Source of the DNA: an uncultured Actinomycetota bacterium
GTDB taxonomy: Bacteria; Actinomycetota; Actinomycetes; Propionibacteriales; Propionibacteriaceae
Assembly: GCA_963730505.1 (NCBI GenBank)
Contig: CAVSSB010000031.1
Location: 26,120-90,119 of the forward strand
Direction: 5' to 3'
Length of the DNA: 64,000 bases
The position numbers and the translations under genes are program-made. A model generated the notes under the pieces. That model did no database searches. It worked only from the letters and a program-made list of their open reading frames with translations, and had not been told where the DNA came from. Below are positions 1-64,000 of the stretch, piece after piece (the stretch's first letter is position 1; each line of letters opens with the position of its first letter).

Positions 1-106
1 GTTCCCGACGCCTACACAGACGATTATCGACAGATCCACACCACCGGGCCGGCGTCGTCGCCACGGCTTGGCGCCGCCCTCGCACCAGATGGGACGATGT
101 TTGGCA

Positions 107-571
107 ATGACCAGTGACCGGGACCGAGATTCCCAAGGACGTGCGCGGCAGGCGCGTCCTCGGGACAAGCTCGGCCGGCCGCTGCCCTACGGCAGTGCCG
201 GCGTCGAGCCGGTCTCAGAAGATCCGCTGCCGCCGAGCGAGACGATCAGCTACGCCCATGAGCTCCTGGACCAAGGCCGGCCGTTCTCCGCACACGAGGT
301 CTATGAGGCCCGCTGGAAGTCGGGTCCGGATGCCGAGCGCGATCTGTGGCAAGGGTTGGCCCAGCTTTGCGTCGGCATCACCCACGCCCAACGGGGCAAC
401 CGGACTGGCGCGCTGCGACTCATCGGCCGAGCACGCGGGCGCTTGGAGCGCTACGTGCAGACCGGCCAGCCAACCTATGGCCTGCCACTGGCAGACATCA
501 TTGGCTGGATCCGAAAGCGGGAAAGCATGGCCGGCGATGCAGGCTCCTGGTTGGATGATCAACCCCTTTGA
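107..571 (+). CDS. DUF309 family protein
   Basis: Motifs F.AHEVYEARWK, LWQGLAQLCVGITHAQRGN; ATG at 107 preferred over TTG 68. Confidence 0.8.
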   Translation: MTSDRDRDSQGRARQARPRDKLGRPLPYGSAGVEPVSEDPLPPSETISYAHELLDQGRPFSAHEVYEARWKSGPDAERDLWQGLAQLCVGITHAQRGNRTGALRLIGRARGRLERYVQTGQPTYGLPLADIIGWIRKRESMAGDAGSWLDDQPL

Positions 572-745
572 GGCCGCTCAGTAATTCCCGCAAAACCTCA
601 CTCCAGCTGGAGCCGTGGCTCTCGAGTCACGCGTGAACCGCGCCACGCAGGGGCGGCTGGAGTGAAGTTTCCAGGGTGACCGGTGCCTGGCAGCTCACGG
701 CTAGCCGCCCAGCCGCCATTGTTACTGGTGAGTAATAATTCAGGT

Positions 746-1948
746 ATGCCTCGCGAACTTCGGGATGTCGTCTTTGTCGACGGTGTGCGAACCCCCTTCG
801 GCAAGGCCGGCTCGATCTACGCCGAGACCAGGGCCGACGACCTCGTCGTCCATTGCATTCGAGAGCTGCTACGGCGGCATCCGGAGCTGCCACCGGATCG
901 CATCGACGATGTCGCTATCGCCGCCACTACGCAGACGGGCGACCAAGGCCTGACCATTGGGCGTACGGCGGCCTTGCTGGCTGGGATTCCGCGCTCGGTG
1001 CCAGGGTTCGCGATCGATCGGATGTGCGCGGGCGCGATGACCGCGGTCACCACGACAGCCTCAGGCATCGCGTTTGGCGCCTACGACGTCGCCATTGCCG
1101 GCGGCGTCGAGCATATGGGGCACCATCCCATGGGCCAAGGCATCGACCCAAATCCCAGAATCGTCGCGGAGAAGCTCGTCGACCAGTCAGCGTTGATCAT
1201 GGGATCAACGGCGGAGAACCTTCATGATCGCTTTCCTGATATCACCAAGGAACGAGCGGATGCCTTCGCGGCGCTGAGCCAGCAGCGAGTACAGCGTGCC
1301 TACGAACAAGGCGTGATCCAGGAGTCACTGGTCAATGTCGCGACCCGGAGTTCCGATCTTGGTTGGGGGCTGGCAGTCGCTGACGAGCAACCCCGACCGG
1401 GCACGACTGTCGAAGCGTTGGCGACACTGAGGACCCCGTTCCGGCCGCATGGGCGCGTTACGGCAGGCAACGCAGCAGGGCTGAATGATGGGGCCACGGC
1501 GTGCCTGCTGGCGGCCGAAGATGTGGCAGCCGAGCTCGGTCTGCCAGTGGCGATGAGGCTCGTCTCCTTTGCCTTTGCCGGCGTGGATCCCGAGCTCATG
1601 GGAGTCGGACCGATTCCGGCGACGGAGAAGGCGCTGGCGAAAGCCGGGCTGTCGATCGATGACATCGGCGCGTTTGAGATCAACGAGGCATTCGCCGTTC
1701 AGGTGCTTGCCTTCTGTGATCATTTCGAGTTAGCCGCAGACGACCCGCGGCTCAACCCGTACGGCGGTGCCATCGCCCTCGGTCATCCACTCGCTAGCTC
1801 CGGCGTTCGCCTCATGATTCACCTGGCACGCGCGTTCCGCGAGCATCCCGAAGTCCGCTATGGGCTCACCACGCTCTGCATCGGTCTCGGTATGGGCGGC
1901 ACAGTGGTCTGGGAGAACCCTCTGTCTTCCTCGGAGGATGCACAGTGA
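746..1948 (+). CDS. fadA: Thiolase (acetyl-CoA C-acyltransferase)
   Basis: VRTPFGK N-terminus, catalytic RMCAGA, NEAFA, GHPLASSG, LCIGLGMG motifs. Confidence 0.93.
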   Translation: MPRELRDVVFVDGVRTPFGKAGSIYAETRADDLVVHCIRELLRRHPELPPDRIDDVAIAATTQTGDQGLTIGRTAALLAGIPRSVPGFAIDRMCAGAMTAVTTTASGIAFGAYDVAIAGGVEHMGHHPMGQGIDPNPRIVAEKLVDQSALIMGSTAENLHDRFPDITKERADAFAALSQQRVQRAYEQGVIQESLVNVATRSSDLGWGLAVADEQPRPGTTVEALATLRTPFRPHGRVTAGNAAGLNDGATACLLAAEDVAAELGLPVAMRLVSFAFAGVDPELMGVGPIPATEKALAKAGLSIDDIGAFEINEAFAVQVLAFCDHFELAADDPRLNPYGGAIALGHPLASSGVRLMIHLARAFREHPEVRYGLTTLCIGLGMGGTVVWENPLSSSEDAQ

Positions 1949-4092
1949 GGGCCGACGAACTCGAACGGCTGATCGCCGAGGCCTCGGCAAGCAGCGAGGG
2001 CGAGGTTGTTACCCGGGCGCTGAGCCGAGACATCCAGCTGCCACATACAGCCGGGACTGCGGTGTTGATCACTTTGGACAACGGGCGTGATCACACTCGG
2101 CCCAACACCTTGGGGGCGCAGGGTCTAGCCCAACTGAACCGGGCTCTCGACACTGCGCTCGCCCGCGACGACCTGGTAGCGATCGCGCTCACCGGAAAGC
2201 CGTTCATCCTGGCGGCAGGCGCCGACCTTTCCGCGTTTGCCAAGATCGTCAACCGCGACCAGGCCCTGGCAATCGCGCGGATCGGCCATGCCGTGTTCGA
2301 CAAGCTGCGCACATCTCAGGTGCCGACCTTCGCCTTCATCAACGGAGTCGCGCTCGGTGGTGGCCTGGAGCTCACCCTGCACTGCCACTACCGAAGCGTC
2401 TCGTCCGCCGCCTCAGGGATCGCCCTACCCGAATGCTTCTTGGGGCTATTCCCGGGTTGGGGCGGCGCGTTCCTGATCCCTAACCTGATCGGTGCCGACC
2501 GGGCGATGCAGTTGATCATCGAGAACCCACTCAACCAGAACAAGATGCTCAATGGCCGGCAGGCCTACGAGTTGGGCCTGGCCGACGCGATCTTCGACGG
2601 TGCCGACTACCTGGCTCGCTCGTTGGATTGGGCGGGTCAGGTCGTCGCCGGATCGCTGATCGTGACACGGCCGGAGGTCGACCGCGGAGAGCCCTGGAAC
2701 GAGGCGGTGGCGCGGGCCCGCAATTTCGTGGACGGCAAGGTCTACGGCGCCTCGCCGGGACCCTACCGGGCGTTGGAGCTGATGGCGGCAGCACGGACTT
2801 CGGACCGTGTCGAGGCATACGCTGCCGAGGACGAAGCGCTGGCCGATCTGATCATGGCCCCCGAACTGCGAGCCAGCCTGTACGCGTTCGATCTTGTCCA
2901 AAAGCGCGCCCGAAGGCCCGCAGGCGCCCCTGAGTCCAGCCTGGCGCGGCCCGTGACCAAGGTCGGCATTGTCGGCGCAGGTCTCATGGCCAGCCAGCTC
3001 GCCTTGCTGTTTCTGCGTCGGCTGCAGGTGCCGGTGGTGATCACCGATCTTGATCAGGAGCGGGTTGACAAGGGATTGGGCTACGTTACGGCGGAGATCG
3101 ACAAGCTCCTCGGCAAACGCCGGATCTCCCCCGATGAAGCGAACCGCATCCAGGCATTGATCTCCGGCACAACCGAGTTGGTCGACTTCGCCGACTGCGA
3201 CTTCGTCATCGAGGCGGTTTTCGAGGAGATGTCGATCAAGAAGCAGGTCTTCGCCGATCTTGAAAAACATGTCGCCGCCAGTTGCGTACTCGCCAGCAAC
3301 ACCTCCTCGCTGTCCATTGCGCAGATGGCAGCAGATCTTGATCATCCCGAGCGGGTGGTCGGCTTCCACTTCTTCAACCCGGTGGCGGTGCTTCCCCTGG
3401 TGGAGATCGTTCGTGGACCGGCAACTGACGACGAGACGCTGGCCACCGCATTCCAGGTCGCCAAGACGCTGAAGAAGAACGCGGTGCTGGTCAAGGATGC
3501 CGCTGGCTTCGTGGTGAATCGGGTGCTGCTCAGACTGATGGCGGAGATCTTCGCGGCGGTTGATGAGGGCACCCCCGTTGAGGTAGCCGATGCCGCGCTG
3601 CGACCGCTCGGCTTACCCATGCCGCCGTACGTGCTGCTGCAGCTGGTCGGCCCAGCCGTCGCCCTACACGTGCTGGAGAACCTGCGTGCGGCGTTCGGAG
3701 ATCGCTTCCGGGTTTCGCCGAATCTCCAGGCGCTGGTGGCTGCCGGAAGGTCTGGCATCTACGACTGGACTCCTGATGGCGAACCGTACGTCAGTGAGGA
3801 AACGGCGAAGCTGCTGTCGGTGGGAAACCGGCCAAGCACCGCGGAACAGCTACGGGAGCGGGCCCTGAATGCCCTGGCGGAGGAGATCGGTCTCATGCTG
3901 GCAGAAGACGTGGTCGCCGCGCCGATGGATGTTGATCTCTGCTTGATCCTGGGCGCCGGCTGGCCATTCCACCTTGGTGGCATTACGCCGTATCTGGACC
4001 GGGAGTGCGTTTCAGAAAGGGTGCTTGGCAGCCGCTTCCTGCCTGCCGGAGTCGCTTCAGTTCCCCCCAACGCAGACTCAACTGGGTTCTGA
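1945..4092 (+). CDS. fadB: Multifunctional enoyl-CoA hydratase / 3-hydroxyacyl-CoA dehydrogenase
   Basis: Crotonase ALGGGLE and PGWGG motifs; Rossmann GAGLMA; SNTSSL, GFHFFNP; 4-nt overlap with thiolase. Confidence 0.92.
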
Positions 4093-6012
4093 CAGGCCCG
4101 CGCGAGAGGGTTGCTCAAGAGGCTCGTCTGTTCGCACGATGGCCTCAACCGCGTACCGGGCAATGTTCTGTGGTGTCAGCCCAATCTCCTGCAGTAGCTC
4201 GGCACGGCCACCATGGGGCAGGAACTCTTGTGGAATCCCAAACTCCCGGACTGGAGTGTCCACGCCCGCAGAGCGCAGCTCTTGCGCCAGCCGCGAGCCG
4301 TAACCACCGACCACACCGTTGTCCTCGATCGTGATGACGAGATCATGATCGCGAGCGAGATCGGCGAGCGCCGGACTGACCGGCAGCGCCCAGACCGGGT
4401 CAAGGACCGTCACGCCGATCCCCTGGTCGGATAGCCGCTCCCCCACCGCGACGGCTGTCTTGGCGAGCTGACCCAAAGCGACAACGAGCACCCGCGGCTG
4501 CTCGGTCCTGAGCAGGATGTCCATGCCGTCGAGCTGGTCGACAGCAGGAAGATCCGGAGGCACCAGATCCTTTGGGAAGCGGAGCACGCTTGGGGCGTCA
4601 TCGATCGCCAATGATCGAGCCAACGCCTCGCGGAAGCGCACACCGTCACGCGGCGCCGCCAGCTCAAGCCCCGGTACCACCTGCAAGATCGACATGTCCC
4701 ACATACCGTGATGACTGGCGCCATCGGGTCCGGTAATGCCAGCCCTGTCGAGCACGAAGGTGACACCACAACGGTGCATGGCGACATCCAGGAGCACCTG
4801 ATCAAAGGCGCGGTTGAGGAAGGTGGAATACACCGCGACCACCGGATGCAACCCACCCATGGCAAGGCCAGCCGCCGACGTCACAGCGTGCTGCTCGGCG
4901 ATGCCGACGTCGAAGCAACGATCGGGGAACGCCTGCGCAAACCGGTGTAACCCCGTCGGGTACACCATCGCAGCTGTAATGGCAACGATCCGTTCGTTGT
5001 TGCTCCCGAGCCGGAGGAGCTCCTCGGAGAAGAGCTCGGTCCACGTCTGCCCGGAGCTAGCGCCGATCGCCTCGCCGGTGGTGGCGTTGATCTTGCCCAC
5101 GGCGTGAAAGTGGTCCTCGACGTGGTCCTCGGCGGCCTTGAAACCGTTGCCCTTGCGGGTAAGGCAGTGCACCAGGACGGGACCGCGGAACTGCTTGGCC
5201 TGCTGAAGCGCACGCTCGACCTCGGCAATGTCATGACCATCGATTGGGCCGACGTACTTCAGGCCAAGGTCGGAGAACAGCCCCTGCGGTGCAAGGACGT
5301 CCTTCAACCCGATCTTGATGCCATGCAAGATGTCGTACGCGACGTTGCCGACCAGCGGCGCCCGGCTGACGCTACGCTTTACCAGCTCGAGAATCTGCTC
5401 GTAACGGGGGTTGGTGCGTAGCCCGGTCAGGTGCCGCGCCAGGCCCCCAACTGTCGGGGTGTATGACCGGCCATTGTCGTTCACCACGATCACGAGCGGC
5501 AGGTCTTCAGAGGCAGCGATATTGTTCAGGGCTTCCCAAGCCATCCCGCCGGTGAGAGAACCGTCACCGACAAATGCGACGACAGTGCCGGGCTTGCGCT
5601 GTAGCCGAATGGCCTTGGCCATGCCGTCGGCGTAGGAGAGCGCGGTTGATGCGTGGGAGTTCGCCACCCAGTCGTGCTCCGACTCATCCTGGCTGGGATA
5701 GCCAGATAGCCCGTGACGCTGCCGCAGGCTGCCGAATTGATCTTGGCGGCCTGTCAGGATCTTGTGCACGTAGCTCTGGTGCCCCGTGTCAAAGATGATC
5801 GGATCTTGTGGTGAGTCGAAGACCCGATGCACCGCCAGCGTCAGCTCGATGACTCCGAGGTTAGGTCCGAGGTGGCCACCCGTCTGGCACACGTTTTCGA
5901 TCAGGAACGACCGGATTTCTCCGCTCAGCTCCTCCAGCTGATCTGGCGTCAGGTCCCGCAGTTCTTGTGGGCTAGTGATTGAGCTCAACAGTCCGTGCGG
6001 GGCGGCTGACAT
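4078..6012 (-). CDS. dxs: 1-deoxy-D-xylulose-5-phosphate synthase
   Basis: [42 protein letters not shown] motifs. Confidence 0.97.
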
Positions 6013-6086
6013 GGGCCTGAGTTTACGTGTTCAGCTGCCCCCGATCAGCGAAGTGTGGCCTAACGCACGTCACCCACTCAGCCAGC

Positions 6087-6461
6087 TCACAGCTTGCGAA
6101 CAAAAACCCTCCCGCGCAGAGCCTCCTGCACCAGCGCTACAGCCCGACGAGTGCGGGCGAGTCGAGCACCTTGCTCGAGCCAAGCCTCGGTTGCGGCCTC
6201 CACGACATCTGGCTCGACGTATTCGCTCAGGCTGGTGCGAACCGCAGCCAGGCCGCGTTGGGACGCTTCGTCGGAGGCGTTCACGAAGTGGGTGGCGAAC
6301 TCCGCCAGCACAATGGGGTGGTTGCGTAGCACGCGGTAGGCGCGGAAGTCAGGCGGGCAGCAATCGAGCAGATAGGCGATCGCTGTGGCTTCCCACCCAG
6401 ATGCTCCCGGCGGGCGCACTTGGTTAGGCCAGCCAGGCGGCACGTACGCCGAAATGCTCAT
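6087..6461 (-). CDS. Conserved actinobacterial hypothetical protein
   Basis: 124-aa ORF filling the gap, PPGWP...WE..A..YLLD.CP pattern. Confidence 0.65.
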   Translation of the reverse strand: MSISAYVPPGWPNQVRPPGASGWEATAIAYLLDCCPPDFRAYRVLRNHPIVLAEFATHFVNASDEASQRGLAAVRTSLSEYVEPDVVEAATEAWLEQGARLARTRRAVALVQEALRGRVFVRKL

Positions 6462-6469
6462 GCCGCAGT

Positions 6470-7042
6470 CTATTCGAACTCCCGTTCGATGACCACCTCA
6501 GTCGGGTGTTGCTTGCGTGTTCCGATCGGAAAGACAATCGGGCTCAGCAGGTGCAGCCTGCGCCCCGGTGCGGGCTGGTTGTCCATCCTGGACAGCAGGA
6601 TGCTGCGTATCTGGTTGATCAGCTCGGCAAGTTCTTCTTGACTAAGCCACAGCGGGATCTGCCGGTATCCGACCTTGTCCTCGGTCGGGTCGGCTTGCGC
6701 CTGGTCGAGGTAGCTGTTGAACTCCGCGACGAGGGCAGCCATAGCGGCAGCGAATCCGTGGCGATGCTCATCAAGGCTCATCGACGCAGCCTCATCCGGG
6801 TCTATGACGGCGCGCGGTCGGTGCAGCCGGTAACGGCGTTCCACGGCACCATGCACTCGCTGTTCGCTGACGACTTCCAGTACTCCGGCCTCAGCCAGCA
6901 GGCTCACATGCCGGTACACCGTGGCCTTCGAGACATCTGGCAATCGAGCGAGCAGGTCCGAAGTCGTACGCGTCAGTCCGCCGGACATGGCGTGCACGAT
7001 GCGCACGCGCACCGGGTGCAGGAGCAGTTCCAGCGTGTCCAC
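6470..7042 (-). CDS. Winged-HTH (ArsR-like) transcriptional regulator
   Basis: LLHPVRVRIV...LPDVSKATVYRHVSLL...ERRYRL; divergent from hydrolase. Confidence 0.85.
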   Translation of the reverse strand: MDTLELLLHPVRVRIVHAMSGGLTRTTSDLLARLPDVSKATVYRHVSLLAEAGVLEVVSEQRVHGAVERRYRLHRPRAVIDPDEAASMSLDEHRHGFAAAMAALVAEFNSYLDQAQADPTEDKVGYRQIPLWLSQEELAELINQIRSILLSRMDNQPAPGRRLHLLSPIVFPIGTRKQHPTEVVIEREFE

Positions 7043-7070
7043 CGTGCTACAATCTCACATTCGATACCAG

Positions 7071-7084
7071 TCTCAAACTTGAGA
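7071..7084. promoter_or_regulatory. Candidate operator for the divergent regulator/hydrolase pair
   Basis: Inverted repeat TCTCAA-AC-TTGAGA in the 62-bp divergent intergenic region; degenerate copy at about 7053-7066. Confidence 0.55.
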
Positions 7085-7104
7085 ATAGACGCAATGGAGT
7101 CATC

Positions 7105-8049
7105 ATGCAGGCTGAATCGCACGAACACCGCTCCGCCACCACCACTGACCCGGCGCCGCTCTTGGGACGCTTCTATGAGGTGGCGGGCCGGCAATTGCTG
7201 CTGCATCAGTCGGGTAGCGGGAGCCCGGCAGTCGTTTTCCTGGCCGGCGGTGGTGCAGTCGGCCTCGACTACCTCAACGTGCAGCGGCGAGCCGCTGAAC
7301 TTGCCACCAGCGTGATCTATGACCGGGCGGGTACTGGGTGGAGCGAGCGCGTCGACCTCCCCCGCACGTCAGCCGAGGTGATCGATGAACTACGAGCGCT
7401 GCTGACTGTCGCTGGCGTGCCCGCTCCCTACGTACTGGTTGGTCATTCGCTGGGAGGCCTCTACGCACGTCATTACGCGCAGCGGTACCCGGGCGAGGTT
7501 TCCGGCCTGGTGCTGCTCGACCCTGCACATGAGGACTACAACGCCCACATGCCCCAGGACCTGGTCGACCAGTGGGCGGCTTGGGACGCCGATGAAGTGT
7601 TGCCCGACGAGCTGCCCGAGGAGCTCATCCAGTTCTACCGCGCCTTGTTCGAGCAGGAGATGGCGGACTGGCCTGCAGACATCCGCGACCTTCTCATCAA
7701 ACGCCACGTCAGTGCGGACTGGTTACGCGCCAGTCTCCAGGAGGCCAAGAACATCGACCAGCTCTACGACGAAGTCCGCAGCGCCGGACCGATGCCAGAT
7801 CTACCGCTGATCATCCTTACTTCGACGGACATCGACACATTCAAAGCAGCGGTATCCCAGGGCATTCCTGATTCGTTATTACGCGAGGAGATCGAAGGCA
7901 AGGAACGCCTCTACACCGCGTGGGCCGGCTCCTTCCGGTATGGCGAGAACCGGCTCATCGAAGACGTCGGGCACGTAACCCTCCACTTCCGCCGTCCCGA
8001 TGCCGTGCTCCAAGCAATCCAGGACGTACTCAACAGACTCCACCGGTAA
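7105..8049 (+). CDS. Alpha/beta hydrolase
   Basis: YDRAGTGWS, nucleophile elbow GHSLGG, LVLLDP, C-terminal GH. Confidence 0.9.
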   Translation: MQAESHEHRSATTTDPAPLLGRFYEVAGRQLLLHQSGSGSPAVVFLAGGGAVGLDYLNVQRRAAELATSVIYDRAGTGWSERVDLPRTSAEVIDELRALLTVAGVPAPYVLVGHSLGGLYARHYAQRYPGEVSGLVLLDPAHEDYNAHMPQDLVDQWAAWDADEVLPDELPEELIQFYRALFEQEMADWPADIRDLLIKRHVSADWLRASLQEAKNIDQLYDEVRSAGPMPDLPLIILTSTDIDTFKAAVSQGIPDSLLREEIEGKERLYTAWAGSFRYGENRLIEDVGHVTLHFRRPDAVLQAIQDVLNRLHR

Positions 8050-8109
8050 TCGGGCGAAACGGGTCTCTGCACAGCGCCCTCGTGTGCGGCTCATCAGTAC
8101 TGTCTGTCC

Positions 8110-8409
8110 ATGATCGCGCGGATTTGGAGAGGCGTAGTGCGCCGTGAGGATGCTGGCGAATACGCGAATTACATCGACAGGACCGGCATGGCTGAGTACA
8201 GATCTACGCCGGGCAATCAAGGCGCCTGGATGCTACGTCGCGACGACGGCGATCGCTCCGAGATCATCACGTTCTCACTCTGGGATTCTCGGGACAGCAT
8301 CCGGGCGTTCGCTGGCGAGGACATCGAGCAGGCCGTTTTCTATCCAGAGGACGATCGCTTCCTCATCGAACGTGATCGGTCAGTACGTCACTACGAGGTT
8401 GTGGCTTAG
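8110..8409 (+). CDS. Antibiotic biosynthesis monooxygenase-like (dimeric alpha/beta barrel) protein
   Basis: MIARIWRG...TPGN.G...W.S...I..FAG.D...AV.YPED pattern. Confidence 0.75.
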   Translation: MIARIWRGVVRREDAGEYANYIDRTGMAEYRSTPGNQGAWMLRRDDGDRSEIITFSLWDSRDSIRAFAGEDIEQAVFYPEDDRFLIERDRSVRHYEVVA

Positions 8410-9061
8410 CGCGGTCCCTCACGTGAGCGGGGAGGGGTCCGTCATCCGCGATGGTCGGATCGGTTTCCGGCGGATCGAAGGCGGTAAAGACAGGAAGTAC
8501 GCCTGCCCAACGACCGCCCACTTCGATGTCGTCAGCCTCATCCTTGGGTGGTCCAGTCCGAACCTTGACGCTGGCCTCAGCCAGGCCTACTGCGATCACT
8601 GTCGTGGCGGCGACCTCTCGCTTGTCCGGCTGGCGAGCATAGGTCCATGAACCAGGTGCGAGGTGTTCGGCGACCGACTTGAGCGCGGAGAACTTCTCCT
8701 CTGGGTCGGTGACGCGACGGGCGATGCCGTGCACGACCGCGCTTCGGTAGTTCATCGAGTGGTGAAACACCGAGCGGGCGTACACGATCCCGTCGAGATG
8801 GGTGACCGTAAGGCAAACCGGTTCGCCGTCGATGCTCCGCAGATAGCCCGCTCCGGTAGAGCCATGTAAATAGACCGTGTCGTCAACGCGTGCGTATCCA
8901 GTTGGCAGCACCACCGGTGCGCCGTCACGCACCACTCCGAGATGGCAGATCAGGCCGGCGTCCAGCACCGCATCAAGGTCAGCCCGGTCGGTACGGGCCC
9001 GTTCGCGGAGACGCGTCAGAGTGCTGCGGGGAGTGCTGGACAGGCTCACAGTTCCCAGCAT
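8363..9061 (-). CDS. Pyridoxamine 5'-phosphate oxidase-like (NimA-type) flavoprotein
   Basis: LDAGLICHLG, YLHGSTG, HHSMNYRSAVVHG; start codon uncertain (9061 or 9049). Confidence 0.85.
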   Translation of the reverse strand: MLGTVSLSSTPRSTLTRLRERARTDRADLDAVLDAGLICHLGVVRDGAPVVLPTGYARVDDTVYLHGSTGAGYLRSIDGEPVCLTVTHLDGIVYARSVFHHSMNYRSAVVHGIARRVTDPEEKFSALKSVAEHLAPGSWTYARQPDKREVAATTVIAVGLAEASVKVRTGPPKDEADDIEVGGRWAGVLPVFTAFDPPETDPTIADDGPLPAHVRDRAKPQPRSDVLTDHVR

Positions 9062-9154
9062 GCAGCAGCCAGCGATGACGCCAGGCCCCAATTACCAGCA
9101 CCTGGCCAGCGACCACGATCAGTGCGGGTCCCGGATGGCACTAGTCTCGTGCCG

Positions 9155-9628
9155 GTGAGCGATGTGATCTGCCAGATCCTGAGCGACGAGCTGGACGCAG
9201 CAGTGGTGGCGCGTAATGAGCAGATGGTCGCTTTCCTTGATCACCGTCCGGTGTTCAAGGGCCATGTCCTGGTCGCCCCAACTCTTCACGTGGACACGTT
9301 GCTGGCTCTGCCCGGCGACCTCATGGTGCCACTGCTGACAATGACACAGCGGATTGCCGCCGCCCTCGTTGCGGCGCTGGGCGCTCAAGGCACCTTTGTG
9401 GCAGTCAACAATGTCGTCAGTCAGTCGATACCGCACCTGCACGTACACGTCGTGCCGAGAACCAAGGGCGACGGCCTGCGCGGCTTCTTCTGGCCGCGGA
9501 CCCACTACGCAGCCGGCGAGATCGAGAGGTACGCCAAGCAGATCTCAGAAGCGCTGCTGCCCGATCCCTCCCAGCACCCCGCCCATCTCACTGGGCTGGA
9601 AGGGCGCGACCCCGGTAGAGATAGCTGA
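9155..9628 (+). CDS. HIT family hydrolase
   Basis: FLDHRP..KGH.LV and histidine triad PHLHVHVVPR; GTG 9155 assumed start. Confidence 0.9.
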   Translation: MSDVICQILSDELDAAVVARNEQMVAFLDHRPVFKGHVLVAPTLHVDTLLALPGDLMVPLLTMTQRIAAALVAALGAQGTFVAVNNVVSQSIPHLHVHVVPRTKGDGLRGFFWPRTHYAAGEIERYAKQISEALLPDPSQHPAHLTGLEGRDPGRDS

Positions 9629-10205
9629 AGGGCCGCGGCCCGTCACCATAACCCGTCTCCAGCTCACGGATCAGCAACCCAGCGTGAGTGATCATTTCGT
9701 CGATCGGCCGGTCCAGCTGGCAGCCTCCGGCGATCCGGCTGTGAACCGGATGCAGCCGATGCTGCCAACGGCGTACGGACTCAGTCGGTGCCCGCCCGTG
9801 CTCGAGGAAGTGCAAAGCACCATCCGGCTTGAGCACCCGATGGATCTCCAGGAGCGCCGCATCCACGTCGGGAATGGTGCACAACGTGTAGGTGGAGAGG
9901 ACGCAATCCACCGATCCGTCCGGCAAGTCGAGCCGGGCACCGTCGATTCCCACCTGCCTCACAGTTGTGGAAATGCTGGACACCCGCGGCTCCGCAAGCC
10001 GCATCGCCGACGCCGACGGCTCGACGACCAGGATCTCGGTCACCTCGGCTGGATAGTGGCGAAGATTGAGTCCGCTACCGAATCCGATCTCGAGTACGCG
10101 ACCGTGCATGCCCTGACAGACCTTGGCGCGCCGTGCGTTCACCTCAGGCGTTCGCAGCACCCGGTCCACTACCCGCGGTAATACGTGGTCGCTCCACAGA
10201 CCCAC
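9588..10205 (-). CDS. Class I SAM-dependent methyltransferase
   Basis: VLEIGFGSG motif I, LPDGSVDCV, VLKPDG. Confidence 0.9.
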   Translation of the reverse strand: MGLWSDHVLPRVVDRVLRTPEVNARRAKVCQGMHGRVLEIGFGSGLNLRHYPAEVTEILVVEPSASAMRLAEPRVSSISTTVRQVGIDGARLDLPDGSVDCVLSTYTLCTIPDVDAALLEIHRVLKPDGALHFLEHGRAPTESVRRWQHRLHPVHSRIAGGCQLDRPIDEMITHAGLLIRELETGYGDGPRPFSYLYRGRALPAQ

Positions 10206-10424
10206 GGGTCAAGGTTAGTGTCGCGCTGGACGGCCGACGCATGCTTCGCCCGCCTGCTGAGCGTGGCCCGTCAGAGATTGAATGCGTCTTCCAGTAGCAC
10301 GCTGCTGTCGCGAGCACTCCAACTCCCATTGAGCAAACCTCGCAGGATTCACCACGACACCATGACGAATCGGCCCGCCCGCCAGGTTTCCTAGGCAGGC
10401 CGGGCAGGCTGACGGGTTTGCACT

Positions 10425-10458
10425 CTGAGCCTGTCGAAGGGCGCTTCGACGGGCTCAG
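10425..10458. repeat. REP-like palindrome, possible terminator of acnA
   Basis: CTGAGCCTGTCGAAG-GGCG-CTTCGACGGGCTCAG hairpin; the 5' arm recurs exactly at 39553-39567. Confidence 0.7.
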
Positions 10459-10475
10459 CGCGCAGCCTTCGATGC

Positions 10476-13283
10476 CTATTTCTTGATCAATGACCGCAGC
10501 ACGTACTGCATGATGCCGCCGTTGCGGTAGTAATCAGCTTCACCCGGGGTGTCGATCCGAACCAGCGCGTCGAAGCTGACATCACCAGCGTTCACCTTGA
10601 CCGTCTCCGGGGTACGACCGGCGTTGAGCTCGGTGACTCCGGTTATGTCGAAGGTTTCGTCTCCGGTGAGTCCGAGAGAGCTGGCGGTCTCACCGTCGGG
10701 GAACTGCAGCGGCAGCACACCCATCCCGATGAGGTTGGATCGATGGATCCGCTCGTACGACTCAGCGATCACGGCCTTCACCCCGAGCAGAGCCGTTCCC
10801 TTCGCAGCCCAGTCCCGTGAGGAGCCCGAGCCGTACTCTTTGCCAGCCAGCACGACCAGCGGAGTGCCCGCAGCGAGGTAATGCTGGGACGCCTCGTACA
10901 CCGTTGTCACCGATTCGTCCGACGCAGTGAAGTCTTTGGTGAATCCGCCTTCGGTCCCGGGGGCGAGTTGGTTGCGCAGTCGAATGTTGGCGAATGTCCC
11001 TCTGATCATGACCTCGTGGTTGCCGCGGCGGGACCCGTAGGAGTTGAAATCCTTCCGCTCCACTCCGTGCTCGGACAGGTATTGCCCCGCGGGCGAATCC
11101 GGCTTGATGGAACCGGCTGGGGATATGTGATCGGTGGTGATCGAGTCGCCCAGTTGGAGCAGCACCCGTGCCCCCTGGATGTCATTAACCTGCGTGGGCT
11201 CAGCTGGCATGCCATCGAAGTAGGGCGGCTTGCGCACATAAGTCGAGTCGGCGTCCCACGCAAAGGTCTCCCCCTCAGGGGTCGGCAGCGACTGCCACTC
11301 CTCATCGCCAGCGAAGACATCCGCATATGACTCGGTGAACATCTCTGCGCCGATCGCCGCGGACACGATCTCGTCTATCTCCGCCTCGCTCGGCCAGATG
11401 TCGGCCAGGTACACGTCATTGCCCTGCTCATCAGTGCCCAGCGAGTCGCTCATCAAGTCGATGTCCATCGTGCCGGCAATCGCGTACGCCACGACCAGCG
11501 GCGGCGAGGCCAGGTAGTTCATCTTGACGTCCGGGTTGATCCTGCCCTCGAAGTTCCGGTTGCCCGAAAGCACCGAGACCACCGCAAGATCATTTTCGTG
11601 TACCGCCGCGCTGACCTCGGGAATGAGTGGCCCGGAGTTTCCGATACAGGTCGTACAGCCGTAACCGACCAAGTTGAAGCCAAGCTTGTCCAGGTACGGC
11701 GTCAAGCCCGAGCGGTCGTAGTAGTCGCTGACTACCTTCGATCCGGGAGCCAGAGTGGTCTTCACCCAGGGCTTGCGATTCAGTCCTCGCTCTACCGCCT
11801 TCTTGGCGACCAGAGCCGCCCCGATCATCACACTGGGGTTCGACGTGTTGGTGCAGGACGTGATTGCGGCGATCGTCACCGCCCCGTGGTCGAGCTCGAA
11901 CGACGTACCGTCTGCCAATGTCACCGCGACGTTCTTGCTTGGCCGCCCGATGTCGGCCGGCTCCTCGCCGTACTCATGCGGCTCTGAGGAATCGTTGCCG
12001 GAGCGACTCGGCGAGTCGGAGGCTGGGAATGACTCATCAACCGACTCGTCGTAGCCGGTCAGCTCTTCGGCGGCCACATGATCCCGCAGCGCCTCGCGGA
12101 ATCCCTGCTTAGCGTGGGCGACCAGCACGCGGTCCTGCGGGCGCTTGGGCCCCGCAATGCTCGGCACCACGGTGCCGAGGTCAAGCTCCACGTGCTCGGA
12201 GTACCTCGGTTCTTTGTCGTCGGAGTGCCACAGGCCCTGGGTCTTGGCGTACGTCTCGACGAGGGCGATCTGGTGATCGCTGCGACCGGTAAGCCTCATG
12301 TATTCGGTGGTCTTCGCGTCGATCGGGAAGACCGCGATCGTCGACCCATACTCAGGACTCATGTTGCCGATCGTGGCCCGATTGGCGACCGGAACGTGGG
12401 AGACGCCGGGACCGTAGAACTCGACAAACTTGCCGACCACTTTGTGCTGACGCAGGATCTCGGTGATGGTCAAAACAAGATCAGTTGCGGTCGCGCCCTC
12501 TCGCAGCGCGCCGGAGAGTTTGAAACCAACGACCCGAGGGATGAGCATCGAGACCGGCTGGCCGAGCATCGCCGCCTCGGCCTCGATCCCGCCGACTCCC
12601 CAGCCGACTACGCCCAAGCCATTGACCATGGTGGTGTGTGAATCGGTGCCGACACACGTGTCGGGATAGGCGTACGACTCGGTCTCCCCGGAGCCCGTCG
12701 AGGGCTCCATCTCGCGGGAGAAGATCACCCGAGCCAGGTGCTCGATGTTGACCTGGTGCACGATCCCGGTGCCTGGTGGAACGACTTTGAAATCGTCGAA
12801 GGCGGTCTGGCCCCAGCGCAGGAACTGATAGCGCTCGCGGTTGCGCTGGTATTCGATCTCCACGTTCCTGGCGAAGGCGTCCGCAGTGCCGAACACGTCG
12901 GCGATGACTGAGTGGTCAATCACCAGCTCGGCCGGAGCCAGCGGGTTGATCTTGGCGGGGTCGCCACCCATCTCTGCCATTGCCTCACGCATGGTGGCCA
13001 GATCGACTACGCAGGGCACACCGGTGAAGTCCTGCATGATCACACGCGCCGGCGTGAACTGGATTTCCTCGCTGGGCTCTGCGTCGGGGTCCCAGCCGGC
13101 CAAGGCCCTGATGTCATCGGCGGTGATGTTGGCGCCGTCCTCGGTGCGGAGCAGGTTCTCCAGCAAGATCTTGAGACTGTACGGCAGCGAATCTGAGCCA
13201 TCGACAGCGTCGAGCCGGAAGATCTGATACGACTCATCACCGACTTGGAGGGTGGCCTTGGCATCGAAGCTGTTCACACTCAT
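10476..13283 (-). CDS. acnA: Aconitate hydratase A
   Basis: [45 protein letters not shown] motifs. Confidence 0.98.
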
Positions 13284-13306
13284 GAGCCCTCCTCGTCGTT
13301 GGCCAA

Positions 13307-13326
13307 TTATCTTGACGTCAAGATAA
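13307..13326. promoter_or_regulatory. Perfect 20-bp palindromic operator upstream of acnA (TamR-like)
   Basis: TTATCTTGACGTCAAGATAA is its own reverse complement and lies 24 bp upstream of the acnA ATG. Confidence 0.7.
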
Positions 13327-13464
13327 CATGGGACACCTGATCCAAGATCGTGGTGAGCGAATCATTTCCCGCTCAACAGCACTCATGCATGCGGTGACAC
13401 CATTGAGCAGAGTTGCAGGAGCTATGGGGAGGCGGGTGGACGTCCCCGGGTAGGTGGACGAGAC

Positions 13465-14487
13465 ATGAGCGGTAACGCAAGCTTCCGATTGGCCAACACC
13501 ACCGTGCTATCGGTGTGTGCGGTTGACGCACCAGTGGTGATGACGTCTGCGGCCTTCGACGAACGGCTGGCAGACACCTACCGGCGGGTCGGTACGCGGC
13601 CCGGCATGCTGGAGAATCTGGCTGGGGTGGTCGAGCGTCGTTGGTGGCCGCCTGACATGAGCTTCGCTGATGCGGCGGCGATGGCCGGCGCCAAGGCGCT
13701 GGCCGAGGCGGGCATCACTCCCGCCCAGGTCGGCGTGTTGATCAACACGGCGGTCTCTCGGGAGTATCTCGAGCCTTCGACTGCGGTCGCGATTCACCAT
13801 CAGATGGGCTTGCCGACGAGCTGCCTCAACTTCGATCTGACGAATGCCTGCCTCGGTTTTGTGAACGGCATTCAGTTGGCTGGGACCATGATCGAGTCCG
13901 GCCAGGCGGACTACGCAGTGATCGTCGATGCCGAAGGTTCCCGCTATACCCAGGAGCTGACACTGGAGAGGCTCGCCGCAGAGGAGGCCACAGCGGCCGA
14001 CCTCCGCTCACAATTCGCCACTCTCACCCTCGGCTCGGGATCGGCGGCCATGGTGCTCGGACGAGCCGACCTTCATCCTGAAGGACATCGGGTGATCGGT
14101 GGAGTGAGCCGCGCCGGCACCGAGCACCACGACCTTTGCGTCGGTGATCTCACCCGGATGCGCACCGACACCAAGCGGCTGTTTGACGCCGGGCTCGCGC
14201 TTGCCTTGGCGACCTGGGCCGACGCCAAGGAAGAGTTCGACTGGGATGGAATCGACTGGTTCGTTGCTCACCAGACCTCGGTCGTGCACATCCGTGCGAT
14301 GGCTAACGCGCTCGGGGTTGACCCGGCGCGCTTCCCACTCACCCTGCCGAGGTACGGCAACATGGGGCCGGCCGCAGTGCCGTTCACACTGGCTCTGCAG
14401 ATGGACCAGCTGCGTGCCGAGGACCGGATTCTGTTGCTAGGCATCGGATCCGGCCTGAATACCTCGTACGCCGAGATTGTCTGGTGA
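13465..14487 (+). CDS. oleA: FabH/thiolase-fold condensing enzyme OleA
   Basis: NACLGF catalytic Cys, TLGSGSAA, HQ, GNMGPA, GIGSGLN; first gene of an ole-type operon. Confidence 0.85.
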   Translation: MSGNASFRLANTTVLSVCAVDAPVVMTSAAFDERLADTYRRVGTRPGMLENLAGVVERRWWPPDMSFADAAAMAGAKALAEAGITPAQVGVLINTAVSREYLEPSTAVAIHHQMGLPTSCLNFDLTNACLGFVNGIQLAGTMIESGQADYAVIVDAEGSRYTQELTLERLAAEEATAADLRSQFATLTLGSGSAAMVLGRADLHPEGHRVIGGVSRAGTEHHDLCVGDLTRMRTDTKRLFDAGLALALATWADAKEEFDWDGIDWFVAHQTSVVHIRAMANALGVDPARFPLTLPRYGNMGPAAVPFTLALQMDQLRAEDRILLLGIGSGLNTSYAEIVW

Positions 14488-17090
14488 TCAACCGCCTGCT
14501 CGCGAAGCCCCGCCTGGTCGCTGAGATCATCGGAATCCCGGGGGTCGACCCGGTCTGGTCCACCTTGGTCCAAGCCATCGACGCCGAAGGGGTTCCGCGC
14601 ACCTGGCATGTGCTCGACAACGGCGTCGCGCCAGAAGTGGGAACCCTGCTCTGCGTGCACGGCAACCCGACGTGGTCCTATCTGTGGCGCCGGTTTCTCT
14701 CCTGCGCGGATCCGGGCTGGCGAGTGGTCGCAGTGGACCAGCTTGGGATGGGCTACTCAGAGCGACCGAACCTCCCCCGTACCCTCGCTTCCCGGATCGA
14801 TGACCTCGACACCATCACCTCGGAGCTGGGAATCACCGGACGCGTGGTGCTGGCGGCGCACGACTGGGGTGGACCGATCTCGCTGGGCTGGGCACAACGC
14901 CACCTTGATCAGGTGGCCGGGTTGATCTTGACCAATACCGGGGTCGCTGTCCCCATGGGGGCGGATCCGCCGGCGCTGATCCGGCTGGCCCGCAGCCGTG
15001 CGCTGCGGGAGCTGGTCTGCGCACGCACCAGCATGTTCGTACGTGCCGCCGCAGCTCTGTCCTGGCCGCAGATCCCAGTCGAGGTGCGTCGCGCGTTGCG
15101 GGCTCCGTACTTCTCCTCTCAGCGACGACAGGCTGTCGCTGAGTTCGTGGCCGACATTCCCCTGGAGCCGGGCCATCCCAGCCGAGCCGTGCTCGATGAC
15201 ATTGCGTGCCGGCTGAGCGAGCTCGGAGGCGTTCCGACGCTGCTGCTGTGGGGGCCGCGCGACCCTGTGTTCACACAGAGATACCTCCGCGATCTGCAGC
15301 GGCGGTTGCCGCAGGCGGACGTCCACCGATACAGCCGAGCGTCGCATCTGGTGATGGAAGATGCGCCTCAAGCGGCCGAGGATGCCTGGTTGTGGGTGAG
15401 GTCGAACGCCAGCATGCCGGTGCACGGGTCAAGGCCGGACACGCAGGCACCCGAGCCCGCTGCCGACCGGGCTGTTGGTGTGGCAGCCGGTAGTGATGAT
15501 GGGCCGGCCATCGCCGAGCTTGGCCGCGGCGAGACCCGCGTGATCTCGTTTGGGGGGCTGCGGGATCGGGTCAGTGCGCTGGCTGAAGGACTTCGCCGAG
15601 TCGGCGTGCGGCCCGGACACCGAGTAGCGCTGCTCGTGCCGCCGGGTCTCGACCTGACCACGACGGTCTACGCCTGCTGGCAGTCGGGTGCCGTGATCGT
15701 GGTGGCAGACGCCGGCCTGGGCTGGCGGCGCATGGCCGACTCGCTGCGCAGCGCTGATCCGGACTACCTGATCGGCATCCCGGCGGCCGTCGCCGCTGCT
15801 GCCGCGTTCCATCTTCCGGGGATCCGGGTGGTTGCCGGCGAGGTGCCCAGACCGATCCGCCAGCTGCTGGGCATTCAGCACTCGATAGACGAGCTTGTGA
15901 CAGCCGGGGATGGCGGCCCGCTCGTCGACACCCAACGGGTACCCCTCGACCCCGGCGGTGCTCCGTCGAATGAGGCAGCGGTGCTGTTCACTTCCGGCGC
16001 CACTGGCCCGCCGAAGGGAGTCGTCTATCGGCATCACCAGCTGCTGGCGCAGCTGGACCAGGTACGCGCCCTCTGCGACGTCAATCCCGGTGATCGACTA
16101 GTCGCCGCATTCGCCCCGTTTGCGCTATACGGCCCAGCACTCGGCATCGGGGCGGTCGTGCCGCGAATGGATGTCACCAAACCGGGCACTCTCACTGCGG
16201 TGGGGTTGGCCGATGCGGCGGCGGCCATCGACGCCACCCTGGTCTTCGCCTCGCCGGCAGCATTGCAGAACGTGGTTGCCACCTCGGGCGAGCTGACAGC
16301 TGAGCAGTCCTCGGCCCTGGCGCACATTCGGCTGGTGCTCTCAGCCGGAGCCCCGGTCTCGGTAGCGTTGCTGCGCCGCCTTCGTGACGTCCTGCCCCAC
16401 GCCGAGCTGCACACGCCGTACGGGATGACCGAGGCCTTACCGCTGACCGACATCTCGCTGTCTGAGCTGGAAGAGGCTGGTTCGGGCAATGGAGTGTGCG
16501 TCGGGCGCCCGCTGCCTGGTGTGCAGATCCAGATCAGCCCATTGGACCCGCTGGGCGAAGCCGCGGGACCGCCCGGGGCAAGCGTCGAGGTCTCCGGCGA
16601 GATCTGTGTGTCCGCGGCCCACGTCAAGGACCGTTACGACCGGCTTTGGGCGACGGAGAGAGCAAGTTCTCGGGATCCGGGCTGGCATCGTTCGGGCGAT
16701 GTCGGGCACCTCGACAGCGGCGGGCGGCTGTGGGTTGAGGGCCGTCTGGTGCACGTCGTGACGACCGCCGAGGGACCGCTCACCCCAGTCGGGGTTGAGC
16801 AACGCATCGAGGCCAAGAGTCCGGTCAGCAGCGCCGCGGTGGTCGGTGTAGGCCCTCGGGGCACTCAGCAAGTGGTGGCGGTAGTTGTTCCGGAAACTCG
16901 CGCCGCGGTTGGGCTGGCGTCGCAGCAGCTCGCCACCGCCGTACGCGCAGCGGCCGGGGTGCGCGTCGCAGCTGTGCTGGTCGTCGCAGCGTTGCCGGTG
17001 GACATCCGGCACGCCGCCAAGATCGACCGGCAGCGGCTCGCCCGTTGGGCCGAGCGGGTGCTAGCCGGTGCTCGGGTCGGTCGGCCGTAG
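14484..17090 (+). CDS. oleBC: OleB-OleC fusion (haloalkane dehalogenase-like beta-lactone decarboxylase plus AMP-dependent beta-lactone synthetase)
   Basis: N-terminal HGNPTWS and HDWGG (Asp nucleophile); C-terminal FTSGATGPPKG, PYGMTE, SGDVG adenylation motifs. Confidence 0.85.
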   Translation: MINRLLAKPRLVAEIIGIPGVDPVWSTLVQAIDAEGVPRTWHVLDNGVAPEVGTLLCVHGNPTWSYLWRRFLSCADPGWRVVAVDQLGMGYSERPNLPRTLASRIDDLDTITSELGITGRVVLAAHDWGGPISLGWAQRHLDQVAGLILTNTGVAVPMGADPPALIRLARSRALRELVCARTSMFVRAAAALSWPQIPVEVRRALRAPYFSSQRRQAVAEFVADIPLEPGHPSRAVLDDIACRLSELGGVPTLLLWGPRDPVFTQRYLRDLQRRLPQADVHRYSRASHLVMEDAPQAAEDAWLWVRSNASMPVHGSRPDTQAPEPAADRAVGVAAGSDDGPAIAELGRGETRVISFGGLRDRVSALAEGLRRVGVRPGHRVALLVPPGLDLTTTVYACWQSGAVIVVADAGLGWRRMADSLRSADPDYLIGIPAAVAAAAAFHLPGIRVVAGEVPRPIRQLLGIQHSIDELVTAGDGGPLVDTQRVPLDPGGAPSNEAAVLFTSGATGPPKGVVYRHHQLLAQLDQVRALCDVNPGDRLVAAFAPFALYGPALGIGAVVPRMDVTKPGTLTAVGLADAAAAIDATLVFASPAALQNVVATSGELTAEQSSALAHIRLVLSAGAPVSVALLRRLRDVLPHAELHTPYGMTEALPLTDISLSELEEAGSGNGVCVGRPLPGVQIQISPLDPLGEAAGPPGASVEVSGEICVSAAHVKDRYDRLWATERASSRDPGWHRSGDVGHLDSGGRLWVEGRLVHVVTTAEGPLTPVGVEQRIEAKSPVSSAAVVGVGPRGTQQVVAVVVPETRAAVGLASQQLATAVRAAAGVRVAAVLVVAALPVDIRHAAKIDRQRLARWAERVLAGARVGRP

Positions 17091-17104
17091 GAGCGGAGGA
17101 CAGC

Positions 17105-18115
17105 GTGCGGGTGCTGGTCACCGGGGCGACCGGGATGCTCGGACGCGGGGTGGCGCTGGCGCTCGCCGACAGGGGTGACCGAGTGACGGTGCTGCAGCGG
17201 CGTCCAGCCGGACTCGGCCTGCCAGAAGTGTTGACCGATATCAGCGACGTCGACTCTGTGCGCACCGCGGTGAGCAACCAGGACGCGGTCATTCACCTGG
17301 CGGCCAAGGTGAACGTGGTCGGTCCGGAGGCTGAGTACGAGCGGATCAACATCCACGGCACCCGAGCGGTCGTGGATGCCTGTGTGAAGGCCGGGGTACG
17401 ACGGCTGGTGCATGTCTCATCGCCCTCTGTGGCCCACGCCGGACGCTCGCTGATCGGGCGCGGTGCGGATCCCGCCGATCCTGTCACTGCTCGCGGTCCG
17501 TACGCCAGAAGTAAGGCCGCAGCTGAGCTGATCGCGCTGCAGGCCAACCACGGCGAGCTGGCGGTAGTCGCGGTGCGCCCACATGTGGTGTGGGGGCCGG
17601 GTGATACCCAGCTGGTGGCTCGCGTGGTGGACCGGGCACGCCGCGGACGGCTGCCGCTCATCGGCTCGGGAGCAGCCTTGGTCGATTCCACGTACGTCGT
17701 CAATGCTGTGGAGGCGCTCATAGCGGCTCTTGACCACTGCGTCGAGGCACGTGGCCAGGCCTTGGTTGTTACCAACGGCGAGCCGCGACCAGTCGCAGAG
17801 TTGATAGCCGGCTTGTGCCGCGCGGCCGGGGTCCCGGAACCGACTCGGCACGTGCCGGTGGGGCTGGCACGTGCGGGCGGAATAGTGGTGGAGACGCTGT
17901 GGACGTTGACCCAGAGCGTGCGTCCGGGACGCCCAGACGATGATCCGCCGCTGACCCGGTTCCTGGTTGAACAGCTCTCAACAGCGCATTGGTTCGACCA
18001 GCGGCTGGCTCGCCAGGTCCTGCAGTGGCAGCCTCGGATCAGTCTCGATGAGGGATTCGTTGAACTCCAGCGCTGGCATGCCCAATCTGGCGCTGCTCGC
18101 GCATCGCGCTTGTAA
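17105..18115 (+). CDS. oleD: NAD-dependent 2-alkyl-3-oxo acid reductase OleD (extended SDR)
   Basis: VTGATGMLG, HLAAKV, YARSK, RPHVVWGPGD; GGAGGA SD 4 nt before GTG 17105. Confidence 0.82.
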   Translation: MRVLVTGATGMLGRGVALALADRGDRVTVLQRRPAGLGLPEVLTDISDVDSVRTAVSNQDAVIHLAAKVNVVGPEAEYERINIHGTRAVVDACVKAGVRRLVHVSSPSVAHAGRSLIGRGADPADPVTARGPYARSKAAAELIALQANHGELAVVAVRPHVVWGPGDTQLVARVVDRARRGRLPLIGSGAALVDSTYVVNAVEALIAALDHCVEARGQALVVTNGEPRPVAELIAGLCRAAGVPEPTRHVPVGLARAGGIVVETLWTLTQSVRPGRPDDDPPLTRFLVEQLSTAHWFDQRLARQVLQWQPRISLDEGFVELQRWHAQSGAARASRL

Positions 18116-18226
18116 TCCGCCTACTTCGTCGTCGCTCGCAGAGGAAAAACGCCTCCGCTTGCTCCTCCTCAGCACGGCGGCGCGCGATTTCCGACGCTCG
18201 CAGCTGTTTGGCGCTGCGCAGTATTC

Positions 18227-20233
18227 CTAGCCGCCGCGCAGGGAGCGGCGGGCAGCGTCCTGAGCAGTCTCCCGCTCAAACCTCTGTTCGGCCTTGGTCG
18301 ATGACGCCAGGAGGAACGGCACCGATGTCACCATGACTCCCGGCGTGAACAGCAGCCGTCCTTTGAGTCGCAAGGCGCTCTGGTTGTGCAGGATCTGCTC
18401 CCACCAATGGCCGACGACATACTCAGGGATGTAGACCGTCACCGCGTCACGCGGGCTCTCGCGCCGCAGGTTCTTCACATAGTCGATGATTGGGTTGGTC
18501 ACCTCCCGGTAAGGCGAGGCGAGCACTTTGAGCGGAACTTCGGTGTCGGCCTCTTCCCAAAGCTTCACAAGGCGTTCGGTTTCCTCCGGGTCAACTGAGA
18601 CCGTGAGAGCCTCGAGCGAGCTGGGCCGGGCGGCCTTGGCGAAGGCGAGTGCCCGCAATGTTGGTTTGTGCAGCTTGCTGACCAACACCAAAGCGCGTAC
18701 CCGGCTCGGGAGCGTCCGATCCTCACCCTCTACCAGTGCAGTCTCCCGAGCAACCGCATCGTAGTGTCGCCTGATCATCTTCATGATCACGAAGAGGATG
18801 CCCATCGCGATGATCGCAATGTAGGCACCCTTGGTGAACTTTGAGAGCAGCACGATCACCAGCACTGTGCCGGTCATCGTCAGCCCAATGGCGTTGATCA
18901 CACGGGAACGGATCATCCGTCTCCGCACGGCCGGATTGGTCTCGACTCTCAGGTGGCGCGTCCAGTGCCGCAGCATGCCGAGCTGGCTGACAGTGAACGA
19001 CACGAAGACCCCGACGACGTAGAGCTGGATCAACGCCGTCACATCAGCATCGAAGGCGATGATCAGTACGACGGCCAAGAAGGCCAGCACGATGATCCCA
19101 TTGCTGTACGCCAGGCGGTCGCCGCGAGTGTGCAACTGGCGTGGTAGGTAACCGTCCCTGGCAAGGATCGAGCCCAACACAGGGAATCCGTTGAATGCGG
19201 TGTTCGCGGCCAGGAACAAGATCAGCATTGTGGCGGCCACGACGAAGTAGAAAGCAGGTCTGAAGTCGGCGAATACTACGGCGGACAACTGACCGATGGC
19301 CGTCTCCTCGACCACGTCGACCCGCTCACCGTTGAGCGTGTAGTAGGAGTGGCCGGCATCGATCAGTTTGAGTCCGGTCAGGTTGGCCAACACGACGACA
19401 CCGATCAACATTGACACTGAAAGAGTGCCGAGCAACAGCAGGGTGGTTGCTGCGTTCTTGCTCTTCGGCTTACGGAACGCCGGCACGCCGTTCGAGATGG
19501 CCTCCACCCCGGTTAGCGCTGCGCATCCGGAGGAGAACGTGCGGGCTAGCAGCGCGACCATCGCAAAGCCGGTAAAGGCTGCATAGTCTGGGTCCGGCTC
19601 GATCCCGTACTGGGCGCTGTGTGCTTGGATCTGTTCGCCCATGACCAGGATTCGGAACAGCCCGAAGATCACCATGCTCAAGATCGCGACCATGAAGCAG
19701 TACGTGGGAATCGCGAAGAAAGTGCCGGACTCGCGGACGCCGCGGAGGTTGAGCGCCATCAGCACGATCACGACGCCCGCGGCTACCCATGCTTCGCGCC
19801 CGTCCAGGACCGGGAATGCCGACTTGGCATTCTGTACGCCGGACGATACGGAGACCGCGACCGTCAAGACGTAATCCACCAGGAGCGCCGCTGCCACCGT
19901 GATACCCGCCGTGGATCCGATGTTGACGGTGGCAACCTCGTAGTCACCGCCGCCCGAGGGGTACGCGTGCACGTTCTGCCGGTAAGACGCTACGACAACC
20001 AGCATCACGACGGCGACCAGGATTGCGATCTTCCACGAATAGGCGTATGCGGCAAGTCCGGCCAGTGACAACGTCAGGAAGATTTCGTCCGGCGCGTAGG
20101 CGACCGAAGAGAGGGCGTCCGATGCGAAGACCGGCAAGGCGATGCGCTTGGGCAGAAGTGTCTCGTGGAGCTGAGTGCTACGGAGCTTCCGGCCCAGCAG
20201 CAGGCGCTTGCCAATGTCGGAGACATTCACCAC
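18227..20233 (-). CDS. APC-superfamily permease, KimA-like K+ transporter
   Basis: SDALSSVAY, TGVEAISNG, ANTAFNGFP, cytoplasmic tail with EYVVGHWWEQILHNQSA; adjacent to trkA genes. Confidence 0.85.
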   Translation of the reverse strand: MVNVSDIGKRLLLGRKLRSTQLHETLLPKRIALPVFASDALSSVAYAPDEIFLTLSLAGLAAYAYSWKIAILVAVVMLVVVASYRQNVHAYPSGGGDYEVATVNIGSTAGITVAAALLVDYVLTVAVSVSSGVQNAKSAFPVLDGREAWVAAGVVIVLMALNLRGVRESGTFFAIPTYCFMVAILSMVIFGLFRILVMGEQIQAHSAQYGIEPDPDYAAFTGFAMVALLARTFSSGCAALTGVEAISNGVPAFRKPKSKNAATTLLLLGTLSVSMLIGVVVLANLTGLKLIDAGHSYYTLNGERVDVVEETAIGQLSAVVFADFRPAFYFVVAATMLILFLAANTAFNGFPVLGSILARDGYLPRQLHTRGDRLAYSNGIIVLAFLAVVLIIAFDADVTALIQLYVVGVFVSFTVSQLGMLRHWTRHLRVETNPAVRRRMIRSRVINAIGLTMTGTVLVIVLLSKFTKGAYIAIIAMGILFVIMKMIRRHYDAVARETALVEGEDRTLPSRVRALVLVSKLHKPTLRALAFAKAARPSSLEALTVSVDPEETERLVKLWEEADTEVPLKVLASPYREVTNPIIDYVKNLRRESPRDAVTVYIPEYVVGHWWEQILHNQSALRLKGRLLFTPGVMVTSVPFLLASSTKAEQRFERETAQDAARRSLRGG

Positions 20234-20339
20234 ACCGCAAACCCTAGTAGAGAAGTTGCGATCATCGGGGCGGCCAGTTTTGGCTGGAGGTGACCGGCGT
20301 CACAGAGCCGTATGAACGGGGTTCACTAGACTCAACGGC

Positions 20340-21008
20340 GTGCACATCGTGATCATGGGCTGTGGCCGGGTCGGGTCCAGCCTGGCCAGGAGCTTGGAGA
20401 AGCGTGGTCACACTGTCGCGGTGATCGACCTCGACTCCGAGTCCTTCCGCCGCCTCGGCCCGGACTTTGCGGGCAAGACGGTGAGAGGTGTCGGCTTTGA
20501 TCGCGAGGTACTTCTCGAGGCCGGTATCGAGGACGCCGACGGCTTTGCTGCGGTGTCCAGTGGTGACAACTCCAACATCTTGTCGGCGCGCGTGGTACGC
20601 GAAACCTTTGGTGTCGACAATGTCGTGGCTCGCATCTATGACCCCGGCCGCGCTGAGGTCTACGAGCGGCTCGGCATCCCGACCGTCGCCACCGTACGTT
20701 GGACCGCAGACCAGGTATTGCGACGGTTGCTGCCCAGCGGTTCTGAACCGCAGTGGCGAGACCCGTCGGGCTCGGTACGCCTCATGGAGATGCATGTTGA
20801 TCGAGCATGGGTCGGTCGGACCATCGAGCAGATGGAGGAGGCCACCGACGCGCGCATCCCATTTCTGTTCCGCATGGGTTCCGGAATCGTGCCCAAGCGC
20901 AACATGGTCTTTCAGGATGGTGACCTGGTGTACGCCGCTGTCGTCGACGCCAAGCTGGCCGCCGTCGAAGCTGTACTCGGTTCTCCACCAAGACCGAGAG
21001 GAGTGTGA
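20340..21008 (+). CDS. trkA: TrkA-family RCK protein (CeoB-like)
   Basis: IMGCGRVG, AVSSGDNSN, ARIYDP. Confidence 0.88.
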   Translation: MHIVIMGCGRVGSSLARSLEKRGHTVAVIDLDSESFRRLGPDFAGKTVRGVGFDREVLLEAGIEDADGFAAVSSGDNSNILSARVVRETFGVDNVVARIYDPGRAEVYERLGIPTVATVRWTADQVLRRLLPSGSEPQWRDPSGSVRLMEMHVDRAWVGRTIEQMEEATDARIPFLFRMGSGIVPKRNMVFQDGDLVYAAVVDAKLAAVEAVLGSPPRPRGV

Positions 21009-21010
21009 CG

Positions 21011-21721
21011 ATGCGAGTCGCGATTGGCGGAGCCGGCAATGTGGGACTGTCCATTGCGGCCGAGCTCACCGAAAACGGGCATGAGGTGTTGTTGATCGAC
21101 AAAGATCCACATGCGGTCAAGGCGGACGCACTGGCAGAGGTGGAGTGGCTCCTGGCTGACGCGTGCGAGCTCTCCTCACTTGAAGAAGCGGGCCTCGATA
21201 CCTGTGATGTAGCGATCGCGGCCACCGGCGATGACAAGGTGAACCTGGTGATGTCGCTGCTCGCCAAGACTGAGTTCGGCGTGCCTCGTACCGTCGCCCG
21301 GGTGAACCACCCGAAGAACGAGTGGCTCTTCAACGAGGTCTGGGGGGTCGATGTCTCAGTCTCGACACCACGGCTGATGTCGGCGCTCGTTGAGGAAGCC
21401 GTCACGGTCGGTGACCTGGTCAGACTGCTGACGTTCCACGAGGGTGCGACGAACCTCGTCGAGATGACCTTGCCTTCCAGCAGCCCGGTAGCCGGAGCTC
21501 GCATCGGCGATCTGAACTGGCCCGGCGACGTTGTTCTGGTGGCGATCATCCGCGACGGACATGCCAGACCGCCCGACAAGGACGGCTCACTCGAGGCTGG
21601 CGACGAATTGCTGTTCGTGACAGCCCAGGACTTCGAGCACCAGCTGGCCGAGATGTTGGCCCCGCGTGATGGCTCGATCAATGTCTCAAAGACGCCGACC
21701 CCACGCGTTCAGGCGGTCTGA
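21011..21721 (+). CDS. trkA: TrkA-family RCK protein (CeoC-like)
   Basis: IGGAGNVG, ATGDDKVN, ARVNHPKN, RCK-C tail. Confidence 0.88.
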   Translation: MRVAIGGAGNVGLSIAAELTENGHEVLLIDKDPHAVKADALAEVEWLLADACELSSLEEAGLDTCDVAIAATGDDKVNLVMSLLAKTEFGVPRTVARVNHPKNEWLFNEVWGVDVSVSTPRLMSALVEEAVTVGDLVRLLTFHEGATNLVEMTLPSSSPVAGARIGDLNWPGDVVLVAIIRDGHARPPDKDGSLEAGDELLFVTAQDFEHQLAEMLAPRDGSINVSKTPTPRVQAV

Positions 21722-21776
21722 GACTGAGGTTGTCGGTGCCAACCCGCGCGACGGGCTGCCTCCACCGGAGTGGAAC

Positions 21777-22535
21777 CTACCGGTCCTCGCTCCCGACCAC
21801 CTGAGCCCTTGATGAAGCAGCATCCCGATTTGCCAACGGCGAATCCTCCATTGGGGTCCTGCCCTTGGACAGCATCACGCCCATGACAGCCAGGGCAGCG
21901 ATCAGCAGCGGCCAGCCGAGGACGACCTTGGCCACTCCAAGCCAGACCACCTCGCCGGCGAGGAACAGTGGCATCTGAATGACAAATCGGGTGACATATG
22001 GCACCGCAAGCACCAGCGTCAGCTTCGAGGTCATCCTCACCAGCCCGCGGTCCTTTGCCCAACCAGTGGGATCGCCGACGGCCGCGCCGATAATGAAACC
22101 GACGAGCGGCCGACGGATGATCACCGTCAGGATCGAGAGCACGGCCAAAGCACCGTTGTAGATGATGCCAGGCAAAAAGACGTCCTGCGCTCGGCCGGTA
22201 CGTGTCGCAATGAGGACAGCAATAGCCGTCGGGATGACGGCTTGAGCGACGTATCTGAGCGATTGCCGCTGCAGCAGGCGGATCATTGCCAGCAGCAGCG
22301 CGGTACCAACCGCAGCGCCGATCGCTGGATAGAGCTGCCGGCCTGCGACCCAGGCAATGGTAAAAGCGACGAAGGGCAGCGCTGACTCGACCATGCCGCG
22401 GGTGCCACCCAAAGACTTGCCGAGCTGGTAGCGGACGAACTCCTCCACGTAACGGAACTGGGGTGGCTCTTCTGTCCCCGTCACCGATTGTGTGCGGTGC
22501 GAACCCGTCTTCGGCTCTGCTGGAAGCTCGGTCAT
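21777..22535 (-). CDS. DUF3159 membrane protein
   Basis: LGGTRGMVESALP, RPLVG, KVVLGWPL; conserved position next to trkA. Confidence 0.8.
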   Translation of the reverse strand: MTELPAEPKTGSHRTQSVTGTEEPPQFRYVEEFVRYQLGKSLGGTRGMVESALPFVAFTIAWVAGRQLYPAIGAAVGTALLLAMIRLLQRQSLRYVAQAVIPTAIAVLIATRTGRAQDVFLPGIIYNGALAVLSILTVIIRRPLVGFIIGAAVGDPTGWAKDRGLVRMTSKLTLVLAVPYVTRFVIQMPLFLAGEVVWLGVAKVVLGWPLLIAALAVMGVMLSKGRTPMEDSPLANRDAASSRAQVVGSEDR

Positions 22536-22560
22536 ACGCCAGGCACCGCGGCGGCGTTGA

Positions 22561-22941
22561 TCACGAGGCCGCCGGTGTCTGCATCAGCTCGTAGCGCGGG
22601 TTGTAAACCAACCGCCTTCCTTCGTGGCAACTGATCCGACCCCACACCTTGAGGGTCTGCCCGCAGTCGATTCCGGGAATCTGCCTTCGACCAAGCCACA
22701 CCAGAGTCACCGCTCCAGACCCGTCACGCAACTCGACCTCGAGCGCGGGGTGGCCGGCCCTGGGGTTGATCGTCACCGTCGAAACGGTACCGGTGAGCTG
22801 CACCCGCTGCCGGTCCTCACACTCCTGAATCGGTACCGAGCCCTCTTCACGGACGTTGCGTTGCAAATCCTCTGATTCAAGTTCGGCATTCGATGATGTG
22901 AACCGGCGCAGGGCTCGCTGCAGCATGTTCTCTTTGGCCAT
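22561..22941 (-). CDS. OB-fold nucleic-acid-binding protein
   Basis: LEVELRDGSG..LVWLGRRQIPGI..G...YNPRYEL. Confidence 0.82.
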   Translation of the reverse strand: MAKENMLQRALRRFTSSNAELESEDLQRNVREEGSVPIQECEDRQRVQLTGTVSTVTINPRAGHPALEVELRDGSGAVTLVWLGRRQIPGIDCGQTLKVWGRISCHEGRRLVYNPRYELMQTPAAS

Positions 22942-23022
22942 CGCGTGTCACCTCCGCCCCTCAAGCATCCCACCGCGGTCAATGATTTGTCTCTATGCGG
23001 CAGGCGGGACGCCGCTTCGACG

Positions 23023-23820
23023 TCAAGACTCCTCCGACTCCTCACTCACGTCGCTTGGCATAGTCAAAGGGAGCAGATCGCCAGGTGCCATGGCTTCGTC
23101 GCCGCGCCGCACGATCACCTGACGAAAGGCGTCGAGCACATCAGCGACCACAGGGGAGTCTGTGTCGTCCTCGATTGCGGCCTGACCGTAGACAATGCCC
23201 CGCAGCAGCCAGCGCGGACCCTCAGCAACCCACATACGCGATGGCTGATATCCCTCCTCGCCGTCGGGTGTGGTCACGGGTATCAGCCGCCTCAGCTCGA
23301 CGCCGAATGGTCCCTCGCCAAGTGAAGCAGTGCCGCCAGCCTCGGTGGCGCTGCGGGAGATCTCATCTCGCAACTCCGCCCACAGCCCGCCGCTGCGTGG
23401 AGCTGCGTACGCGCCGAGCTCAAGTGCGGATGAGTATGTCTGGCGTTCCTGATTGGCACTGGCGGGCGGTTCGACAATGGTCTCAATCACCAGCATCGCC
23501 GAGACGATTTCACCGGACTCCTCGGCGACCTGAAGGCGCAGTTCTGATCCTGGCACCGCGGTCAAGATCAGGCTGCCAAGATCGATCTTGGGGCTTTCTT
23601 CCGTACTCTCGATGCTGTCGACTTCGGTGATGTCGTAAGGTCCCGAGCCGCGCCAGTCGAGCTCCTCGAGAGCCGCCAGGTCCTCGCCCTCAACATCGGT
23701 TGCGGTCGGCTCCTCCGCTGCGGTTTCGTCAGACTCGTCTAGCTCGTCGACAGCGACATCCTCGGTGGAATCATCAACCGCGGCGTCACTGCCCCGCTTC
23801 CTACCCCTCTTGAAGATCAT
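23023..23820 (-). CDS. DUF3710 family protein
   Basis: [34 protein letters not shown]. Confidence 0.85.
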
Positions 23821-24362
23821 GCGCGTTCCCTTGGCACACTCATGCTCTCCCCTCGCTGGGTGGCCCCTGGCCGGACGGCCCCTCGTTGGGCACTGCCCAG
23901 TATTCCGCCGGTCGACCCATACCCGCCAATCCCGCGCGAGGAGCTTGGCAGCTCCGCCACCGGAACGAATGCGGCCACACTAACTGGCTGAATGACCAGC
24001 TGAGCGATCCTGTCACCACGGGCAATGCTTACCGGTTGGTGGCGGTCGGTGTTGATCAGGCAAACCTTGATCTCACCGCGATAGCCCGCGTCCACAGTGC
24101 CTGGCGCATTCACGATGCTGATGCCGTGCCGGGCGGCGAGTCCGGACCGTGGGTGTACGAAGCCCGCGAAGCCAGCCGGCAACGAGATGGCGACGCCGGT
24201 ACCCACCAACCGGCGTTCTCCCGGCTGAAGCTCAAAGCTGTCCGTGCTGCGGAGATCAGCTCCCGCGTCGTCGGGGTGTGCATACGAGGGCGGTTCCAGG
24301 CCGGGATCGAGCTGAACGAGCAGCACCTCAACGGCAGTCATGGCTCGGTCTCGCTCACTCAC
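23817..24362 (-). CDS. dut: dUTP diphosphatase
   Basis: [36 protein letters not shown] (dUTPase motifs I-V). Confidence 0.96.
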
Positions 24363-24814
24363 TCGGTCAGCGTAGACGAGGCGGCATCCTGCAGTGCGGC
24401 TGCCAGCCGTTGCGGGTGTCGGGTGGAGACCAACCAGTACGGCACCGGATCCTCTGGGTCGTCCAGGGTGATCTCGACGGTCGTCTTGATGTAGGGCCGA
24501 AGTACCAAGTGCGCCCGCGCATCGGCCTCGACACCAGTCCGGCGACGTGTCTCCTCAGCAGTCAGCGCGCGACACGTACCGATATAGGGGTGTTCGATGG
24601 TCGCCCGACCCACGCGTACGTCCTGCTCCTCGACACTGATCACGATCGCTGCTGAACCGAAGATCGCGGCCGCCACCAGTAACGTCGCAACGGAGGTTCC
24701 AAGGCCCCAAGCCGGGCCGAGATAGGCGCCCACCGCAACCAGGACCGAGAGGGAGAACAGACCCGCAAGCACCCACCAGATGATCGGTACGTTGAGTCGC
24801 TCGCGGAACAGCAT
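24359..24814 (-). CDS. DUF3093 family protein
   Basis: FRERL..P..WW, two TM segments, [16 protein letters not shown]. Confidence 0.85.
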
Positions 24815-24942
24815 GGAGGTAACTTACGCGCCCAGATCACAACATCATCGGTGCGCCGTCGACCTTCTCCAATACCGCACTAAGATGCGATCACGTAGCG
24901 GCGCTCCGCGCTGCTAACCGTCAGACATGGAAGGTTGATCCG

Positions 24943-25218
24943 ATGGCACCGACGCAAAAACTGCTCTGGAAGCTCTACGTCGGAGTGATCGGCGCAGTTA
25001 CCACCATCGCGGCGCAGCGCCTGCTCAAGGCCGGCTGGAAGCTCGTCACAGGCGATGAACCACCATCGCCAACCGACCCCGACACTCCTGTGATCACAGC
25101 GATGAGCTGGGCGCTGGCAAGCGGCGTTGGCATAGGTGTCACGCAGATTCTCACCCAGCGCATGGCCGCGCGGCACTGGCAGAAGGACATCGGCAACGAA
25201 AACCCGAACGCCAGTTAG
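24943..25218 (+). CDS. DUF4235 small membrane protein
   Basis: W..VTGDEPPSP.DP....A.SWA.ASG pattern. Confidence 0.75.
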   Translation: MAPTQKLLWKLYVGVIGAVTTIAAQRLLKAGWKLVTGDEPPSPTDPDTPVITAMSWALASGVGIGVTQILTQRMAARHWQKDIGNENPNAS

Positions 25219-25494
25219 TTCAGTAGCTGAGTCGAAGCACCACCTCGCGGACCCTCTCGGGTGCGCGAGGTGGTGTTCTGTCCGGACTGACTGCCCCCAA
25301 CCAGCCCGGTACATCGACTGCACCTAGCTGTGGTCGCGCCCCCCGTTGGCACAGCAGCGGCGGCATCCGAGCTGTCACCACTCGCACACGCGTTCAGTAG
25401 CACAAGCCTAAGTGATCATGCAGGCCTCAGCCCAGCCCATTCGCGCACTCAAATCGTGGGATCGCCCGATCCAGGCTCGGTTCCATCGTCAAGA

Positions 25495-25797
25495 TCAGCC
25501 CGCGCAGTCGAAGCAGTATGCGTCCCCATTGGGACGGAGCTCGGCGACCTGGCTGCGATGTCGTACCAGGAAGCAGCCAGCGCAGGTGAACTCATCAGAC
25601 TGGCGAGGCAGCACCCGAACGGTTAGCTCCTCGTGAGAGAGGTCCGCGCCCGGAAGCTCGAACGCTTCCGCCGCCTCGGCCTCGTCTTCGTCGACCTTCC
25701 CAGAGTTCTTATCGTTACGGCGAGTCTTGAGCTCTTCGATGCTGTCTTCATTCAGTTCTTCGTCGGTCTTGCGAGGGGCGTCGTAATCGGTCGCCAT
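25495..25797 (-). CDS. DUF4193 family protein
   Basis: MATDYDAPRK, ELPGADLS, EFTC.GCFLV.H.SQ...C.DC. Confidence 0.9.
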   Translation of the reverse strand: MATDYDAPRKTDEELNEDSIEELKTRRNDKNSGKVDEDEAEAAEAFELPGADLSHEELTVRVLPRQSDEFTCAGCFLVRHRSQVAELRPNGDAYCFDCAG

Positions 25798-26011
25798 CTT
25801 TGCCTTCCCGGGCCCGAAAAGCCCAGATCTTCGTCTGACTCGTGCGCAGTCATATCACACGAATCAACCGTTTGCGCGCTATGTCTGCTCGCGCCCGCTA
25901 TAACGCGAGGACGTGTCGAAAATTCCCACTTCAGAGGGGTTCTCTGCACCATCTTGCGGTAGCTCTTTCCGCCACCCCGAGACGCTGCACAACGAGGCTC
26001 TCTACGAGGGT

Positions 26012-27151
26012 CTAGCCGGCGATCTGGAACAGCGCTGGACGGCCGGGTTCCCGCAGGTTCGGACAGCAGTCCGCCTGGCACTCATACCATCCGACAGCCG
26101 CCGATCCCAGCACTGGACGCGCCGGCTCCTCCCCGCGGGCTACCGCGGCGCGCTCCACCATGAGATCAACCAGCCCACTGACGAAGGCCGGATGATCGCC
26201 GGCAGTGCCTGCTCGCGCGAAGGCCATGCCACCTTCCTCGGCGGTGGCTGCTGCCTCGGTATCCAGATCGAAGATCACTTCCATGTGGTCGGACACGAAG
26301 CCGATCGGCACCACGACCACGGCCGGAACGCCACTGCCCGCGAGCTGACGCAGGTGGTCGTTGATGTCTGGCTCCAACCATGGCTGACTGGGCGGACCGG
26401 AGCGCGAGCAGTAAACGAGGTCATGGTCGGAGCTCCGGGCGCGTTGCTGAGCCACCCGATGCGCAACTTCGGAAGCCACCGCTGCATGCCAGTCGACGTA
26501 GGCGCCGCGGCCGCTGCGCGGCGCCGGCCCGGCGGTCTCCGCCATAGCGGTTGGGACGGAATGGGTGACAAAGACCAAGCGGGCCTCGTCGGCGCGTTCA
26601 CCGAGCGTGTCGAGTGCCTTGAGTGAGGCGTCCACCGAGGCTTGAACGAAACCCGGGTGGTTGGCATAGTGGCGGATCCGGTCGATCTGTACCTGGGTGC
26701 CTTGCGCGGCGTCGAACAGGTTTTCCCGGTACTGCCGGCAGGAGGAGTACGACGGATATGCGCTGGTGACCACGGCTAGCACCCGGCGGTGACTATCTCG
26801 TTCGATCGCACGGAGCTCGGTGTCAAGGTAGGGCGTCCAGTTCCGGTTCCCCCAGTAGAGCGGCGGCTGCATGCCACGGCGGCGTAATTCGTTCGTCAGG
26901 GCCGCGAGCAGCCTGCGACACTGATCGTTGATCGGGCTCCTGCCGCCGAGCAGCAGGTAATGTCGGCCGACCTCGGCCAGTCGTTCGGCGGGAATGCCCC
27001 GACCACGGGTGACGTTCTCCAGGAACGGCATCACATCCTCGGGGCGCTCAGGGCCGCCGAAGGACACCAGCAGGACTGCCTCATACGGCGCAAGTGCATT
27101 GCCTGGCTGCCTGGTCGGTGCCGGAAGAGAAGTTGCGGAGTGATCACCCAC
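26012..27151 (-). CDS. hemH: Ferrochelatase (coproporphyrin ferrochelatase)
   Basis: LLVSFGGPE, GGRSPIN, YWGNRNW, HSVP, WLEPDI, PIGFVSDHMEV. Confidence 0.95.
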   Translation of the reverse strand: MGDHSATSLPAPTRQPGNALAPYEAVLLVSFGGPERPEDVMPFLENVTRGRGIPAERLAEVGRHYLLLGGRSPINDQCRRLLAALTNELRRRGMQPPLYWGNRNWTPYLDTELRAIERDSHRRVLAVVTSAYPSYSSCRQYRENLFDAAQGTQVQIDRIRHYANHPGFVQASVDASLKALDTLGERADEARLVFVTHSVPTAMAETAGPAPRSGRGAYVDWHAAVASEVAHRVAQQRARSSDHDLVYCSRSGPPSQPWLEPDINDHLRQLAGSGVPAVVVVPIGFVSDHMEVIFDLDTEAAATAEEGGMAFARAGTAGDHPAFVSGLVDLMVERAAVARGEEPARPVLGSAAVGWYECQADCCPNLREPGRPALFQIAG

Positions 27152-27183
27152 AGGCGTGATCTTTGCGTATAGGGAGGAGAGTC

Positions 27184-28470
27184 ATGGCCGCGGGGCTCCG
27201 CACGTACCAGCAGGTGCTCTCGGATCGTCGCGCGGTAGCCTTCAGCCTCGCCGGCTTTGTGGCAAGGCTGCCGATGTCTATGACGGGCATCGGGATCGTT
27301 CTACTGGTGTCGCTGACCACGGGCTCCTTCGCCCTGGCCGGATTGCTCACTGCCGCCGCTACGCTGGCTGCCGCTGTCGTTGCTCCGCTCTGGGGCCGGG
27401 CAACTGACCGCGTGGGCCAGGCTCGGGTCTTGCGACTCACGGTCCTGATCAACGTGCTCAGCGTCGCACTCCTCGTCACGGCGATAGAGCTGGCTTGGCC
27501 GTTGGCTGTGAGCCTCGTCGCAGCTATCGGCGTCGGGATTGGTTTCAGCCTGGCTGGATCCGCCGTACGCGCGCGTTGGACCCTCCGACTGAACGGTTCC
27601 CCGTTGCTGCACACCGCGTTCGCACTCGAGGCCATGCTGGACGAAGTGGTCTTCATCATCGGTCCAGTGCTGGTCACCTTTCTCGCCACGGCTATCCATC
27701 CGGCGCTCGGAGTCAGCGTTAGCGCCGTCATAGGGCTCATTGGTGCCATTGCCCTCGCTGCCCAGCGCAGCAGCCAGCCGCCGATCCGATTGACGCCACA
27801 CGGGCATCAGGAATCGAGTCGGTTGCCGTGGCGGGTCCTGGTGCCGGTGGCCATCGCGTCAGGTGCCCTTGGCATGGTGTTTGGGGGCATGGAGCTTAAC
27901 GTCGTCGCGTTTGCGAAAGAGGCGGGCGTGCTTCCGTACGCTGGCCTGATCTTGGTCGCGTGGTCGTTCGGATCGCTGGTCGCCGGGGCCGTGACCGGGG
28001 CAATCATGTGGCGAACGTCTCCCGCTCGACGCTTCCGAGTTGGGGCGATCATGCTCACGCTGTCCCTGCTGCCGCTCCCGTTCGTCAGCCATCCGGTGGG
28101 CGTTGCCCTGCTGCTGATCCTCAGCGGCATGGCCATTGCACCAACCCTGATCGCATCGGTTGGGGTGATCCAGTCGGCGGTCGATCAGAGCCGGCTGACC
28201 GAGGCACTTGCGTGGAACTCGACTGGCATGGTCGCCGGTGTAGCCGCCGGTGCAGCAGCTGTTGGCTACGTGATCGACAGCTCAGGCGCACAGGCCGGCT
28301 TCGTCGCTGTTGCTATCGCCGGGCTGCTTCTGACGATCAGCGCACTGTTCGTTCGCGGGCCGCGCCTTAGCTCAGATGCCGATCAGATGCGCGCCGCAGC
28401 TCTTGATCCAGACTCGACAGGTACGACCGCAGCTGAGTCATCGCGTCCGCCGGTCGGAACCCGGAACTGA
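27184..28470 (+). CDS. MFS transporter
   Basis: About 12 hydrophobic segments, GR.TDRVG motif A; tail overlaps rmlCD antisense by 104 nt. Confidence 0.88.
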   Translation: MAAGLRTYQQVLSDRRAVAFSLAGFVARLPMSMTGIGIVLLVSLTTGSFALAGLLTAAATLAAAVVAPLWGRATDRVGQARVLRLTVLINVLSVALLVTAIELAWPLAVSLVAAIGVGIGFSLAGSAVRARWTLRLNGSPLLHTAFALEAMLDEVVFIIGPVLVTFLATAIHPALGVSVSAVIGLIGAIALAAQRSSQPPIRLTPHGHQESSRLPWRVLVPVAIASGALGMVFGGMELNVVAFAKEAGVLPYAGLILVAWSFGSLVAGAVTGAIMWRTSPARRFRVGAIMLTLSLLPLPFVSHPVGVALLLILSGMAIAPTLIASVGVIQSAVDQSRLTEALAWNSTGMVAGVAAGAAAVGYVIDSSGAQAGFVAVAIAGLLLTISALFVRGPRLSSDADQMRAAALDPDSTGTTAAESSRPPVGTRN

Positions 28471-29794
28471 TGATCTTGTCCAGACTCAGCAGACTGTGCC
28501 TCGGCCGGGGAGCAAGTGATTTGCCCGCGCCATACTCAGCGGTGGTCACACTTTTCACTGAGGCCGCGTCACGGCCGCGGGCCGCGAAGACCGCCCGAGC
28601 AATGTCGGCCCAGGTCATCGGCTCGCCGTCGTTGCTGAGGTTGTAGGTTCCATAGGGCGCCTTCGCCTGCAGCAGATGAAGGATCGCGCGGCTGATCTCG
28701 GCGGTAAAGGTGAGCCGGCCGAACTGATCGTCCACGACCTCCGGATTAACGCCGCGGTCTGCCAGCGCCGCCATCGTGCGCACGAAGTTGTGGCCTTCGC
28801 CGATCACCCAGCTGGTCCTCAGCAGGTAGTGCGCGGGTAGAGATCCGACCAATGCGTCACCGGCTGCCTTGGTTTGCCCGTAGACGCCGAGCGGGGAGAA
28901 CGGTTCAGTCTCGGTATGAGGCGTCCGGGTGCCGTCGAAGACATAGTCGGAGGAAATGTGCACCAGGGTGAAGCGGTGCTTGCGCGCCGCCTCAGCCAGG
29001 GCGGCAACACCACCGACGTTGACTGCCCATGCTTCGCGCCGGCCATCCTCGGTCTCAGCAGCGTCGACCTTCGTATATGCAGCCGCGTTGATCACGATGC
29101 CGTACGACCTAAAGTCAAAGCCTGCAACCGATTCCGGGCTCGCCAGATCCAGTGTTGCGCGACCAATGGGGACCGCTGCAGGGATGGCTTTGATCAATGC
29201 GCGCCCCAGCTGGCCACCGGCCCCGATGATCAAGGTCTGCTTCGGTTCCATTGGTTTCACGTCGGCCAGTCGCGGATGCGTTTTGTCTGCCTCGGACAGC
29301 TCCGCCCGCTCAAGCGGGATCGGCCAGTCGATGGCCAGCGTCTCGTCGGCAAGATTGACGAAGGTATAGGACTCCCTCGCTGCCGAACTCCAGTGATCAT
29401 TAACCAGATAGGAATACGCAGTCTGTTCGGTCAAGGTCTGGAAGGCGTTCCCGACCCCGCGTGGCACAAAGACGGCGGTCTCCGGCCCCATCTCTGTCGT
29501 GAAGCATCGCCCGAAGCCATCTCCTCTGCGGAGGTCAACCCAGGCACTGAAGATCCGCCCGGTTGCCAGTGACACGAGCTTGTCCCAAGGCTCGGCATGG
29601 ATGCCGCGTGTCGCGCCGACTTTGTTGTTGAACGACATGTTGTTCTGCACCGGGGCGAAATCAGGCAAGCCAAGATCGACCATCTTCTCCCGTTGCCAGT
29701 TCTCCTTGAACCAGCCGCGGTTGTCGCCGCGGATATCCAGGGAAATGACCAGCAGACCGGGGATGGGAGTCTGCTTGATCGCTAGCTCGGGCAT
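28367..29794 (-). CDS. rmlCD: Fused dTDP-4-dehydrorhamnose 3,5-epimerase / reductase (RmlC-RmlD)
   Basis: N-terminal DNRGWFKE, RGIHAEPW cupin; C-terminal GAGGQLG, NAAAYTKVD, ISSDYVFDG, YGQTK. Confidence 0.93.
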   Translation of the reverse strand: MPELAIKQTPIPGLLVISLDIRGDNRGWFKENWQREKMVDLGLPDFAPVQNNMSFNNKVGATRGIHAEPWDKLVSLATGRIFSAWVDLRRGDGFGRCFTTEMGPETAVFVPRGVGNAFQTLTEQTAYSYLVNDHWSSAARESYTFVNLADETLAIDWPIPLERAELSEADKTHPRLADVKPMEPKQTLIIGAGGQLGRALIKAIPAAVPIGRATLDLASPESVAGFDFRSYGIVINAAAYTKVDAAETEDGRREAWAVNVGGVAALAEAARKHRFTLVHISSDYVFDGTRTPHTETEPFSPLGVYGQTKAAGDALVGSLPAHYLLRTSWVIGEGHNFVRTMAALADRGVNPEVVDDQFGRLTFTAEISRAILHLLQAKAPYGTYNLSNDGEPMTWADIARAVFAARGRDAASVKSVTTAEYGAGKSLAPRPRHSLLSLDKIISSGFRPADAMTQLRSYLSSLDQELRRASDRHLS

Positions 29795-29800
29795 GCCCCG

Positions 29801-30856
<1,056 letters not shown>

Positions 30857-30865
30857 CTAAGCGCC

Positions 30866-31759
30866 ATGCGAGGCATCATCCTGGCCGGCGGCTCCGGTAC
30901 CCGACTGCATCCGGTGACGCTCGGGGTGAGCAAGCAGTTGGTTCCGGTTTATGACAAACCGATGATCTACTACCCCTTGTCGACGTTGATCTTCGCCGGG
31001 ATCCGCGACGTGTTGGTGATCACCACGCCCCACGACGCATCTGCTTTCTGGCGGCTGTTGGGTGACGGCTCGCAGTTCGGCATCTCGATCAGCTATGCCC
31101 AGCAGCCCTCGCCCGACGGGCTGGCCCAAGCCTTCGTCATTGGCGCTGACTTCATCGGTTCCGAGAAGGTGGCCCTGGTGTTGGGCGACAACATCTTCTA
31201 TGGACTGGGCCTCGGCACTCAGTTGCGACGCTTTACCGACGTTGACGGCGGGGCGGTTTTTGCTTACTGGGTAGCCGAGCCTCGGGCGTACGGCGTTGTT
31301 GAATTCGATGCCGGGGGTCGGGCCATCTCACTCGAGGAGAAGCCCGCTCATCCGAAATCCAACTACGCCGTTCCCGGCCTCTACTTCTACGACAACGACG
31401 TGGTTGGCATCGCCGCGCAACTCCAGCCGTCGGCTCGTGGAGAGTACGAGATTACCGACGTAAACCGGCATTACCTCGAGGCCGGAAAGCTCCAAGTGGG
31501 TGTCCTCCCACGCGGCACCGCCTGGCTCGACACCGGGACCTTCGATTCGATGAACGACGCCAGCAACTTCGTACGCACCATCGAAGCTCGGCAGGGCCTC
31601 AAGGTAGGTGCCCCTGAGGAGGCGGCCTGGCGGCAGGGTTTTCTGAGCGACGAGGAACTGGAGCAGCGGGCTAACGCGTTACTGAAGTCTGGCTATGGGA
31701 AATACCTCGCCGACATCTTGCAGCGCCAGCGGCAGACTGCCCTGAACGTCGTGCGCTGA
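30866..31759 (+). CDS. rmlA: Glucose-1-phosphate thymidylyltransferase
   Basis: [42 protein letters not shown]. Confidence 0.97.
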
Positions 31760-31807
31760 GCAGCACCAGCTTGACGATCTCGACCTTGAGAGCCCCAGTT
31801 ATCAGGT

Positions 31808-33820
31808 TCAGCGGCGGCCGCGACGCGCCTGCAAGTAGTCGGCGACCACGTATTCACCGAGCCGGCTGATATCGGGGGTGAAGACCCGACCGCCTGCGCG
31901 GCGGGCGAGCGCGTCGACAAAGCGAGCCAGGCCTTCGTCATCCCCGAGCATGAAGGTGTTGATCGTCGCGCCGCGACGGGCGAGCTCGTCTACCTCGGCA
32001 ATGGTGGCCCGCAGCGTCTCTGACGTCGGAGGCCAGTGAAAGTACGCCTCTCCCCCACCGGTCAGGTGTGCAGTCGGCTCGCCGTCGGTGATCACGAGCA
32101 CAACCGCCTCCGCCTCGGGATGGCGACGCAGGTGCCGCGAGGCGAGCAGCAGCGCATGCTGCAGATTCGTGCCTTGTATCCAGTCCGGCTCCACCTCTGC
32201 GAGCTGGACCGGCGTCATGCGACGGGCAAGCCTGTTGAAGCCGATGACCTGAAGCGCGTCCTGTCGGAATCGGGTTTCCATGAGGTGATTGAGCGCCAGC
32301 GCCGTTTGCTTCATCGGGCCCCAGCGTCCGTCGTGCACCATCGAGAACGAGAGATCGACGCAGAGCGCCACCGCCGCGCTGATCCGGCGCTCGGTCTCGA
32401 TGACCTCGAAATCATCGACAGCCAAAGCAACGCCGGTGGAAGTTAGCCCCGATCGGCGCAGGGCGTTGGACACCGTACGCGGTGCGTCGATCGGCAGCTC
32501 ATCGCCAAAAGCCCAGGGCCGGGTCAGTCCGGTCGGCTCGTCGGCGGCCCCGGTCTGGTGGTCGTCATGATCGCCACGGCCTGACCCGTCGAGCTGAGCG
32601 AATACCCGCCGCAGGGCGGTCTGCCCTAGTCGCCGAACTGCACGCGGGGTCAACCGCAGACCGTCGTCGCCTCGGGTCAGGTAGCCCTGCTCCTCCAGCT
32701 CTCGTTCAAGATCACGGAGGGCTTGCAGATCGCTCAAAGCTTCACGACCGAGATGCTTTTCCAGCAGCTCGACATCCACCTCGTCCAGCGTGGAGGTCCG
32801 GTCCCCCTGAGACAGCTGCGCCTCCAGTGCCTCCAGATCAGCCAGGTCGGCAACGGCCTCGACTGCGGCACTGTAGCCGAGCTGCTCACCGCCGGGGCGC
32901 ATGTTCGCAGCCTGCTCCCGGTCGAGGCCGGGACGCAACGCCCGGAGGTTGTCCGCCAGCTGCGCCATTTCCGAAGCAAGATCGGCGTCAGCGAGTGCAT
33001 GGCTCAGCAGTTGGCCGAGCTGTTCCCGCTGCCCGGGGCTGAGCGATGCCATCAGCTTCCTGCCAGCGGCCTCACGGCGCGCCAGCGCATCGATCAGCTC
33101 CTCGATCGTCTCCGGCTGCTCTGGGAAGAACTCGCCGTGACGCTCCATGAAGTCGGCGAACTGATCCGTCGTATCTTCCTGCCGTGCATGTGCGGCAAGC
33201 AGCGCATTGAGATCGGCCAACATGTCCTTCACCCGCTGCATGACCTCAGAGTCGGGTGATTCCAAAGCTTGCTTGATACCGGCGAACTGGGCGTCCAGCA
33301 CCTCACGTTGCAGCATGTTTTTGATCGCCTCAAAGATGGCGCGGGCGTCTTCGGATCGCCACGAGTAGTGGTCAAGGGCGCGGACCTGGCCGGCAACGTC
33401 GTCGGGCAGCGTTTCCAGCTCCAGCTCAGCCAGTCGCGCATCGTCGGTGTCGCTGCCGGCCAAGGCTTCTCGCTCGGTCGCGAGCGCCTGGTCAAGCGCG
33501 GCTCTGACCTGATCGAGAGTCCCGCCGAGATCGCCGCGGCGTCGAGTCTGCGCACGCAGCCTTCTGATCTTGTCGACCAAGCGATCGAGCCCGCCACGAC
33601 CGTCCACCCCACGGCGCATCAGGTCTCGCAGGGAGTCCCGCACGGTCCCCGCAGAGAGCACGTCCTGGCCGATCTTGTCGATAGCCGCCCGCACGTCGAA
33701 GGGTGGTCTCAGCGGGTCTGGCCCGCCGCGCCATGGTCCGTAGCGGAAACGGTGGTGGGCCCTGCCCGGCTCTTGATCGCCGTCGTGATCGCGCCCGCCG
33801 TCATCGGAAACCATGATCAC
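31808..33820 (-). CDS. VWA (MIDAS) domain protein, AAA+ ATPase partner
   Basis: ALCVDLSFSM, GTNLQ, ITDGEP at the C-terminus. Confidence 0.85.
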   Translation of the reverse strand: MIMVSDDGGRDHDGDQEPGRAHHRFRYGPWRGGPDPLRPPFDVRAAIDKIGQDVLSAGTVRDSLRDLMRRGVDGRGGLDRLVDKIRRLRAQTRRRGDLGGTLDQVRAALDQALATEREALAGSDTDDARLAELELETLPDDVAGQVRALDHYSWRSEDARAIFEAIKNMLQREVLDAQFAGIKQALESPDSEVMQRVKDMLADLNALLAAHARQEDTTDQFADFMERHGEFFPEQPETIEELIDALARREAAGRKLMASLSPGQREQLGQLLSHALADADLASEMAQLADNLRALRPGLDREQAANMRPGGEQLGYSAAVEAVADLADLEALEAQLSQGDRTSTLDEVDVELLEKHLGREALSDLQALRDLERELEEQGYLTRGDDGLRLTPRAVRRLGQTALRRVFAQLDGSGRGDHDDHQTGAADEPTGLTRPWAFGDELPIDAPRTVSNALRRSGLTSTGVALAVDDFEVIETERRISAAVALCVDLSFSMVHDGRWGPMKQTALALNHLMETRFRQDALQVIGFNRLARRMTPVQLAEVEPDWIQGTNLQHALLLASRHLRRHPEAEAVVLVITDGEPTAHLTGGGEAYFHWPPTSETLRATIAEVDELARRGATINTFMLGDDEGLARFVDALARRAGGRVFTPDISRLGEYVVADYLQARRGRR

Positions 33821-33826
33821 TCCTTG

Positions 33827-35230
33827 TCAGGCTGCTCCGTAGATTGTTCGACCGTCGACGGTCTCCTTCTCCAGCCGGCGAGTCAGGTACAACCCTTCGA
33901 GCGTGAACTCAACCGCGGCCGCGACCTGCCCGCGCCCAGCCGCATCGTCGTAATCAAGGCGGGACAACACCTTGTACAGACCCGGCACGGCGCCCAGCTG
34001 CGCTAACAGATCAGACGCGGCGACCAGGTCACCCGTCTCCACGACGCCGCCCTGTGCGAAAACTCCTGTGAAGCCGGAGAGATCGAGACCTGACAACCGA
34101 TCACGGAACGTCGCCGCGACCGCGAGCCGCAGGAGATGGTCCAGCACGGTTCGTTCCCGGCCCTCCTCCCCCATCTCGAACTCGATCTTGCCTAGCAGCG
34201 TGGGAAGTACGACGGCAAGATCACAGGTGCGGGCGACGGCTGTTTCTTGATCGCGGGTACGGGCTGCACGCCGCAGTGCTGAAGCCGCCACCCCTTCTGC
34301 GGCTGCAATCGCAAACCGGGCGGAGATACCCGACCGCTGGTCCACGGAACTGGACTCCCGAAGGTTTCGTGTGAGACGCGCCAGTACTTCCAGCAGATGA
34401 TCACCAACCTCCGACACCAGCTTGGCTTCCTGGCGGATCAGAGTGACCTCATCGGCGAGGTCGGTGAGGTAGTGGGTACGCAACTCAGCGCCAAATCTGT
34501 CCTTCAGCGGAGTGATGATTCGGCCGCGATTCGTGTAGTCCTCTGGATTGGCCGTAGCAATCATGAAGATGTCGAGCGGCAGCCGTAGTGAGTAGCCGCG
34601 CACCTGGATATCCCGCTCCTCTAAGACGTTGAATAGAGCAACCTGGATGCGCTCGGCGAGGTCTGGCAGCTCGTTGAGACCGAACACGCCTCGATTTGCT
34701 CGAGGTACCAGTCCGTAATGCACGGTCTCCGGGTCCCCAAGTGTGCGACCCTGAGCCACCTTGACCGGGTCGACATCGCCGATCAAGTCGCCGACTGAAG
34801 TATCGGGCGTCGCCAGCTTCTCGGTGTAGCGTTCGTCGCGATGCCGCCAATCCACTGGCAACTCCTCGCCTAGCTCCGCCGCCAATGATCGACAGCGGAC
34901 ACACACCGGCGCAAACGGATCATCGTGAATCTCACATCCGGCTACGTGCGGGCTCCACTCATCGAGGAGCCCCGCCAATGTCCGCATCAGTCGAGTTTTG
35001 CCCTGACCGCGTTCGCCGAGTATCACCAGGTCGTGGCCAGCCAGTACGGCGCTTTCCAGCTCAGGCAGCACCGTGTCGTCGAAGCCGACGATGCCAGGAA
35101 AAGCGGTCGTCCCCGAGCGGAGTCGTTCCAGCAGGTTCTCGCGGAGCTCCGCCTTGGTGCGGCGACTCACATATCCCGATTCCCGGAGCTCGCCACGTGT
35201 GGCTGGCTTCCGATGCAGAGGCTCGCGCAT
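33827..35230 (-). CDS. Mg-chelatase/MoxR-like AAA+ ATPase
   Basis: GERGQGKT Walker A, NELPDL, TANPEDYTNRG; paired with the VWA gene. Confidence 0.88.
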   Translation of the reverse strand: MREPLHRKPATRGELRESGYVSRRTKAELRENLLERLRSGTTAFPGIVGFDDTVLPELESAVLAGHDLVILGERGQGKTRLMRTLAGLLDEWSPHVAGCEIHDDPFAPVCVRCRSLAAELGEELPVDWRHRDERYTEKLATPDTSVGDLIGDVDPVKVAQGRTLGDPETVHYGLVPRANRGVFGLNELPDLAERIQVALFNVLEERDIQVRGYSLRLPLDIFMIATANPEDYTNRGRIITPLKDRFGAELRTHYLTDLADEVTLIRQEAKLVSEVGDHLLEVLARLTRNLRESSSVDQRSGISARFAIAAAEGVAASALRRAARTRDQETAVARTCDLAVVLPTLLGKIEFEMGEEGRERTVLDHLLRLAVAATFRDRLSGLDLSGFTGVFAQGGVVETGDLVAASDLLAQLGAVPGLYKVLSRLDYDDAAGRGQVAAAVEFTLEGLYLTRRLEKETVDGRTIYGAA

Positions 35231-35337
35231 GGACCGACAGTACGACCCGACCCAAGCTGGCCGGGCCTCCTGGCTCGCCGGTGCGCCGAGCGCCTCCCCC
35301 AACTCCTAGGTCCGGAAGAGTAAGTTGACTGGAACGA

Positions 35338-36636
35338 ATGCCGCACGAGGAGCCGCCGCGACGGATGCGCACCGCACGACTGGTCGGACTCAGCCCAGAT
35401 GGGAAGTCCTTGATCGTGGCTACCGAGAGCGGTGAGGAGTTCATGATCGAGGCGGATGAGAGGCTCCGCGCGGCGCTGCGCGGAGATCGGCCGCGACTCG
35501 GACAACTGGAGATCGAGATGGAAACCTCACTCACCCCCCGCGACATTCAGGCGCGGATCCGGGCAGGCGACACCCTTGAGGATGTGGCCCGAGTGGCAGG
35601 CATTCCGATGGACAGGGTCGAGCGCTTCGCCGCGCCCGTCCTTGCCGAGCGCGAGCACGTCGCGTCGATGGCCATGGCATCCTCGGTACGCCGCCGCGGC
35701 GAGCCCTCCGGTCACCGCAGTCTGCGCATCACAGTCACCGAGCGGTTATTGGGGCGTGGAGTCGATCTCGACGCCATCCGGTGGGATTCCTATCGTCTGG
35801 ATGACGGCCGATGGGCCGTGACCGCGGATTATCGAGCGGGAGACGCAAGTCGGCACGCCTGGTTCTTTTACGACCTCCGGGGACGATTCTCCGTCGCGGC
35901 CAACGACGAGGCCAGGTGGCTGCTCGGCGATCAGCCCTCGTCACGAGGTCCGCAGCGAAGTCGCGCGCGACTGGCGGAGGAGTCCGAAGGTGATACTGAG
36001 CCAACACTTGTCAGCGACAAGCTCGCCCTTGCGCAGGCGGCTCATGATGCCGCGCGAAGCCAGCCAGCCGATGAGCAGTCAGCTGAGGAGGAAGCGGATG
36101 AGCCGACCGTTGCAGTGGCCCGGGCGCTGCGCCCAGTGGCGGACGTGCCCATTGCAAGTGAGGTAGCCGATCAAGCACCTGAGGCGTCGCCAATTGGGAC
36201 GCTCTACGAGTTGCTGAGCGGCGACGGCTACAGCGAGGATTCACCTCGGGTGTACGGGGGTCTGAGCGACGCAACGGCGGTACCTGAGACCGACACCGTT
36301 ACCGATGGCGGGTGGGAGCCGGCCATTGTGATCAACTATCCGGTCGAGCCGAGCATGCACGACGAAGGGGTCATCGACACGCCGGGAACCGAGGAGCATT
36401 CCCCGAGCCTTTTCACGGCGACGACGACCGAGCCTGACTTGCCAGGCACCGACGAGCCCGGGCCACCCGATCTGCCTGCGAACCTGGACGATCGAACTGA
36501 TGAGGCCCATGAGTTCGAGATTGAGTCGCTGGTACACGTCGACACACCGCCGGACCGAAAGAACGTCAAGCGGAAGCGAGCCTCCGTGCCGAGCTGGGAC
36601 GAGATCATGTTCGGCGGACCCAAGCGTCAAAGCTAG
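35338..36636 (+). CDS. sepH: Septation protein SepH (DUF3071)
   Basis: LTPRDIQARIRAG, VERFAAPVLAERE, disordered linker, C-terminal KRASVPSWDEIMFG. Confidence 0.9.
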   Translation: MPHEEPPRRMRTARLVGLSPDGKSLIVATESGEEFMIEADERLRAALRGDRPRLGQLEIEMETSLTPRDIQARIRAGDTLEDVARVAGIPMDRVERFAAPVLAEREHVASMAMASSVRRRGEPSGHRSLRITVTERLLGRGVDLDAIRWDSYRLDDGRWAVTADYRAGDASRHAWFFYDLRGRFSVAANDEARWLLGDQPSSRGPQRSRARLAEESEGDTEPTLVSDKLALAQAAHDAARSQPADEQSAEEEADEPTVAVARALRPVADVPIASEVADQAPEASPIGTLYELLSGDGYSEDSPRVYGGLSDATAVPETDTVTDGGWEPAIVINYPVEPSMHDEGVIDTPGTEEHSPSLFTATTTEPDLPGTDEPGPPDLPANLDDRTDEAHEFEIESLVHVDTPPDRKNVKRKRASVPSWDEIMFGGPKRQS

Positions 36637-36657
36637 TCCTTTCCAGGGCACTAGCTG

Positions 36658-37506
36658 TCAGGGACCCGTTCCAGTAGCAATCGGGCGGCTCGGGTCGTTG
36701 ATCCAGTCACTCCATGAGCCCGGATACAGAGTTGCGGTCACCCCAGCAGACTCCAGCGCCAGCAGACTGTGCGAGGCGGTGATCCCGGAGCCGCAGTACA
36801 ACACGGCACCGTCGGTGCCGCCAGCTTCGGCGTACAACCTGACAATCTCGCCCGGTGGCAGGAACCGACCGTCGGCGTGCACGTGTGACAGCCAAGGCAA
36901 GTTGATCGCTCCCGGGATATGGCCGGCAACCGGGTCGACTGGCTCGTTCTCTCCGGAGTAGCGCTCAGCAGTGCGTACATCCACCAGGGTGGGAGCGTCC
37001 GGCCTTCCAAGCAGCGCACAGATTTCCGCCGCCTCCAGTTGTGTTCTTTTGCCAGGGTGTGCGACAAAATCACCTGGCGCCGGCAGCGTACCGCGGCCCG
37101 AGAGTGTCGGCAGCCCGGCGGCCCTCCAAGCAGCGAAACCGCCATTGAGCACCCTGACGCTTTGATGTCCGGCATCAGTCAATAGCCACCACAGGCGCGA
37201 CGCGGCTTGCGAATTGGCCGCATCGTAGATGACAACCAGCGAATTCTGGTACACGCCGATTTGCCGCATCGCCTGCTCGAAAATCGCAGCCGTTGGGAGC
37301 GGGTGACGACCACCGACGCCTGGCGGGCCGGCGAGCTGCGTCTCGAGATCCACCCAGACCGCCCCAGGAATATGGCTGGCTTCAAAATCAGGCTTGCCGG
37401 GCGGTCCGCCTAGCGTCCAGCGCACGTCGGCGACCACGGGAGGCTGGTCGGAGTCAAGCAAGTCAGCCAACTCCCGAGCAGAGATCAAGACGGCTTCAGA
37501 GCTCAT
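36658..37506 (-). CDS. Sulfurtransferase (tandem rhodanese)
   Basis: HIPGA, GRHPLP, LNGG, GHIPGA, YCGSGITA, YPGSWSDW. Confidence 0.92.
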   Translation of the reverse strand: MSSEAVLISARELADLLDSDQPPVVADVRWTLGGPPGKPDFEASHIPGAVWVDLETQLAGPPGVGGRHPLPTAAIFEQAMRQIGVYQNSLVVIYDAANSQAASRLWWLLTDAGHQSVRVLNGGFAAWRAAGLPTLSGRGTLPAPGDFVAHPGKRTQLEAAEICALLGRPDAPTLVDVRTAERYSGENEPVDPVAGHIPGAINLPWLSHVHADGRFLPPGEIVRLYAEAGGTDGAVLYCGSGITASHSLLALESAGVTATLYPGSWSDWINDPSRPIATGTGP

Positions 37507-37678
37507 CGTCGGCTGTCTCCTCGGCAAGCGGAAGCGGATCAGAGAGGGTGGCCTGCGCCACAGCTCGTGTCAGCCGCCGCCGGTGATGCCGGCGGCACAA
37601 CACCTCGTACGCGAGCTGCAAGGCAAGGGTCGACTTACCGCAGGCCATCGGTCCGGTGAAATAGCAGAGCTCAGCCAC
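37496..37678 (-). pseudogene. tdk: Thymidine kinase remnant with a large in-frame internal deletion
   Basis: 60 aa: N-terminal P-loop FTGPMACGKSTLALQ joined directly to the TK C-terminal motif YEVLCRRHH. Confidence 0.75.
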
Positions 37679-37714
37679 GCCGGAATCCTGCCATTGCCAA
37701 CCGAGGTCGAGGCC

Positions 37715-38893
37715 TTAGGCCACGAGAAGTGGCACGAGCATCTCGTCGGGCGTCAGTGATCCATGCATGCCGATCAGGGTGTACTCGCGTGGGAAGGCAC
37801 TCGTCATGACCGCCCAGTCCCCACGCAGGGCAACCAGCACATGTCCCCAGCGCTCCCGGAGTTGATCATCTATCGCCGCGAACCAGCCTTCGTCGATCGC
37901 CTCGTCCCGGGTCCGTACCCAAGCAAGATCACCGAGTCGGTCGCGCCATCGGTCCGCCACCCGACGCGGCGGTTCGTGATCAACATAGAGCTGTCGGAAG
38001 CGACCCTCGCCGGCAAGCGCGGACAGACCCGCCATAAGTGCTGGATCATCCTCGGCGACGATTCGCTGATCCGAGGGGATGTCAACCATGCCATGGTCGG
38101 CGGTAATGATCACCGTCACTTGAGGAGGCAAGGCAGCGCGTAGCCGCTCGCACATCGCATCGATTCGCGCTAGCTGCTGGAGCCAGTTAGCTGAACCGCA
38201 CCCGTGCACGTGACCGAAATGATCAAGTTCACGCTCGTAGGCGTAGACCACGCTGCAATCGCCGCGCATGGCTGCCTCAGCGATCAGCGCGATCCGCAGT
38301 TCCTCGGCACTTTCGTCGGAGAACGGGACAAAGGCGGCTCCACGAAGCGCCGACTCGGTCAACCCGGTGCCTTGGAACCGCGCCAAGGCGACTGTGGTGA
38401 CCGCGATTCCAGTCTTTGCCGCGTGCTCGAAAAATGTCGGCTTGGATTGATAGACCGTGGGAACCACATCCGATTCCCACGTCAAGGCATTCAAAATCTC
38501 GCCGGTCGACGGTACTCGCGAGGTGTAGCCGACCAGCCCATGCTGCCCGGGCGGCTGCCCGGTCCCCAGACTTCCGAGGCTGGTCACCGTGGTACTCGGC
38601 ACCGCGGACGTGATCGGCTGCGCGCCTCCCAAGAGTGAGGCGAAGAACGGGGCCGCCATAACCGCCCTGCGTAGCAAGTTCCAGCCGAGTCCGTCGATCA
38701 GCACGACGACGTAACGGGCTGACTCTGGCAACCCAAACGCATCCTCGGTGTAACCAGGCACATCCAGGTGCGAACCAATGCTCGGCATCAGTTCACCGAG
38801 GGTTGTGGACTGGTAAGCCGGAACAACCATCTCGGGCAGTGGCTGGCTGGCCGGCACCTCTGGCGAAGACCACCCCACTGCGGGTGAGGTCAT
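37715..38893 (-). CDS. Alkaline phosphatase / nucleotide pyrophosphatase family protein
   Basis: VLIDGLG, PSTT...TG, HGLVGY, LDHFGH, ITADHGM, HGSLT. Confidence 0.9.
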   Translation of the reverse strand: MTSPAVGWSSPEVPASQPLPEMVVPAYQSTTLGELMPSIGSHLDVPGYTEDAFGLPESARYVVVLIDGLGWNLLRRAVMAAPFFASLLGGAQPITSAVPSTTVTSLGSLGTGQPPGQHGLVGYTSRVPSTGEILNALTWESDVVPTVYQSKPTFFEHAAKTGIAVTTVALARFQGTGLTESALRGAAFVPFSDESAEELRIALIAEAAMRGDCSVVYAYERELDHFGHVHGCGSANWLQQLARIDAMCERLRAALPPQVTVIITADHGMVDIPSDQRIVAEDDPALMAGLSALAGEGRFRQLYVDHEPPRRVADRWRDRLGDLAWVRTRDEAIDEGWFAAIDDQLRERWGHVLVALRGDWAVMTSAFPREYTLIGMHGSLTPDEMLVPLLVA

Positions 38894-39477
38894 ACTGCAG
38901 CCGCTCGCTGAAGTGAGCTGGCGAACTGCACCAGGCGCGCGACTCGATCCGAACCATCGGCTGCCGCGCTCATCCGCACGGTCAAGTCGTCGCCGACCAG
39001 GGTCCCGGTGTATCCATGATCAGCCTCGCACTGCGGATCGCTGCAGGTGGCGAGCTCGAGGTCGATGCGACGTACCGCTCCCCAACCCACCGACAGCCAG
39101 GTCTCGAAGACATCCTCCGAGCCAGCCTGATACGACGCCGGCTGGGTAAGGACACGAGTCAAGGCAACGGTGTTGATCTTGCTCAGCGCCACTGACTCCG
39201 TGGAGGAGGCCGCGTAGATCCCCGATGCCGGAGGCTCTGCAGGCTGGTCGTCGGTATGGCCGATCACAAGTCGGGCGGGGGTGAGCGCAAGCACCGTGAC
39301 ATGGCGGTGGATCTCGTCGCGGTTGAACGTCGGCTCGTGGTGCACCACGAAATCCAGCAGCTCCTCATCTGCGAGGGCGATCATGATTGCGTCCTCGACA
39401 AGTTCCGGGAAGTATCCGCACGCATCGATTTCGGCGCGCAGATCTTTCCTCGTGGAGCCAATCCTCATGCCGATCAT
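38890..39477 (-). CDS. DUF5998 family protein
   Basis: GYFPELV, HHEPTF.RDE..RH, L.VGWG...RIDLE.A.C.DPQCEADHGYTG; start uncertain. Confidence 0.8.
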   Translation of the reverse strand: MIGMRIGSTRKDLRAEIDACGYFPELVEDAIMIALADEELLDFVVHHEPTFNRDEIHRHVTVLALTPARLVIGHTDDQPAEPPASGIYAASSTESVALSKINTVALTRVLTQPASYQAGSEDVFETWLSVGWGAVRRIDLELATCSDPQCEADHGYTGTLVGDDLTVRMSAAADGSDRVARLVQFASSLQRAAAV

Positions 39478-39552
39478 CCTGCCACGCACTACCCACACTC
39501 CGCGTTGATCGGCTGCTGATTGCTGCGGCACCGGCAGATTGCCCACTGCGCG

Positions 39553-39567
39553 CTGAGCCTGTCGAAG
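39553..39567. repeat. Single arm of the REP-like repeat
   Basis: CTGAGCCTGTCGAAG, identical to 10425-10439, 10 bp past the stop of the GNAT/acyl-CoA gene. Confidence 0.6.
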
Positions 39568-39576
39568 TGCATCGAA

Positions 39577-42321
39577 CTAGAGGACGCGGGCCAGGGGGTC
39601 GCGTTGATCCGCTGTGGGTGTGATGAACACTCGCGCGCCCAGTACCGAAATTGAGCCAACTGAGGCAACACAGGGCCGGAGGGTGACTGAGGCCAGCTGG
39701 GGAATTGCGTCGGCCAGTTGCGCTATCCGGTGCAGTATGTCCTCAATCCCGGCAATGTCGACTCCAGGCGCCCCGTAGCGACCAAACAGCGTCGGGGCAG
39801 CCTTTAACTCCCGTACCATTTCCGCGGCATCAACCGCTGTCAGTGGTGGCACGCGGTAGACGGTGTCGCCGAGCAACTCGCTAGGAATGCCGTCCAGACC
39901 GATCGAGATGATAGGCCCGAACGCGGCATCCTCGCGACTGGTGATCATCAATGCCACGCCGGGTGGCGCCATGGCTTGGACGACCGGCATCGCTACTGAC
40001 AGGTCTTCGTCGTTGCCAAGGCCGATCTCTGCTATGAGTTGTCGTAGATCTTTCCAGGCGGCGACCATCTCTGCGGCGTTGTCGATGTTGCGGTGCACGC
40101 TGGCGAGATCTGGTCGACCGCGTACGGCGCTACTGGTGGCCTTCAGTACGACATTCCAGCCCAGCTGATCACCAGCCGTAACTGCATCGTCCAAGCTAGC
40201 GACTGCGAACTGCGGCATCAGATTGATCCCGTACGTACCGAGCAGCTCAGCGGCCTCGGTCTCCGTCAGCTCACGACCGGCCGGCTGCGTCGCCAGGATG
40301 CGATTGACCAAAGGCTTTGCGGCTTGGGTATCCACCTCCACCATCGGCACTGCGCCAGGGTCCCGGCGACACCACCCCGCGTAGCTGGTCAGGGCGGCCA
40401 GCGCCTGGATGGCATCGACCGATCCATCAAATCTGGGCAGCATCCCCGGTGCGTCCGGTTCGCCGCTGCTCATTAACGGCGGATGGAAGTCCAAAAACAC
40501 CCCGATCAGCGGCTTGGAGGCTTCCGCAGCGACGTCCTCCAGAGCCAGAATGATCTCCTCTGTGCCCTCATCGAAAGCATTCACCGCCGCGCAAACCACC
40601 GAGTCATAACGCTGGTCAGCTAGCGCCGCACGTGCTGCCAAGACAAACTCCGCCGCGCGCGCCTCGGCTCCGAGCAGCTCTGGCTGAGGGTCGCGGAGCA
40701 AGCCGACTGACTCCATCTTCTGCAGCATCTGGTGAGTGAGCGTCAGGGAATTGCTGATGATCCGCACTCGCGGGCCGGACGGCAACGGCTGTCGTGCGGC
40801 GATCTTGGCAATGTCGATCATGTCACCGCGGCGATGCACCACCATGATGCCGGCCTGCCGGAAGAGCGCATCTACTGCCTCATCCGCGGCATGGCCAAGC
40901 CCGCCTCGTACGCCAGCATGATCAGCTCGATGGGTACGCCCGGGCGCGAACACGACGACCGGCTTATTGCGGGCCAGCTGCCGGGTGATTCGAGAGAATT
41001 TTCTCGGGTTGCCGATCGAGTCCAACGTCAGCAGGCAGACCCGTGTGGCCTCGTCGTCCCCCCAGTACTGCATCACGTCGTTGGCAGTTACGTCGGCATA
41101 GTCACCGGTACTGATGAAGCACGAGAGACCTAGGTCCTGACGTACGGCGTCGTTGAGCAAGGCGACACCGACAGCCGCTGACTGACAGAACAACCCCACT
41201 CCCCCGGCGCGAGGCATGGGTGCAGGCGTTGCGTTCAACTGAACAGAGGGCAAGGTGTTGATGATGCCGAGAGCGTCCGGACCAAGCGCGCGGATTCCAT
41301 ACGCCCGGGCCAGATTGATGATCTTGAGATTGTCGCCCGGGACGTAGTCGGTTCCGGTCAGCACCACCATGCCGTGAGCGCCCTGGTGTGCCGCCTCGAT
41401 GACGACTGCACCCAGCTGGTTTGTTGGCACTGAGACGATCGCCAGGTCCAGATCGCCCGGTACCGCGGCGATGGAGGCAGCGTTGGGCACGCCAGCAACC
41501 AGAGCACCATCAATGCTGACTGCAACCACCTCGCCGCGATAGCCGCCGTGCACGATCGAATTGATCAAGTCGCGTACTCGATCATCCTGTCCGTACACCG
41601 CGATCCGCTGCGGATTCAGCAGCCGTCGTACCGAGGCACTCTCGGCACGGTGCTCGCGGCGTTCCATGACGCCAACCGAGGTGTCGGTGGGCAAGATCGG
41701 AAACTCGACCGCGAGCACGCCATCTTCGACGCCCTTCGATATGCGGTAGCCGGCGTCGGCAAACACCTTGGCCATCCGCCGGTTCTGCGGTAGCACCTCG
41801 GCGACGAAGCGTGTGATTCCGCGTTCTCGAGCAGCCTGCGCGAGATGCTCCAACAACAGCTGAGCGATCCCGCGGCCCTGGTGGGCATCTTCGATCAGGA
41901 ACGCTACCTCAGCATGATCACCTTCAGTGCGGTCATAGCGCCCCACCGCGATCATGTCCTCACCGAGCGTGACGATGAACGCCACCCGATCCACGTAATC
42001 GACCTCGGTGAACAGCTTGACGTCCCGATCAGTCAGCTGCGGATAAGGCACGAAGAAGCGGAGGTACTTCGACTCCGGCGAGACCCGTTCGTAGAAAGCG
42101 ACCAGCCGCTCTGCATCGGATGGCCGGATCGGGCGCAAATGCGCCACGCCGCCGTCGGCCAGCAAGATGTCGGCTTCCCACTCTCGCGGGTATCCGGGCG
42201 GGTCCGCGTCAATATTTCCCGGGGCCTGGCTCACGGACACGGCCAAAAGCCTACGCAGATGATGTTGCGACGAAGTGTCGAGGGCATCAGTCGACTCCAG
42301 GGGCGCCGCGCGAACGCCCAA
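39577..42321 (-). CDS. GNAT plus acyl-CoA synthetase (NDP-forming)-like fusion, protein lysine acetyltransferase type
   Basis: N-terminal GNAT (EVAFLIEDAHQGRG), CoA-binding and succinyl-CoA ligase-like domains, ATP-grasp-like C-terminus; start may be GTG about 42240. Confidence 0.85.
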   Translation of the reverse strand: MGVRAAPLESTDALDTSSQHHLRRLLAVSVSQAPGNIDADPPGYPREWEADILLADGGVAHLRPIRPSDAERLVAFYERVSPESKYLRFFVPYPQLTDRDVKLFTEVDYVDRVAFIVTLGEDMIAVGRYDRTEGDHAEVAFLIEDAHQGRGIAQLLLEHLAQAARERGITRFVAEVLPQNRRMAKVFADAGYRISKGVEDGVLAVEFPILPTDTSVGVMERREHRAESASVRRLLNPQRIAVYGQDDRVRDLINSIVHGGYRGEVVAVSIDGALVAGVPNAASIAAVPGDLDLAIVSVPTNQLGAVVIEAAHQGAHGMVVLTGTDYVPGDNLKIINLARAYGIRALGPDALGIINTLPSVQLNATPAPMPRAGGVGLFCQSAAVGVALLNDAVRQDLGLSCFISTGDYADVTANDVMQYWGDDEATRVCLLTLDSIGNPRKFSRITRQLARNKPVVVFAPGRTHRADHAGVRGGLGHAADEAVDALFRQAGIMVVHRRGDMIDIAKIAARQPLPSGPRVRIISNSLTLTHQMLQKMESVGLLRDPQPELLGAEARAAEFVLAARAALADQRYDSVVCAAVNAFDEGTEEIILALEDVAAEASKPLIGVFLDFHPPLMSSGEPDAPGMLPRFDGSVDAIQALAALTSYAGWCRRDPGAVPMVEVDTQAAKPLVNRILATQPAGRELTETEAAELLGTYGINLMPQFAVASLDDAVTAGDQLGWNVVLKATSSAVRGRPDLASVHRNIDNAAEMVAAWKDLRQLIAEIGLGNDEDLSVAMPVVQAMAPPGVALMITSREDAAFGPIISIGLDGIPSELLGDTVYRVPPLTAVDAAEMVRELKAAPTLFGRYGAPGVDIAGIEDILHRIAQLADAIPQLASVTLRPCVASVGSISVLGARVFITPTADQRDPLARVL

Positions 42322-42337
42322 GGAATAGTGTCAGCGC

Positions 42338-43852
42338 ATGGCCGACTTCGTCGCTGCAATCGATCAGGGTACGACGAGCACTCGCTGTATGATCTTCGAC
42401 CACTCAGGGCGCGAGGTCGGGAAGTACCAGCTCGAGCACCAGCAGATCCTGCCCCAAGCAGGATGGGTGGAGCACGATCCAACCGAGATCTGGCAGCGCA
42501 CTCAAGAGGTCGTCCAGCGCGCCCTGGCAGAGGGCGATCTTGGTGCCACCGACCTGGCGGGGCTCGGGATCACCAACCAGCGTGAAACGACGGTTGTCTG
42601 GGATCCCGACACCGGGGAGCCATACGGGAACGCGATCGTCTGGCAGGACACCCGTACGGACAAGATCGCCGCCGAACTTGATAGTGATGGCCGTGGTGAT
42701 GTCATCCGGCAGCGGGCCGGCCTACCTCCTGCCACCTACTTTTCCGGCGGAAAGTTGCAATGGATCTTGGAGAATGTCGACGGGGTTCGGGAGGCCGCCG
42801 GCCGCGGCCGCGCCAAATTCGGAACTACCGACAGCTGGCTGTTGTGGAATCTGACCGGCGGCGTTGACGGCGGTCAGCATGTCACCGACGTGACCAATGC
42901 CAGCCGCACCATGCTGATGGATCTAGAGACGTTGGACTGGGATCAAGAGTTGCTGAGTTTCTTCGGGATCCCGCGGGAGATGCTGCCCAGTATTGTGCCG
43001 TCCTCCGATGCCGCGGCGTACCAGCGCACCCGTGCCGACGGCCCGTTCGGCGCCGAGGTGCCGATCGGTGGTGATCTTGGGGACCAACAGGCTGCCATGG
43101 TCGGCCAGGTCTGCCTGCGGGCCGGCGATGCCAAGAACACTTACGGCACTGGCAACTTCCTACTTCTCAACACCGGCGAGCAGCTGTACCGCTCGAGCAA
43201 TGGCCTGCTCAGCACCGTGTGTTACAAGTTCGGCGACGCCGCGCCGGTTTACGCCCTCGAGGGCTCCATCGCCGTCACTGGCTCCGCCGTGCAATGGCTG
43301 CGCGACCAGCTCAAGATCATTCGTGATGCCGCAGAGATCGAGACGCTGGCGAGCCAGGTCGACTCTTCCGCACATATGTATTTTGTGCCCGCGTTCTCCG
43401 GACTCTTCGCGCCCTATTGGCGTTCTGATGCCCGCGGTGTCATTGTCGGCCTCTCCCGCTTCCATACCCGAGAGCACATCGCCCGAGCGACGCTAGAAGC
43501 AATCTGCTACCAGAGTCGTGATGTCGTGGAGGCAATGGAAAAGGATGCCGGTGTTCAACTCGACGAACTCAAAGTTGACGGAGGCGTCACCGCAAACACA
43601 CTCTGCATGCAGATTCAGGCCGATACGCTCGGCGTCGAGGTGAGCAAGCCGGTAGTGGCAGAGACGACTGCACTGGGTGCGGCGTACGCGGCCGGTTTGG
43701 CCACAGGCTTCTGGGCGTCACCAGACGAGCTCCGGGAAAACTGGCTGGAGGACAAGCGTTGGGTCCCGCAGATCAGCGAAGAGGAACGGGCGGCGGGTTA
43801 CGCAGAGTGGAAGAAGGCTGTGCAACGGACGCTGGACTGGATCCAGGTCTAG
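42338..43852 (+). CDS. glpK: Glycerol kinase
   Basis: [39 protein letters not shown]. Confidence 0.97.
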
Positions 43853-43879
43853 TGGGGTTTCGCATCAACGACTAGAGGA

Positions 43880-44896
43880 GTGGAGATGGGAACGGTGGCT
43901 CAGCCCAGGACCAAGGAATCGGTAGTCCCAGATCCCGCCCGCAATCTCGCGCTCGAGTTGGTCCGTGCTACGGAGGCGGCCGCGATCAATTGCTCCCGTT
44001 ACATGGGGTTCGGCGACAAGAACCAGGTGGACGCGGCAGCTGTTGACGCGATGCGCCCGGTGCTCGGTTCAGTGCGCATGAACGGCATTGTGGTGATCGG
44101 GGAGGGCGAGAAGGATGAAGCCCCCATGCTCTTCAACGGTGAGCGGGTCGGTGACGGCTCAGGACCGGAATGGGACATCGCTGTGGACCCGGTTGACGGC
44201 ACCACCCTGACCGCCAAGAGCCTGCCCGACGCTGTCAGCATTATCGGCGTTTCGCCCCGTGGCACGATGTTCTCCCCAGGTCCGGCCGTGTACATGCAGA
44301 AGTTGGTGGTCCCCGGCCACGCGGCGGCCGATGTCGATCTTGATGCGCCGATCGGAGACAACCTCGCCAAGGTCGCTGAGGCTACCGACCGCGCCGTCTC
44401 AGAACTTACGGTCTGCGTCCTCGACCGCCCACGGCACACCGAGCTTGTCGCGGCCATCCGCGCGGCTGGTGCTCGGATCAGATTCCTGCTCGACGGCGAT
44501 GTGGCTGGTGCGATCATGGCCGTCAGCCCTTCGACTGGAGTAGATCTGCTGGTTGGCGTCGGCGGCACCCCTGAGGGCGTGCTTGCCGCATGCGCGCTTC
44601 GCTGCCTTGGTGGCGAGATGTTCGGACGTTTGATCGCTCGGAACGACGATGAGCGGGCGGCAATCCTGGACGCTGGCTTCGACTTGGATCGGATACTCAG
44701 CACCACCGACCTGGTCTCCGGTGACAACGTGTTCTTTGCCGCCACAGGTGTCACCGACGGAGCATTGCTGCGGGGCGTGCGGTTCGAGAGCCACCGCATC
44801 GTGACCCAGTCACTGTCGATGCGGTCCCGCTCGGGCACGATCCGGCTGATCGAGAGTCGCCATGACCCGGAGCGTTCCTTCCTGGTCAACCCCTGA
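43880..44896 (+). CDS. glpX: Class II fructose-1,6-bisphosphatase
   Basis: VIGEGEKDEAPML, DPVDGTT, LDRPRH, DGDVAG, GGTPEGV. Confidence 0.96.
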   Translation: MEMGTVAQPRTKESVVPDPARNLALELVRATEAAAINCSRYMGFGDKNQVDAAAVDAMRPVLGSVRMNGIVVIGEGEKDEAPMLFNGERVGDGSGPEWDIAVDPVDGTTLTAKSLPDAVSIIGVSPRGTMFSPGPAVYMQKLVVPGHAAADVDLDAPIGDNLAKVAEATDRAVSELTVCVLDRPRHTELVAAIRAAGARIRFLLDGDVAGAIMAVSPSTGVDLLVGVGGTPEGVLAACALRCLGGEMFGRLIARNDDERAAILDAGFDLDRILSTTDLVSGDNVFFAATGVTDGALLRGVRFESHRIVTQSLSMRSRSGTIRLIESRHDPERSFLVNP

Positions 44897-44904
44897 CGAC
44901 GCCG

Positions 44905-46617
44905 ATGTTCTCCACCACCTCCCCGCTTGGTCTCGCCGCCCGGGCGGATGCTTTGGACCGGCTCGCCAGCGAAGATCTGGACATCCTCGTCATTGGAGCG
45001 GGTGTCACCGGCTGCGGCTGCGCGCTCGATGCGATCACCCGCGGCCTGCGCGTCGGGTTGGTCGAGGCCCGTGATTTCGCGGCTGGTACGTCGAGCCGGT
45101 CCAGCAAGTTGTTTCACGGTGGGCTCCGCTATCTGGAGCACCTCAACTTCGCCCTGGTCTTCGAGGCCCTCAAAGAGCGCTCGCTCGCTCTCAACAAGCT
45201 GGCCCCGCATCTGGTGAAGCCTGTGCCGTTCCTGTACCCGCTGATGCGACCGGTGATCGACCGCGGCTATGGAGGCCTCGGCATCGGGGTGTACGACGTG
45301 CTCGGCGCCGGGCGCGGGGTGCCACAACACATGCGGCACCTGAGCCGGAAGCGCACGTTCGAGTCCTTTCCATCCGCAAATCGCGACACGGTGATCGGCT
45401 CGATCAGGTTCTACGAAGGCCAGGTCGACGACGCCAGACACACCATGATGATCGGCCGTACGGCGGCGCATTATGGTGCGGCGGTCGCCACCAGTGCTCG
45501 GGTGATCGGTTTCCTCCGGGAGGCGGACCGCGTTGCCGGCGTCACGGTCCGTGATCTTGAGTCCGGGCGCGAGTTCACCATTCGCGCCAAGCAGACGATC
45601 AATGCCGCAGGAGTTTGGATCGATGAGCTGCAGGAGATGCTGGGCGGTCGTGGGCAGTTCCGAGTCCGCGCATCCAAAGGTATCCATCTCGTGGTGCCCC
45701 GGAACCGCATCAACTCTATGACCGGATTGATCACTCGCACCGAGAAGAGCCTGCTCTTCATCATTCCCTGGGGCAGTCACTGGATCATCGGCACGACCGA
45801 CACCGACTGGCAGCTCGATCGGGCCCATCCGGCCGCGAGCTTGGCCGACATCGACTACTTGCTGGAACGCGCCAACACATTGCTGGCTGACCCACTGAAG
45901 CGCGAGGACGTGGTCGGCGTCTACGCCGGTCTGCGGCCGCTGCTGGCCGGCGAATCCGACTCAACGTCGAAGCTCTCCCGAGAGCATGCCGTCGCCTCTC
46001 CGGTCCGCGGCCTGGTGACCGTCGCTGGCGGCAAGTACACCACCTATCGGGTGATGGCAGCGGACGCCGTTGATGCGGCGGTCCGGGAGTTGGACAAGAA
46101 GGTGCCGGCGTCCTGCACCGAAGAGGTGCCGCTCTTGGGTGCCGACGGCTACCACGCGTTGTGGAACGCGCGGCCTTTGCTGGTCGACGAGACCGGCCTG
46201 CGTGATGTGCAGGTCGAGCACCTGCTCAACCGTTACGGCTCCTTGCTGCCCGAGCTGCTGGACATGATCAAATATTCCCCGGAGCTGGCGCACCCACTGG
46301 AGGGTGCTGCGGAGTATCTCAAGATCGAGGCCGTCTACGCTGCGTCCCACGAGGGAGCCCTGCACCTTGACGACATCCTGGCCCGGCGTACCCGCATCTC
46401 GATCGAGACATGGGACCGCGGCCTCATCGCGGCGCCGGAGGTCGCGCGCCTGGTTGCTCCCATCCTGGGCTGGGAAGCGGCCGATGTTGATCGTGAGGTG
46501 GAGCACTACCAGAAACGGGTTGCCGCCGAGCGCGAGTCACAAGACCAGCCAGATGACCTCTCGGCTGACGCCGCCCGCCTGGGAGCTCCTGACGTCCGGA
46601 TGGGACGCGTCCACTAA
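44905..46617 (+). CDS. glpD: FAD-dependent glycerol-3-phosphate dehydrogenase
   Basis: IGAGVTG, GTSSRSSKLFHGGLRYL, IGTTD, GLRPL, GGKYTTYR. Confidence 0.96.
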   Translation: MFSTTSPLGLAARADALDRLASEDLDILVIGAGVTGCGCALDAITRGLRVGLVEARDFAAGTSSRSSKLFHGGLRYLEHLNFALVFEALKERSLALNKLAPHLVKPVPFLYPLMRPVIDRGYGGLGIGVYDVLGAGRGVPQHMRHLSRKRTFESFPSANRDTVIGSIRFYEGQVDDARHTMMIGRTAAHYGAAVATSARVIGFLREADRVAGVTVRDLESGREFTIRAKQTINAAGVWIDELQEMLGGRGQFRVRASKGIHLVVPRNRINSMTGLITRTEKSLLFIIPWGSHWIIGTTDTDWQLDRAHPAASLADIDYLLERANTLLADPLKREDVVGVYAGLRPLLAGESDSTSKLSREHAVASPVRGLVTVAGGKYTTYRVMAADAVDAAVRELDKKVPASCTEEVPLLGADGYHALWNARPLLVDETGLRDVQVEHLLNRYGSLLPELLDMIKYSPELAHPLEGAAEYLKIEAVYAASHEGALHLDDILARRTRISIETWDRGLIAAPEVARLVAPILGWEAADVDREVEHYQKRVAAERESQDQPDDLSADAARLGAPDVRMGRVH

Positions 46618-46772
46618 GGCTGCTGGCGCGCGCTGTCCGGACAGCCGCGTCGAGTCAACAATGGTCTCGACGGCTACCTCTATCGACACTCTCCTCACGT
46701 GGCCCCAGACGTTGCCAGCTCAGCGTAAGGTCACGGCATGCCCTTCAATCCGACCAACCGGACCACGCTGGC

Positions 46773-47630
46773 ATGAACAATAAGGTTGGCAGCGTTCGCG
46801 ACCTCATCGGCGACTACATTGCAGAGCAGTGCACGGTCATCATCGACTCCGAGGCTCAGCTACGTGCCGGTGAGAACGTGGTTCACACGACGCGGGTGGC
46901 GGTACGCCGGTTGCGCAGCACGGTCCGGGTGTTCCCCGACCTGTTCGAAACCTCCGAGGTCGAGCATCTGGAAGAAGAGCTGGTGTGGTGGGCAGGCCTG
47001 CTCGGCCAAGTCAGGGATCTGGACATCCTGGCCCAAAGGCAAGCCGCACTACTGGCCGAGCTGCCGGCTGAGCTGATCCTTGGCCCGGTTGCGTCGACCA
47101 TCGAGGCTGAGCTGGCTGTGCAGCGCAAGCAGGCGGCCGATGCGGTTGCCGAGGCACTGGATTCTGAGCGTTTCCGGAAGCTGATGGGTCTGATGTATCA
47201 CTGGCGTAGCGACGCGCCATTCACACCGGCCGCCGACGCCTCCGCCGACGCGATCGACCCAATGATCAAGAATGCCCAGAAGAAGGCGCGCAGGCGGCTG
47301 ACAACCGCGGTTGCGGCGCGGCGCGGCGGCGAGCCATCAGATGAGCTGTTCCATCGGGCTCGAAAGGCGTCGAAGCGCTATCGGTATGCGGTGGAAGCTG
47401 CCCAGCCCGTCTGGGGTAGCAAAGCTGACAAGATCGTCTCGGATCGGAAGGATCTGCAAGACCTGCTCGGGAATCATCAGGATGCCATTGTGAGCGCTGC
47501 CTTCCTTCGCGAACTCGGCGCTCGGCTCGGGATCCGGTCAGGTCAGAACGGGTTCAGCTACGGAGTCTTATACGCCCGCGAGGTCTACGCCGGCGATTCG
47601 CTGCTGGACGACCTCAAGCCCTATCTCTAG
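46773..47630 (+). CDS. Stand-alone CHAD domain protein (polyphosphate binding)
   Basis: VH.TRVAVRRLRS, LG.VRDLD, FH.ARK..KRYRYA.E, LQDLLG.HQD. Confidence 0.88.
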   Translation: MNNKVGSVRDLIGDYIAEQCTVIIDSEAQLRAGENVVHTTRVAVRRLRSTVRVFPDLFETSEVEHLEEELVWWAGLLGQVRDLDILAQRQAALLAELPAELILGPVASTIEAELAVQRKQAADAVAEALDSERFRKLMGLMYHWRSDAPFTPAADASADAIDPMIKNAQKKARRRLTTAVAARRGGEPSDELFHRARKASKRYRYAVEAAQPVWGSKADKIVSDRKDLQDLLGNHQDAIVSAAFLRELGARLGIRSGQNGFSYGVLYAREVYAGDSLLDDLKPYL

Positions 47631-47727
47631 TTGGGGCCGGTATGCGCCGCAACGTGTCGTCGCTGCAATCGGGAGCACCGGTGCCAGACTGAAAGGGCGA
47701 GACTGCAGAGGGGAGAATCTGCGTTCG

Positions 47728-50169
47728 ATGGCTAGAACACCAGCACCACCAGAGGACGACTTTACCGAGCGAATCGTCGACATTGATGTCTCCTCGGAGA
47801 TGCAGACCAGCTTCTTGGAGTACGCGTACTCGGTGATCTATTCCCGGGCCCTTCCTGACGCCCGGGATGGGCTCAAGCCGGTACAGCGGCGGATCTTGTA
47901 CTCGATGGACGAGATGGGCGTACGGCCGGACCGTTCGCACGTCAAGTGCGCCCGCGTGGTCGGTCAGGTCATGGGTCAGTACCACCCGCATGGCGACGGT
48001 GCTATCTACGATGCGCTCGTCAGAACCGCGCAGCCGTGGACCATGCGATTGCCCCTGGTCGACGGCCACGGCAACTTTGGATCGCTGGACGACGGCCCGG
48101 CGGCAATGCGTTACACGGAGTGCCGGATGGCACCAGCCGCCGCGGCCATGACCGACGGACTCGACGAAGACACCGTTGACTTCAAGCCGAATTACGATGG
48201 CAAGGACATCGAGCCGACGGTGCTCCCCGCGGCTTTCCCCAACCTCTTGGTCAACGGCGCGACGGGGATCGCGGTCGGTATGGCAACCAACTGCCCGCCG
48301 CACAACCTGGTGGAGGTTATCCAGGCGCTACGTCACTTGATCAAGCACCCAGACGCCGACGTCGACGAGCTGATGCGTTTCATTCCCGGGCCTGATCTGC
48401 CGAGTGGCGGCAAGATCATCGGACTGGACGGTGTGCGCGCTGCCTACCACACCGGAAAAGGATCATTTCGTATCCGCGCCACCGCGCGGATCGAGCAGGT
48501 GCATCCACGTCGTAAGGGCATCGTGATCACCGAACTGCCCTATCTGATCGGCCCAGAGCGAGTGATCGAACAAATCAAGAGCCTTGTCAACGCCCGCAAG
48601 CTACAGGGCATCGCCGACGTCAAGGATCTATCGGACCGGGCTAATGGAACTCGGCTGGTGATCGAGATCAAGAGCGGCTTCAATCCCGACGTCCTACTGG
48701 AACAGCTCTACAAGCTGACCAAGATCGAGGACAACTACGCGATCAATGCCGTGGCCCTGGTCGACGGCCAGCCGCGCACGCTGACGCTCCGCGACATGCT
48801 CACCGTCTATCTCGAGCATCGCTACGAGGTAACGCGGCGCCGGACAGAGTTCGCCAGGACGAAGGCCCGAGAGCGGCTTCACCTGGTCGAAGGTTTGCTG
48901 GTGGCGATCCTCGATATCGATGACGTCATCGCCATCATCCGCTCATCTGATGACACCGCCCAGGCCCGCTCGCGGCTGATGGAGGTGTTCGAGCTTTCGG
49001 AAACACAGACCAACTACATCCTCGAGATGCCGCTCCGCAGGCTCACCCGATTCAGCCGGATCGAGCTCGAGACCGAGCGGGACAAGCTGGTAGCGACCAT
49101 CGCCGAGCTCACCGAGATCTTGGACAACCCTGAGCAGCTCCGCACGCTCGTCGGCAACCAGCTTGCCGAGATTGCCCAGCAGCACGGCAGCCCGCGCCGG
49201 ACGATCTTGCTGGCGGCGAGCGGCGTTGCGGCCATCGCTACCACTGCTCCGCTGGAAGTCGCGGACGATCCCTGTTGGGTACTGCTCTCCTCCGCCGGTC
49301 TGCTGGCCCGCACCAATCACGCGCAGCCATTACCGCCTGTGGGTGCACGAGCCAACCACGACCTCGTCATGTCCAAGATCATCTCGACTGCTCGTGGCGA
49401 CTGCGGACTTGTCACCAGCGCCGGCCGGCTGATCAAGATCTCTGCGCTCGATCTCCCAACTGTCCCCAGCACCGCCCATGCACCCAACCTCCAGGGTGGT
49501 ACTCATGTGAGCGAGCTGGTCACTCTTGCCGCCGATGAGAAAGTGCTCTGCCTGACAACGCTGACCGCGGATTCGCTGGGCCTGGCACTCGGCACAGCGC
49601 AGGGTGTGGTGAAGCGGGTCAATCCGGAGGTGCTCGGCAAAGACGCGTGGGATGTGATCCGACTGGAGCCTGGCGATCGCGTAGTCGGCGCAGTTGAACT
49701 CACCAGCACCGAAGCCGAGCTGGTCTTCATCACCAACGACGCCCAACTGCTGCGCTTCCCCGCCGCTGCGGTACGACCGCAGGGTCGCCCTGGAGGCGGC
49801 ATGGTGGGCATCAAGCTCGGTATCGGCGGACGTGCCATCTACTTCGGCGCGATAACCACGGCCGACGCGGTGGTCGCCACCGTGTCCGGCACGTCTCGTG
49901 CCCTGCCTGGAACCGATGCCGGCTCCGTCAAGATCACCGAGTTTCGACATTATCCGGCCAAGGGCCGGGCAACCGGTGGAGTACGCTGCCATCGGTTCCT
50001 CAAGGGCGAGGATTCTCTACTGCTCGCCTGGGCGGGGCCGGCGCCTGCCATCGCCGCTGCGGCTAGCGGCAGTCCCGTTCCGTTGCCGGCCGCAGACACC
50101 CGGCGCGACGGATCAGGAACCCCCGGCAGTCAGCCCATCGCGGCGATTGGCTCGGCCGCCGCCGGCTGA
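47728..50169 (+). CDS. parC: Type IIA topoisomerase subunit A (topoisomerase IV ParC-type)
   Basis: [34 protein letters not shown]; degenerate CTD; not in a gyrBA operon. Confidence 0.88.
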
Positions 50170-50196
50170 TCAGGTTCGCATTGGAGGTCGATACCC

Positions 50197-50736
50197 GTGG
50201 ACCGCGCTCCAGAGCATCGGCCGGACCATCATGAGTCCACTGACGGCGCCTTCGACGATCTACTGGCCAACAACAAGAAGTTCGCTGAGCGCTTTGATCA
50301 ACATGGCTTCGACGGGGTTGCCCATGCAGGAGTCTTGATGATCACCTGCATGGACTCCAGAATCGTTCCACTCGAAATGGTCGGGCTGACCTTCGGTGAC
50401 GCCAAGATCATCCGTACCCCGGGCGGTCGGGTGACCACCTCGGCGCTGGCTGGATGTATTGCCGGTGTCCACCTGCTTCAGGTGAACCGGATCATGGTGA
50501 TCCCCCACAGCCGCTGTGCTATGGCGGCTGCCGACGATGATGTGATCATCGAGGAGATCCGAAATGCCAGCGGTGCCGACGCCTCTTGGGTGCGGTTCGG
50601 TGCCTCGGCCGACCAGCGGCGTACTCTGCATCGCGACGTTGAGAAGCTCCGGAATCATCCACTGGTCGGCGACCGAGCAGCCGTAGGCGGCTTCTACTAC
50701 GACGTAGACACCGGTCTCCTGGAACGCTGGGACTAA
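50197..50736 (+). CDS. Beta-class carbonic anhydrase
   Basis: TCMDSR, RTPGGR, HSRC zinc ligands, YDVDTG. Confidence 0.9.
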   Translation: MDRAPEHRPDHHESTDGAFDDLLANNKKFAERFDQHGFDGVAHAGVLMITCMDSRIVPLEMVGLTFGDAKIIRTPGGRVTTSALAGCIAGVHLLQVNRIMVIPHSRCAMAAADDDVIIEEIRNASGADASWVRFGASADQRRTLHRDVEKLRNHPLVGDRAAVGGFYYDVDTGLLERWD

Positions 50737-50747
50737 CTCCCTACGCG

Positions 50748-52823
50748 TTACGCGTCGATGGTGGCAGCGTCGAGGGCGTACGCCCCGTCGATGATGAACG
50801 CCTTGCGGGGCACGACATCATTGCCCATCAGCATCTCGAAGGTGGCTTCGGCGAGCAGCCCGTCATCCACCGTCATTCTGCGTAGCGTACGGTGCCGTGG
50901 ATTCATCGTTGTCTCGGCGAGCTGATCAGCGTCCATCTCGCCAAGGCCCTTGTAGCGCTGCGGCTCCTTGAAGTGCAGGCCGCGCTTGGTCAGCTCAGCC
51001 GCTTTCCGTTGGTACTCAGCGTCGGAGTAGGTGTAGATGTACTTCTCCTGGCCCTTGCGGGCATTGGTCAGCTCGAAGCGATGCAGGGGCGGCACGGCGG
51101 TAAAGACCCGTCCGGCAGCCACCAGCGGGCGCATGTACCGGAAAAACAACGTCGCCAGCAAACAGCGGATGTGGGCACCGTCGGAATCGGCGTCGGCCAT
51201 GAAGATGATCTTGCCGTAACGCGCCGCTTCAAGATCGAAGGTGCGGCCAGAGCCTGCGCCGACGACTTGAATGATCGAGCCGCACTCGGTGTTTTTCAGC
51301 ATGTCGCCGATCGACGCCTTCTGCACGTTGAGGATCTTTCCCCGGATCGGCAACAGCGCCTGGAACTCGGAGTTCCTGGCCAGCTTGGCCGTACCGAGGG
51401 CCGAGTCGCCTTCGACGATGAACAGTTCGGTTCGGTCAATGTCGTTGCTGCGGCAGTCAACGAGCTTGGCTGGCAGTGATGATGACTCGAGCGCATTCTT
51501 GCGCCGCTGCGCCTCCCGGTGCTGGCGGGCAGCTACTCGAGCCCGCGCGGCGCCAACGACTTTCTCCAATACCGCGCGCGCCTGCGCCCTGGTCGCCATC
51601 TTGGTGGATCCCAAGAACCTCGTGAGCTCATGTTCGACGGTCTTGGCCACCAGCCGTGACACTGCCGGCGTGCCGAGCACTTCCTTGGTCTGACCTTCGA
51701 ATTGCGGCTCCGCCAGCCGCACGGTAACCACCGCCGTCATGCCCTCGAGCACATCGTCCTTCAGCACCTCGTCGCCGTTCTTCAGCAGTCGAGTGTTGTG
51801 GAGCGCGTTCACAAAAGCTTTGGTCAGTCCGCGTTCGAACCCTGCGACATGGGTGCCACCTTTGGGTGTGGCGATGATGTTCACGAACGAATGGGTACGC
51901 GTCTCGTAGCCCTCACCCCAACGGACGGCAACATCGATGTCCAGGTCACGCTCAACGTCTGCGGGCTCCATATGGCCCGCATCATCCAGCATGGGGACGG
52001 TCTCAGTGAACCGATCGGTGCCGCGCAGCCGGATGACGGCACTGATGGGTTGGTCCGGAGCGAGGAACTCGCAGAATTCGGAGATACCTCCCTGGTGCAG
52101 GAACGTCTCTTCGATGACGTCTGGGGTACGCGCATCGGTGATGTGGAGCGCCAAACCCGGGATCAAAAAGCTGGTCTGCCTGGCGCGGTCTTGGAGATCC
52201 CGAAACGACAGCTGGGCGTCGTGGAGAAAGATCTGCCGATCGGGCCAGTAGGTCACCCGGGTACCAGTGGTCCCCTTCGGTACCCGTCCAATCTTGCGGA
52301 GCTCACTTCCGGGGGTGAACTTCGCCGTCGGACCGGACCCGTCAAACGTCCCAGGAACGCCACGACGGAATGACATAGCCCAGGTAGCGGAGTTGCGGTC
52401 CACCTCGACGTCAAGCCGACTCGACAACGCATTGACAACCGAAGAACCCACGCCGTGCAGCCCGCCCGTCGCGTTGTATGAGCCGGCGCCGAACTTGCCC
52501 CCCGCGTGCAGTTTGGTGAAGACCACCTCTACCCCGGAGAGGCCGGTCCGCGGTTCGATATCTACCGGAATACCACGAGCTCGGTCGTTCACTGAGATGC
52601 CACCATCCGAGCGCAGTGTGACGAAGATCTCCTTGCCATGGCCGCCGAGCGCCTCGTCGACCGCATTGTCGATGATCTCCCACAGGCAGTGCATCAGCCC
52701 TCTGGTGTCGGTGGAGCCGATGTACATCGCGGGCCGTTTCCGAACGGCCTCAAGCCCCTCCAGCACCAGCAGGTGCCGTGCCTCATATTCACGGCTTTCC
52801 GTTGCTGGGCTGGCAGTTGGCAC
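50748..52823 (-). CDS. parE: Type IIA topoisomerase subunit B (topoisomerase IV ParE-type)
   Basis: EGLEAVRKRP.MYIG, EIIDNAVDE, LHAGGKF, VEGDSA, PIRGKILN, DADSDG, RYKGLGEM. Confidence 0.9.
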   Translation of the reverse strand: MPTASPATESREYEARHLLVLEGLEAVRKRPAMYIGSTDTRGLMHCLWEIIDNAVDEALGGHGKEIFVTLRSDGGISVNDRARGIPVDIEPRTGLSGVEVVFTKLHAGGKFGAGSYNATGGLHGVGSSVVNALSSRLDVEVDRNSATWAMSFRRGVPGTFDGSGPTAKFTPGSELRKIGRVPKGTTGTRVTYWPDRQIFLHDAQLSFRDLQDRARQTSFLIPGLALHITDARTPDVIEETFLHQGGISEFCEFLAPDQPISAVIRLRGTDRFTETVPMLDDAGHMEPADVERDLDIDVAVRWGEGYETRTHSFVNIIATPKGGTHVAGFERGLTKAFVNALHNTRLLKNGDEVLKDDVLEGMTAVVTVRLAEPQFEGQTKEVLGTPAVSRLVAKTVEHELTRFLGSTKMATRAQARAVLEKVVGAARARVAARQHREAQRRKNALESSSLPAKLVDCRSNDIDRTELFIVEGDSALGTAKLARNSEFQALLPIRGKILNVQKASIGDMLKNTECGSIIQVVGAGSGRTFDLEAARYGKIIFMADADSDGAHIRCLLATLFFRYMRPLVAAGRVFTAVPPLHRFELTNARKGQEKYIYTYSDAEYQRKAAELTKRGLHFKEPQRYKGLGEMDADQLAETTMNPRHRTLRRMTVDDGLLAEATFEMLMGNDVVPRKAFIIDGAYALDAATIDA

Positions 52824-53088
52824 GCGCCGAGATTACCTCGCGAGCGGCGTTCCAACCGGCGCACGGGCCCAATCCGAACCGTGTGTCGTACTCGAAACCT
52901 TGGTGGCAGGACGGCGACCCAAGGCGGAACGATTCACAGGATTCGTTACACAACAGTCATTGCCTCGAGATGAGGAGACGGAACAATCAGAGGCAGACGA
53001 GATGTTGAAGAAATGCCAGGCGGGTGTCGCAACCGCGATACCGCTCAAACAGCAAGATCATCTGATCGTCAGGAAGGGAGGCCCGACC

Positions 53089-53286
53089 GTGAGCACTCCT
53101 GTTATCGAAGATTCCCACTTGAACGCCTCAGATCGTTGCGATCGGTGTGGCGCGCAAGCCTACGTACGAGTCACCATGGCCAGCGGCTTCGACCTTCTCT
53201 TCTGCTCACATCACAGCAAGGAGCACGCTGACAAGCTCAAGCAAATAGCGCTGACGATCCACGATGAGACACAGCGCATCGACTAG
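53089..53286 (+). CDS. Small Zn-binding conserved protein (DUF7455-like)
   Basis: DRCDRCGAQAYV...LLFCSHH; GGGAGG SD upstream of GTG 53089; C-terminal part of track ORF 52267..53286. Confidence 0.85.
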   Translation: MSTPVIEDSHLNASDRCDRCGAQAYVRVTMASGFDLLFCSHHSKEHADKLKQIALTIHDETQRID

Positions 53287-53304
53287 ACCCCTGAGACGCC
53301 TCAG

Positions 53305-53338
53305 CCGGCCCCAGCCAATTCACCATGGTTGGGGCCGG
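53305..53338. terminator. Hairpin between the small Zn protein gene and the original sigA 3' end
   Basis: CCGGCCCCAGCCA / TGGTTGGGGCCGG 13-bp stem with one G-U pair. Confidence 0.65.
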
Positions 53339-53377
53339 TCTGCGTCTGCAATGCGAGCTTGAGCTACCTGAGGCGCT

Positions 53378-53395
53378 AGTCCAGATAGTCCCGCA
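53378..53395. repeat. att core direct repeat, left junction (displaced native sigA 3' end)
   Basis: AGTCCAGATAGTCCCGCA identical to 63684-63701; minus strand reads LRDYLD then TAG. Confidence 0.93.
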
Positions 53396-53539
53396 TTAGG
53401 GACGACCCAACGCTATGCATCTGAGCGTGTTTCGCGACAGGTTTGCGAGCGCTGTGGGGCGAAATATTCCCGACTGAGTCGGGCGGTCCCGGTTCGCGTT
53501 AGCGGCGCTCCCCGGGACCTCGATGCCCCAGGAGGCACC

Positions 53540-53782
53540 GTGTCCCCATCCTCCCCTATCGTGCTCGCCAGCGGGCAGCTCACCCGTTCCGGCGACCAAC
53601 TGATCATCGAGCTAGTCCAGCCCGATTCGATGCCCGCGGCGGTCCGCGTGGTTTGGCCGGTGAAACCCTCCGTCACCGCACCCACACCTAAAGCGCTCGC
53701 GGCGTTGGCGGCGGCGATGGTGCGTTGCCTGGCGGAGGCTCAGACGGAACTCGCCGCGATTAAGGCGGGCCGACGACTGTGA
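53540..53782 (+). CDS. Hypothetical small protein
   Basis: 80 aa; GGAGG SD 4 nt before GTG. Confidence 0.6.
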   Translation: MSPSSPIVLASGQLTRSGDQLIIELVQPDSMPAAVRVVWPVKPSVTAPTPKALAALAAAMVRCLAEAQTELAAIKAGRRL

Positions 53783-53818
53783 ACTGCTCGGGTGAAGATG
53801 ACCGCCCGGACCGCCCAC

Positions 53819-53968
53819 CTACCCGTTAAGGGGAAACTGCCCAGTCTCAAGATGTGATCTGATGAGCCCGCACCGTTTGCACGTCCATACCGTTTCGTGC
53901 TTCTCGGCATCCCAGCCGTTGTGCCACTGATGTCGACGGAACAGGCAGCGCAATTTTTGAGGCAGCAT
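53819..53968 (-). CDS. 49-aa Cys/His Zn-binding microprotein (DUF1660-like), not in ORF track
   Basis: My translation: MLPQKLRCLFRRHQWHNGWDAEKHETVWTCKRCGLIRSHLETGQFPLNG; paralog of 54121..54270. Confidence 0.7.
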   Translation of the reverse strand: MLPQKLRCLFRRHQWHNGWDAEKHETVWTCKRCGLIRSHLETGQFPLNG

Positions 53969-54120
53969 CCGAACACTTCCCAGTCTCGATCACAGTAGCG
54001 AGAAGTGACCTGGCTGTATACGTTCCCCTGACCGCTCACTCGTTTCTGGCTCTTGCTGGCTAAGGAGCCGCTCGCTCCGCCGTCCCGGCCCGCTCGCGGC
54101 TCCCAAGAGGTCGAGTTGGC

Positions 54121-54270
54121 CTAGTAGCTCCCCGGGCCCGCCCCGTAGTCGGTCAGGGTGTACTTCTCCCGATAGGCGCCGCAGCGCGTGCAGAGCTGGT
54201 ACCTCTGGCCCTCGTCGTTGTGGTACGTGTGCCAAACGTGCAGATGAAGCAGGCACCTGAACGGCTTCAT
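54121..54270 (-). CDS. 49-aa Cys/His Zn-binding microprotein (DUF1660-like)
   Basis: MKPFRCLLHLHVWHTYHNDEGQRYQLCTRCGAYREKYTLTDYGAGPGSY; C-x4-H-x-W...CxxC. Confidence 0.7.
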   Translation of the reverse strand: MKPFRCLLHLHVWHTYHNDEGQRYQLCTRCGAYREKYTLTDYGAGPGSY

Positions 54271-54533
54271 CTCCGCAGTCTGTCGGAGACCCCAGCTAAC
54301 AACTCCATCGGGTGCGGACCGACCGCAGGTATTCCAGGACTTGCGCCGCCTCCCCCTGGTCGGCCCGCCCTTTATCAAGCTACGGGTAGCCGGTGAGAGC
54401 CTTCCACGTACACCGCGCAAACATTCCACAGCCTGCAGTGCCGTAGTGTCCGGGTGCGTGCGACCCATCTGGGTGACGCTGTTCGTAAGATCCGGGCTCT
54501 TCCTTCCTGGCGTGCTAAGGCGATCCCGGAGGG

Positions 54534-54683
54534 TCATTCCCGCAGTCGGAATTCGTGCCGCTCTCCGGCGGTCCCCACCACGGATGACGATCCTCGCACC
54601 AATACTCCCGTGAACATGCCTACGACGATGAAGAAGCCGACGACCGCCAGAAGAGCGAACACGACGAGGGCGGGGTTAGCCAT
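54534..54683 (-). CDS. 49-aa single-TM microprotein, not in ORF track
   Basis: MANPALVVFALLAVVGFFIVVGMFTGVLVRGSSSVVGTAGERHEFRLRE; GGAG upstream. Confidence 0.55.
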   Translation of the reverse strand: MANPALVVFALLAVVGFFIVVGMFTGVLVRGSSSVVGTAGERHEFRLRE

Positions 54684-54720
54684 ACGCGGAGCTCCGTGGT
54701 CACGTCGGCACCAGACCTAT

Positions 54721-54831
54721 CTAGTCCCGCCATCCGATCAGGTACCAGTTGGCAACGAGCATCCCGAAGAAGAAGAAGGCGATCCCGATGGTCTCGACCA
54801 CCGTCAAGGCGATCAGCTTCGCATACGTCAC
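54721..54831 (-). CDS. 36-aa single-TM microprotein, not in ORF track
   Basis: GTG start: MTYAKLIALTVVETIGIAFFFFGMLVANWYLIGWRD. Confidence 0.5.
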   Translation of the reverse strand: MTYAKLIALTVVETIGIAFFFFGMLVANWYLIGWRD

Positions 54832-54835
54832 GGCG

Positions 54836-54946
54836 TCACCAGTCCATTACCGAGACGTAGTAGGTGAAGGCGTGATAGCCGAGAATGAGCCCGAGCGGGA
54901 TCGAGACGATCTGCGTCAGTGCCAAGGCGATGCGCTTCGCGGTCAT
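54836..54946 (-). CDS. 36-aa single-TM microprotein, not in ORF track
   Basis: MTAKRIALALTQIVSIPLGLILGYHAFTYYVSVMDW; 4 nt upstream of the next 36-aa ORF. Confidence 0.5.
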   Translation of the reverse strand: MTAKRIALALTQIVSIPLGLILGYHAFTYYVSVMDW

Positions 54947-55135
54947 GCCGTCGAATCATAGGGGACATACGTCGCAGTCACTGGTGTGACAGGGAGTCTG
55001 TAAAACTCTCACGTCAGGGGTCGTAGTGAGCGGTGGGCCACGCCATCGAGACAAGACTGATAGGTCAAAAAGCTCAGCGAATGACATATCTAGACGTACA
55101 GACCAGCGCCTGACGAACGGCTGTGCGCAGCCAAG

Positions 55136-55654
55136 CTAGCTCAGGGCGTCGCAGAGAGCCTGAACCGTTCCGTCCGCGCCAACATCGAAGCGTCCGTGGT
55201 ACTCCTCGGAGACGAGTTCCCCTATCGCAGGGTCGAAGACGAGTCGCCAAAGCCCGATGGCCTTCTCACCGCCCTTGATCTTCAAATGGATGCCGGTGCC
55301 GAAGATGCTGATCGTCCCGTCCTCGTTCTCGACGAACCGGTCCAGGCCCACGTCCGCCGTCGTGATGGTCGCCGTCGGACTAGTAAGGGTGGACCGGAAA
55401 CTCGGGTGAGCGGTGACCCGTTTCACGGAGCCGTCCGGGTTGAAGAACACGGTCTCCCGGTAGTGCCCAGCGATGCGTGCAGTCACCGGAAACCCGCAAG
55501 CCTCGCTCAAGAACTCGTCCTCGACCGTGACGTCCGCGTCGAACACCTCAGAGACCACCCGCTCAGGCGGTACGGCCATGGCAGGCGAAGCAGTCGAAGC
55601 AGTCGCCAGCCCAACTGCCAGTGCAAGAGTCGCTGCCGCGATGATTCGAATCAT
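55136..55654 (-). CDS. Secreted beta-rich hypothetical protein with a Cys pair
   Basis: Signal peptide MIRIIAAATLALAVGLATASTASPAMA; LSEACGFPV...LCDAL. Confidence 0.8.
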   Translation of the reverse strand: MIRIIAAATLALAVGLATASTASPAMAVPPERVVSEVFDADVTVEDEFLSEACGFPVTARIAGHYRETVFFNPDGSVKRVTAHPSFRSTLTSPTATITTADVGLDRFVENEDGTISIFGTGIHLKIKGGEKAIGLWRLVFDPAIGELVSEEYHGRFDVGADGTVQALCDALS

Positions 55655-55846
55655 CCTGCCCCCGATCGTGTTGCTAGCCCCCGGCCAGTCTGAGCAACCT
55701 TATCCCCGGGGACTGCGGCGGCGTGCAGAACGGCCAAATGTGGTAGCAGGTCCTCTAGATCGATCCCCTCGGCGGCCTTCGATTCCCGACCCCGGCGTGA
55801 GAAAGGAAACGAAAAGCCGCCGGGCGGGTGACATTGACGCCCAGAC

Positions 55847-56203
55847 CTAACCCGGCCGCCTGCCGAGGAACCGGACACCCAAAATTTGCCCCCGCTGCTG
55901 GTCAACCGTGACAATCGCACGCAGATCTGGATCGCTAGTCAACCGCTGATAATCAGCAGCGGCCAACCGAAACCTGACCCAGTTACCGGCCACCGCTTCA
56001 CCGCGGCCAATGTCGCGCCCCGCAGCACGCGCGTACACAGTCGGTGCGCCGTAACGGCCGTCATCCTGCATCAGCGCCTGATGACCCTTCCGCCAAAACC
56101 TCGCGCCGACACCAGACACCTTCACCAACACCGACCCCGTGGCGGGGTCATGAGTTGTCTCGACATCACAGGTGGCAAGCGGCGCCGGAAGAGTCACACT
56201 CAC
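55847..56203 (-). CDS. Hypothetical protein
   Basis: 118 aa; GTGA overlap with the upstream gene's stop. Confidence 0.6.
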   Translation of the reverse strand: MSVTLPAPLATCDVETTHDPATGSVLVKVSGVGARFWRKGHQALMQDDGRYGAPTVYARAAGRDIGRGEAVAGNWVRFRLAAADYQRLTSDPDLRAIVTVDQQRGQILGVRFLGRRPG

Positions 56204-56660
56204 TCCTCATCCGGCGTCCCGGAGATGGGGTGGAAGACCGTCCCCTGGTGGCTCAACGAATCCTCCAACACGCTCGTTCGTTTCGGCCGGGCGGCACGGT
56301 CAGCCGCCGCCCACGCCTCCGCAGCCGACACGCCGACTGGAAGCTCGTGCCAGGGCTGACCGCGGTACAACGCGGCCCTAAACCGCCGATCCTCCTCGAC
56401 GGCCTTCTGCTCCTGCCGTGCAGCCACTTCTTGAGCCCGTAGCTGATTCTCACGGTGCTCAGTGAACAGCTGCCTCGCGGCGTCGCGTGAGATCGCGTCG
56501 CGGCCGATGTCGTCGACAACAACCGGAATGTTCCGGCCATTGAGGTAGCCGACGCTGACCTCAGGCAAATCCAATGCGAGCTGCTGATCGGAACAGGGCC
56601 GTCGGCCGGGGCGGCGTCCTGGTGGGGCGGCCCGATGTCGGTCTTGGTGCTGCCGAACAT
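56200..56660 (-). pseudogene. Element hypothetical protein with an apparent 1-nt deletion near 56582
   Basis: Frame 1 MFGSTK...GPVPIS joins frame 2 QLALDLPEVSVGYL...VVDDIGRDAISRDAARQLF if AGCAG is read as AGCCAG. Confidence 0.5.
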
Positions 56661-56693
56661 ATGAATTCATCTCCAATTCAAATTAGGAACTGA

Positions 56694-56817
56694 TGGCGAG
56701 ACGATGGCAGGCGCGGCTGAGGACGCCGGGCAGAAAGGGACCCGGCTGACCGCCCTTCGGTCCCGAGTTGATTGAGGCCGAGTTGGCACTCGGGCGGCGT
56801 TGACCGTCGTCTCGCCA
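56694..56817. ncRNA. Candidate structured RNA (multibranch)
   Basis: 14-bp closing stem 56694-56707/56804-56817 enclosing three hairpins (56725-56746, 56748-56762, 56778-56793); folded by eye. Confidence 0.4.
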
Positions 56818-56820
56818 AGC

Positions 56821-57003
56821 TCATGTGGTCCGCTGTTCCGGCCCGGTGTGTCTGGTCAAGGCATTGAGCAGCCGTACGCGTTCGGGGTCCGGTAGCTCAT
56901 CCACTCGTTCGGCGAGTTCCCTCGCCAAACGCACCGGCCTTTGAGCACCCCACCGCGACCCCGACAGCTGCCGCGCAGCAACACTCACCGCACTGTCGCT
57001 CAT
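56821..57003 (-). CDS. 60-aa hypothetical protein
   Basis: MSDSAVSVAARQLSGSRWGAQRPVRLARELAERVDELP...; ATG 57003 within track ORF. Confidence 0.55.
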   Translation of the reverse strand: MSDSAVSVAARQLSGSRWGAQRPVRLARELAERVDELPDPERVRLLNALTRHTGPEQRTT

Positions 57004-57086
57004 GCGGACAACGATACCGCAAACATGTTGCGCCCCACCTACGCCAGACACAACAACCCGCCGCCAAATCGCCGTAAATTGAGCGT

Positions 57087-57481
57087 ATGGCGATGCATCG
57101 CAAGCGGCCGATGATGGACAGCCCCCCGCCGGCCGAGCTACTCAGGTTCAGACCGGACAACTGGACAGGGCCAGCCCACGAAACCACCTGGCACCCCGCC
57201 TACGAACGGTGGTGCGCAGCCCGGCAAGCCTGGAGAACCAACACCCCGGCTGGCTGGGTGATCCCGTGGAACAACTACACGACGAACACCAGACCCGGCA
57301 CGAACTCATGCAACGCTGGCCGCTCGAACCGATGGGCCCCGTCAAGATCACCAACTACATCGTCCAAGAAGGCGTCGTCGACCCGGTAACCGGTCTGATC
57401 CGGGGCCGCGTAGCTGGCGAGGACCACATCCCGGCCGGTGGAATCGGCATCCGCCACTGCGACTGGCTACCAGGTATCTAA
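57087..57481 (+). pseudogene. Paralog of 57478..57726 with an apparent 1-nt deletion at about 57233
   Basis: MAMHRKRP...PAELLRFRPDNW...ERWCAARQAW joins ENQHPGWLG if TGGAG is read as TGGGAG; the repaired protein aligns with the neighbour. Confidence 0.65.
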
Positions 57482-57726
57482 CAACCCGCGGCCTCCCACT
57501 CAGAACGCCGACGCGCCTCAAACAGACGATGCTGCACCCTGAGCACATCCAACGCCGTGCCAATCTCCGAACCCGGATGCTGCTTCACAAACTTCATGCG
57601 AGCCCGACCCCAGAGTTCACACGACTGCCACCATTCCCCAGCCGGCCACTCACTCGGATCGAAGATCATCAGCTCAGGCGGAGGCGCCACCGTCAACGGC
57701 GGACGACGATGCACAGCCACTGTCAC
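57478..57726 (-). CDS. Trp-rich hypothetical protein directly downstream of terS
   Basis: VAVHRRPP...PPELMIFDPSEW...ELWGRARMKFVKQHPG; GTGA overlap with the terS stop. Confidence 0.7.
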   Translation of the reverse strand: MTVAVHRRPPLTVAPPPELMIFDPSEWPAGEWWQSCELWGRARMKFVKQHPGSEIGTALDVLRVQHRLFEARRRSEWEAAGC

Positions 57727-58142
57727 CAACCCCCTTCGCTGGCCGCCCGGAGTTCGGCAAGCTTGCCGTTGCTCTCACCGTCGCCCTTGTTCCGCCAACG
57801 CCCGGCGGCGGCCTTCTGGGCATGCCTGCTGCTAGCGCGAGTACCGACTTCCTCGGTGTCGTCAGGAAGATTCAGAGCCGTCGTGAGGCGCTCCAACAGC
57901 AGACGATGGGCACGAACCTCACTGAGCAGCGGATGCGGCCGTATCTGGCCTGTGCTCCCGACGGTGGTCAACTCAGGCAAGGCCCGAACAGCACGCTCCA
58001 GCCGATCCAACTCATCGGCCGTACGGGCGGCTTGACCGAGCATCTCCACCTCAGCCGCAGTCAACACATACTTGTCGACCACAGACAGCCACAGCCGCTT
58101 ACCCGACGCTCTCAGACCACTCGGCGGCCTTTGGTCGGGCAT
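57723..58142 (-). CDS. terS: Phage terminase small subunit (P27-like, actinophage type)
   Basis: PPSGL..SGKRLW..V...Y.L...E..ML..AA...D.L..L...V.GSTGQ..PHPLL.EVR..R..L..L..ALNLPD...S..AQKAA..RW. Confidence 0.8.
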   Translation of the reverse strand: MPDQRPPSGLRASGKRLWLSVVDKYVLTAAEVEMLGQAARTADELDRLERAVRALPELTTVGSTGQIRPHPLLSEVRAHRLLLERLTTALNLPDDTEEVGTRASSRHAQKAAAGRWRNKGDGESNGKLAELRAASEGGW

Positions 58143-58335
58143 AGAGTCATTCTCTCAGGCCCCCGCCCGGAAAACGACCTTCGGGCATGTCGGGGACGGA
58201 GACGAAGTGACTCTAGTCCCGCGATGATTTCACCTCAAAGAAACCGACCCCACTCACCATCTCGCCGCGGTGTTCACTGTCCGATCCCACACTGGTGGCC
58301 AGTCGGTCACGGTTTGCTCCTTGCGGCACGCTGGA

Positions 58336-58357
58336 GGGGCGCCTGGAACGGCGCCCC
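58336..58357 (-). terminator. GC hairpin after 58370..58753
   Basis: GGGGCGCC-TGGAAC-GGCGCCCC, 12 bp past the stop. Confidence 0.55.
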
Positions 58358-58369
58358 GGTGCTGTGCGG

Positions 58370-58753
58370 TCAGCTGTTTAGCCGCTTGCAAATCGAGTCG
58401 AGGTCAGTGACGTGTGGCTCATTGATCATGATGGTCTTACCGTTCGAGAGGTTGGTCTTCAGCTGCAGACCGGTGAACTCAACTGATCTGCCTGCGATGC
58501 TGGTGAGGACCGTACCGTCAGGTTCGACCCGTGTGATCTCGATCGTGGCAGTCTGGAACGGCACCTGGTTGGTGCCCTTGCTGAAGAAGCCGGCGATATT
58601 GGCCACCCGCAGGTCCTGCGGACCGACTGGTTTTTGGGGAGCAGTCAAGACCGTGATGGTACCGCTGATGGTGAATTCGACCCGACCCCCGCACCGATCG
58701 CTCAGAATCTTGCTTCGGAACGAGTCTGAGATGGGGATCCTTTCCCTTATCAT
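58370..58753 (-). CDS. Hypothetical protein, remote paralog of 55136..55654 without a signal peptide
   Basis: GAGGAGG SD; ILSDRCGGRV...EPDGTV...SICKRL. Confidence 0.75.
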   Translation of the reverse strand: MIRERIPISDSFRSKILSDRCGGRVEFTISGTITVLTAPQKPVGPQDLRVANIAGFFSKGTNQVPFQTATIEITRVEPDGTVLTSIAGRSVEFTGLQLKTNLSNGKTIMINEPHVTDLDSICKRLNS

Positions 58754-58947
58754 CCGTCCTCCTCACCCGATTTCGGCGCCTAGCCGGTGCGTCTGGACTC
58801 GACAGTACTCGGAAACCCGGGCGCCGGTCGGGCTAGGTGTGACTCGTGGAATAACACCGGTGAGGCGTCCGGGTGTGACTGTCATTAGCGGGCGGTCATG
58901 TCTTCGTTGCCTCTAGTTGATCTTGTTTGGCGCTCGGGACTACGCAA

Positions 58948-59104
58948 GGGGGTCTTATTAAGACCCCCAACTTGCGCATAGGTCTGGCCGCGCATAGCCC
59001 GCATAGGTCTGCGCATAGGTCTGTTGAGCGTAGCGCGAACAGCCCGCATAGGGTCCGCACAGCTATACGGCCGAAAAGGCCGCGCATAGGTCTCCGCATA
59101 GGTC
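58948..59104. repeat. Candidate replication origin: palindrome plus iterons
   Basis: GGGGGTCTTA-T-TAAGACCCCC at 58948-58968, then seven CGCATAG heptamers at 58975, 58991, 59000, 59012, 59045, 59083, 59095, abutting the primase-helicase stop. Confidence 0.8.
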
Positions 59105-60812
59105 ATTTCGCCGCCCAAATCTTGGGTTTGTTGGTGGCTGCGTCGCCCGGTTGGGTGATCTTCAGAAAGCCTTGGCCGGTGAGTTTGTCGAGCCTTCTGC
59201 GGGCCTTGTCCTTTTCGTTTGGGGTGGGCTTGTCGGTTTCGAATATCGCCATTGCAGCGGCGGCCGCGGTTAGCCCACCAGGCTGCTTGGCGAGGAGGAC
59301 AAGGTCGACGCTGCGCCAGATTTCGGATTTGCCGGTGTCGTGGTCGTGGATGATTTTGAGCGGGCCAACTTCGGAGGCTGGCTGTTTGATGTGGTGGAAC
59401 GACACGATCGCATCACCGGGTTTGCCGTTGAGCAGAACCACGGAGCCTGCTCCGGATGTGATCCAGGTCGAGCCGTAGACGCCGTCGATGGTTGGATGTT
59501 CGGCTTCGACGCGGGTTAACGCTTTGCGGAGGTGGTGGAGCTCCAGGACCTGGACGCCAGCCGTGCAGGCGGTTTGGCGGGCCCGGTTGTAGCTGGCTCC
59601 CACTTCATCGTCAGAGAGTCCGACGGCGGCGTCTTTGAGTGAGTCGACTATCACCGCGTCGGCACACGCCTGCTTGCAGAGTTCCAGCAGCAGGGATGGG
59701 TATTTGGCGAGGTCACCGGGCGGCGGTCCTTGCCAGACGGTCAGATGCTCGTGGAGTTGGGCGCGGTGTTCTTCGCCTACCATGCGGCGGAATGATCGGG
59801 CGGCTTGTCGGGGCCTGTCCATCGCCAAGTACAGGACCCGCATCCCTGAAGTGATCGGGAAGCCGAGCAGGCTGGAGTAGCCGGGGATTCTCATCCAGCC
59901 GAGCGCTATCTGTTGGGCCAACGTAGTTTTGCCTAGGCCTTGTAGCGCGGCGATGATGAGGGCTTCGCCGTCGGCCCATAGGACCTGGTCCCCTTCGCCC
60001 CACAGCGCCTTGGGTTCGGGATCTGTGTCGAGGATGAAGTTGTCGCCGGGCGTGAACTGGAAACCTGTCTTGGCGTCTTGGTCGGGTTCTGGTTCGTCCT
60101 CTCCTGGCTGAGGCGGCGCAACTGAGAGTAGACCGTCGGGCCCGTGTCCAGCTGCGATGTGGTCGGCAGCGTCTTTGCCAACTTTGGCCAGTTTGAACTG
60201 CAGGCTTTTAGCTTTGAGTTTGAGCGCGGTTCGAACCTGCTGCGCCCATTGTTTGCCGCCGTTGTCACGGTCGGGTATGGCGATAATGTCGGCGCCGGTC
60301 AGTGGTGACACATCCACTTTATGGAAGTTGGCGGCGCCCATTGGTGCGGTGGTGGCCACCAGCCCGATGGACTCGAGCGCGTGAACGTCTTTCTCGCCTT
60401 CTACCAGGTAGACGGTCTGCCCAGCTGCGACAGCCTCGGTTATTTTCGGGAGCCGGTAGAGGATCGGTTGGGATTGGGTGTCGCCGCTTTGCCAGAACTT
60501 CTTTTCTGGGCTGCGGTGTGCTGTGCGCAGGATTTGGCCTGGTGCGACTTCGTAGACGTAGGTGACGCCGCGGGGTTCGTCGTACAGGTCACGGCTGGCC
60601 ATGCCGAGCGCGTCGAGCACAGCCTCGATTGGGCAGCCGGTGTGGCAGTGCGCCAACACCTGGCCTTCGATGCCCGTGATCGACAACGACGGATGCCGGT
60701 CATCGTGGGCTGGACATTGGGCCTTCGCCTGGTTCGGCCTGCCGTTGGTTTTGACGACCTTGCCGAGGTCGTGGAGCCGGTCTAGTAGCCGGTCGTAGGC
60801 CGTGGCGGTCAT
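59103..60812 (-). CDS. Primase-helicase (Zn finger, TOPRIM, RepA/AAA_25 SF4 helicase)
   Basis: CPAHDDRHPSL..HCHTGC; VYLVEGEKD...PDRD; Walker A QGLGKTT; VIVDSL; HHLRK; YGSTW; GGAGG SD before ATG 60812. Confidence 0.92.
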   Translation of the reverse strand: MTATAYDRLLDRLHDLGKVVKTNGRPNQAKAQCPAHDDRHPSLSITGIEGQVLAHCHTGCPIEAVLDALGMASRDLYDEPRGVTYVYEVAPGQILRTAHRSPEKKFWQSGDTQSQPILYRLPKITEAVAAGQTVYLVEGEKDVHALESIGLVATTAPMGAANFHKVDVSPLTGADIIAIPDRDNGGKQWAQQVRTALKLKAKSLQFKLAKVGKDAADHIAAGHGPDGLLSVAPPQPGEDEPEPDQDAKTGFQFTPGDNFILDTDPEPKALWGEGDQVLWADGEALIIAALQGLGKTTLAQQIALGWMRIPGYSSLLGFPITSGMRVLYLAMDRPRQAARSFRRMVGEEHRAQLHEHLTVWQGPPPGDLAKYPSLLLELCKQACADAVIVDSLKDAAVGLSDDEVGASYNRARQTACTAGVQVLELHHLRKALTRVEAEHPTIDGVYGSTWITSGAGSVVLLNGKPGDAIVSFHHIKQPASEVGPLKIIHDHDTGKSEIWRSVDLVLLAKQPGGLTAAAAAMAIFETDKPTPNEKDKARRRLDKLTGQGFLKITQPGDAATNKPKIWAAK

Positions 60813-61123
60813 AACGTCACCTCCGGACCAAGATCGATCGGGAGGTAGCCAGGCAGCAGTGCCAGGCAGCCGGGCTCGTGCGGCACCGTGACCTCGATTG
60901 CAAGGCCGGCACGAGCTGCTCGGCGTCGCGCGGCCCGGTTCGGCAAGATCAGCTTGGCGCCGCATGGGCAGGTACCCCCGCCGTTGACGATGGCTCGGCG
61001 GCTCAACCCTTCTTTGATCGCTTCGGGTGCATTGTCGGGGATCTCGGTTTCCAAGATCACGAGACGTTCGCCTTGCAGGGATGTTTCTCTTGGCCGGTAC
61101 CGGAACTCGATCGGCTCACTCAT
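60809..61123 (-). CDS. Hypothetical protein with a CPCG...HxxGC metal site
   Basis: 104 aa; 4-nt overlap with the primase start. Confidence 0.7.
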   Translation of the reverse strand: MSEPIEFRYRPRETSLQGERLVILETEIPDNAPEAIKEGLSRRAIVNGGGTCPCGAKLILPNRAARRRAARAGLAIEVTVPHEPGCLALLPGYLPIDLGPEVTL

Positions 61124-61193
61124 CGCGACCACCGCCGAGTGGGCGGTAAACTGAGCGCAGAATCCATCGCCCGCAATCGCATGGTTTCTTGAT

Positions 61194-61220
61194 GAGCCGG
61201 CCCCCCACCAGGGCCGGTTC
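61194..61220. terminator. Hairpin in the early operon spacer
   Basis: GAGCCGGCCC / GGGCCGGTTC stem. Confidence 0.4.
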
Positions 61221-61225
61221 GCTTT

Positions 61226-61522
61226 TCATGCGGCATCCGGGGCACCGCCTGAATGCAGCTCAGCCTCAGCAGACTCGGCGACGACGGTCAACTCTTTGAT
61301 CTTGCGACGAGCCTGGGCGGACTTATGCGCAAGCCGCAGAAAGTGCGCCTTGCGCAGGTGCTCGGCGCGGACGGGGTCGCCGTTTGCCTGCGCCAAAAAC
61401 CTTGCGGCGAGAGCCGCGCGGGCGGGCGCGGTTCTAGCGGTTCGATCCTCGGTGACAGCCCAAGAGGCATGCGCCCCGAGCTTGCCGATCAGTCTCCGCT
61501 CAGCGGGGGTGGAAGCAGTCAT
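61226..61522 (-). CDS. Small basic protein typical of actinobacterial integrative elements (AHxSWA...DRTARTAPAR)
   Basis: AHASWAVTEDRTARTAPARAA...RKAHFLRLAHKSAQARR; first gene of the replication operon. Confidence 0.75.
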   Translation of the reverse strand: MTASTPAERRLIGKLGAHASWAVTEDRTARTAPARAALAARFLAQANGDPVRAEHLRKAHFLRLAHKSAQARRKIKELTVVAESAEAELHSGGAPDAA

Positions 61523-61669
61523 TTCGCATCACTCCATCGGCCCACCCTGCTGGGGGTTTGCCGTGGAGCTACTTTGCGACGGGCTTAGCTGCCGGACCCG
61601 TGCCCGCGGTCGCCGCGGGCCTGCGTTGTGCCATCAATTATGTCATATCGCTGGCGTATCGTCTGTGCG

Positions 61670-62020
61670 ATGATCATTGTCGAGTGTCACCGGTGTCACC
61701 GTCCGGTAGCACGCCTCGCCCTCCAGGACGGGCGCGCCGAGTTCCTCGGGACGACCGTGGCCGAGAACGGAGATCCGGGAGGTGCCCTCACAGCCGACGT
61801 CGGGCAGCGCATCGGGCGGTGGGCGGCGACTGAGGTGATTTCCACCGACGCGACAGTCGCGCCAGGTTCCGCGATGTCGACAGGGCGGAAAACGATCGGC
61901 CATGCCAGTGGACACTGCAACGAGCGTCGAACGGTCACGCTAGAGGCCCGGACGGCCGCCTACCACCGCGCGATAGCTGCGGGACGAAAGCGGATATCAC
62001 TCCTGGACTTGAGGGCCTGA
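61670..62020 (+). CDS. Hypothetical protein with N-terminal CxxC, divergent from the replication operon
   Basis: MIIVECHRCHRPVARL...GHC; 116 aa from ATG 61670; ends 7 nt from the integrase stop. Confidence 0.55.
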   Translation: MIIVECHRCHRPVARLALQDGRAEFLGTTVAENGDPGGALTADVGQRIGRWAATEVISTDATVAPGSAMSTGRKTIGHASGHCNERRTVTLEARTAAYHRAIAAGRKRISLLDLRA

Positions 62021-62027
62021 AACAGTT

Positions 62028-62939
62028 CTACAGTTCCCCCAGGTTGAGCCGCTGGGCCTCTTCGGCGGCCCTGGCGGATGCCTGAGCCTTGGTGTAGCGC
62101 AGGAGCATGTCGGGCCGCGTCCAGCCGGCCACGGCCATCAGGCCACCCTCGGAGCCGCCCTTCGCGAGCCAGCGGTGGGCCGCGGTGTGCCGCAGGCGAT
62201 GCGGGTGGAAACCCTGTATGCCGGCCATCTCGGCACGCATCGCCAATGTCTTGTGCAGTGCGTCGTAGGAGAAGTGTTTGCCCCGGTCCCCCAGCCACAA
62301 CGCCGGATCGTCTTTGAGCCGATGCGACCGGCGGGATCGCAGATAGCGGTCAATGGCAGCGGCAACCTCCACCGCCAACGGGACCACCCGGCCTCTGCCG
62401 CCTTTGCCACGGCGGATGATCGCTGTCGGCGGATCAGTACGCAGGTTCAGGTCCTGGACTTGCAGCGCAACCACCTCACCGGCCCGAGCACCGGATGTGA
62501 ACATCAGCCGCACCAATGCCTCGTCGCGCTTGTCGCGTAGATCAGGGCCCCGGCATGCCTTTAGCAGTGCCCGTAGCTGGTCGTCGGTCAGCGGCTCAAC
62601 CACCGGCTTATCCAGTCTGGGTGAGCGAAGCCCGAGCAGTGGATCGGCTACCTGTTCGCCTTCCTCGGTGAGCCAGGCCGAGAAGCGTCGCACCGCAAGG
62701 TGGCGAGATACTGCGGTTGCGGGTTTGGCGCCGGAGGTCAGCAGCCCATCGACGAACTCTCGGAGCTGCCGCCGCTCCAAAACAGCGGGTTTCTCGTTGG
62801 CGGCGCACCAGGTGAGGTAGGCGCGTATCCCGTCGCCGTAGCTCTTGACCGTTTGGGGTGACTTCCGCTCCGCCCGCAAGTGCAGCTCCCAGGAGCCCAG
62901 CAGCTCGGCGAGGTCCGGCGCGGCGTTACGGCTGGCCAT
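62028..62939 (-). CDS. int: Tyrosine recombinase / integrase (XerC/D-sized, 303 aa)
   Basis: SAM-like domain SPQTVKSY; catalytic R (TSGARAGE), K (GKGG), HRLRH, GW, RY; GAGGGG SD before ATG 62939. Confidence 0.95.
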   Translation of the reverse strand: MASRNAAPDLAELLGSWELHLRAERKSPQTVKSYGDGIRAYLTWCAANEKPAVLERRQLREFVDGLLTSGAKPATAVSRHLAVRRFSAWLTEEGEQVADPLLGLRSPRLDKPVVEPLTDDQLRALLKACRGPDLRDKRDEALVRLMFTSGARAGEVVALQVQDLNLRTDPPTAIIRRGKGGRGRVVPLAVEVAAAIDRYLRSRRSHRLKDDPALWLGDRGKHFSYDALHKTLAMRAEMAGIQGFHPHRLRHTAAHRWLAKGGSEGGLMAVAGWTRPDMLLRYTKAQASARAAEEAQRLNLGEL

Positions 62940-62961
62940 CGACCCCTCTTGACGTAACAAC

Positions 62962-63496
62962 TCAGGGTGCAGTCGCGGTCTGACCGAGGGCCAGGGCAAC
63001 GGCCTCCGGTGGCGTCATGACCACGATGCCCACGTCCGACCGCAGCCGCTCCTGCGTCCGCTTCTTGATCAGGTGCTTGTCCCGGGTGACGAACACGTCG
63101 TGTCCGGCCATCACGTGCGCGGTGAGGTGGTGGACATCGATCATCCGCCTGCCGGCGTCTTCCGGTTTCTTGCCTTCCAGGACAATCGCCGCGATCTCCT
63201 CGTCCAAGCGCTGCGTCTCGTCGTCTGCGAACACGTCACCGTTGAAAAATTCGTAGTCGTCGCCGAGCCTGAGCGAACCTGGCACCTTTTACGATCGGCG
63301 TCTGGCTCAGATAGTCCAGGTTGTCCCGGCGCTGGTCCGGAGAGGCTTTGCGTTGGTCCGCCTCGAAACCGGAGGTTCTGGCGATGGCAATCTTGCCCGC
63401 CGCCGCCAGCTCGACCAGCCGCTCAACGGACGGGCTATCAGGCTCTCCGTTGGCGGCAGCGATCACGCTGTTCGTGTCTAAGGTGAATGTCACCAT
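62962..63496 (-). pseudogene. Stand-alone PIN-like domain gene split by a 1-nt insertion in the A4 run at 63287-63290
   Basis: N-half FTLDTNSV; C-half MIDVHHL.AH..AGHDVFVTRD; one A fewer gives a continuous 177-aa protein. Confidence 0.7.
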
Positions 63497-63681
63497 GGTT
63501 CCGGCGTCCTTCTCCGACGTTGTCTCCGCAGATCCCAGACGCCGTTACCCGGCCCCCCGATGCTGCGCTGTGTCGCGGCCTAAACAATAGCGCAATATCT
63601 TGGACTAGAACGCTGTGCAATGCTACGTTTGGCGTGTCAGGCCCCATTTCACGCGTAAATCACGGTGAAACAGCTAGATGC

Positions 63682-64000
63682 TCAGTCCAGATAGTCCCGC
63701 AACACCTGCGACCGGGATGGGTGCCGCAGCTTGCTCATGGTCTTGGACTCAATCTGGCGGATGCGCTCCCGGGTGACCCCATACACCTTGCCGATCTCAT
63801 CCAGGGTCTTGGGCTGGCCGTCGGTCAATCCGAAGCGCATCGACACCACTCCGGCTTCGCGCTCACTGAGAGTGTCCAATACGTCGTGTAACTGCTCCTG
63901 CAAAAGGGTGAAGCTCACCGCATCTGCCGGAACGACGGCCTCCGAATCCTCGATCAAATCTCCGAACTCAGAGTCACCGTCTTCGCCGAGCGGTGTATGC
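63682..64000 (-). CDS. sigA: Principal RNA polymerase sigma factor, 3' end (partial, runs off window)
   Basis: Region 4: [62 protein letters not shown]. Confidence 0.95.
63684..63701. repeat. att core direct repeat, sigA-side junction
   Basis: AGTCCAGATAGTCCCGCA; followed on the minus strand by an element-supplied TGA. Confidence 0.93.

Follow-up and report, generated by a model that had tools for sequence, protein, structure and literature searches.

[quoted passage not shown] The island has its own integrase, replication origin and packaging subunit but no virion genes, which makes the hijacking of a helper phage its most likely means of spread.

Insertion at the 3′ end of a principal sigma-factor gene

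The island is a discrete insertion generated by site-specific recombination into the end of a sigma-factor gene. It is delimited by two exact 18-bp direct repeats, whose starts lie 10,306 bp apart:

53378–53395, no strand: attL core, a displaced copy of the sigma gene 3′ end with the original TAG stop
63684–63701, no strand: attR core, formed by the final 18 nt of the sigma-70 gene (...LRDYLD)

The window contains the 18-mer AGTCCAGATAGTCCCGCA at these two positions and nowhere else, and no match to it was found in 100 shuffles even when up to two mismatches were allowed, which upholds the ends proposed in an earlier reading made from the sequence alone. The target is the final 18 nt of a SigA/HrdB-like sigma gene (domains r1_2, r2, r3 and r4, seen in the L005 and L006 copies). 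Integration keeps the reading frame and replaces the TAG stop with a TGA at attR, the final two bases of which come from the island.

The unoccupied form of the site is also found. In soil run X14, a Logan contig agrees with positions 53149–53377 without difference and then resumes at 63684, forming a precise empty site in which 10,306 bp are skipped and the 18 letters at the joint are common to both sides. The same junction is found in run X1, and occupied and empty sites are both present in soil populations. Island copies at least 99.9% identical occupy the same site in four independent assemblies. The available contigs showed no circular attP junction, but their depth of 2–6× is too low for this to be informative; read depth over the island does not exceed that of its flanks, and none of the related contigs is circular.

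Integration and replication modules

The integrase-proximal half of the island carries the following features:

62028–62999, minus strand: tyrosine integrase of XerC/D-like size (called start 62939, 303 aa)
62962–63496, minus strand: two overlapping ORFs of 86 and 107 aa between attR and the integrase, called in L005–L008
61628–62020, plus strand: putative opposite-strand ORF of 126–130 aa, lying between the integrase and the gene that follows, called in L006–L008
61226–61522, minus strand: 98-aa integrase partner (phrog_2842, 3.4e-20)
60809–61132, minus strand: Cys-containing protein of 104–107 aa, with a 4-nt ATGA overlap with the primase-helicase gene
59103–60812, minus strand: replicase (primase-helicase) with a CHC2-like zinc ribbon, a Toprim primase and an AAA_25 (RepA/DnaB-like) helicase
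58974–59104, minus strand: putative replication origin, about seven same-orientation iterons (GAC)CTATGCG(C/G), starting at the replicase stop codon

The integrase, rightly placed near one end by the sequence-only reading, is separated from the right repeat by about 700 bp containing two small ORFs, and matches Pfam Phage_integrase (6.5e-25) and phrog_1 (1.3e-42). It is 44% identical to the gp53 integrase of the Cluster E mycobacteriophage Teaspoon, and the 98-aa partner is 62% identical to Teaspoon gp54, the gene directly after that integrase; the partner is a candidate recombination directionality or accessory factor. The 86-aa and 107-aa ORFs may be one frameshifted gene; they have no Pfam or PADLOC match, joined or not, and a weak match to phrog_6010. 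The apparent frameshifts in island ORFs may themselves be long-read assembly errors.

In this copy of the island, searches recognised no repressor, excisionase or antirepressor target and gave no match to an HTH protein or regulator. Integrase and replication genes run in the same direction, in contrast to the classical int-stl/str-xis divergence. By position, only the ORF at 61628–62020 could be a divergent regulator; its coding status is uncertain, with a weak codon signal and no family match. In the relatives L101, L104 and L030, the integrase is accompanied by a co-directional gene of about 190 aa and a divergent HTH_17 gene.

The leftward run of small genes into the primase-helicase was read correctly from the sequence, the genes at 61226–61522 and 60809–61123 preceding the replicase on the same strand. 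The second of these, the Cys-containing protein, has no family match, and its ATGA overlap points to translational coupling with the primase-helicase. The latter matches AAA_25 (1.8e-13), a PHROG helicase family (2.8e-106), Toprim primase PHROGs and TIGR01391, and its homologues in phages and mobile elements of actinobacteria number more than 2,500. The iterons of the putative origin are indeed clustered in one orientation: a pattern search found three exact copies, two with one mismatch and one with two, and a seventh, diverged copy near 59043 was read in the sequence itself. Only two matches with at most one mismatch occur elsewhere in the 64 kb, and a hairpin (58948–58968) follows the array. 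Iterons likewise lie at the 3′ end of the replicase gene, or directly after it, in L104 and L108. In the L005 copy, a 1,336-bp IS is inserted in the iteron region, which could reflect decay of that lineage.

A small terminase subunit and its conserved neighbours

The integrase-distal half comprises:

58370–58753, minus strand: 127-aa protein in a lower-GC stretch, no family match
57723–58142, minus strand: small terminase subunit (TerS) of P27/HK97 type, assigned by PHROG, family-level Pfam and fold search
57478–57729, minus strand: g83, Trp-rich helical protein of about 80 aa, always after terS in the family, an orphan family
57087–57481, plus strand: g83 paralogue of about 130 aa, convergent, split by a frameshift in this assembly
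55847–57051, minus strand: conserved family genes, comprising an ORF of about 58–76 aa (56821–57051), g158 (56200–56676) and g118 (55847–56203)
55136–55654, minus strand: 172-aa protein with an N-terminal signal-peptide-like segment
54121–54537, minus strand: 138-aa Cys/His-rich protein, conserved in L038
53540–53782, plus strand: g80p, an inward-facing terminal gene of 80 aa, conserved at the integrase-distal end of relatives

The TerS assignment, central to the sequence-only reading, survives both HMM and structure search. The protein matches PHROG 1496, 'terminase small subunit' (3.1e-18). Pfam Terminase_4 is matched by 38 of the 39 TerS family members (best 1.3e-6), the window's own copy lying under the cut-off (E 0.05, 14.4 bits). 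In Foldseek searches against BFVD, nearly all of the top 35 or so matches are small terminases, with E-values down to 3e-4, and the top PDB match, a weak one, is HK97 TerS. The closest TerS found in a real phage contig is only 45% identical; in that contig a 587-aa ORF and a portal gene lie downstream of it. Within the family, no gene is better conserved than TerS (65–81% identity), across elements with unrelated integrases and replicases, a pattern that fits selection by a shared phage partner.

The adjacent g83 is linked to terS in most relatives, and its homologues form just 45 representative clusters among 1.84 billion proteins. Its structure model (pLDDT 89) returned no fold, Pfam or PDB match, and g83 has no match in phage records. 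The paralogue is matched by an L102 homologue over 57087–57260 and 57224–57478, in two different frames. Homologues of the genes at 55847–57051, at 30–53% identity, lie beside terS in L032, L038, L072, L095, L103 and L107, and the 127-aa protein occupies the position of a WhiB-like gene in several relatives. Homologues of g80p (40–70% identity) are found in L010, L032, L035, L038 and L103, where it is the last gene before the chromosomal ruvX, and it is kept in relatives with different integrases. The 172-aa protein is not conserved in relatives and is probably true cargo. The description of this arm as mostly unannotated accessory cargo stands for the missing family assignments, but part of the arm is conserved family core and not accessory load.

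Among island ORFs of at least 85 aa, none matches structural, lysis, FtsK or relaxase families. The island contains no capsid, portal, TerL, tail or holin gene, no recognised capsid-size redirection gene and no match to PADLOC defence models.

Relatives in soil Actinomycetota

About 14 non-redundant loci from soil Actinomycetota combine an integrase, a replicase and TerS, in the recurring order Int-(HTH_17)-Rep-(WhiB)-TerS-g83-g158/g118-...-g80p; one of them (L032) spans about 10.5 kb. Their integrases are of the tyrosine or serine type and their replicases of four types, freely swapped, while the conserved arm consists of TerS, g83 and several other genes of no assigned function. Structural genes are absent from all of them; these homologues are not fragments of full prophages. 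None of the refuting conditions set by the sequence-only reading that can be checked computationally went against it.

Taken jointly, there is an even chance that these loci represent a widespread, undescribed family of capsid-less satellites of soil Actinomycetota, in which the TerS-g83-g158-g118-g80p arm would be a new module for helper hijacking or interference and the integrase and replicase are exchanged freely. On this reading, the conserved arm would have no counterpart in known phages or satellites. Hosts would include Propionibacteriaceae, a cultured Planomonospora and various MAGs; the host of the present island belongs to the Propionibacteriales, the order in which the sequence-only reading had proposed to search. 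Its suggestion of a family new to this lineage is narrowed by the earlier prediction, with SatelliteFinder, of PICI-like elements in the actinobacteria Mycobacterium and Rhodococcus (PMC10085698).

Relation to known satellites and integrative elements

The island shares with PICIs an integrase and site-specific integration between flanking direct repeats, its own primase/replicase with an adjacent origin, a packaging-redirection gene (TerS in Gram-positive PICIs), and a size (10,306 bp) within the usual 10–15 kb without virion or lysis genes, which its relatives also lack. The PICI gene order proposed earlier thus holds for the integrase, replicase and origin, TerS and missing structural genes, but no classical divergent regulator layout was recognised in this copy. 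No capsid-morphogenesis gene was matched, this being a SatelliteFinder core component that is optional in Gram-positive PICIs. With three of the five core components recognised, the island would rank at most as 'Type C' by the published definitions (PMC10085698).

Classical Gram-positive PICIs (SaPIs such as SaPI1 and SaPIbov1), like the island, are chromosomal elements of about 10–15 kb that occupy a defined site at a gene 3′ end between short direct repeats. They have an integrase at one end and accessory genes at the other, a primase/replicase of their own whose gene is followed directly on its 3′ side by an iteron origin, and a TerS without TerL, capsid, tail or lysis genes. However, the island shows no sequence homology to SaPI modules, its TerS is of P27/HK97 type, it has no recognised Stl/Str-like divergent regulators and no cpmA/B or ppi homologues, its host is a high-GC actinobacterium, and its induction and packaging are putative.

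Among actinobacterial elements, phiRv1, phiRv2 and other candidate PICIs of Mycobacterium are likewise small integrative elements and predicted satellites with a primase/replicase and a related small terminase. By the published accounts, they are defined by or contain a major capsid protein, and phiRv1/2 additionally have a protease (PMC10085698; PMC10654092), whereas the island and its relatives have no major capsid protein. The EPIPs of Mycolicibacterium aichiense (JSForest1/2 and Maddie1) are experimentally isolated satellites of about 11 kb (PMC12822802). Their TerS is 43% identical to that of the island over 96 aa, and their annotation comprises a serine integrase, scaffold, major capsid, head-tail adaptor and stopper, and tape-measure genes, with no annotated replicase; the island, by contrast, combines a tyrosine integrase with a replicase and origin of its own and lacks structural genes. 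More generally, the genes by which capsid-forming PICIs, phiRv1-like elements and EPIPs are recognised (their own capsid, with or without protease, portal, connectors or TerL) were found neither in the island nor in its relatives. The Streptomyces satellites MulchRoom, MiniFlayer and Ando are capsid-encoding and were isolated as particles (PMC10690885, PMC13587820). Like the island, they are small elements of Actinomycetota, some with an integrase, and they are helper-dependent; no homology to them was detected. All the characterised actinobacterial satellites found (phiRv1/2-like elements, EPIPs, MulchRoom, MiniFlayer and Ando) are thus capsid-encoding.

The Cluster E mycobacteriophages carry homologues of the integrase and of the next small gene in the same order (Teaspoon gp53-gp54; phage 244 gp54); these are complete temperate phages of 70–75 kb with only the integration cassette in common with the island. 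AICEs of the pSAM2 type resemble it in size class (about 9–24 kb), tyrosine or serine integrase, autonomous replication module and actinobacterial hosts. They require an FtsK/SpoIIIE-type Tra and carry no TerS; no such translocase domain was found in the island, whose biggest unassigned ORF is under 175 aa.

A model for transfer and its alternatives

Altogether, these features suggest a model in which infection by, or induction of, a helper siphovirus would derepress the island through some regulator, and the integrase, perhaps with its 98-aa partner, would excise it as a circle. The primase-helicase would then fire at the iterons and amplify the island, whose TerS would bind an island pac or cos site and recruit the helper large terminase, so that helper capsids would be filled with island DNA. 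The g83 protein and other conserved genes may contribute to packaging redirection or to interference with the helper. No helper phage was identified.

An integrase, a replicase and iterons would also suffice for an element that integrates and replicates by itself without being packaged by phages, such as an integrated plasmid or a mobilizable element transferred by a conjugative helper or by transformation, with the TerS-like protein acting as a DNA-binding regulator or partition factor. The closest homologue of the primase-helicase (62% identity) indeed comes from an 11-kb contig that carries an FtsK_SpoIIIE-like gene but lacks a TerS. However, FtsK/TraB, relaxase and partition genes are absent from the island and from its TerS-bearing relatives, the TerS fold and HMM matches are specific to small terminases, and the strongest conservation falls on TerS amid unrelated integrases and replicases, which makes this alternative rather unlikely. 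Decay of a prophage down to its integration, replication and terS genes appears very improbable: the integrase with its 98-aa cassette partner and the primase-helicase are phage-type modules, some ORFs look frameshifted and the L005 copy has an IS in its origin, yet the boundaries are precise and the empty site exact, the integrase, replicase and TerS are intact, no structural or lysis gene or remnant was found, and the frameshifts may be assembly errors. Moreover, about 14 diverged relatives, whose integrase and replicase modules differ, share this compact architecture without structural genes, a recurrence that independent decay would not yield.

Satellites commonly interfere with helper packaging, a behaviour established for Ppi and TerS of the SaPIs. 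The island could accordingly be chiefly an anti-phage locus that transfers inefficiently, with TerS and g83 as decoys sabotaging phage packaging, and the conserved orphan genes next to terS, which have no phage counterpart, would suit such a role. This emphasis is improbable, as no PADLOC defence model is matched, and movement of the element itself is indicated by its own replicase and origin and by its broad distribution with exchanged integrases; this view overlaps the helper-dependent satellite model and does not exclude it.

Implications

Satellites shape phage-host dynamics and gene flow, and knowledge of them in soil Actinomycetota is scant. The island illustrates how a mobile element can insert at the 3′ end of an essential gene, here that of the principal sigma factor, and leave it intact. 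TerS-only elements of this kind would be scored as incomplete by marker-based satellite finders. The conserved orphan genes are a source of new candidate proteins that may redirect the terminase or interfere with the helper, and the element of Planomonospora sp. ID82291, if its family membership proves true, would provide a model in a cultured host. If the satellite reading is true, the family would rank as the first SaPI-style (TerS-only) lineage of satellites in Actinomycetota.

Integration at the 3′ end of a sigma factor gene

The window has exactly two copies of the 18-mer AGTCCAGATAGTCCCGCA, one at 53378-53395 and the other at 63684-63701, spaced by 10,306 bp, and none of 100 shuffles gave a match with up to two mismatches tolerated. 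The exact ends proposed in the sequence-only reading are therefore borne out. The right repeat is the final 18 nt of a sigma-70 gene, which is full-length in sister assemblies (476-512 aa; regions 1.2, 2, 3 and 4), has DUF7455 and topoisomerase IV genes as neighbours and is presumably, by actinobacterial synteny, the principal SigA/HrdB-type sigma factor. The stop codon is swapped upon insertion (53374-53377 versus 63680-63683): the empty site and attL have TAG, and attR has TGA. The final two bases of this TGA come from the island, while attL is the displaced copy with the original TAG. Because the stop codon is re-supplied by the island, the essential sigma gene is left intact.

The unoccupied site was found in soil sequencing runs. 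A contig of run X14 matches 53149-53377 perfectly and then resumes at 63684, skipping 10,306 bp, with an 18-nt common core. In run X1, where the island is also present, a contig crosses 53395 into the sequence that follows 63701, and a more diverged strain in run X21 is also without the island. Same-site copies of the island are at least 99.9% identical in four independent assemblies. The island is a discrete insertion at the sigma-gene 3′ end, with occupied and unoccupied forms in natural populations.

The att site is not a tRNA, since neither a tRNA nor an Rfam RNA family is present in the whole window; a promoter and terminator scan gave nothing above chance. Between the convergent DUF7455 gene and the sigma/att site, a GC-rich hairpin at ~53305-53340 (CCGGCCCCAGCC...GGTTGGGGCCGG) is a likely bidirectional terminator of the empty locus. 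No outward-facing (circle) junction was present in the Logan contigs of the four island-bearing runs, whose 2-6x depth makes this result uninformative, and the lack of terminal overlaps in any related contig is likewise uninformative at the given depth. Two odd joints were observed in contigs of run X22, one from 56411 to 62056 (5,644 bp skipped, with 32 unmatched letters between) and one running backwards from 60598 to 53701; they may point to island relatives that are rearranged or chimeric, or be assembly artefacts.

Integration and replication modules

The integrase, the small genes leading into a primase-helicase, the iterons and the terS gene listed in the sequence-only reading are all present, on the minus strand.

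Integration, replication and packaging features of the island
62028-62939/62999, minus strand: tyrosine integrase (Pfam, 6.5e-25)
61226-61522, minus strand: small gene, 98 aa
60809-61123, minus strand: small gene, ATGA overlap with the primase-helicase gene
59103-60812, minus strand: primase-helicase, Toprim and AAA_25 domains, zinc ribbon read in the sequence
58974-59104, minus strand: iteron cluster, ~7 copies in one orientation, (GAC)CTATGCG(C/G)
57723-58142, minus strand: terS, 139 aa (PHROG 1496 'terminase small subunit', 3.1e-18)

In Cluster E mycobacteriophages, gp53 and gp54 are adjacent; the island integrase is 44% identical to the first and the 98-aa protein 62% identical to the second, and the pair reads as a phage-type integration cassette. 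The 98-aa gene (phrog_2842, no assigned function) is a candidate integrase accessory or directionality factor. The same two-gene cassette, common to Cluster E mycobacteriophages, spans 61226-62999 in the island and 2448-3707 in L109. Between attR and the integrase, two ORFs of 86 aa and 107 aa (62962-63496, minus strand) overlap by 50 nt and may be one frameshifted gene. They appeared PIN-like by eye, but the PIN-toxin reading was rejected, as joining the two sequences gave no match in Pfam or PADLOC.

The iterons begin at the replicase stop codon and are followed by a hairpin. The closest primase-helicase homologues (~62%) are found one in a full phage and one in an FtsK-bearing contig; the module is thus promiscuous and says nothing on lifestyle. 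A lone, inverted iteron-like copy, GCGCATAAGTC, with one mismatch, lies inside the 98-aa gene (61320-61330, minus strand), ~2.2 kb from the array, and may be due to chance. In the sister locus L005, an insertion of 1,336 bp (7770-9105), which contains fragments of Transposase_mut (IS256 family), interrupts the iteron array at window position ~59037. The rest of this island copy is 99.98-100% identical, and the insertion probably disables the origin in that strain.

Identity of the small terminase

The TerS assignment held on both HMM and structure searches. Beyond the PHROG match, the window TerS reaches only E 0.05 against Pfam Terminase_4, a family matched by 38 of 39 close homologues (best 1.3e-6). 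With the AlphaFold model (pLDDT 75) as query, nearly all of the ~35 best BFVD matches are small terminases (lowest E 3e-4, probability 1.0), and the top five PDB matches are the HK97 small terminase, at non-significant values (E 0.36-0.58). In an IMG/VR phage contig, the gene for a 45%-identical homologue immediately precedes a 587-aa ORF, a putative TerL, and a portal gene of the SPP1 type. These four lines of evidence, PHROG, family Pfam, fold and phage-contig context, converge in support of the TerS identity. In the cultured-phage collection, the sole relatives are the TerS of the EPIP satellites and that of one large mycobacteriophage.

Absent functions and an orphan gene

Pfam and PHROGs were searched with all ORFs of at least 85 aa in any frame, and NCBIfam and PADLOC with the main gene candidates. 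No match to capsid, portal, TerL, tail, holin/lysin, FtsK/TraB or relaxase was found among these ORFs, in agreement with the proposal of an element without structural genes or an FtsK-type Tra. The largest unassigned gene of the island encodes 172 aa, and no credible PADLOC match to defence cargo was found in the island.

The Trp-rich g83 gene that follows terS has a confident structure model (pLDDT 89) and only 45 representative clusters among 1.84 billion proteins. It has no BFVD fold match, no Pfam or PDB match and none in phage records, and is an orphan by these searches. A convergent ~130-aa gene (57087-57481, plus strand) is paralogous to g83 over its N-terminal part. In all four assemblies it is broken into two frames near 57224-57260; its intact homologue in the related locus L102 is 64-75% identical over the two parts. 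The break may be a genuine frameshift or come from a homopolymer error in the long reads.

A family with a conserved TerS arm

The ParE-like neighbour protein is 85% identical to Friedmanniella and Propionibacteriaceae MAG proteins and 81% to its Microlunatus panaciterrae counterpart. These identities place the host among uncultured soil Propionibacteriaceae, as guessed from the sequence.

A single-sequence pattern scan of genome contigs with the primase-helicase confirmed no relative, and relatives were found through TerS alignment. Searches detected 344 TerS homologues; almost all come from soil metagenomes, and many are 65-81% identical. The recurring gene order is integrase – (HTH_17) – replicase – (WhiB-like) – TerS – one or two g83-family genes – g158/g118 – ... 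– g80p. Both tyrosine and serine recombinases occur as integrases, replicases are of the Toprim-helicase, Prim-Pol, PolA-like or polymerase/primase type, and the TerS arm is conserved. The genes first described as mostly unannotated cargo are therefore in part a conserved family core.

A PHROG census around TerS (104 ORFs of at least 220 aa, 14 non-redundant loci) returned integrases, primases and polymerases. None of the 25 most frequent families listed is structural, which argues against the homologues being prophage fragments, and ten further large unknown ORFs are not structural. L104 and L108 also have iterons, placed at the 3′ end of the replicase gene or just past it. The L032 and L103 elements terminate with g80p, adjoining chromosomal ruvX, with a span of ~10.5 kb in L032; flanking repeats were not convincing in L104, L012, L108 or L032.

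One relative (L012; NZ_JABTEX010000005.1:241683-262009) belongs to a cultured actinomycete, Planomonospora sp. ID82291. Its genes encode a tyrosine integrase, a Toprim protein of 931 aa and a TerS with 46% identity to that of the window, and next comes a 1,195-aa ORF without a Pfam match. Experiments on the family could possibly start from this strain.

The TerS of an abundant relative (P0126; L097, L098, L099 and L100) occurs on at least 61 contigs. Beyond its TerS arm are genes for a glyoxal-oxidase-like protein (1,051 aa, with FG-GAP repeats), a zinc alcohol dehydrogenase and a DUF3500 protein, which may lie inside or outside the element. One variant has a RelA_SpoT-domain gene upstream of terS.

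Comparison with known satellites and proposed mechanism

Unlike in classical PICIs, the integrase gene points the same way as the replication genes, and no regulator was recognised in this copy. The classical layout, in which an integrase and a ~190-aa gene are transcribed divergently from HTH_17 and the replicase, is found in relatives L101, L104 and L030. The SatelliteFinder PICI core comprises an integrase, a regulator, a primase-replicase, a capsid-morphogenesis gene and TerS, with tail, holin and portal/connector genes forbidden (PMC10085698); the island would score three of these five components. In functional terms the island resembles the SaPI-type TerS-only design, to which it is not homologous.

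In a Hatfull-lab survey, presence of a capsid gene defined candidate Mycobacterium PICIs (PMC10654092), and EPIPs, MulchRoom, MiniFlayer and Ando encode capsid proteins (PMC12822802, PMC13587820). EPIP satellites are 11 kb long, with Mycolicibacterium aichiense as host. As suggested, the family may be undescribed: in the literature searched, whose coverage is incomplete, so that this is absence of evidence only, no description of the TerS-arm family or of sigma-3′-end integration was found. Putative PICIs, mostly phiRv1/2-like, have already been reported by SatelliteFinder in Mycobacterium and Rhodococcus (PMC10085698).

Altogether, the island itself is confirmed, and its interpretation as a phage satellite is supported as far as sequence analysis reaches. 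In the proposed mechanism, a helper would trigger derepression and the island would be excised and replicated at the iterons by its own primase-helicase; its TerS would then recruit the helper TerL to package island DNA, while the conserved orphan genes may act in redirection or interference. Integration at the sigma 3′ end, presence and absence of the island, module content and family conservation are shown; the other steps we infer.

Satellites are now turning up widely, and nothing in the island data contradicts expectation. The evidence supports the island as a member of a lineage-specific, capsid-less satellite family, which is attractive for experiments because both a conserved orphan module and a cultured relative are available.

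Follow-up and report, generated by a model that had tools for sequence, protein, structure and literature searches.

The 3' end of the principal sigma factor gene sigA as the probable integration site of a 10.3-kb element in an uncultured actinobacterium

The 64,000-nucleotide stretch of DNA analyzed here (hereafter, the window) contains a 10.3-kb element (53396-63683) that is bounded at both ends by direct repeats, one copy of which overlaps the 3' end of sigA. Here we argue that this element very probably was inserted site-specifically, namely, by tyrosine-integrase recombination between an attP site that mimics the 3' end of sigA and the sigA 3' end proper. With less confidence, we are inclined to think that a phylum-wide clade of Xer-like integrases uses the last codons of sigA/hrdB as attB, and that these integrases serve both phages and 10-kb elements which bring along their own stop codon and, often, their own terminator. 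All data on the element come from metagenome assemblies. The features of the window are collected in Table 1.

Table 1. Features of the element, its attachment sites and the flanking host genes (positions in the window)
Feature	Position	Strand	Remarks
Host flanking gene DUF7455, 65 aa	53089..53286	+	PF24254 on L001-L006; convergent with sigA in the empty state
Native sigA stop TAG (53376-53378) and native 3' region with hairpin (53305-53340)	53290..53378	-	arrangement as in the empty sites L001-L004
attR common core (displaced copy of the sigA tail)	53378..53395	-	exact repeat
attR element-side arm (P arm)	53396..53480	-	ends ...GCATAGCGTTGGGTCGTCCCTAA beside the core
Small-terminase-like protein, 139 aa	57723..58142	-	phrog_1496, E = 3e-18
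Cluster of 12-14-nt direct repeats (TGCGCATAGGTCTG)	58973..59104	.	families D1 and D2; immediately 3' to the primase-helicase gene
Primase-helicase (Toprim + AAA_25/DnaB-like), replication protein	59103..60812	-	phrog_6012, E = 3e-106; phrog_6088, E = 9e-26; PF13481
98-aa protein	61226..61522	-	phrog_2842; companion of this integrase family
Tyrosine integrase, 303 aa from Met21 of the ORF	62028..62939	-	Xer-like two-domain architecture
Two overlapping ORFs, 86 and 107 aa, between attL and int	62962..63496	-	element-specific cargo
attL element-side arm (P' arm)	63585..63681	-	non-coding; motifs include GATTTACGCNTGAAATGGGG and GCACAGCGYTCTAGTCCAAGATATT
Stop codon TGA of the integrated sigA	63682..63684	-	final two bases (63682-63683) on the element side, beyond the identity block
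attL common core	63684..63701	-	sigA sense TGCGGGACTATCTGGACT; contiguous with the sigA body; exact repeat and translation
sigA, 3' part (principal sigma factor)	63682..64000	-	gene runs past the window end; matches the end of NCBIfam NF004561

Junctions of the element and the empty site

On the forward strand, positions 53376-53395 read CTAGTCCAGATAGTCCCGCA and positions 63682-63701 read TCAGTCCAGATAGTCCCGCA, the sole differences between these two 20-mers being the final two bases of the stop codon. The exact direct repeat comprises 18 nt (53378-53395 = 63684-63701), the copies being spaced 10,306 bp apart, and, with up to two mismatches allowed, the 18-mer occurs exactly twice in the 64-kb window. 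In the sense of sigA, this core reads TG-CGG-GAC-TAT-CTG-GAC-T, that is, two bases of a Leu codon, the five complete codons of RDYLD and the T of the stop codon. The initial annotation, which had the core encode LRDYLD, was right about these five codons but not about the leucine, only two of whose three bases are shared, and it left out the stop-codon T; furthermore, the displaced copy is preceded by ATG rather than by TTG.

In the proposed mechanism, the tyrosine integrase would recombine an attP that mimics the last sigA codons with the real sigA 3' end acting as attB (host sigA tail, TGCGGGACTATCTGGAC), and strand exchange would take place inside the 18-nt block TGCGGGACTATCTGGACT. The outcome would be a gene that runs from the sigA body through the shared core into the TGA of the element, with the native TAG and the terminator hairpin moved 10.3 kb away, to attR.

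The gene at the attL end is, indeed, the one for the principal sigma factor. The minus-strand translation of 63682-63999 is a sigma factor C-terminus that ends in RDYLD followed by the stop TGA, and the full-length orthologue in the related contig L001 (476 aa) scores 797 bits with NF004561, the model of the actinobacterial principal sigma factor, against a cut-off of 582 bits. A neighboring sigma paralogue of 316 aa, which is located 4.5 kb away, has SigB as its best model at 350.6 bits, below the cut-off of 464; since its C-terminus reads ...KLRGKSVLAA, this paralogue is not a look-alike target.

The state of the locus prior to insertion could be examined directly. The predicted empty site is the window minus the element and one core, and an exact look-up of the 65-aa DUF7455 protein yielded four related metagenome contigs (L001-L004) that are colinear with this prediction, with 98.4, 98.0, 96.9 and 90.3% identity across the junction. 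Specifically, in L001, positions 10277-10296 read CTAGTCCAGATAGTCCCGCA and lead straight into the sigA body, with this 20-mer 88 bp from the DUF7455 stop and the hairpin in between. Thus, element-free relatives in which sigA-TAG adjoins the hairpin, as anticipated in the initial annotation, do exist at 90-98% identity, and all four contigs read sigA-TAG-hairpin. The hairpin itself, noted near 53305, is real and extends over approximately 53305-53340: for the minus-strand RNA of 53290-53378, the folding energy is -45.5 kcal/mol (z = -3.86). In the window, this native stop/hairpin region is now 10.3 kb distant from sigA.

The same junction is found in public soil-metagenome runs that hold the element. 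In the runs X2, X3, X5 and X8, Logan contigs join position 53377 to position 63684, with 18 letters that fit both sides; the depths of these empty-junction contigs are 3.9-9.2, as compared to 2-4 for the element contigs in the same runs. Hence, the occupied and the empty alleles coexist in nature. As for the occupied arrangement, three other ENA samples gave it in independent assemblies, with DNA available for two of them (L005, L006), and one Logan contig spans attL in run X7.

These occupied and empty alleles also show what integration does to the protein. The last 105 residues of SigA are identical in the window (occupied) and in L001 and L002 (empty), and the aligned SigA proteins of L005 (occupied) and L001 (empty) have the same residue at 476 of 477 positions, which bears out the original suggestion that SigA is the same in both states. 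The same can be said of the assignment of TAG to the displaced copy and of an element-supplied TGA to sigA: the native stop is TAG because the empty sites read TAG, and TGA is supplied by the element because its GA falls beyond the block of identity, within the element. The swap of stop codons holds for this lineage but is not a general rule, because some related hosts (L063, L064) natively use TGA.

The integrase family and its attachment sites

The integrase gene of the element encodes a protein with matches to the tyrosine recombinase catalytic domain (PF00589, 88.3 bits; cut-off 27.1), to PF02899 (32.7 bits) and to phrog_1 (E = 1e-42). Six residues, R152, K179, H247, R250, W273 and Y282, are invariant in an alignment of 12 integrase sequences and, judging by the surrounding motifs, probably constitute the full R-K-H-R-(H/W)-Y catalytic set. 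With its ~300 aa, a SAM-like N-terminal domain and a catalytic domain, the integrase resembles XerC and XerD; these are also its best NCBIfam matches, albeit with scores (137.6 and 135.3 bits) far below the respective cut-offs of 335 and 330. As in XerC/XerD, no lambda-type arm-binding domain was found in the 303-aa protein, the SAM-like domain of which begins at about residue 33-36. Unlike XerC/XerD, this integrase is encoded on a mobile element beside its own att site and not at a dif site.

Homologues of this integrase number in the thousands; the best 120 clusters are 77-100% identical and mostly metagenomic. Two relatives, 86% (L007) and 78% (L009, a Propionibacteriaceae MAG) identical to the integrase of the window, are located 104-105 bp after sigA and accompany different cargo. 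A scan with the integrase alignment, with one genome per species, yielded 49 loci, and in 38 of these a sigma gene on the same strand stops 67-411 bp before int, so that the search for other islands at sigA 3' ends that had been proposed from the window alone proved fruitful. The sigma tails at the 38 loci conform to ...RHPSR(S/A)Q(V/M/K)LR(D/E)YL(D/E)*, with TGA as the stop codon in all but two (36/38). The hosts include Propionibacteriaceae, Micropruina, Nocardioides, Aeromicrobium, Modestobacter, Geodermatophilus and Streptomyces, as well as Actinacidiphila, Rhodococcus, Pseudonocardia, Amycolatopsis, Actinomadura, Thermoactinospora and Micromonosporaceae. Among the remaining 11 loci, those with the two most distant integrases of the entire set (32% identity; L049, L050) adjoin tRNA genes, and other non-sigma loci have kept the P' arm motif of the family next to different upstream genes.

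The arms of the attachment sites are shared within the family as well. The P' arm, which in the window directly follows the TGA of the integrated sigA, is conserved among elements with 78-86% identical integrases (alignment of the window, L007, L009, L039 and L005), and its terminal motif also precedes int in family members at other targets; the P arm of the 10.3-kb element is also present in L062-L064. A motif common to the P arm and the P' arm of the element and to the attP sites of the Kromp type (see below), GCAYRGCGYT, is a putative protein-binding site. Another of the 11 non-sigma loci, L059, in which the P arm is followed by TGCGCGACTACCTGGAC and TAA, is an attP or a tandem junction.

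If the sigA tail at attL is a mimic that was brought in by the element, the same mimic should be carried by relatives that are not integrated. The integrase alignment used for the genome scan retrieved 17 IMG/VR contigs, ten of which (12-79 kb) contain TAG-TGCGCGACTAYCTNGAC-TGA at 100-150 nt upstream of int, the general pattern being ...TAG-TGCG(C/G)GACTAYCTNGAC-TGA. Most of these ten contigs include flanking DNA on both sides of int. The phage Kromp has TAG-TGCGCGACTAYCTNGAC-TGA at a like distance (100-150 nt) from int, and neither in the contigs nor in Kromp is there a sigma gene body upstream of attP. Among the 50,697 phage records of GenBank, that of Streptomyces phage Kromp (MH744420), a phage of 58,268 bp that was isolated on S. 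lividans, is the only one to hold this integrase subfamily, its integrase (gene 36) being 83% identical to that of the viral contig L074 and 55% identical to that of the window. The interval between gene 37 and int of Kromp reads ...CCTAGTAGTGCGCGACTATCTCGACTGA, followed by a 19-bp hairpin and TTTGCTGTG. Taking the ten contigs and Kromp together, all 11 attP sites of unintegrated relatives have TGA.

The likeness of Kromp to the element extends beyond the integrase: the attP layout is the same (P arm, TAG, TGCGCGACTATCTCGACTGA, P' arm, int), and so are the arm motif and the presence of a homologue of the 98-aa companion gene. The two differ in that Kromp, at 58 kb, is a complete temperate phage for which an immunity repressor is annotated, and in that the hairpin in its P' arm leads into a T-rich run (z = -4.97), a structure that the element of the window is without. 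The Kromp attP is not annotated in MH744420, and we found no paper that names its attB. Cluster-E-type mycobacteriophages were considered as further users of the site and set aside, their integrases being 43-44% identical and one of them, Bruin, lacking a sigA mimic upstream of int.

The position of the crossover can be narrowed down from the cores themselves. In the 9.8-kb element L066, both ends of which are available, attL and attR differ at one late base of the core (CTG/CTC), which places strand exchange 5' of that base. We infer that the exchange occurs within TGCG(C/G)GACTAYCT.

Gene content and nature of the element

The named genes of the element (integrase, primase-helicase, 98-aa protein, small-terminase (TerS)-like protein and the two attL-side ORFs) are all co-oriented with sigA. 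The primase-helicase is called as a 569-aa protein in L005, and the direct repeats that adjoin its gene in the window are iteron-like and may represent a putative origin. The assignment of the 139-aa protein to the small terminases comes from PHROGs only, its match to Pfam Terminase_4 (14.4 bits, E = 0.05) being below the cut-off of 24.7. Homologues of the 98-aa protein were found in L007, L065-L077 and L080, and in Kromp, where the corresponding gene 39 lies beside the immunity repressor; the possibility that this ORF encodes an excisionase was discarded, as the homologue in Kromp is this repressor-side gene and not the HTH gene that follows int. The two ORFs on the attL side have no family match in Pfam, PHROGs or PADLOC, and a PIN-like reading of them was dropped since no match to these collections emerged even when they were treated as a fusion; they are absent from L007, L009 and L039, in which int starts ~100 nt after sigA. 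About ten further small ORFs of the element have no family match, and searches of the element with Pfam, PHROGs and PADLOC turned up no genes for capsid, portal, tail or lysis proteins.

Because of this gene content, and because distinct elements of ~10 kb recur at the same site, we consider the element to be, probably, a satellite-like replicon and favor this view over that of a decayed prophage. The distinct elements are those of the window, L007, L061 and L066 and the viral contigs L072 and L075.

The less probable alternative is that the element is a decayed, immobile remnant of a prophage that has retained a Kromp-like int/att module and lost its virion genes. Full-size relatives of the kind that could have decayed are available, namely, Kromp (58 kb) and viral contigs of 27-79 kb; fossil arms found at the same sigA site in L007 and L062 show that decay does occur there; and the attL-side ORFs may be frameshifted. 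The search for an excised form points in the same direction, inasmuch as no circle was found in the scans of IMG/VR and the JGI metagenomes. In particular, the attP junction predicted for the excised element (...GGGTCGTCCCTAATGCGGGACTATCTGGACTGAGCATCTAGC..., 31 nt) had no match in IMG/VR, and a degenerate pattern of P arm, core and TGA retrieved from the JGI metagenomes only attR with a fossil arm (L062) and attR in hosts with a native TGA (L063, L064). A back-joint in run X1 (63698>53397, with 'TGA' in between) was rejected as a circle junction because its sequence equals the fossil junction of L007 and L062. Similarly, two contigs that consist of the element only, L060 (10,218 bp) and L061 (10,643 bp), end exactly at the core without a terminal overlap and are read as breaks of the assembly graph at att rather than as circles.

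Against a mere remnant stand several observations. A number of distinct ~10-kb elements at the site possess an intact int along with replication genes of their own; copies of the element from different samples are 99.3% identical; occupied and empty alleles are found together in the same soils; and the element has retained a primase-helicase, iteron-like repeats and a TerS-like gene. A satellite-like replicon remains, therefore, our preferred reading, and this particular copy may be mobile today.

A different question is whether the coding sequence of sigA is what the integrase recognizes. One could suppose that the true target is the intergenic region or the terminator after sigA and that the overlap with the coding sequence is incidental, considering that in many loci of the family (19 of 41 sequences, z < -2) the stop codon is immediately followed by a strong hairpin, which could be mistaken for the host terminator where only one end of the element is at hand. 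These hairpins, however, are phage-borne: Kromp carries one in its unintegrated genome, and Streptomyces sp. NBC_00645 (L037) has a matching hairpin after its chromosomal sigA, the stop of which is followed by the Kromp hairpin and arm. Moreover, the coding 18-mer is the sole sequence common to attL and attR of the 10.3-kb element, and the alignment of attP with attL diverges exactly 5' of TGCG, that is, at the start of the coding core, so that the identity between the attL core of the window and the attP cores of the relatives starts at the same TGCG which forms the left boundary of the 18-mer in the window. Finally, off-target members of the family reside at coding tails that look alike, such as ...GGYLD* (TGGGCGGCTACCTGGATTGA) in Kutzneria (L033) and ...NVYLV* in Nonomuraea (L051). 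Taken together, these observations render a target beyond the stop codon very improbable. That the repeat arose by coincidence, as the target duplication of a transposon or from a chimeric assembly, with no site-specific integration involved, is hardly conceivable even if the window probably derives from a metagenome assembly: no match to the 18-mer turned up in 100 dinucleotide-preserving shuffles, independent assemblies of other samples contain the same junctions, the relatives show a precise empty site, phages with unrelated cargo have this very core in their attP, and 18 bp is far above the usual length of a target duplication.

Known systems and consequences for the host gene

Integration into the 3' end of a protein-coding gene has a classical precedent in the phage 21 and the element e14 of Escherichia coli, the tyrosine integrases of which use an attB in the 3' end of icd, with a substitute end that keeps the gene functional. 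The icd substitute end is much longer and alters some codons, whereas the mimic described here spans ~18-20 nt and leaves the protein identical; the two cases also differ in target gene, phylum and integrase lineage. The tRNA and tmRNA integrases of actinobacteriophages are similar in that the core overlaps the conserved 3' end of a gene which is then rebuilt by the phage copy, but the sigA target is protein-coding. Among 29 attB sites of M. abscessus and M. smegmatis, neither sigA nor another sigma gene is mentioned, and at attB-8 of M. abscessus the host protein has its C-terminal residues replaced (PMC8092301, PMC10654092), in contrast to SigA, the last residues of which are preserved here. 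The sigA site is not mentioned in an actinobacterial prophage survey either.

With respect to the satellites of the PICI/SaPI type, the element shares with them its size of 10.3 kb, the location of int at one end, a primase-helicase with repeats, a TerS-like gene and the lack of detectable capsid, tail and lysis genes. It differs in that no hallmark PICI regulators were identified, and its TerS-like gene, by virtue of the Pfam score below the cut-off, is only a candidate for a gene that redirects packaging.

The mechanism is the conventional reconstitution of a gene 3' end; what appears to be new is the target, which is in wide use. In the openly searchable full-text literature, we found no report of sigA, hrdB or rpoD as attB, which fits the initial description of this landing site as unusual, and a sigA/hrdB attB appears to be undescribed. 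The description of the site as highly conserved has also stood up, with the last 30 residues of SigA being identical in nearly all loci examined. Since the SigA tail is near-invariant, one short attB is available across much of Actinomycetota. Given the conservation of the target from Propionibacteriaceae to Streptomyces and Rhodococcus, cassettes of int and attP could be employed as integration vectors, possibly with a broad host range; they would add to the few integration systems for Streptomyces, mycobacteria and their relatives, and a cultured phage, Kromp, is at hand.

The site lies in a gene which the cell probably cannot do without. HrdB is well known to be essential. Essentiality of sigA is known for M. 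tuberculosis, according to PMC10011835, and by analogy sigA probably is essential in the host of the element, too. Phages and satellite-like elements share and repeatedly re-use this one site in a presumably essential gene; if this is true, competition for the site would account for both the fossil arms and the switching to look-alike tails.

The consequences for sigA would concern its transcript. Integration displaces the native sigA terminator, and carriage of the element could, accordingly, alter the 3' end of the sigA mRNA and its stability. In the window, the P' arm folds no better than its shuffles (z = -0.46) and a simple terminator scan of it came out empty, so that a replacement terminator was rejected for this element; with no convincing replacement terminator, an effect on the sigA mRNA is possible. 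Accordingly, sigA transcription may read into the two small ORFs and int, and such read-through could drive int. A replacement terminator holds only for relatives such as Kromp, the post-stop hairpins of which are consistent with this function.

Use of the sigA site and of similar sequences

In two metagenome contigs with related elements, L007 and L062, a second copy of the core, the 18-nt repeat at the end of sigA, is followed by a degenerate version of the P' arm (the element-side arm of attL) typical of the family, and then by about 460 bp leading to the DUF7455 gene of the host flank. This arrangement has the look of a fossil left by a previous element at the same place, and the sigA site would therefore have been used repeatedly. 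Two further metagenome contigs from ENA, L060 (10,218 bp) and L061 (10,643 bp), consist of the element alone and end exactly at the core boundary (...GGGTCGTCCCTAAT). Evidently, the assembly graph branches at att, as is expected if the sample mixes occupied and empty alleles.

At three genome loci (L033, L051 and L036), the usual P' arm and a family integrase are found downstream of genes other than sigA; these cases appear to be target switches to sequences similar to the sigA core.

Features of the window, of related loci and of the Streptomyces phage Kromp (L082)
Feature	Position	Strand	Remarks
Second core copy, then TGAGCATCTCGGGCTGATTTGCC...GGGGTGTGACACCCC	L007 20432-20900; L062 410-900		
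Look-alike tail ...GGYLD*	L033 about 3875-3894		Kutzneria buriramensis; 3 mismatches to sigA core
Look-alike tail ...NVYLV*	L051 about 3944-3963		Nonomuraea typhae; 5 mismatches to sigA core
Acyl-CoA-synthetase-like gene	L036		Gordonia MAG; ahead of family integrase
Overlapping ORF pair, 86 and 107 aa	window 62962-63496	minus	between attL and int
phrog_2842 protein, 98 aa	window 61226-61522	minus	Kromp counterpart: gene 39, L082 1168-1443
Direct repeat, 12-14 nt, four to five copies (TGCGCATAGGTCTG)	window 58973-59104		directly 3' of primase-helicase gene
ORF, 172 aa	window 55136-55654	minus	in element; hydrophobic, signal-peptide-like N-terminus
GyrA/ParC-like and GyrB/ParE-like pair	window 47728-52823		host flank, adjoining sigA; Pfam matches on L001 (related contig, empty site)

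Hairpins beyond the supplied stop codon

Long, perfect, GC-rich hairpins, often with a T-rich run directly downstream, lie 15-30 nt past the element-supplied stop codon at the integrase loci L020, L023, L025, L027, L028, L031, L032, L035, L037, L040, L041, L043, L044, L056 and L058, as well as in Kromp (L082 2900-2945), where the hairpin is phage-borne. They may serve as replacement terminators for sigA or as insulators for int, the integrase gene. The window element has no such GC-rich hairpin after its supplied stop codon.

Other genes and repeats of the element, and the host flank

The 86- and 107-aa ORFs overlap by 50 nt in different frames. Since the ends of the pair resemble, by eye, a PIN domain (FTLDTNSVI ... 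DVFVTRDKHL), a single frameshifted gene is suggested; neither the separate nor the fused ORFs matched Pfam, PHROG or PADLOC. Sister elements do not carry these ORFs, and their sigA-to-int distance is about 100 nt.

The phrog_2842 protein accompanies the sigA-site integrase family in nearly all elements and phages examined; in Kromp, its gene adjoins the annotated immunity repressor. The repeats following the primase-helicase gene are iteron-like and may represent the replication origin of the element. The 172-aa ORF, which has no family match, may, by its N-terminus, encode a secreted or surface cargo protein.

In the host flank, the gyrase/ParC-ParE-like pair beside sigA, a sigB-like gene and a PAC2 gene stand in a conserved order that agrees with Propionibacteriaceae-type MAGs.
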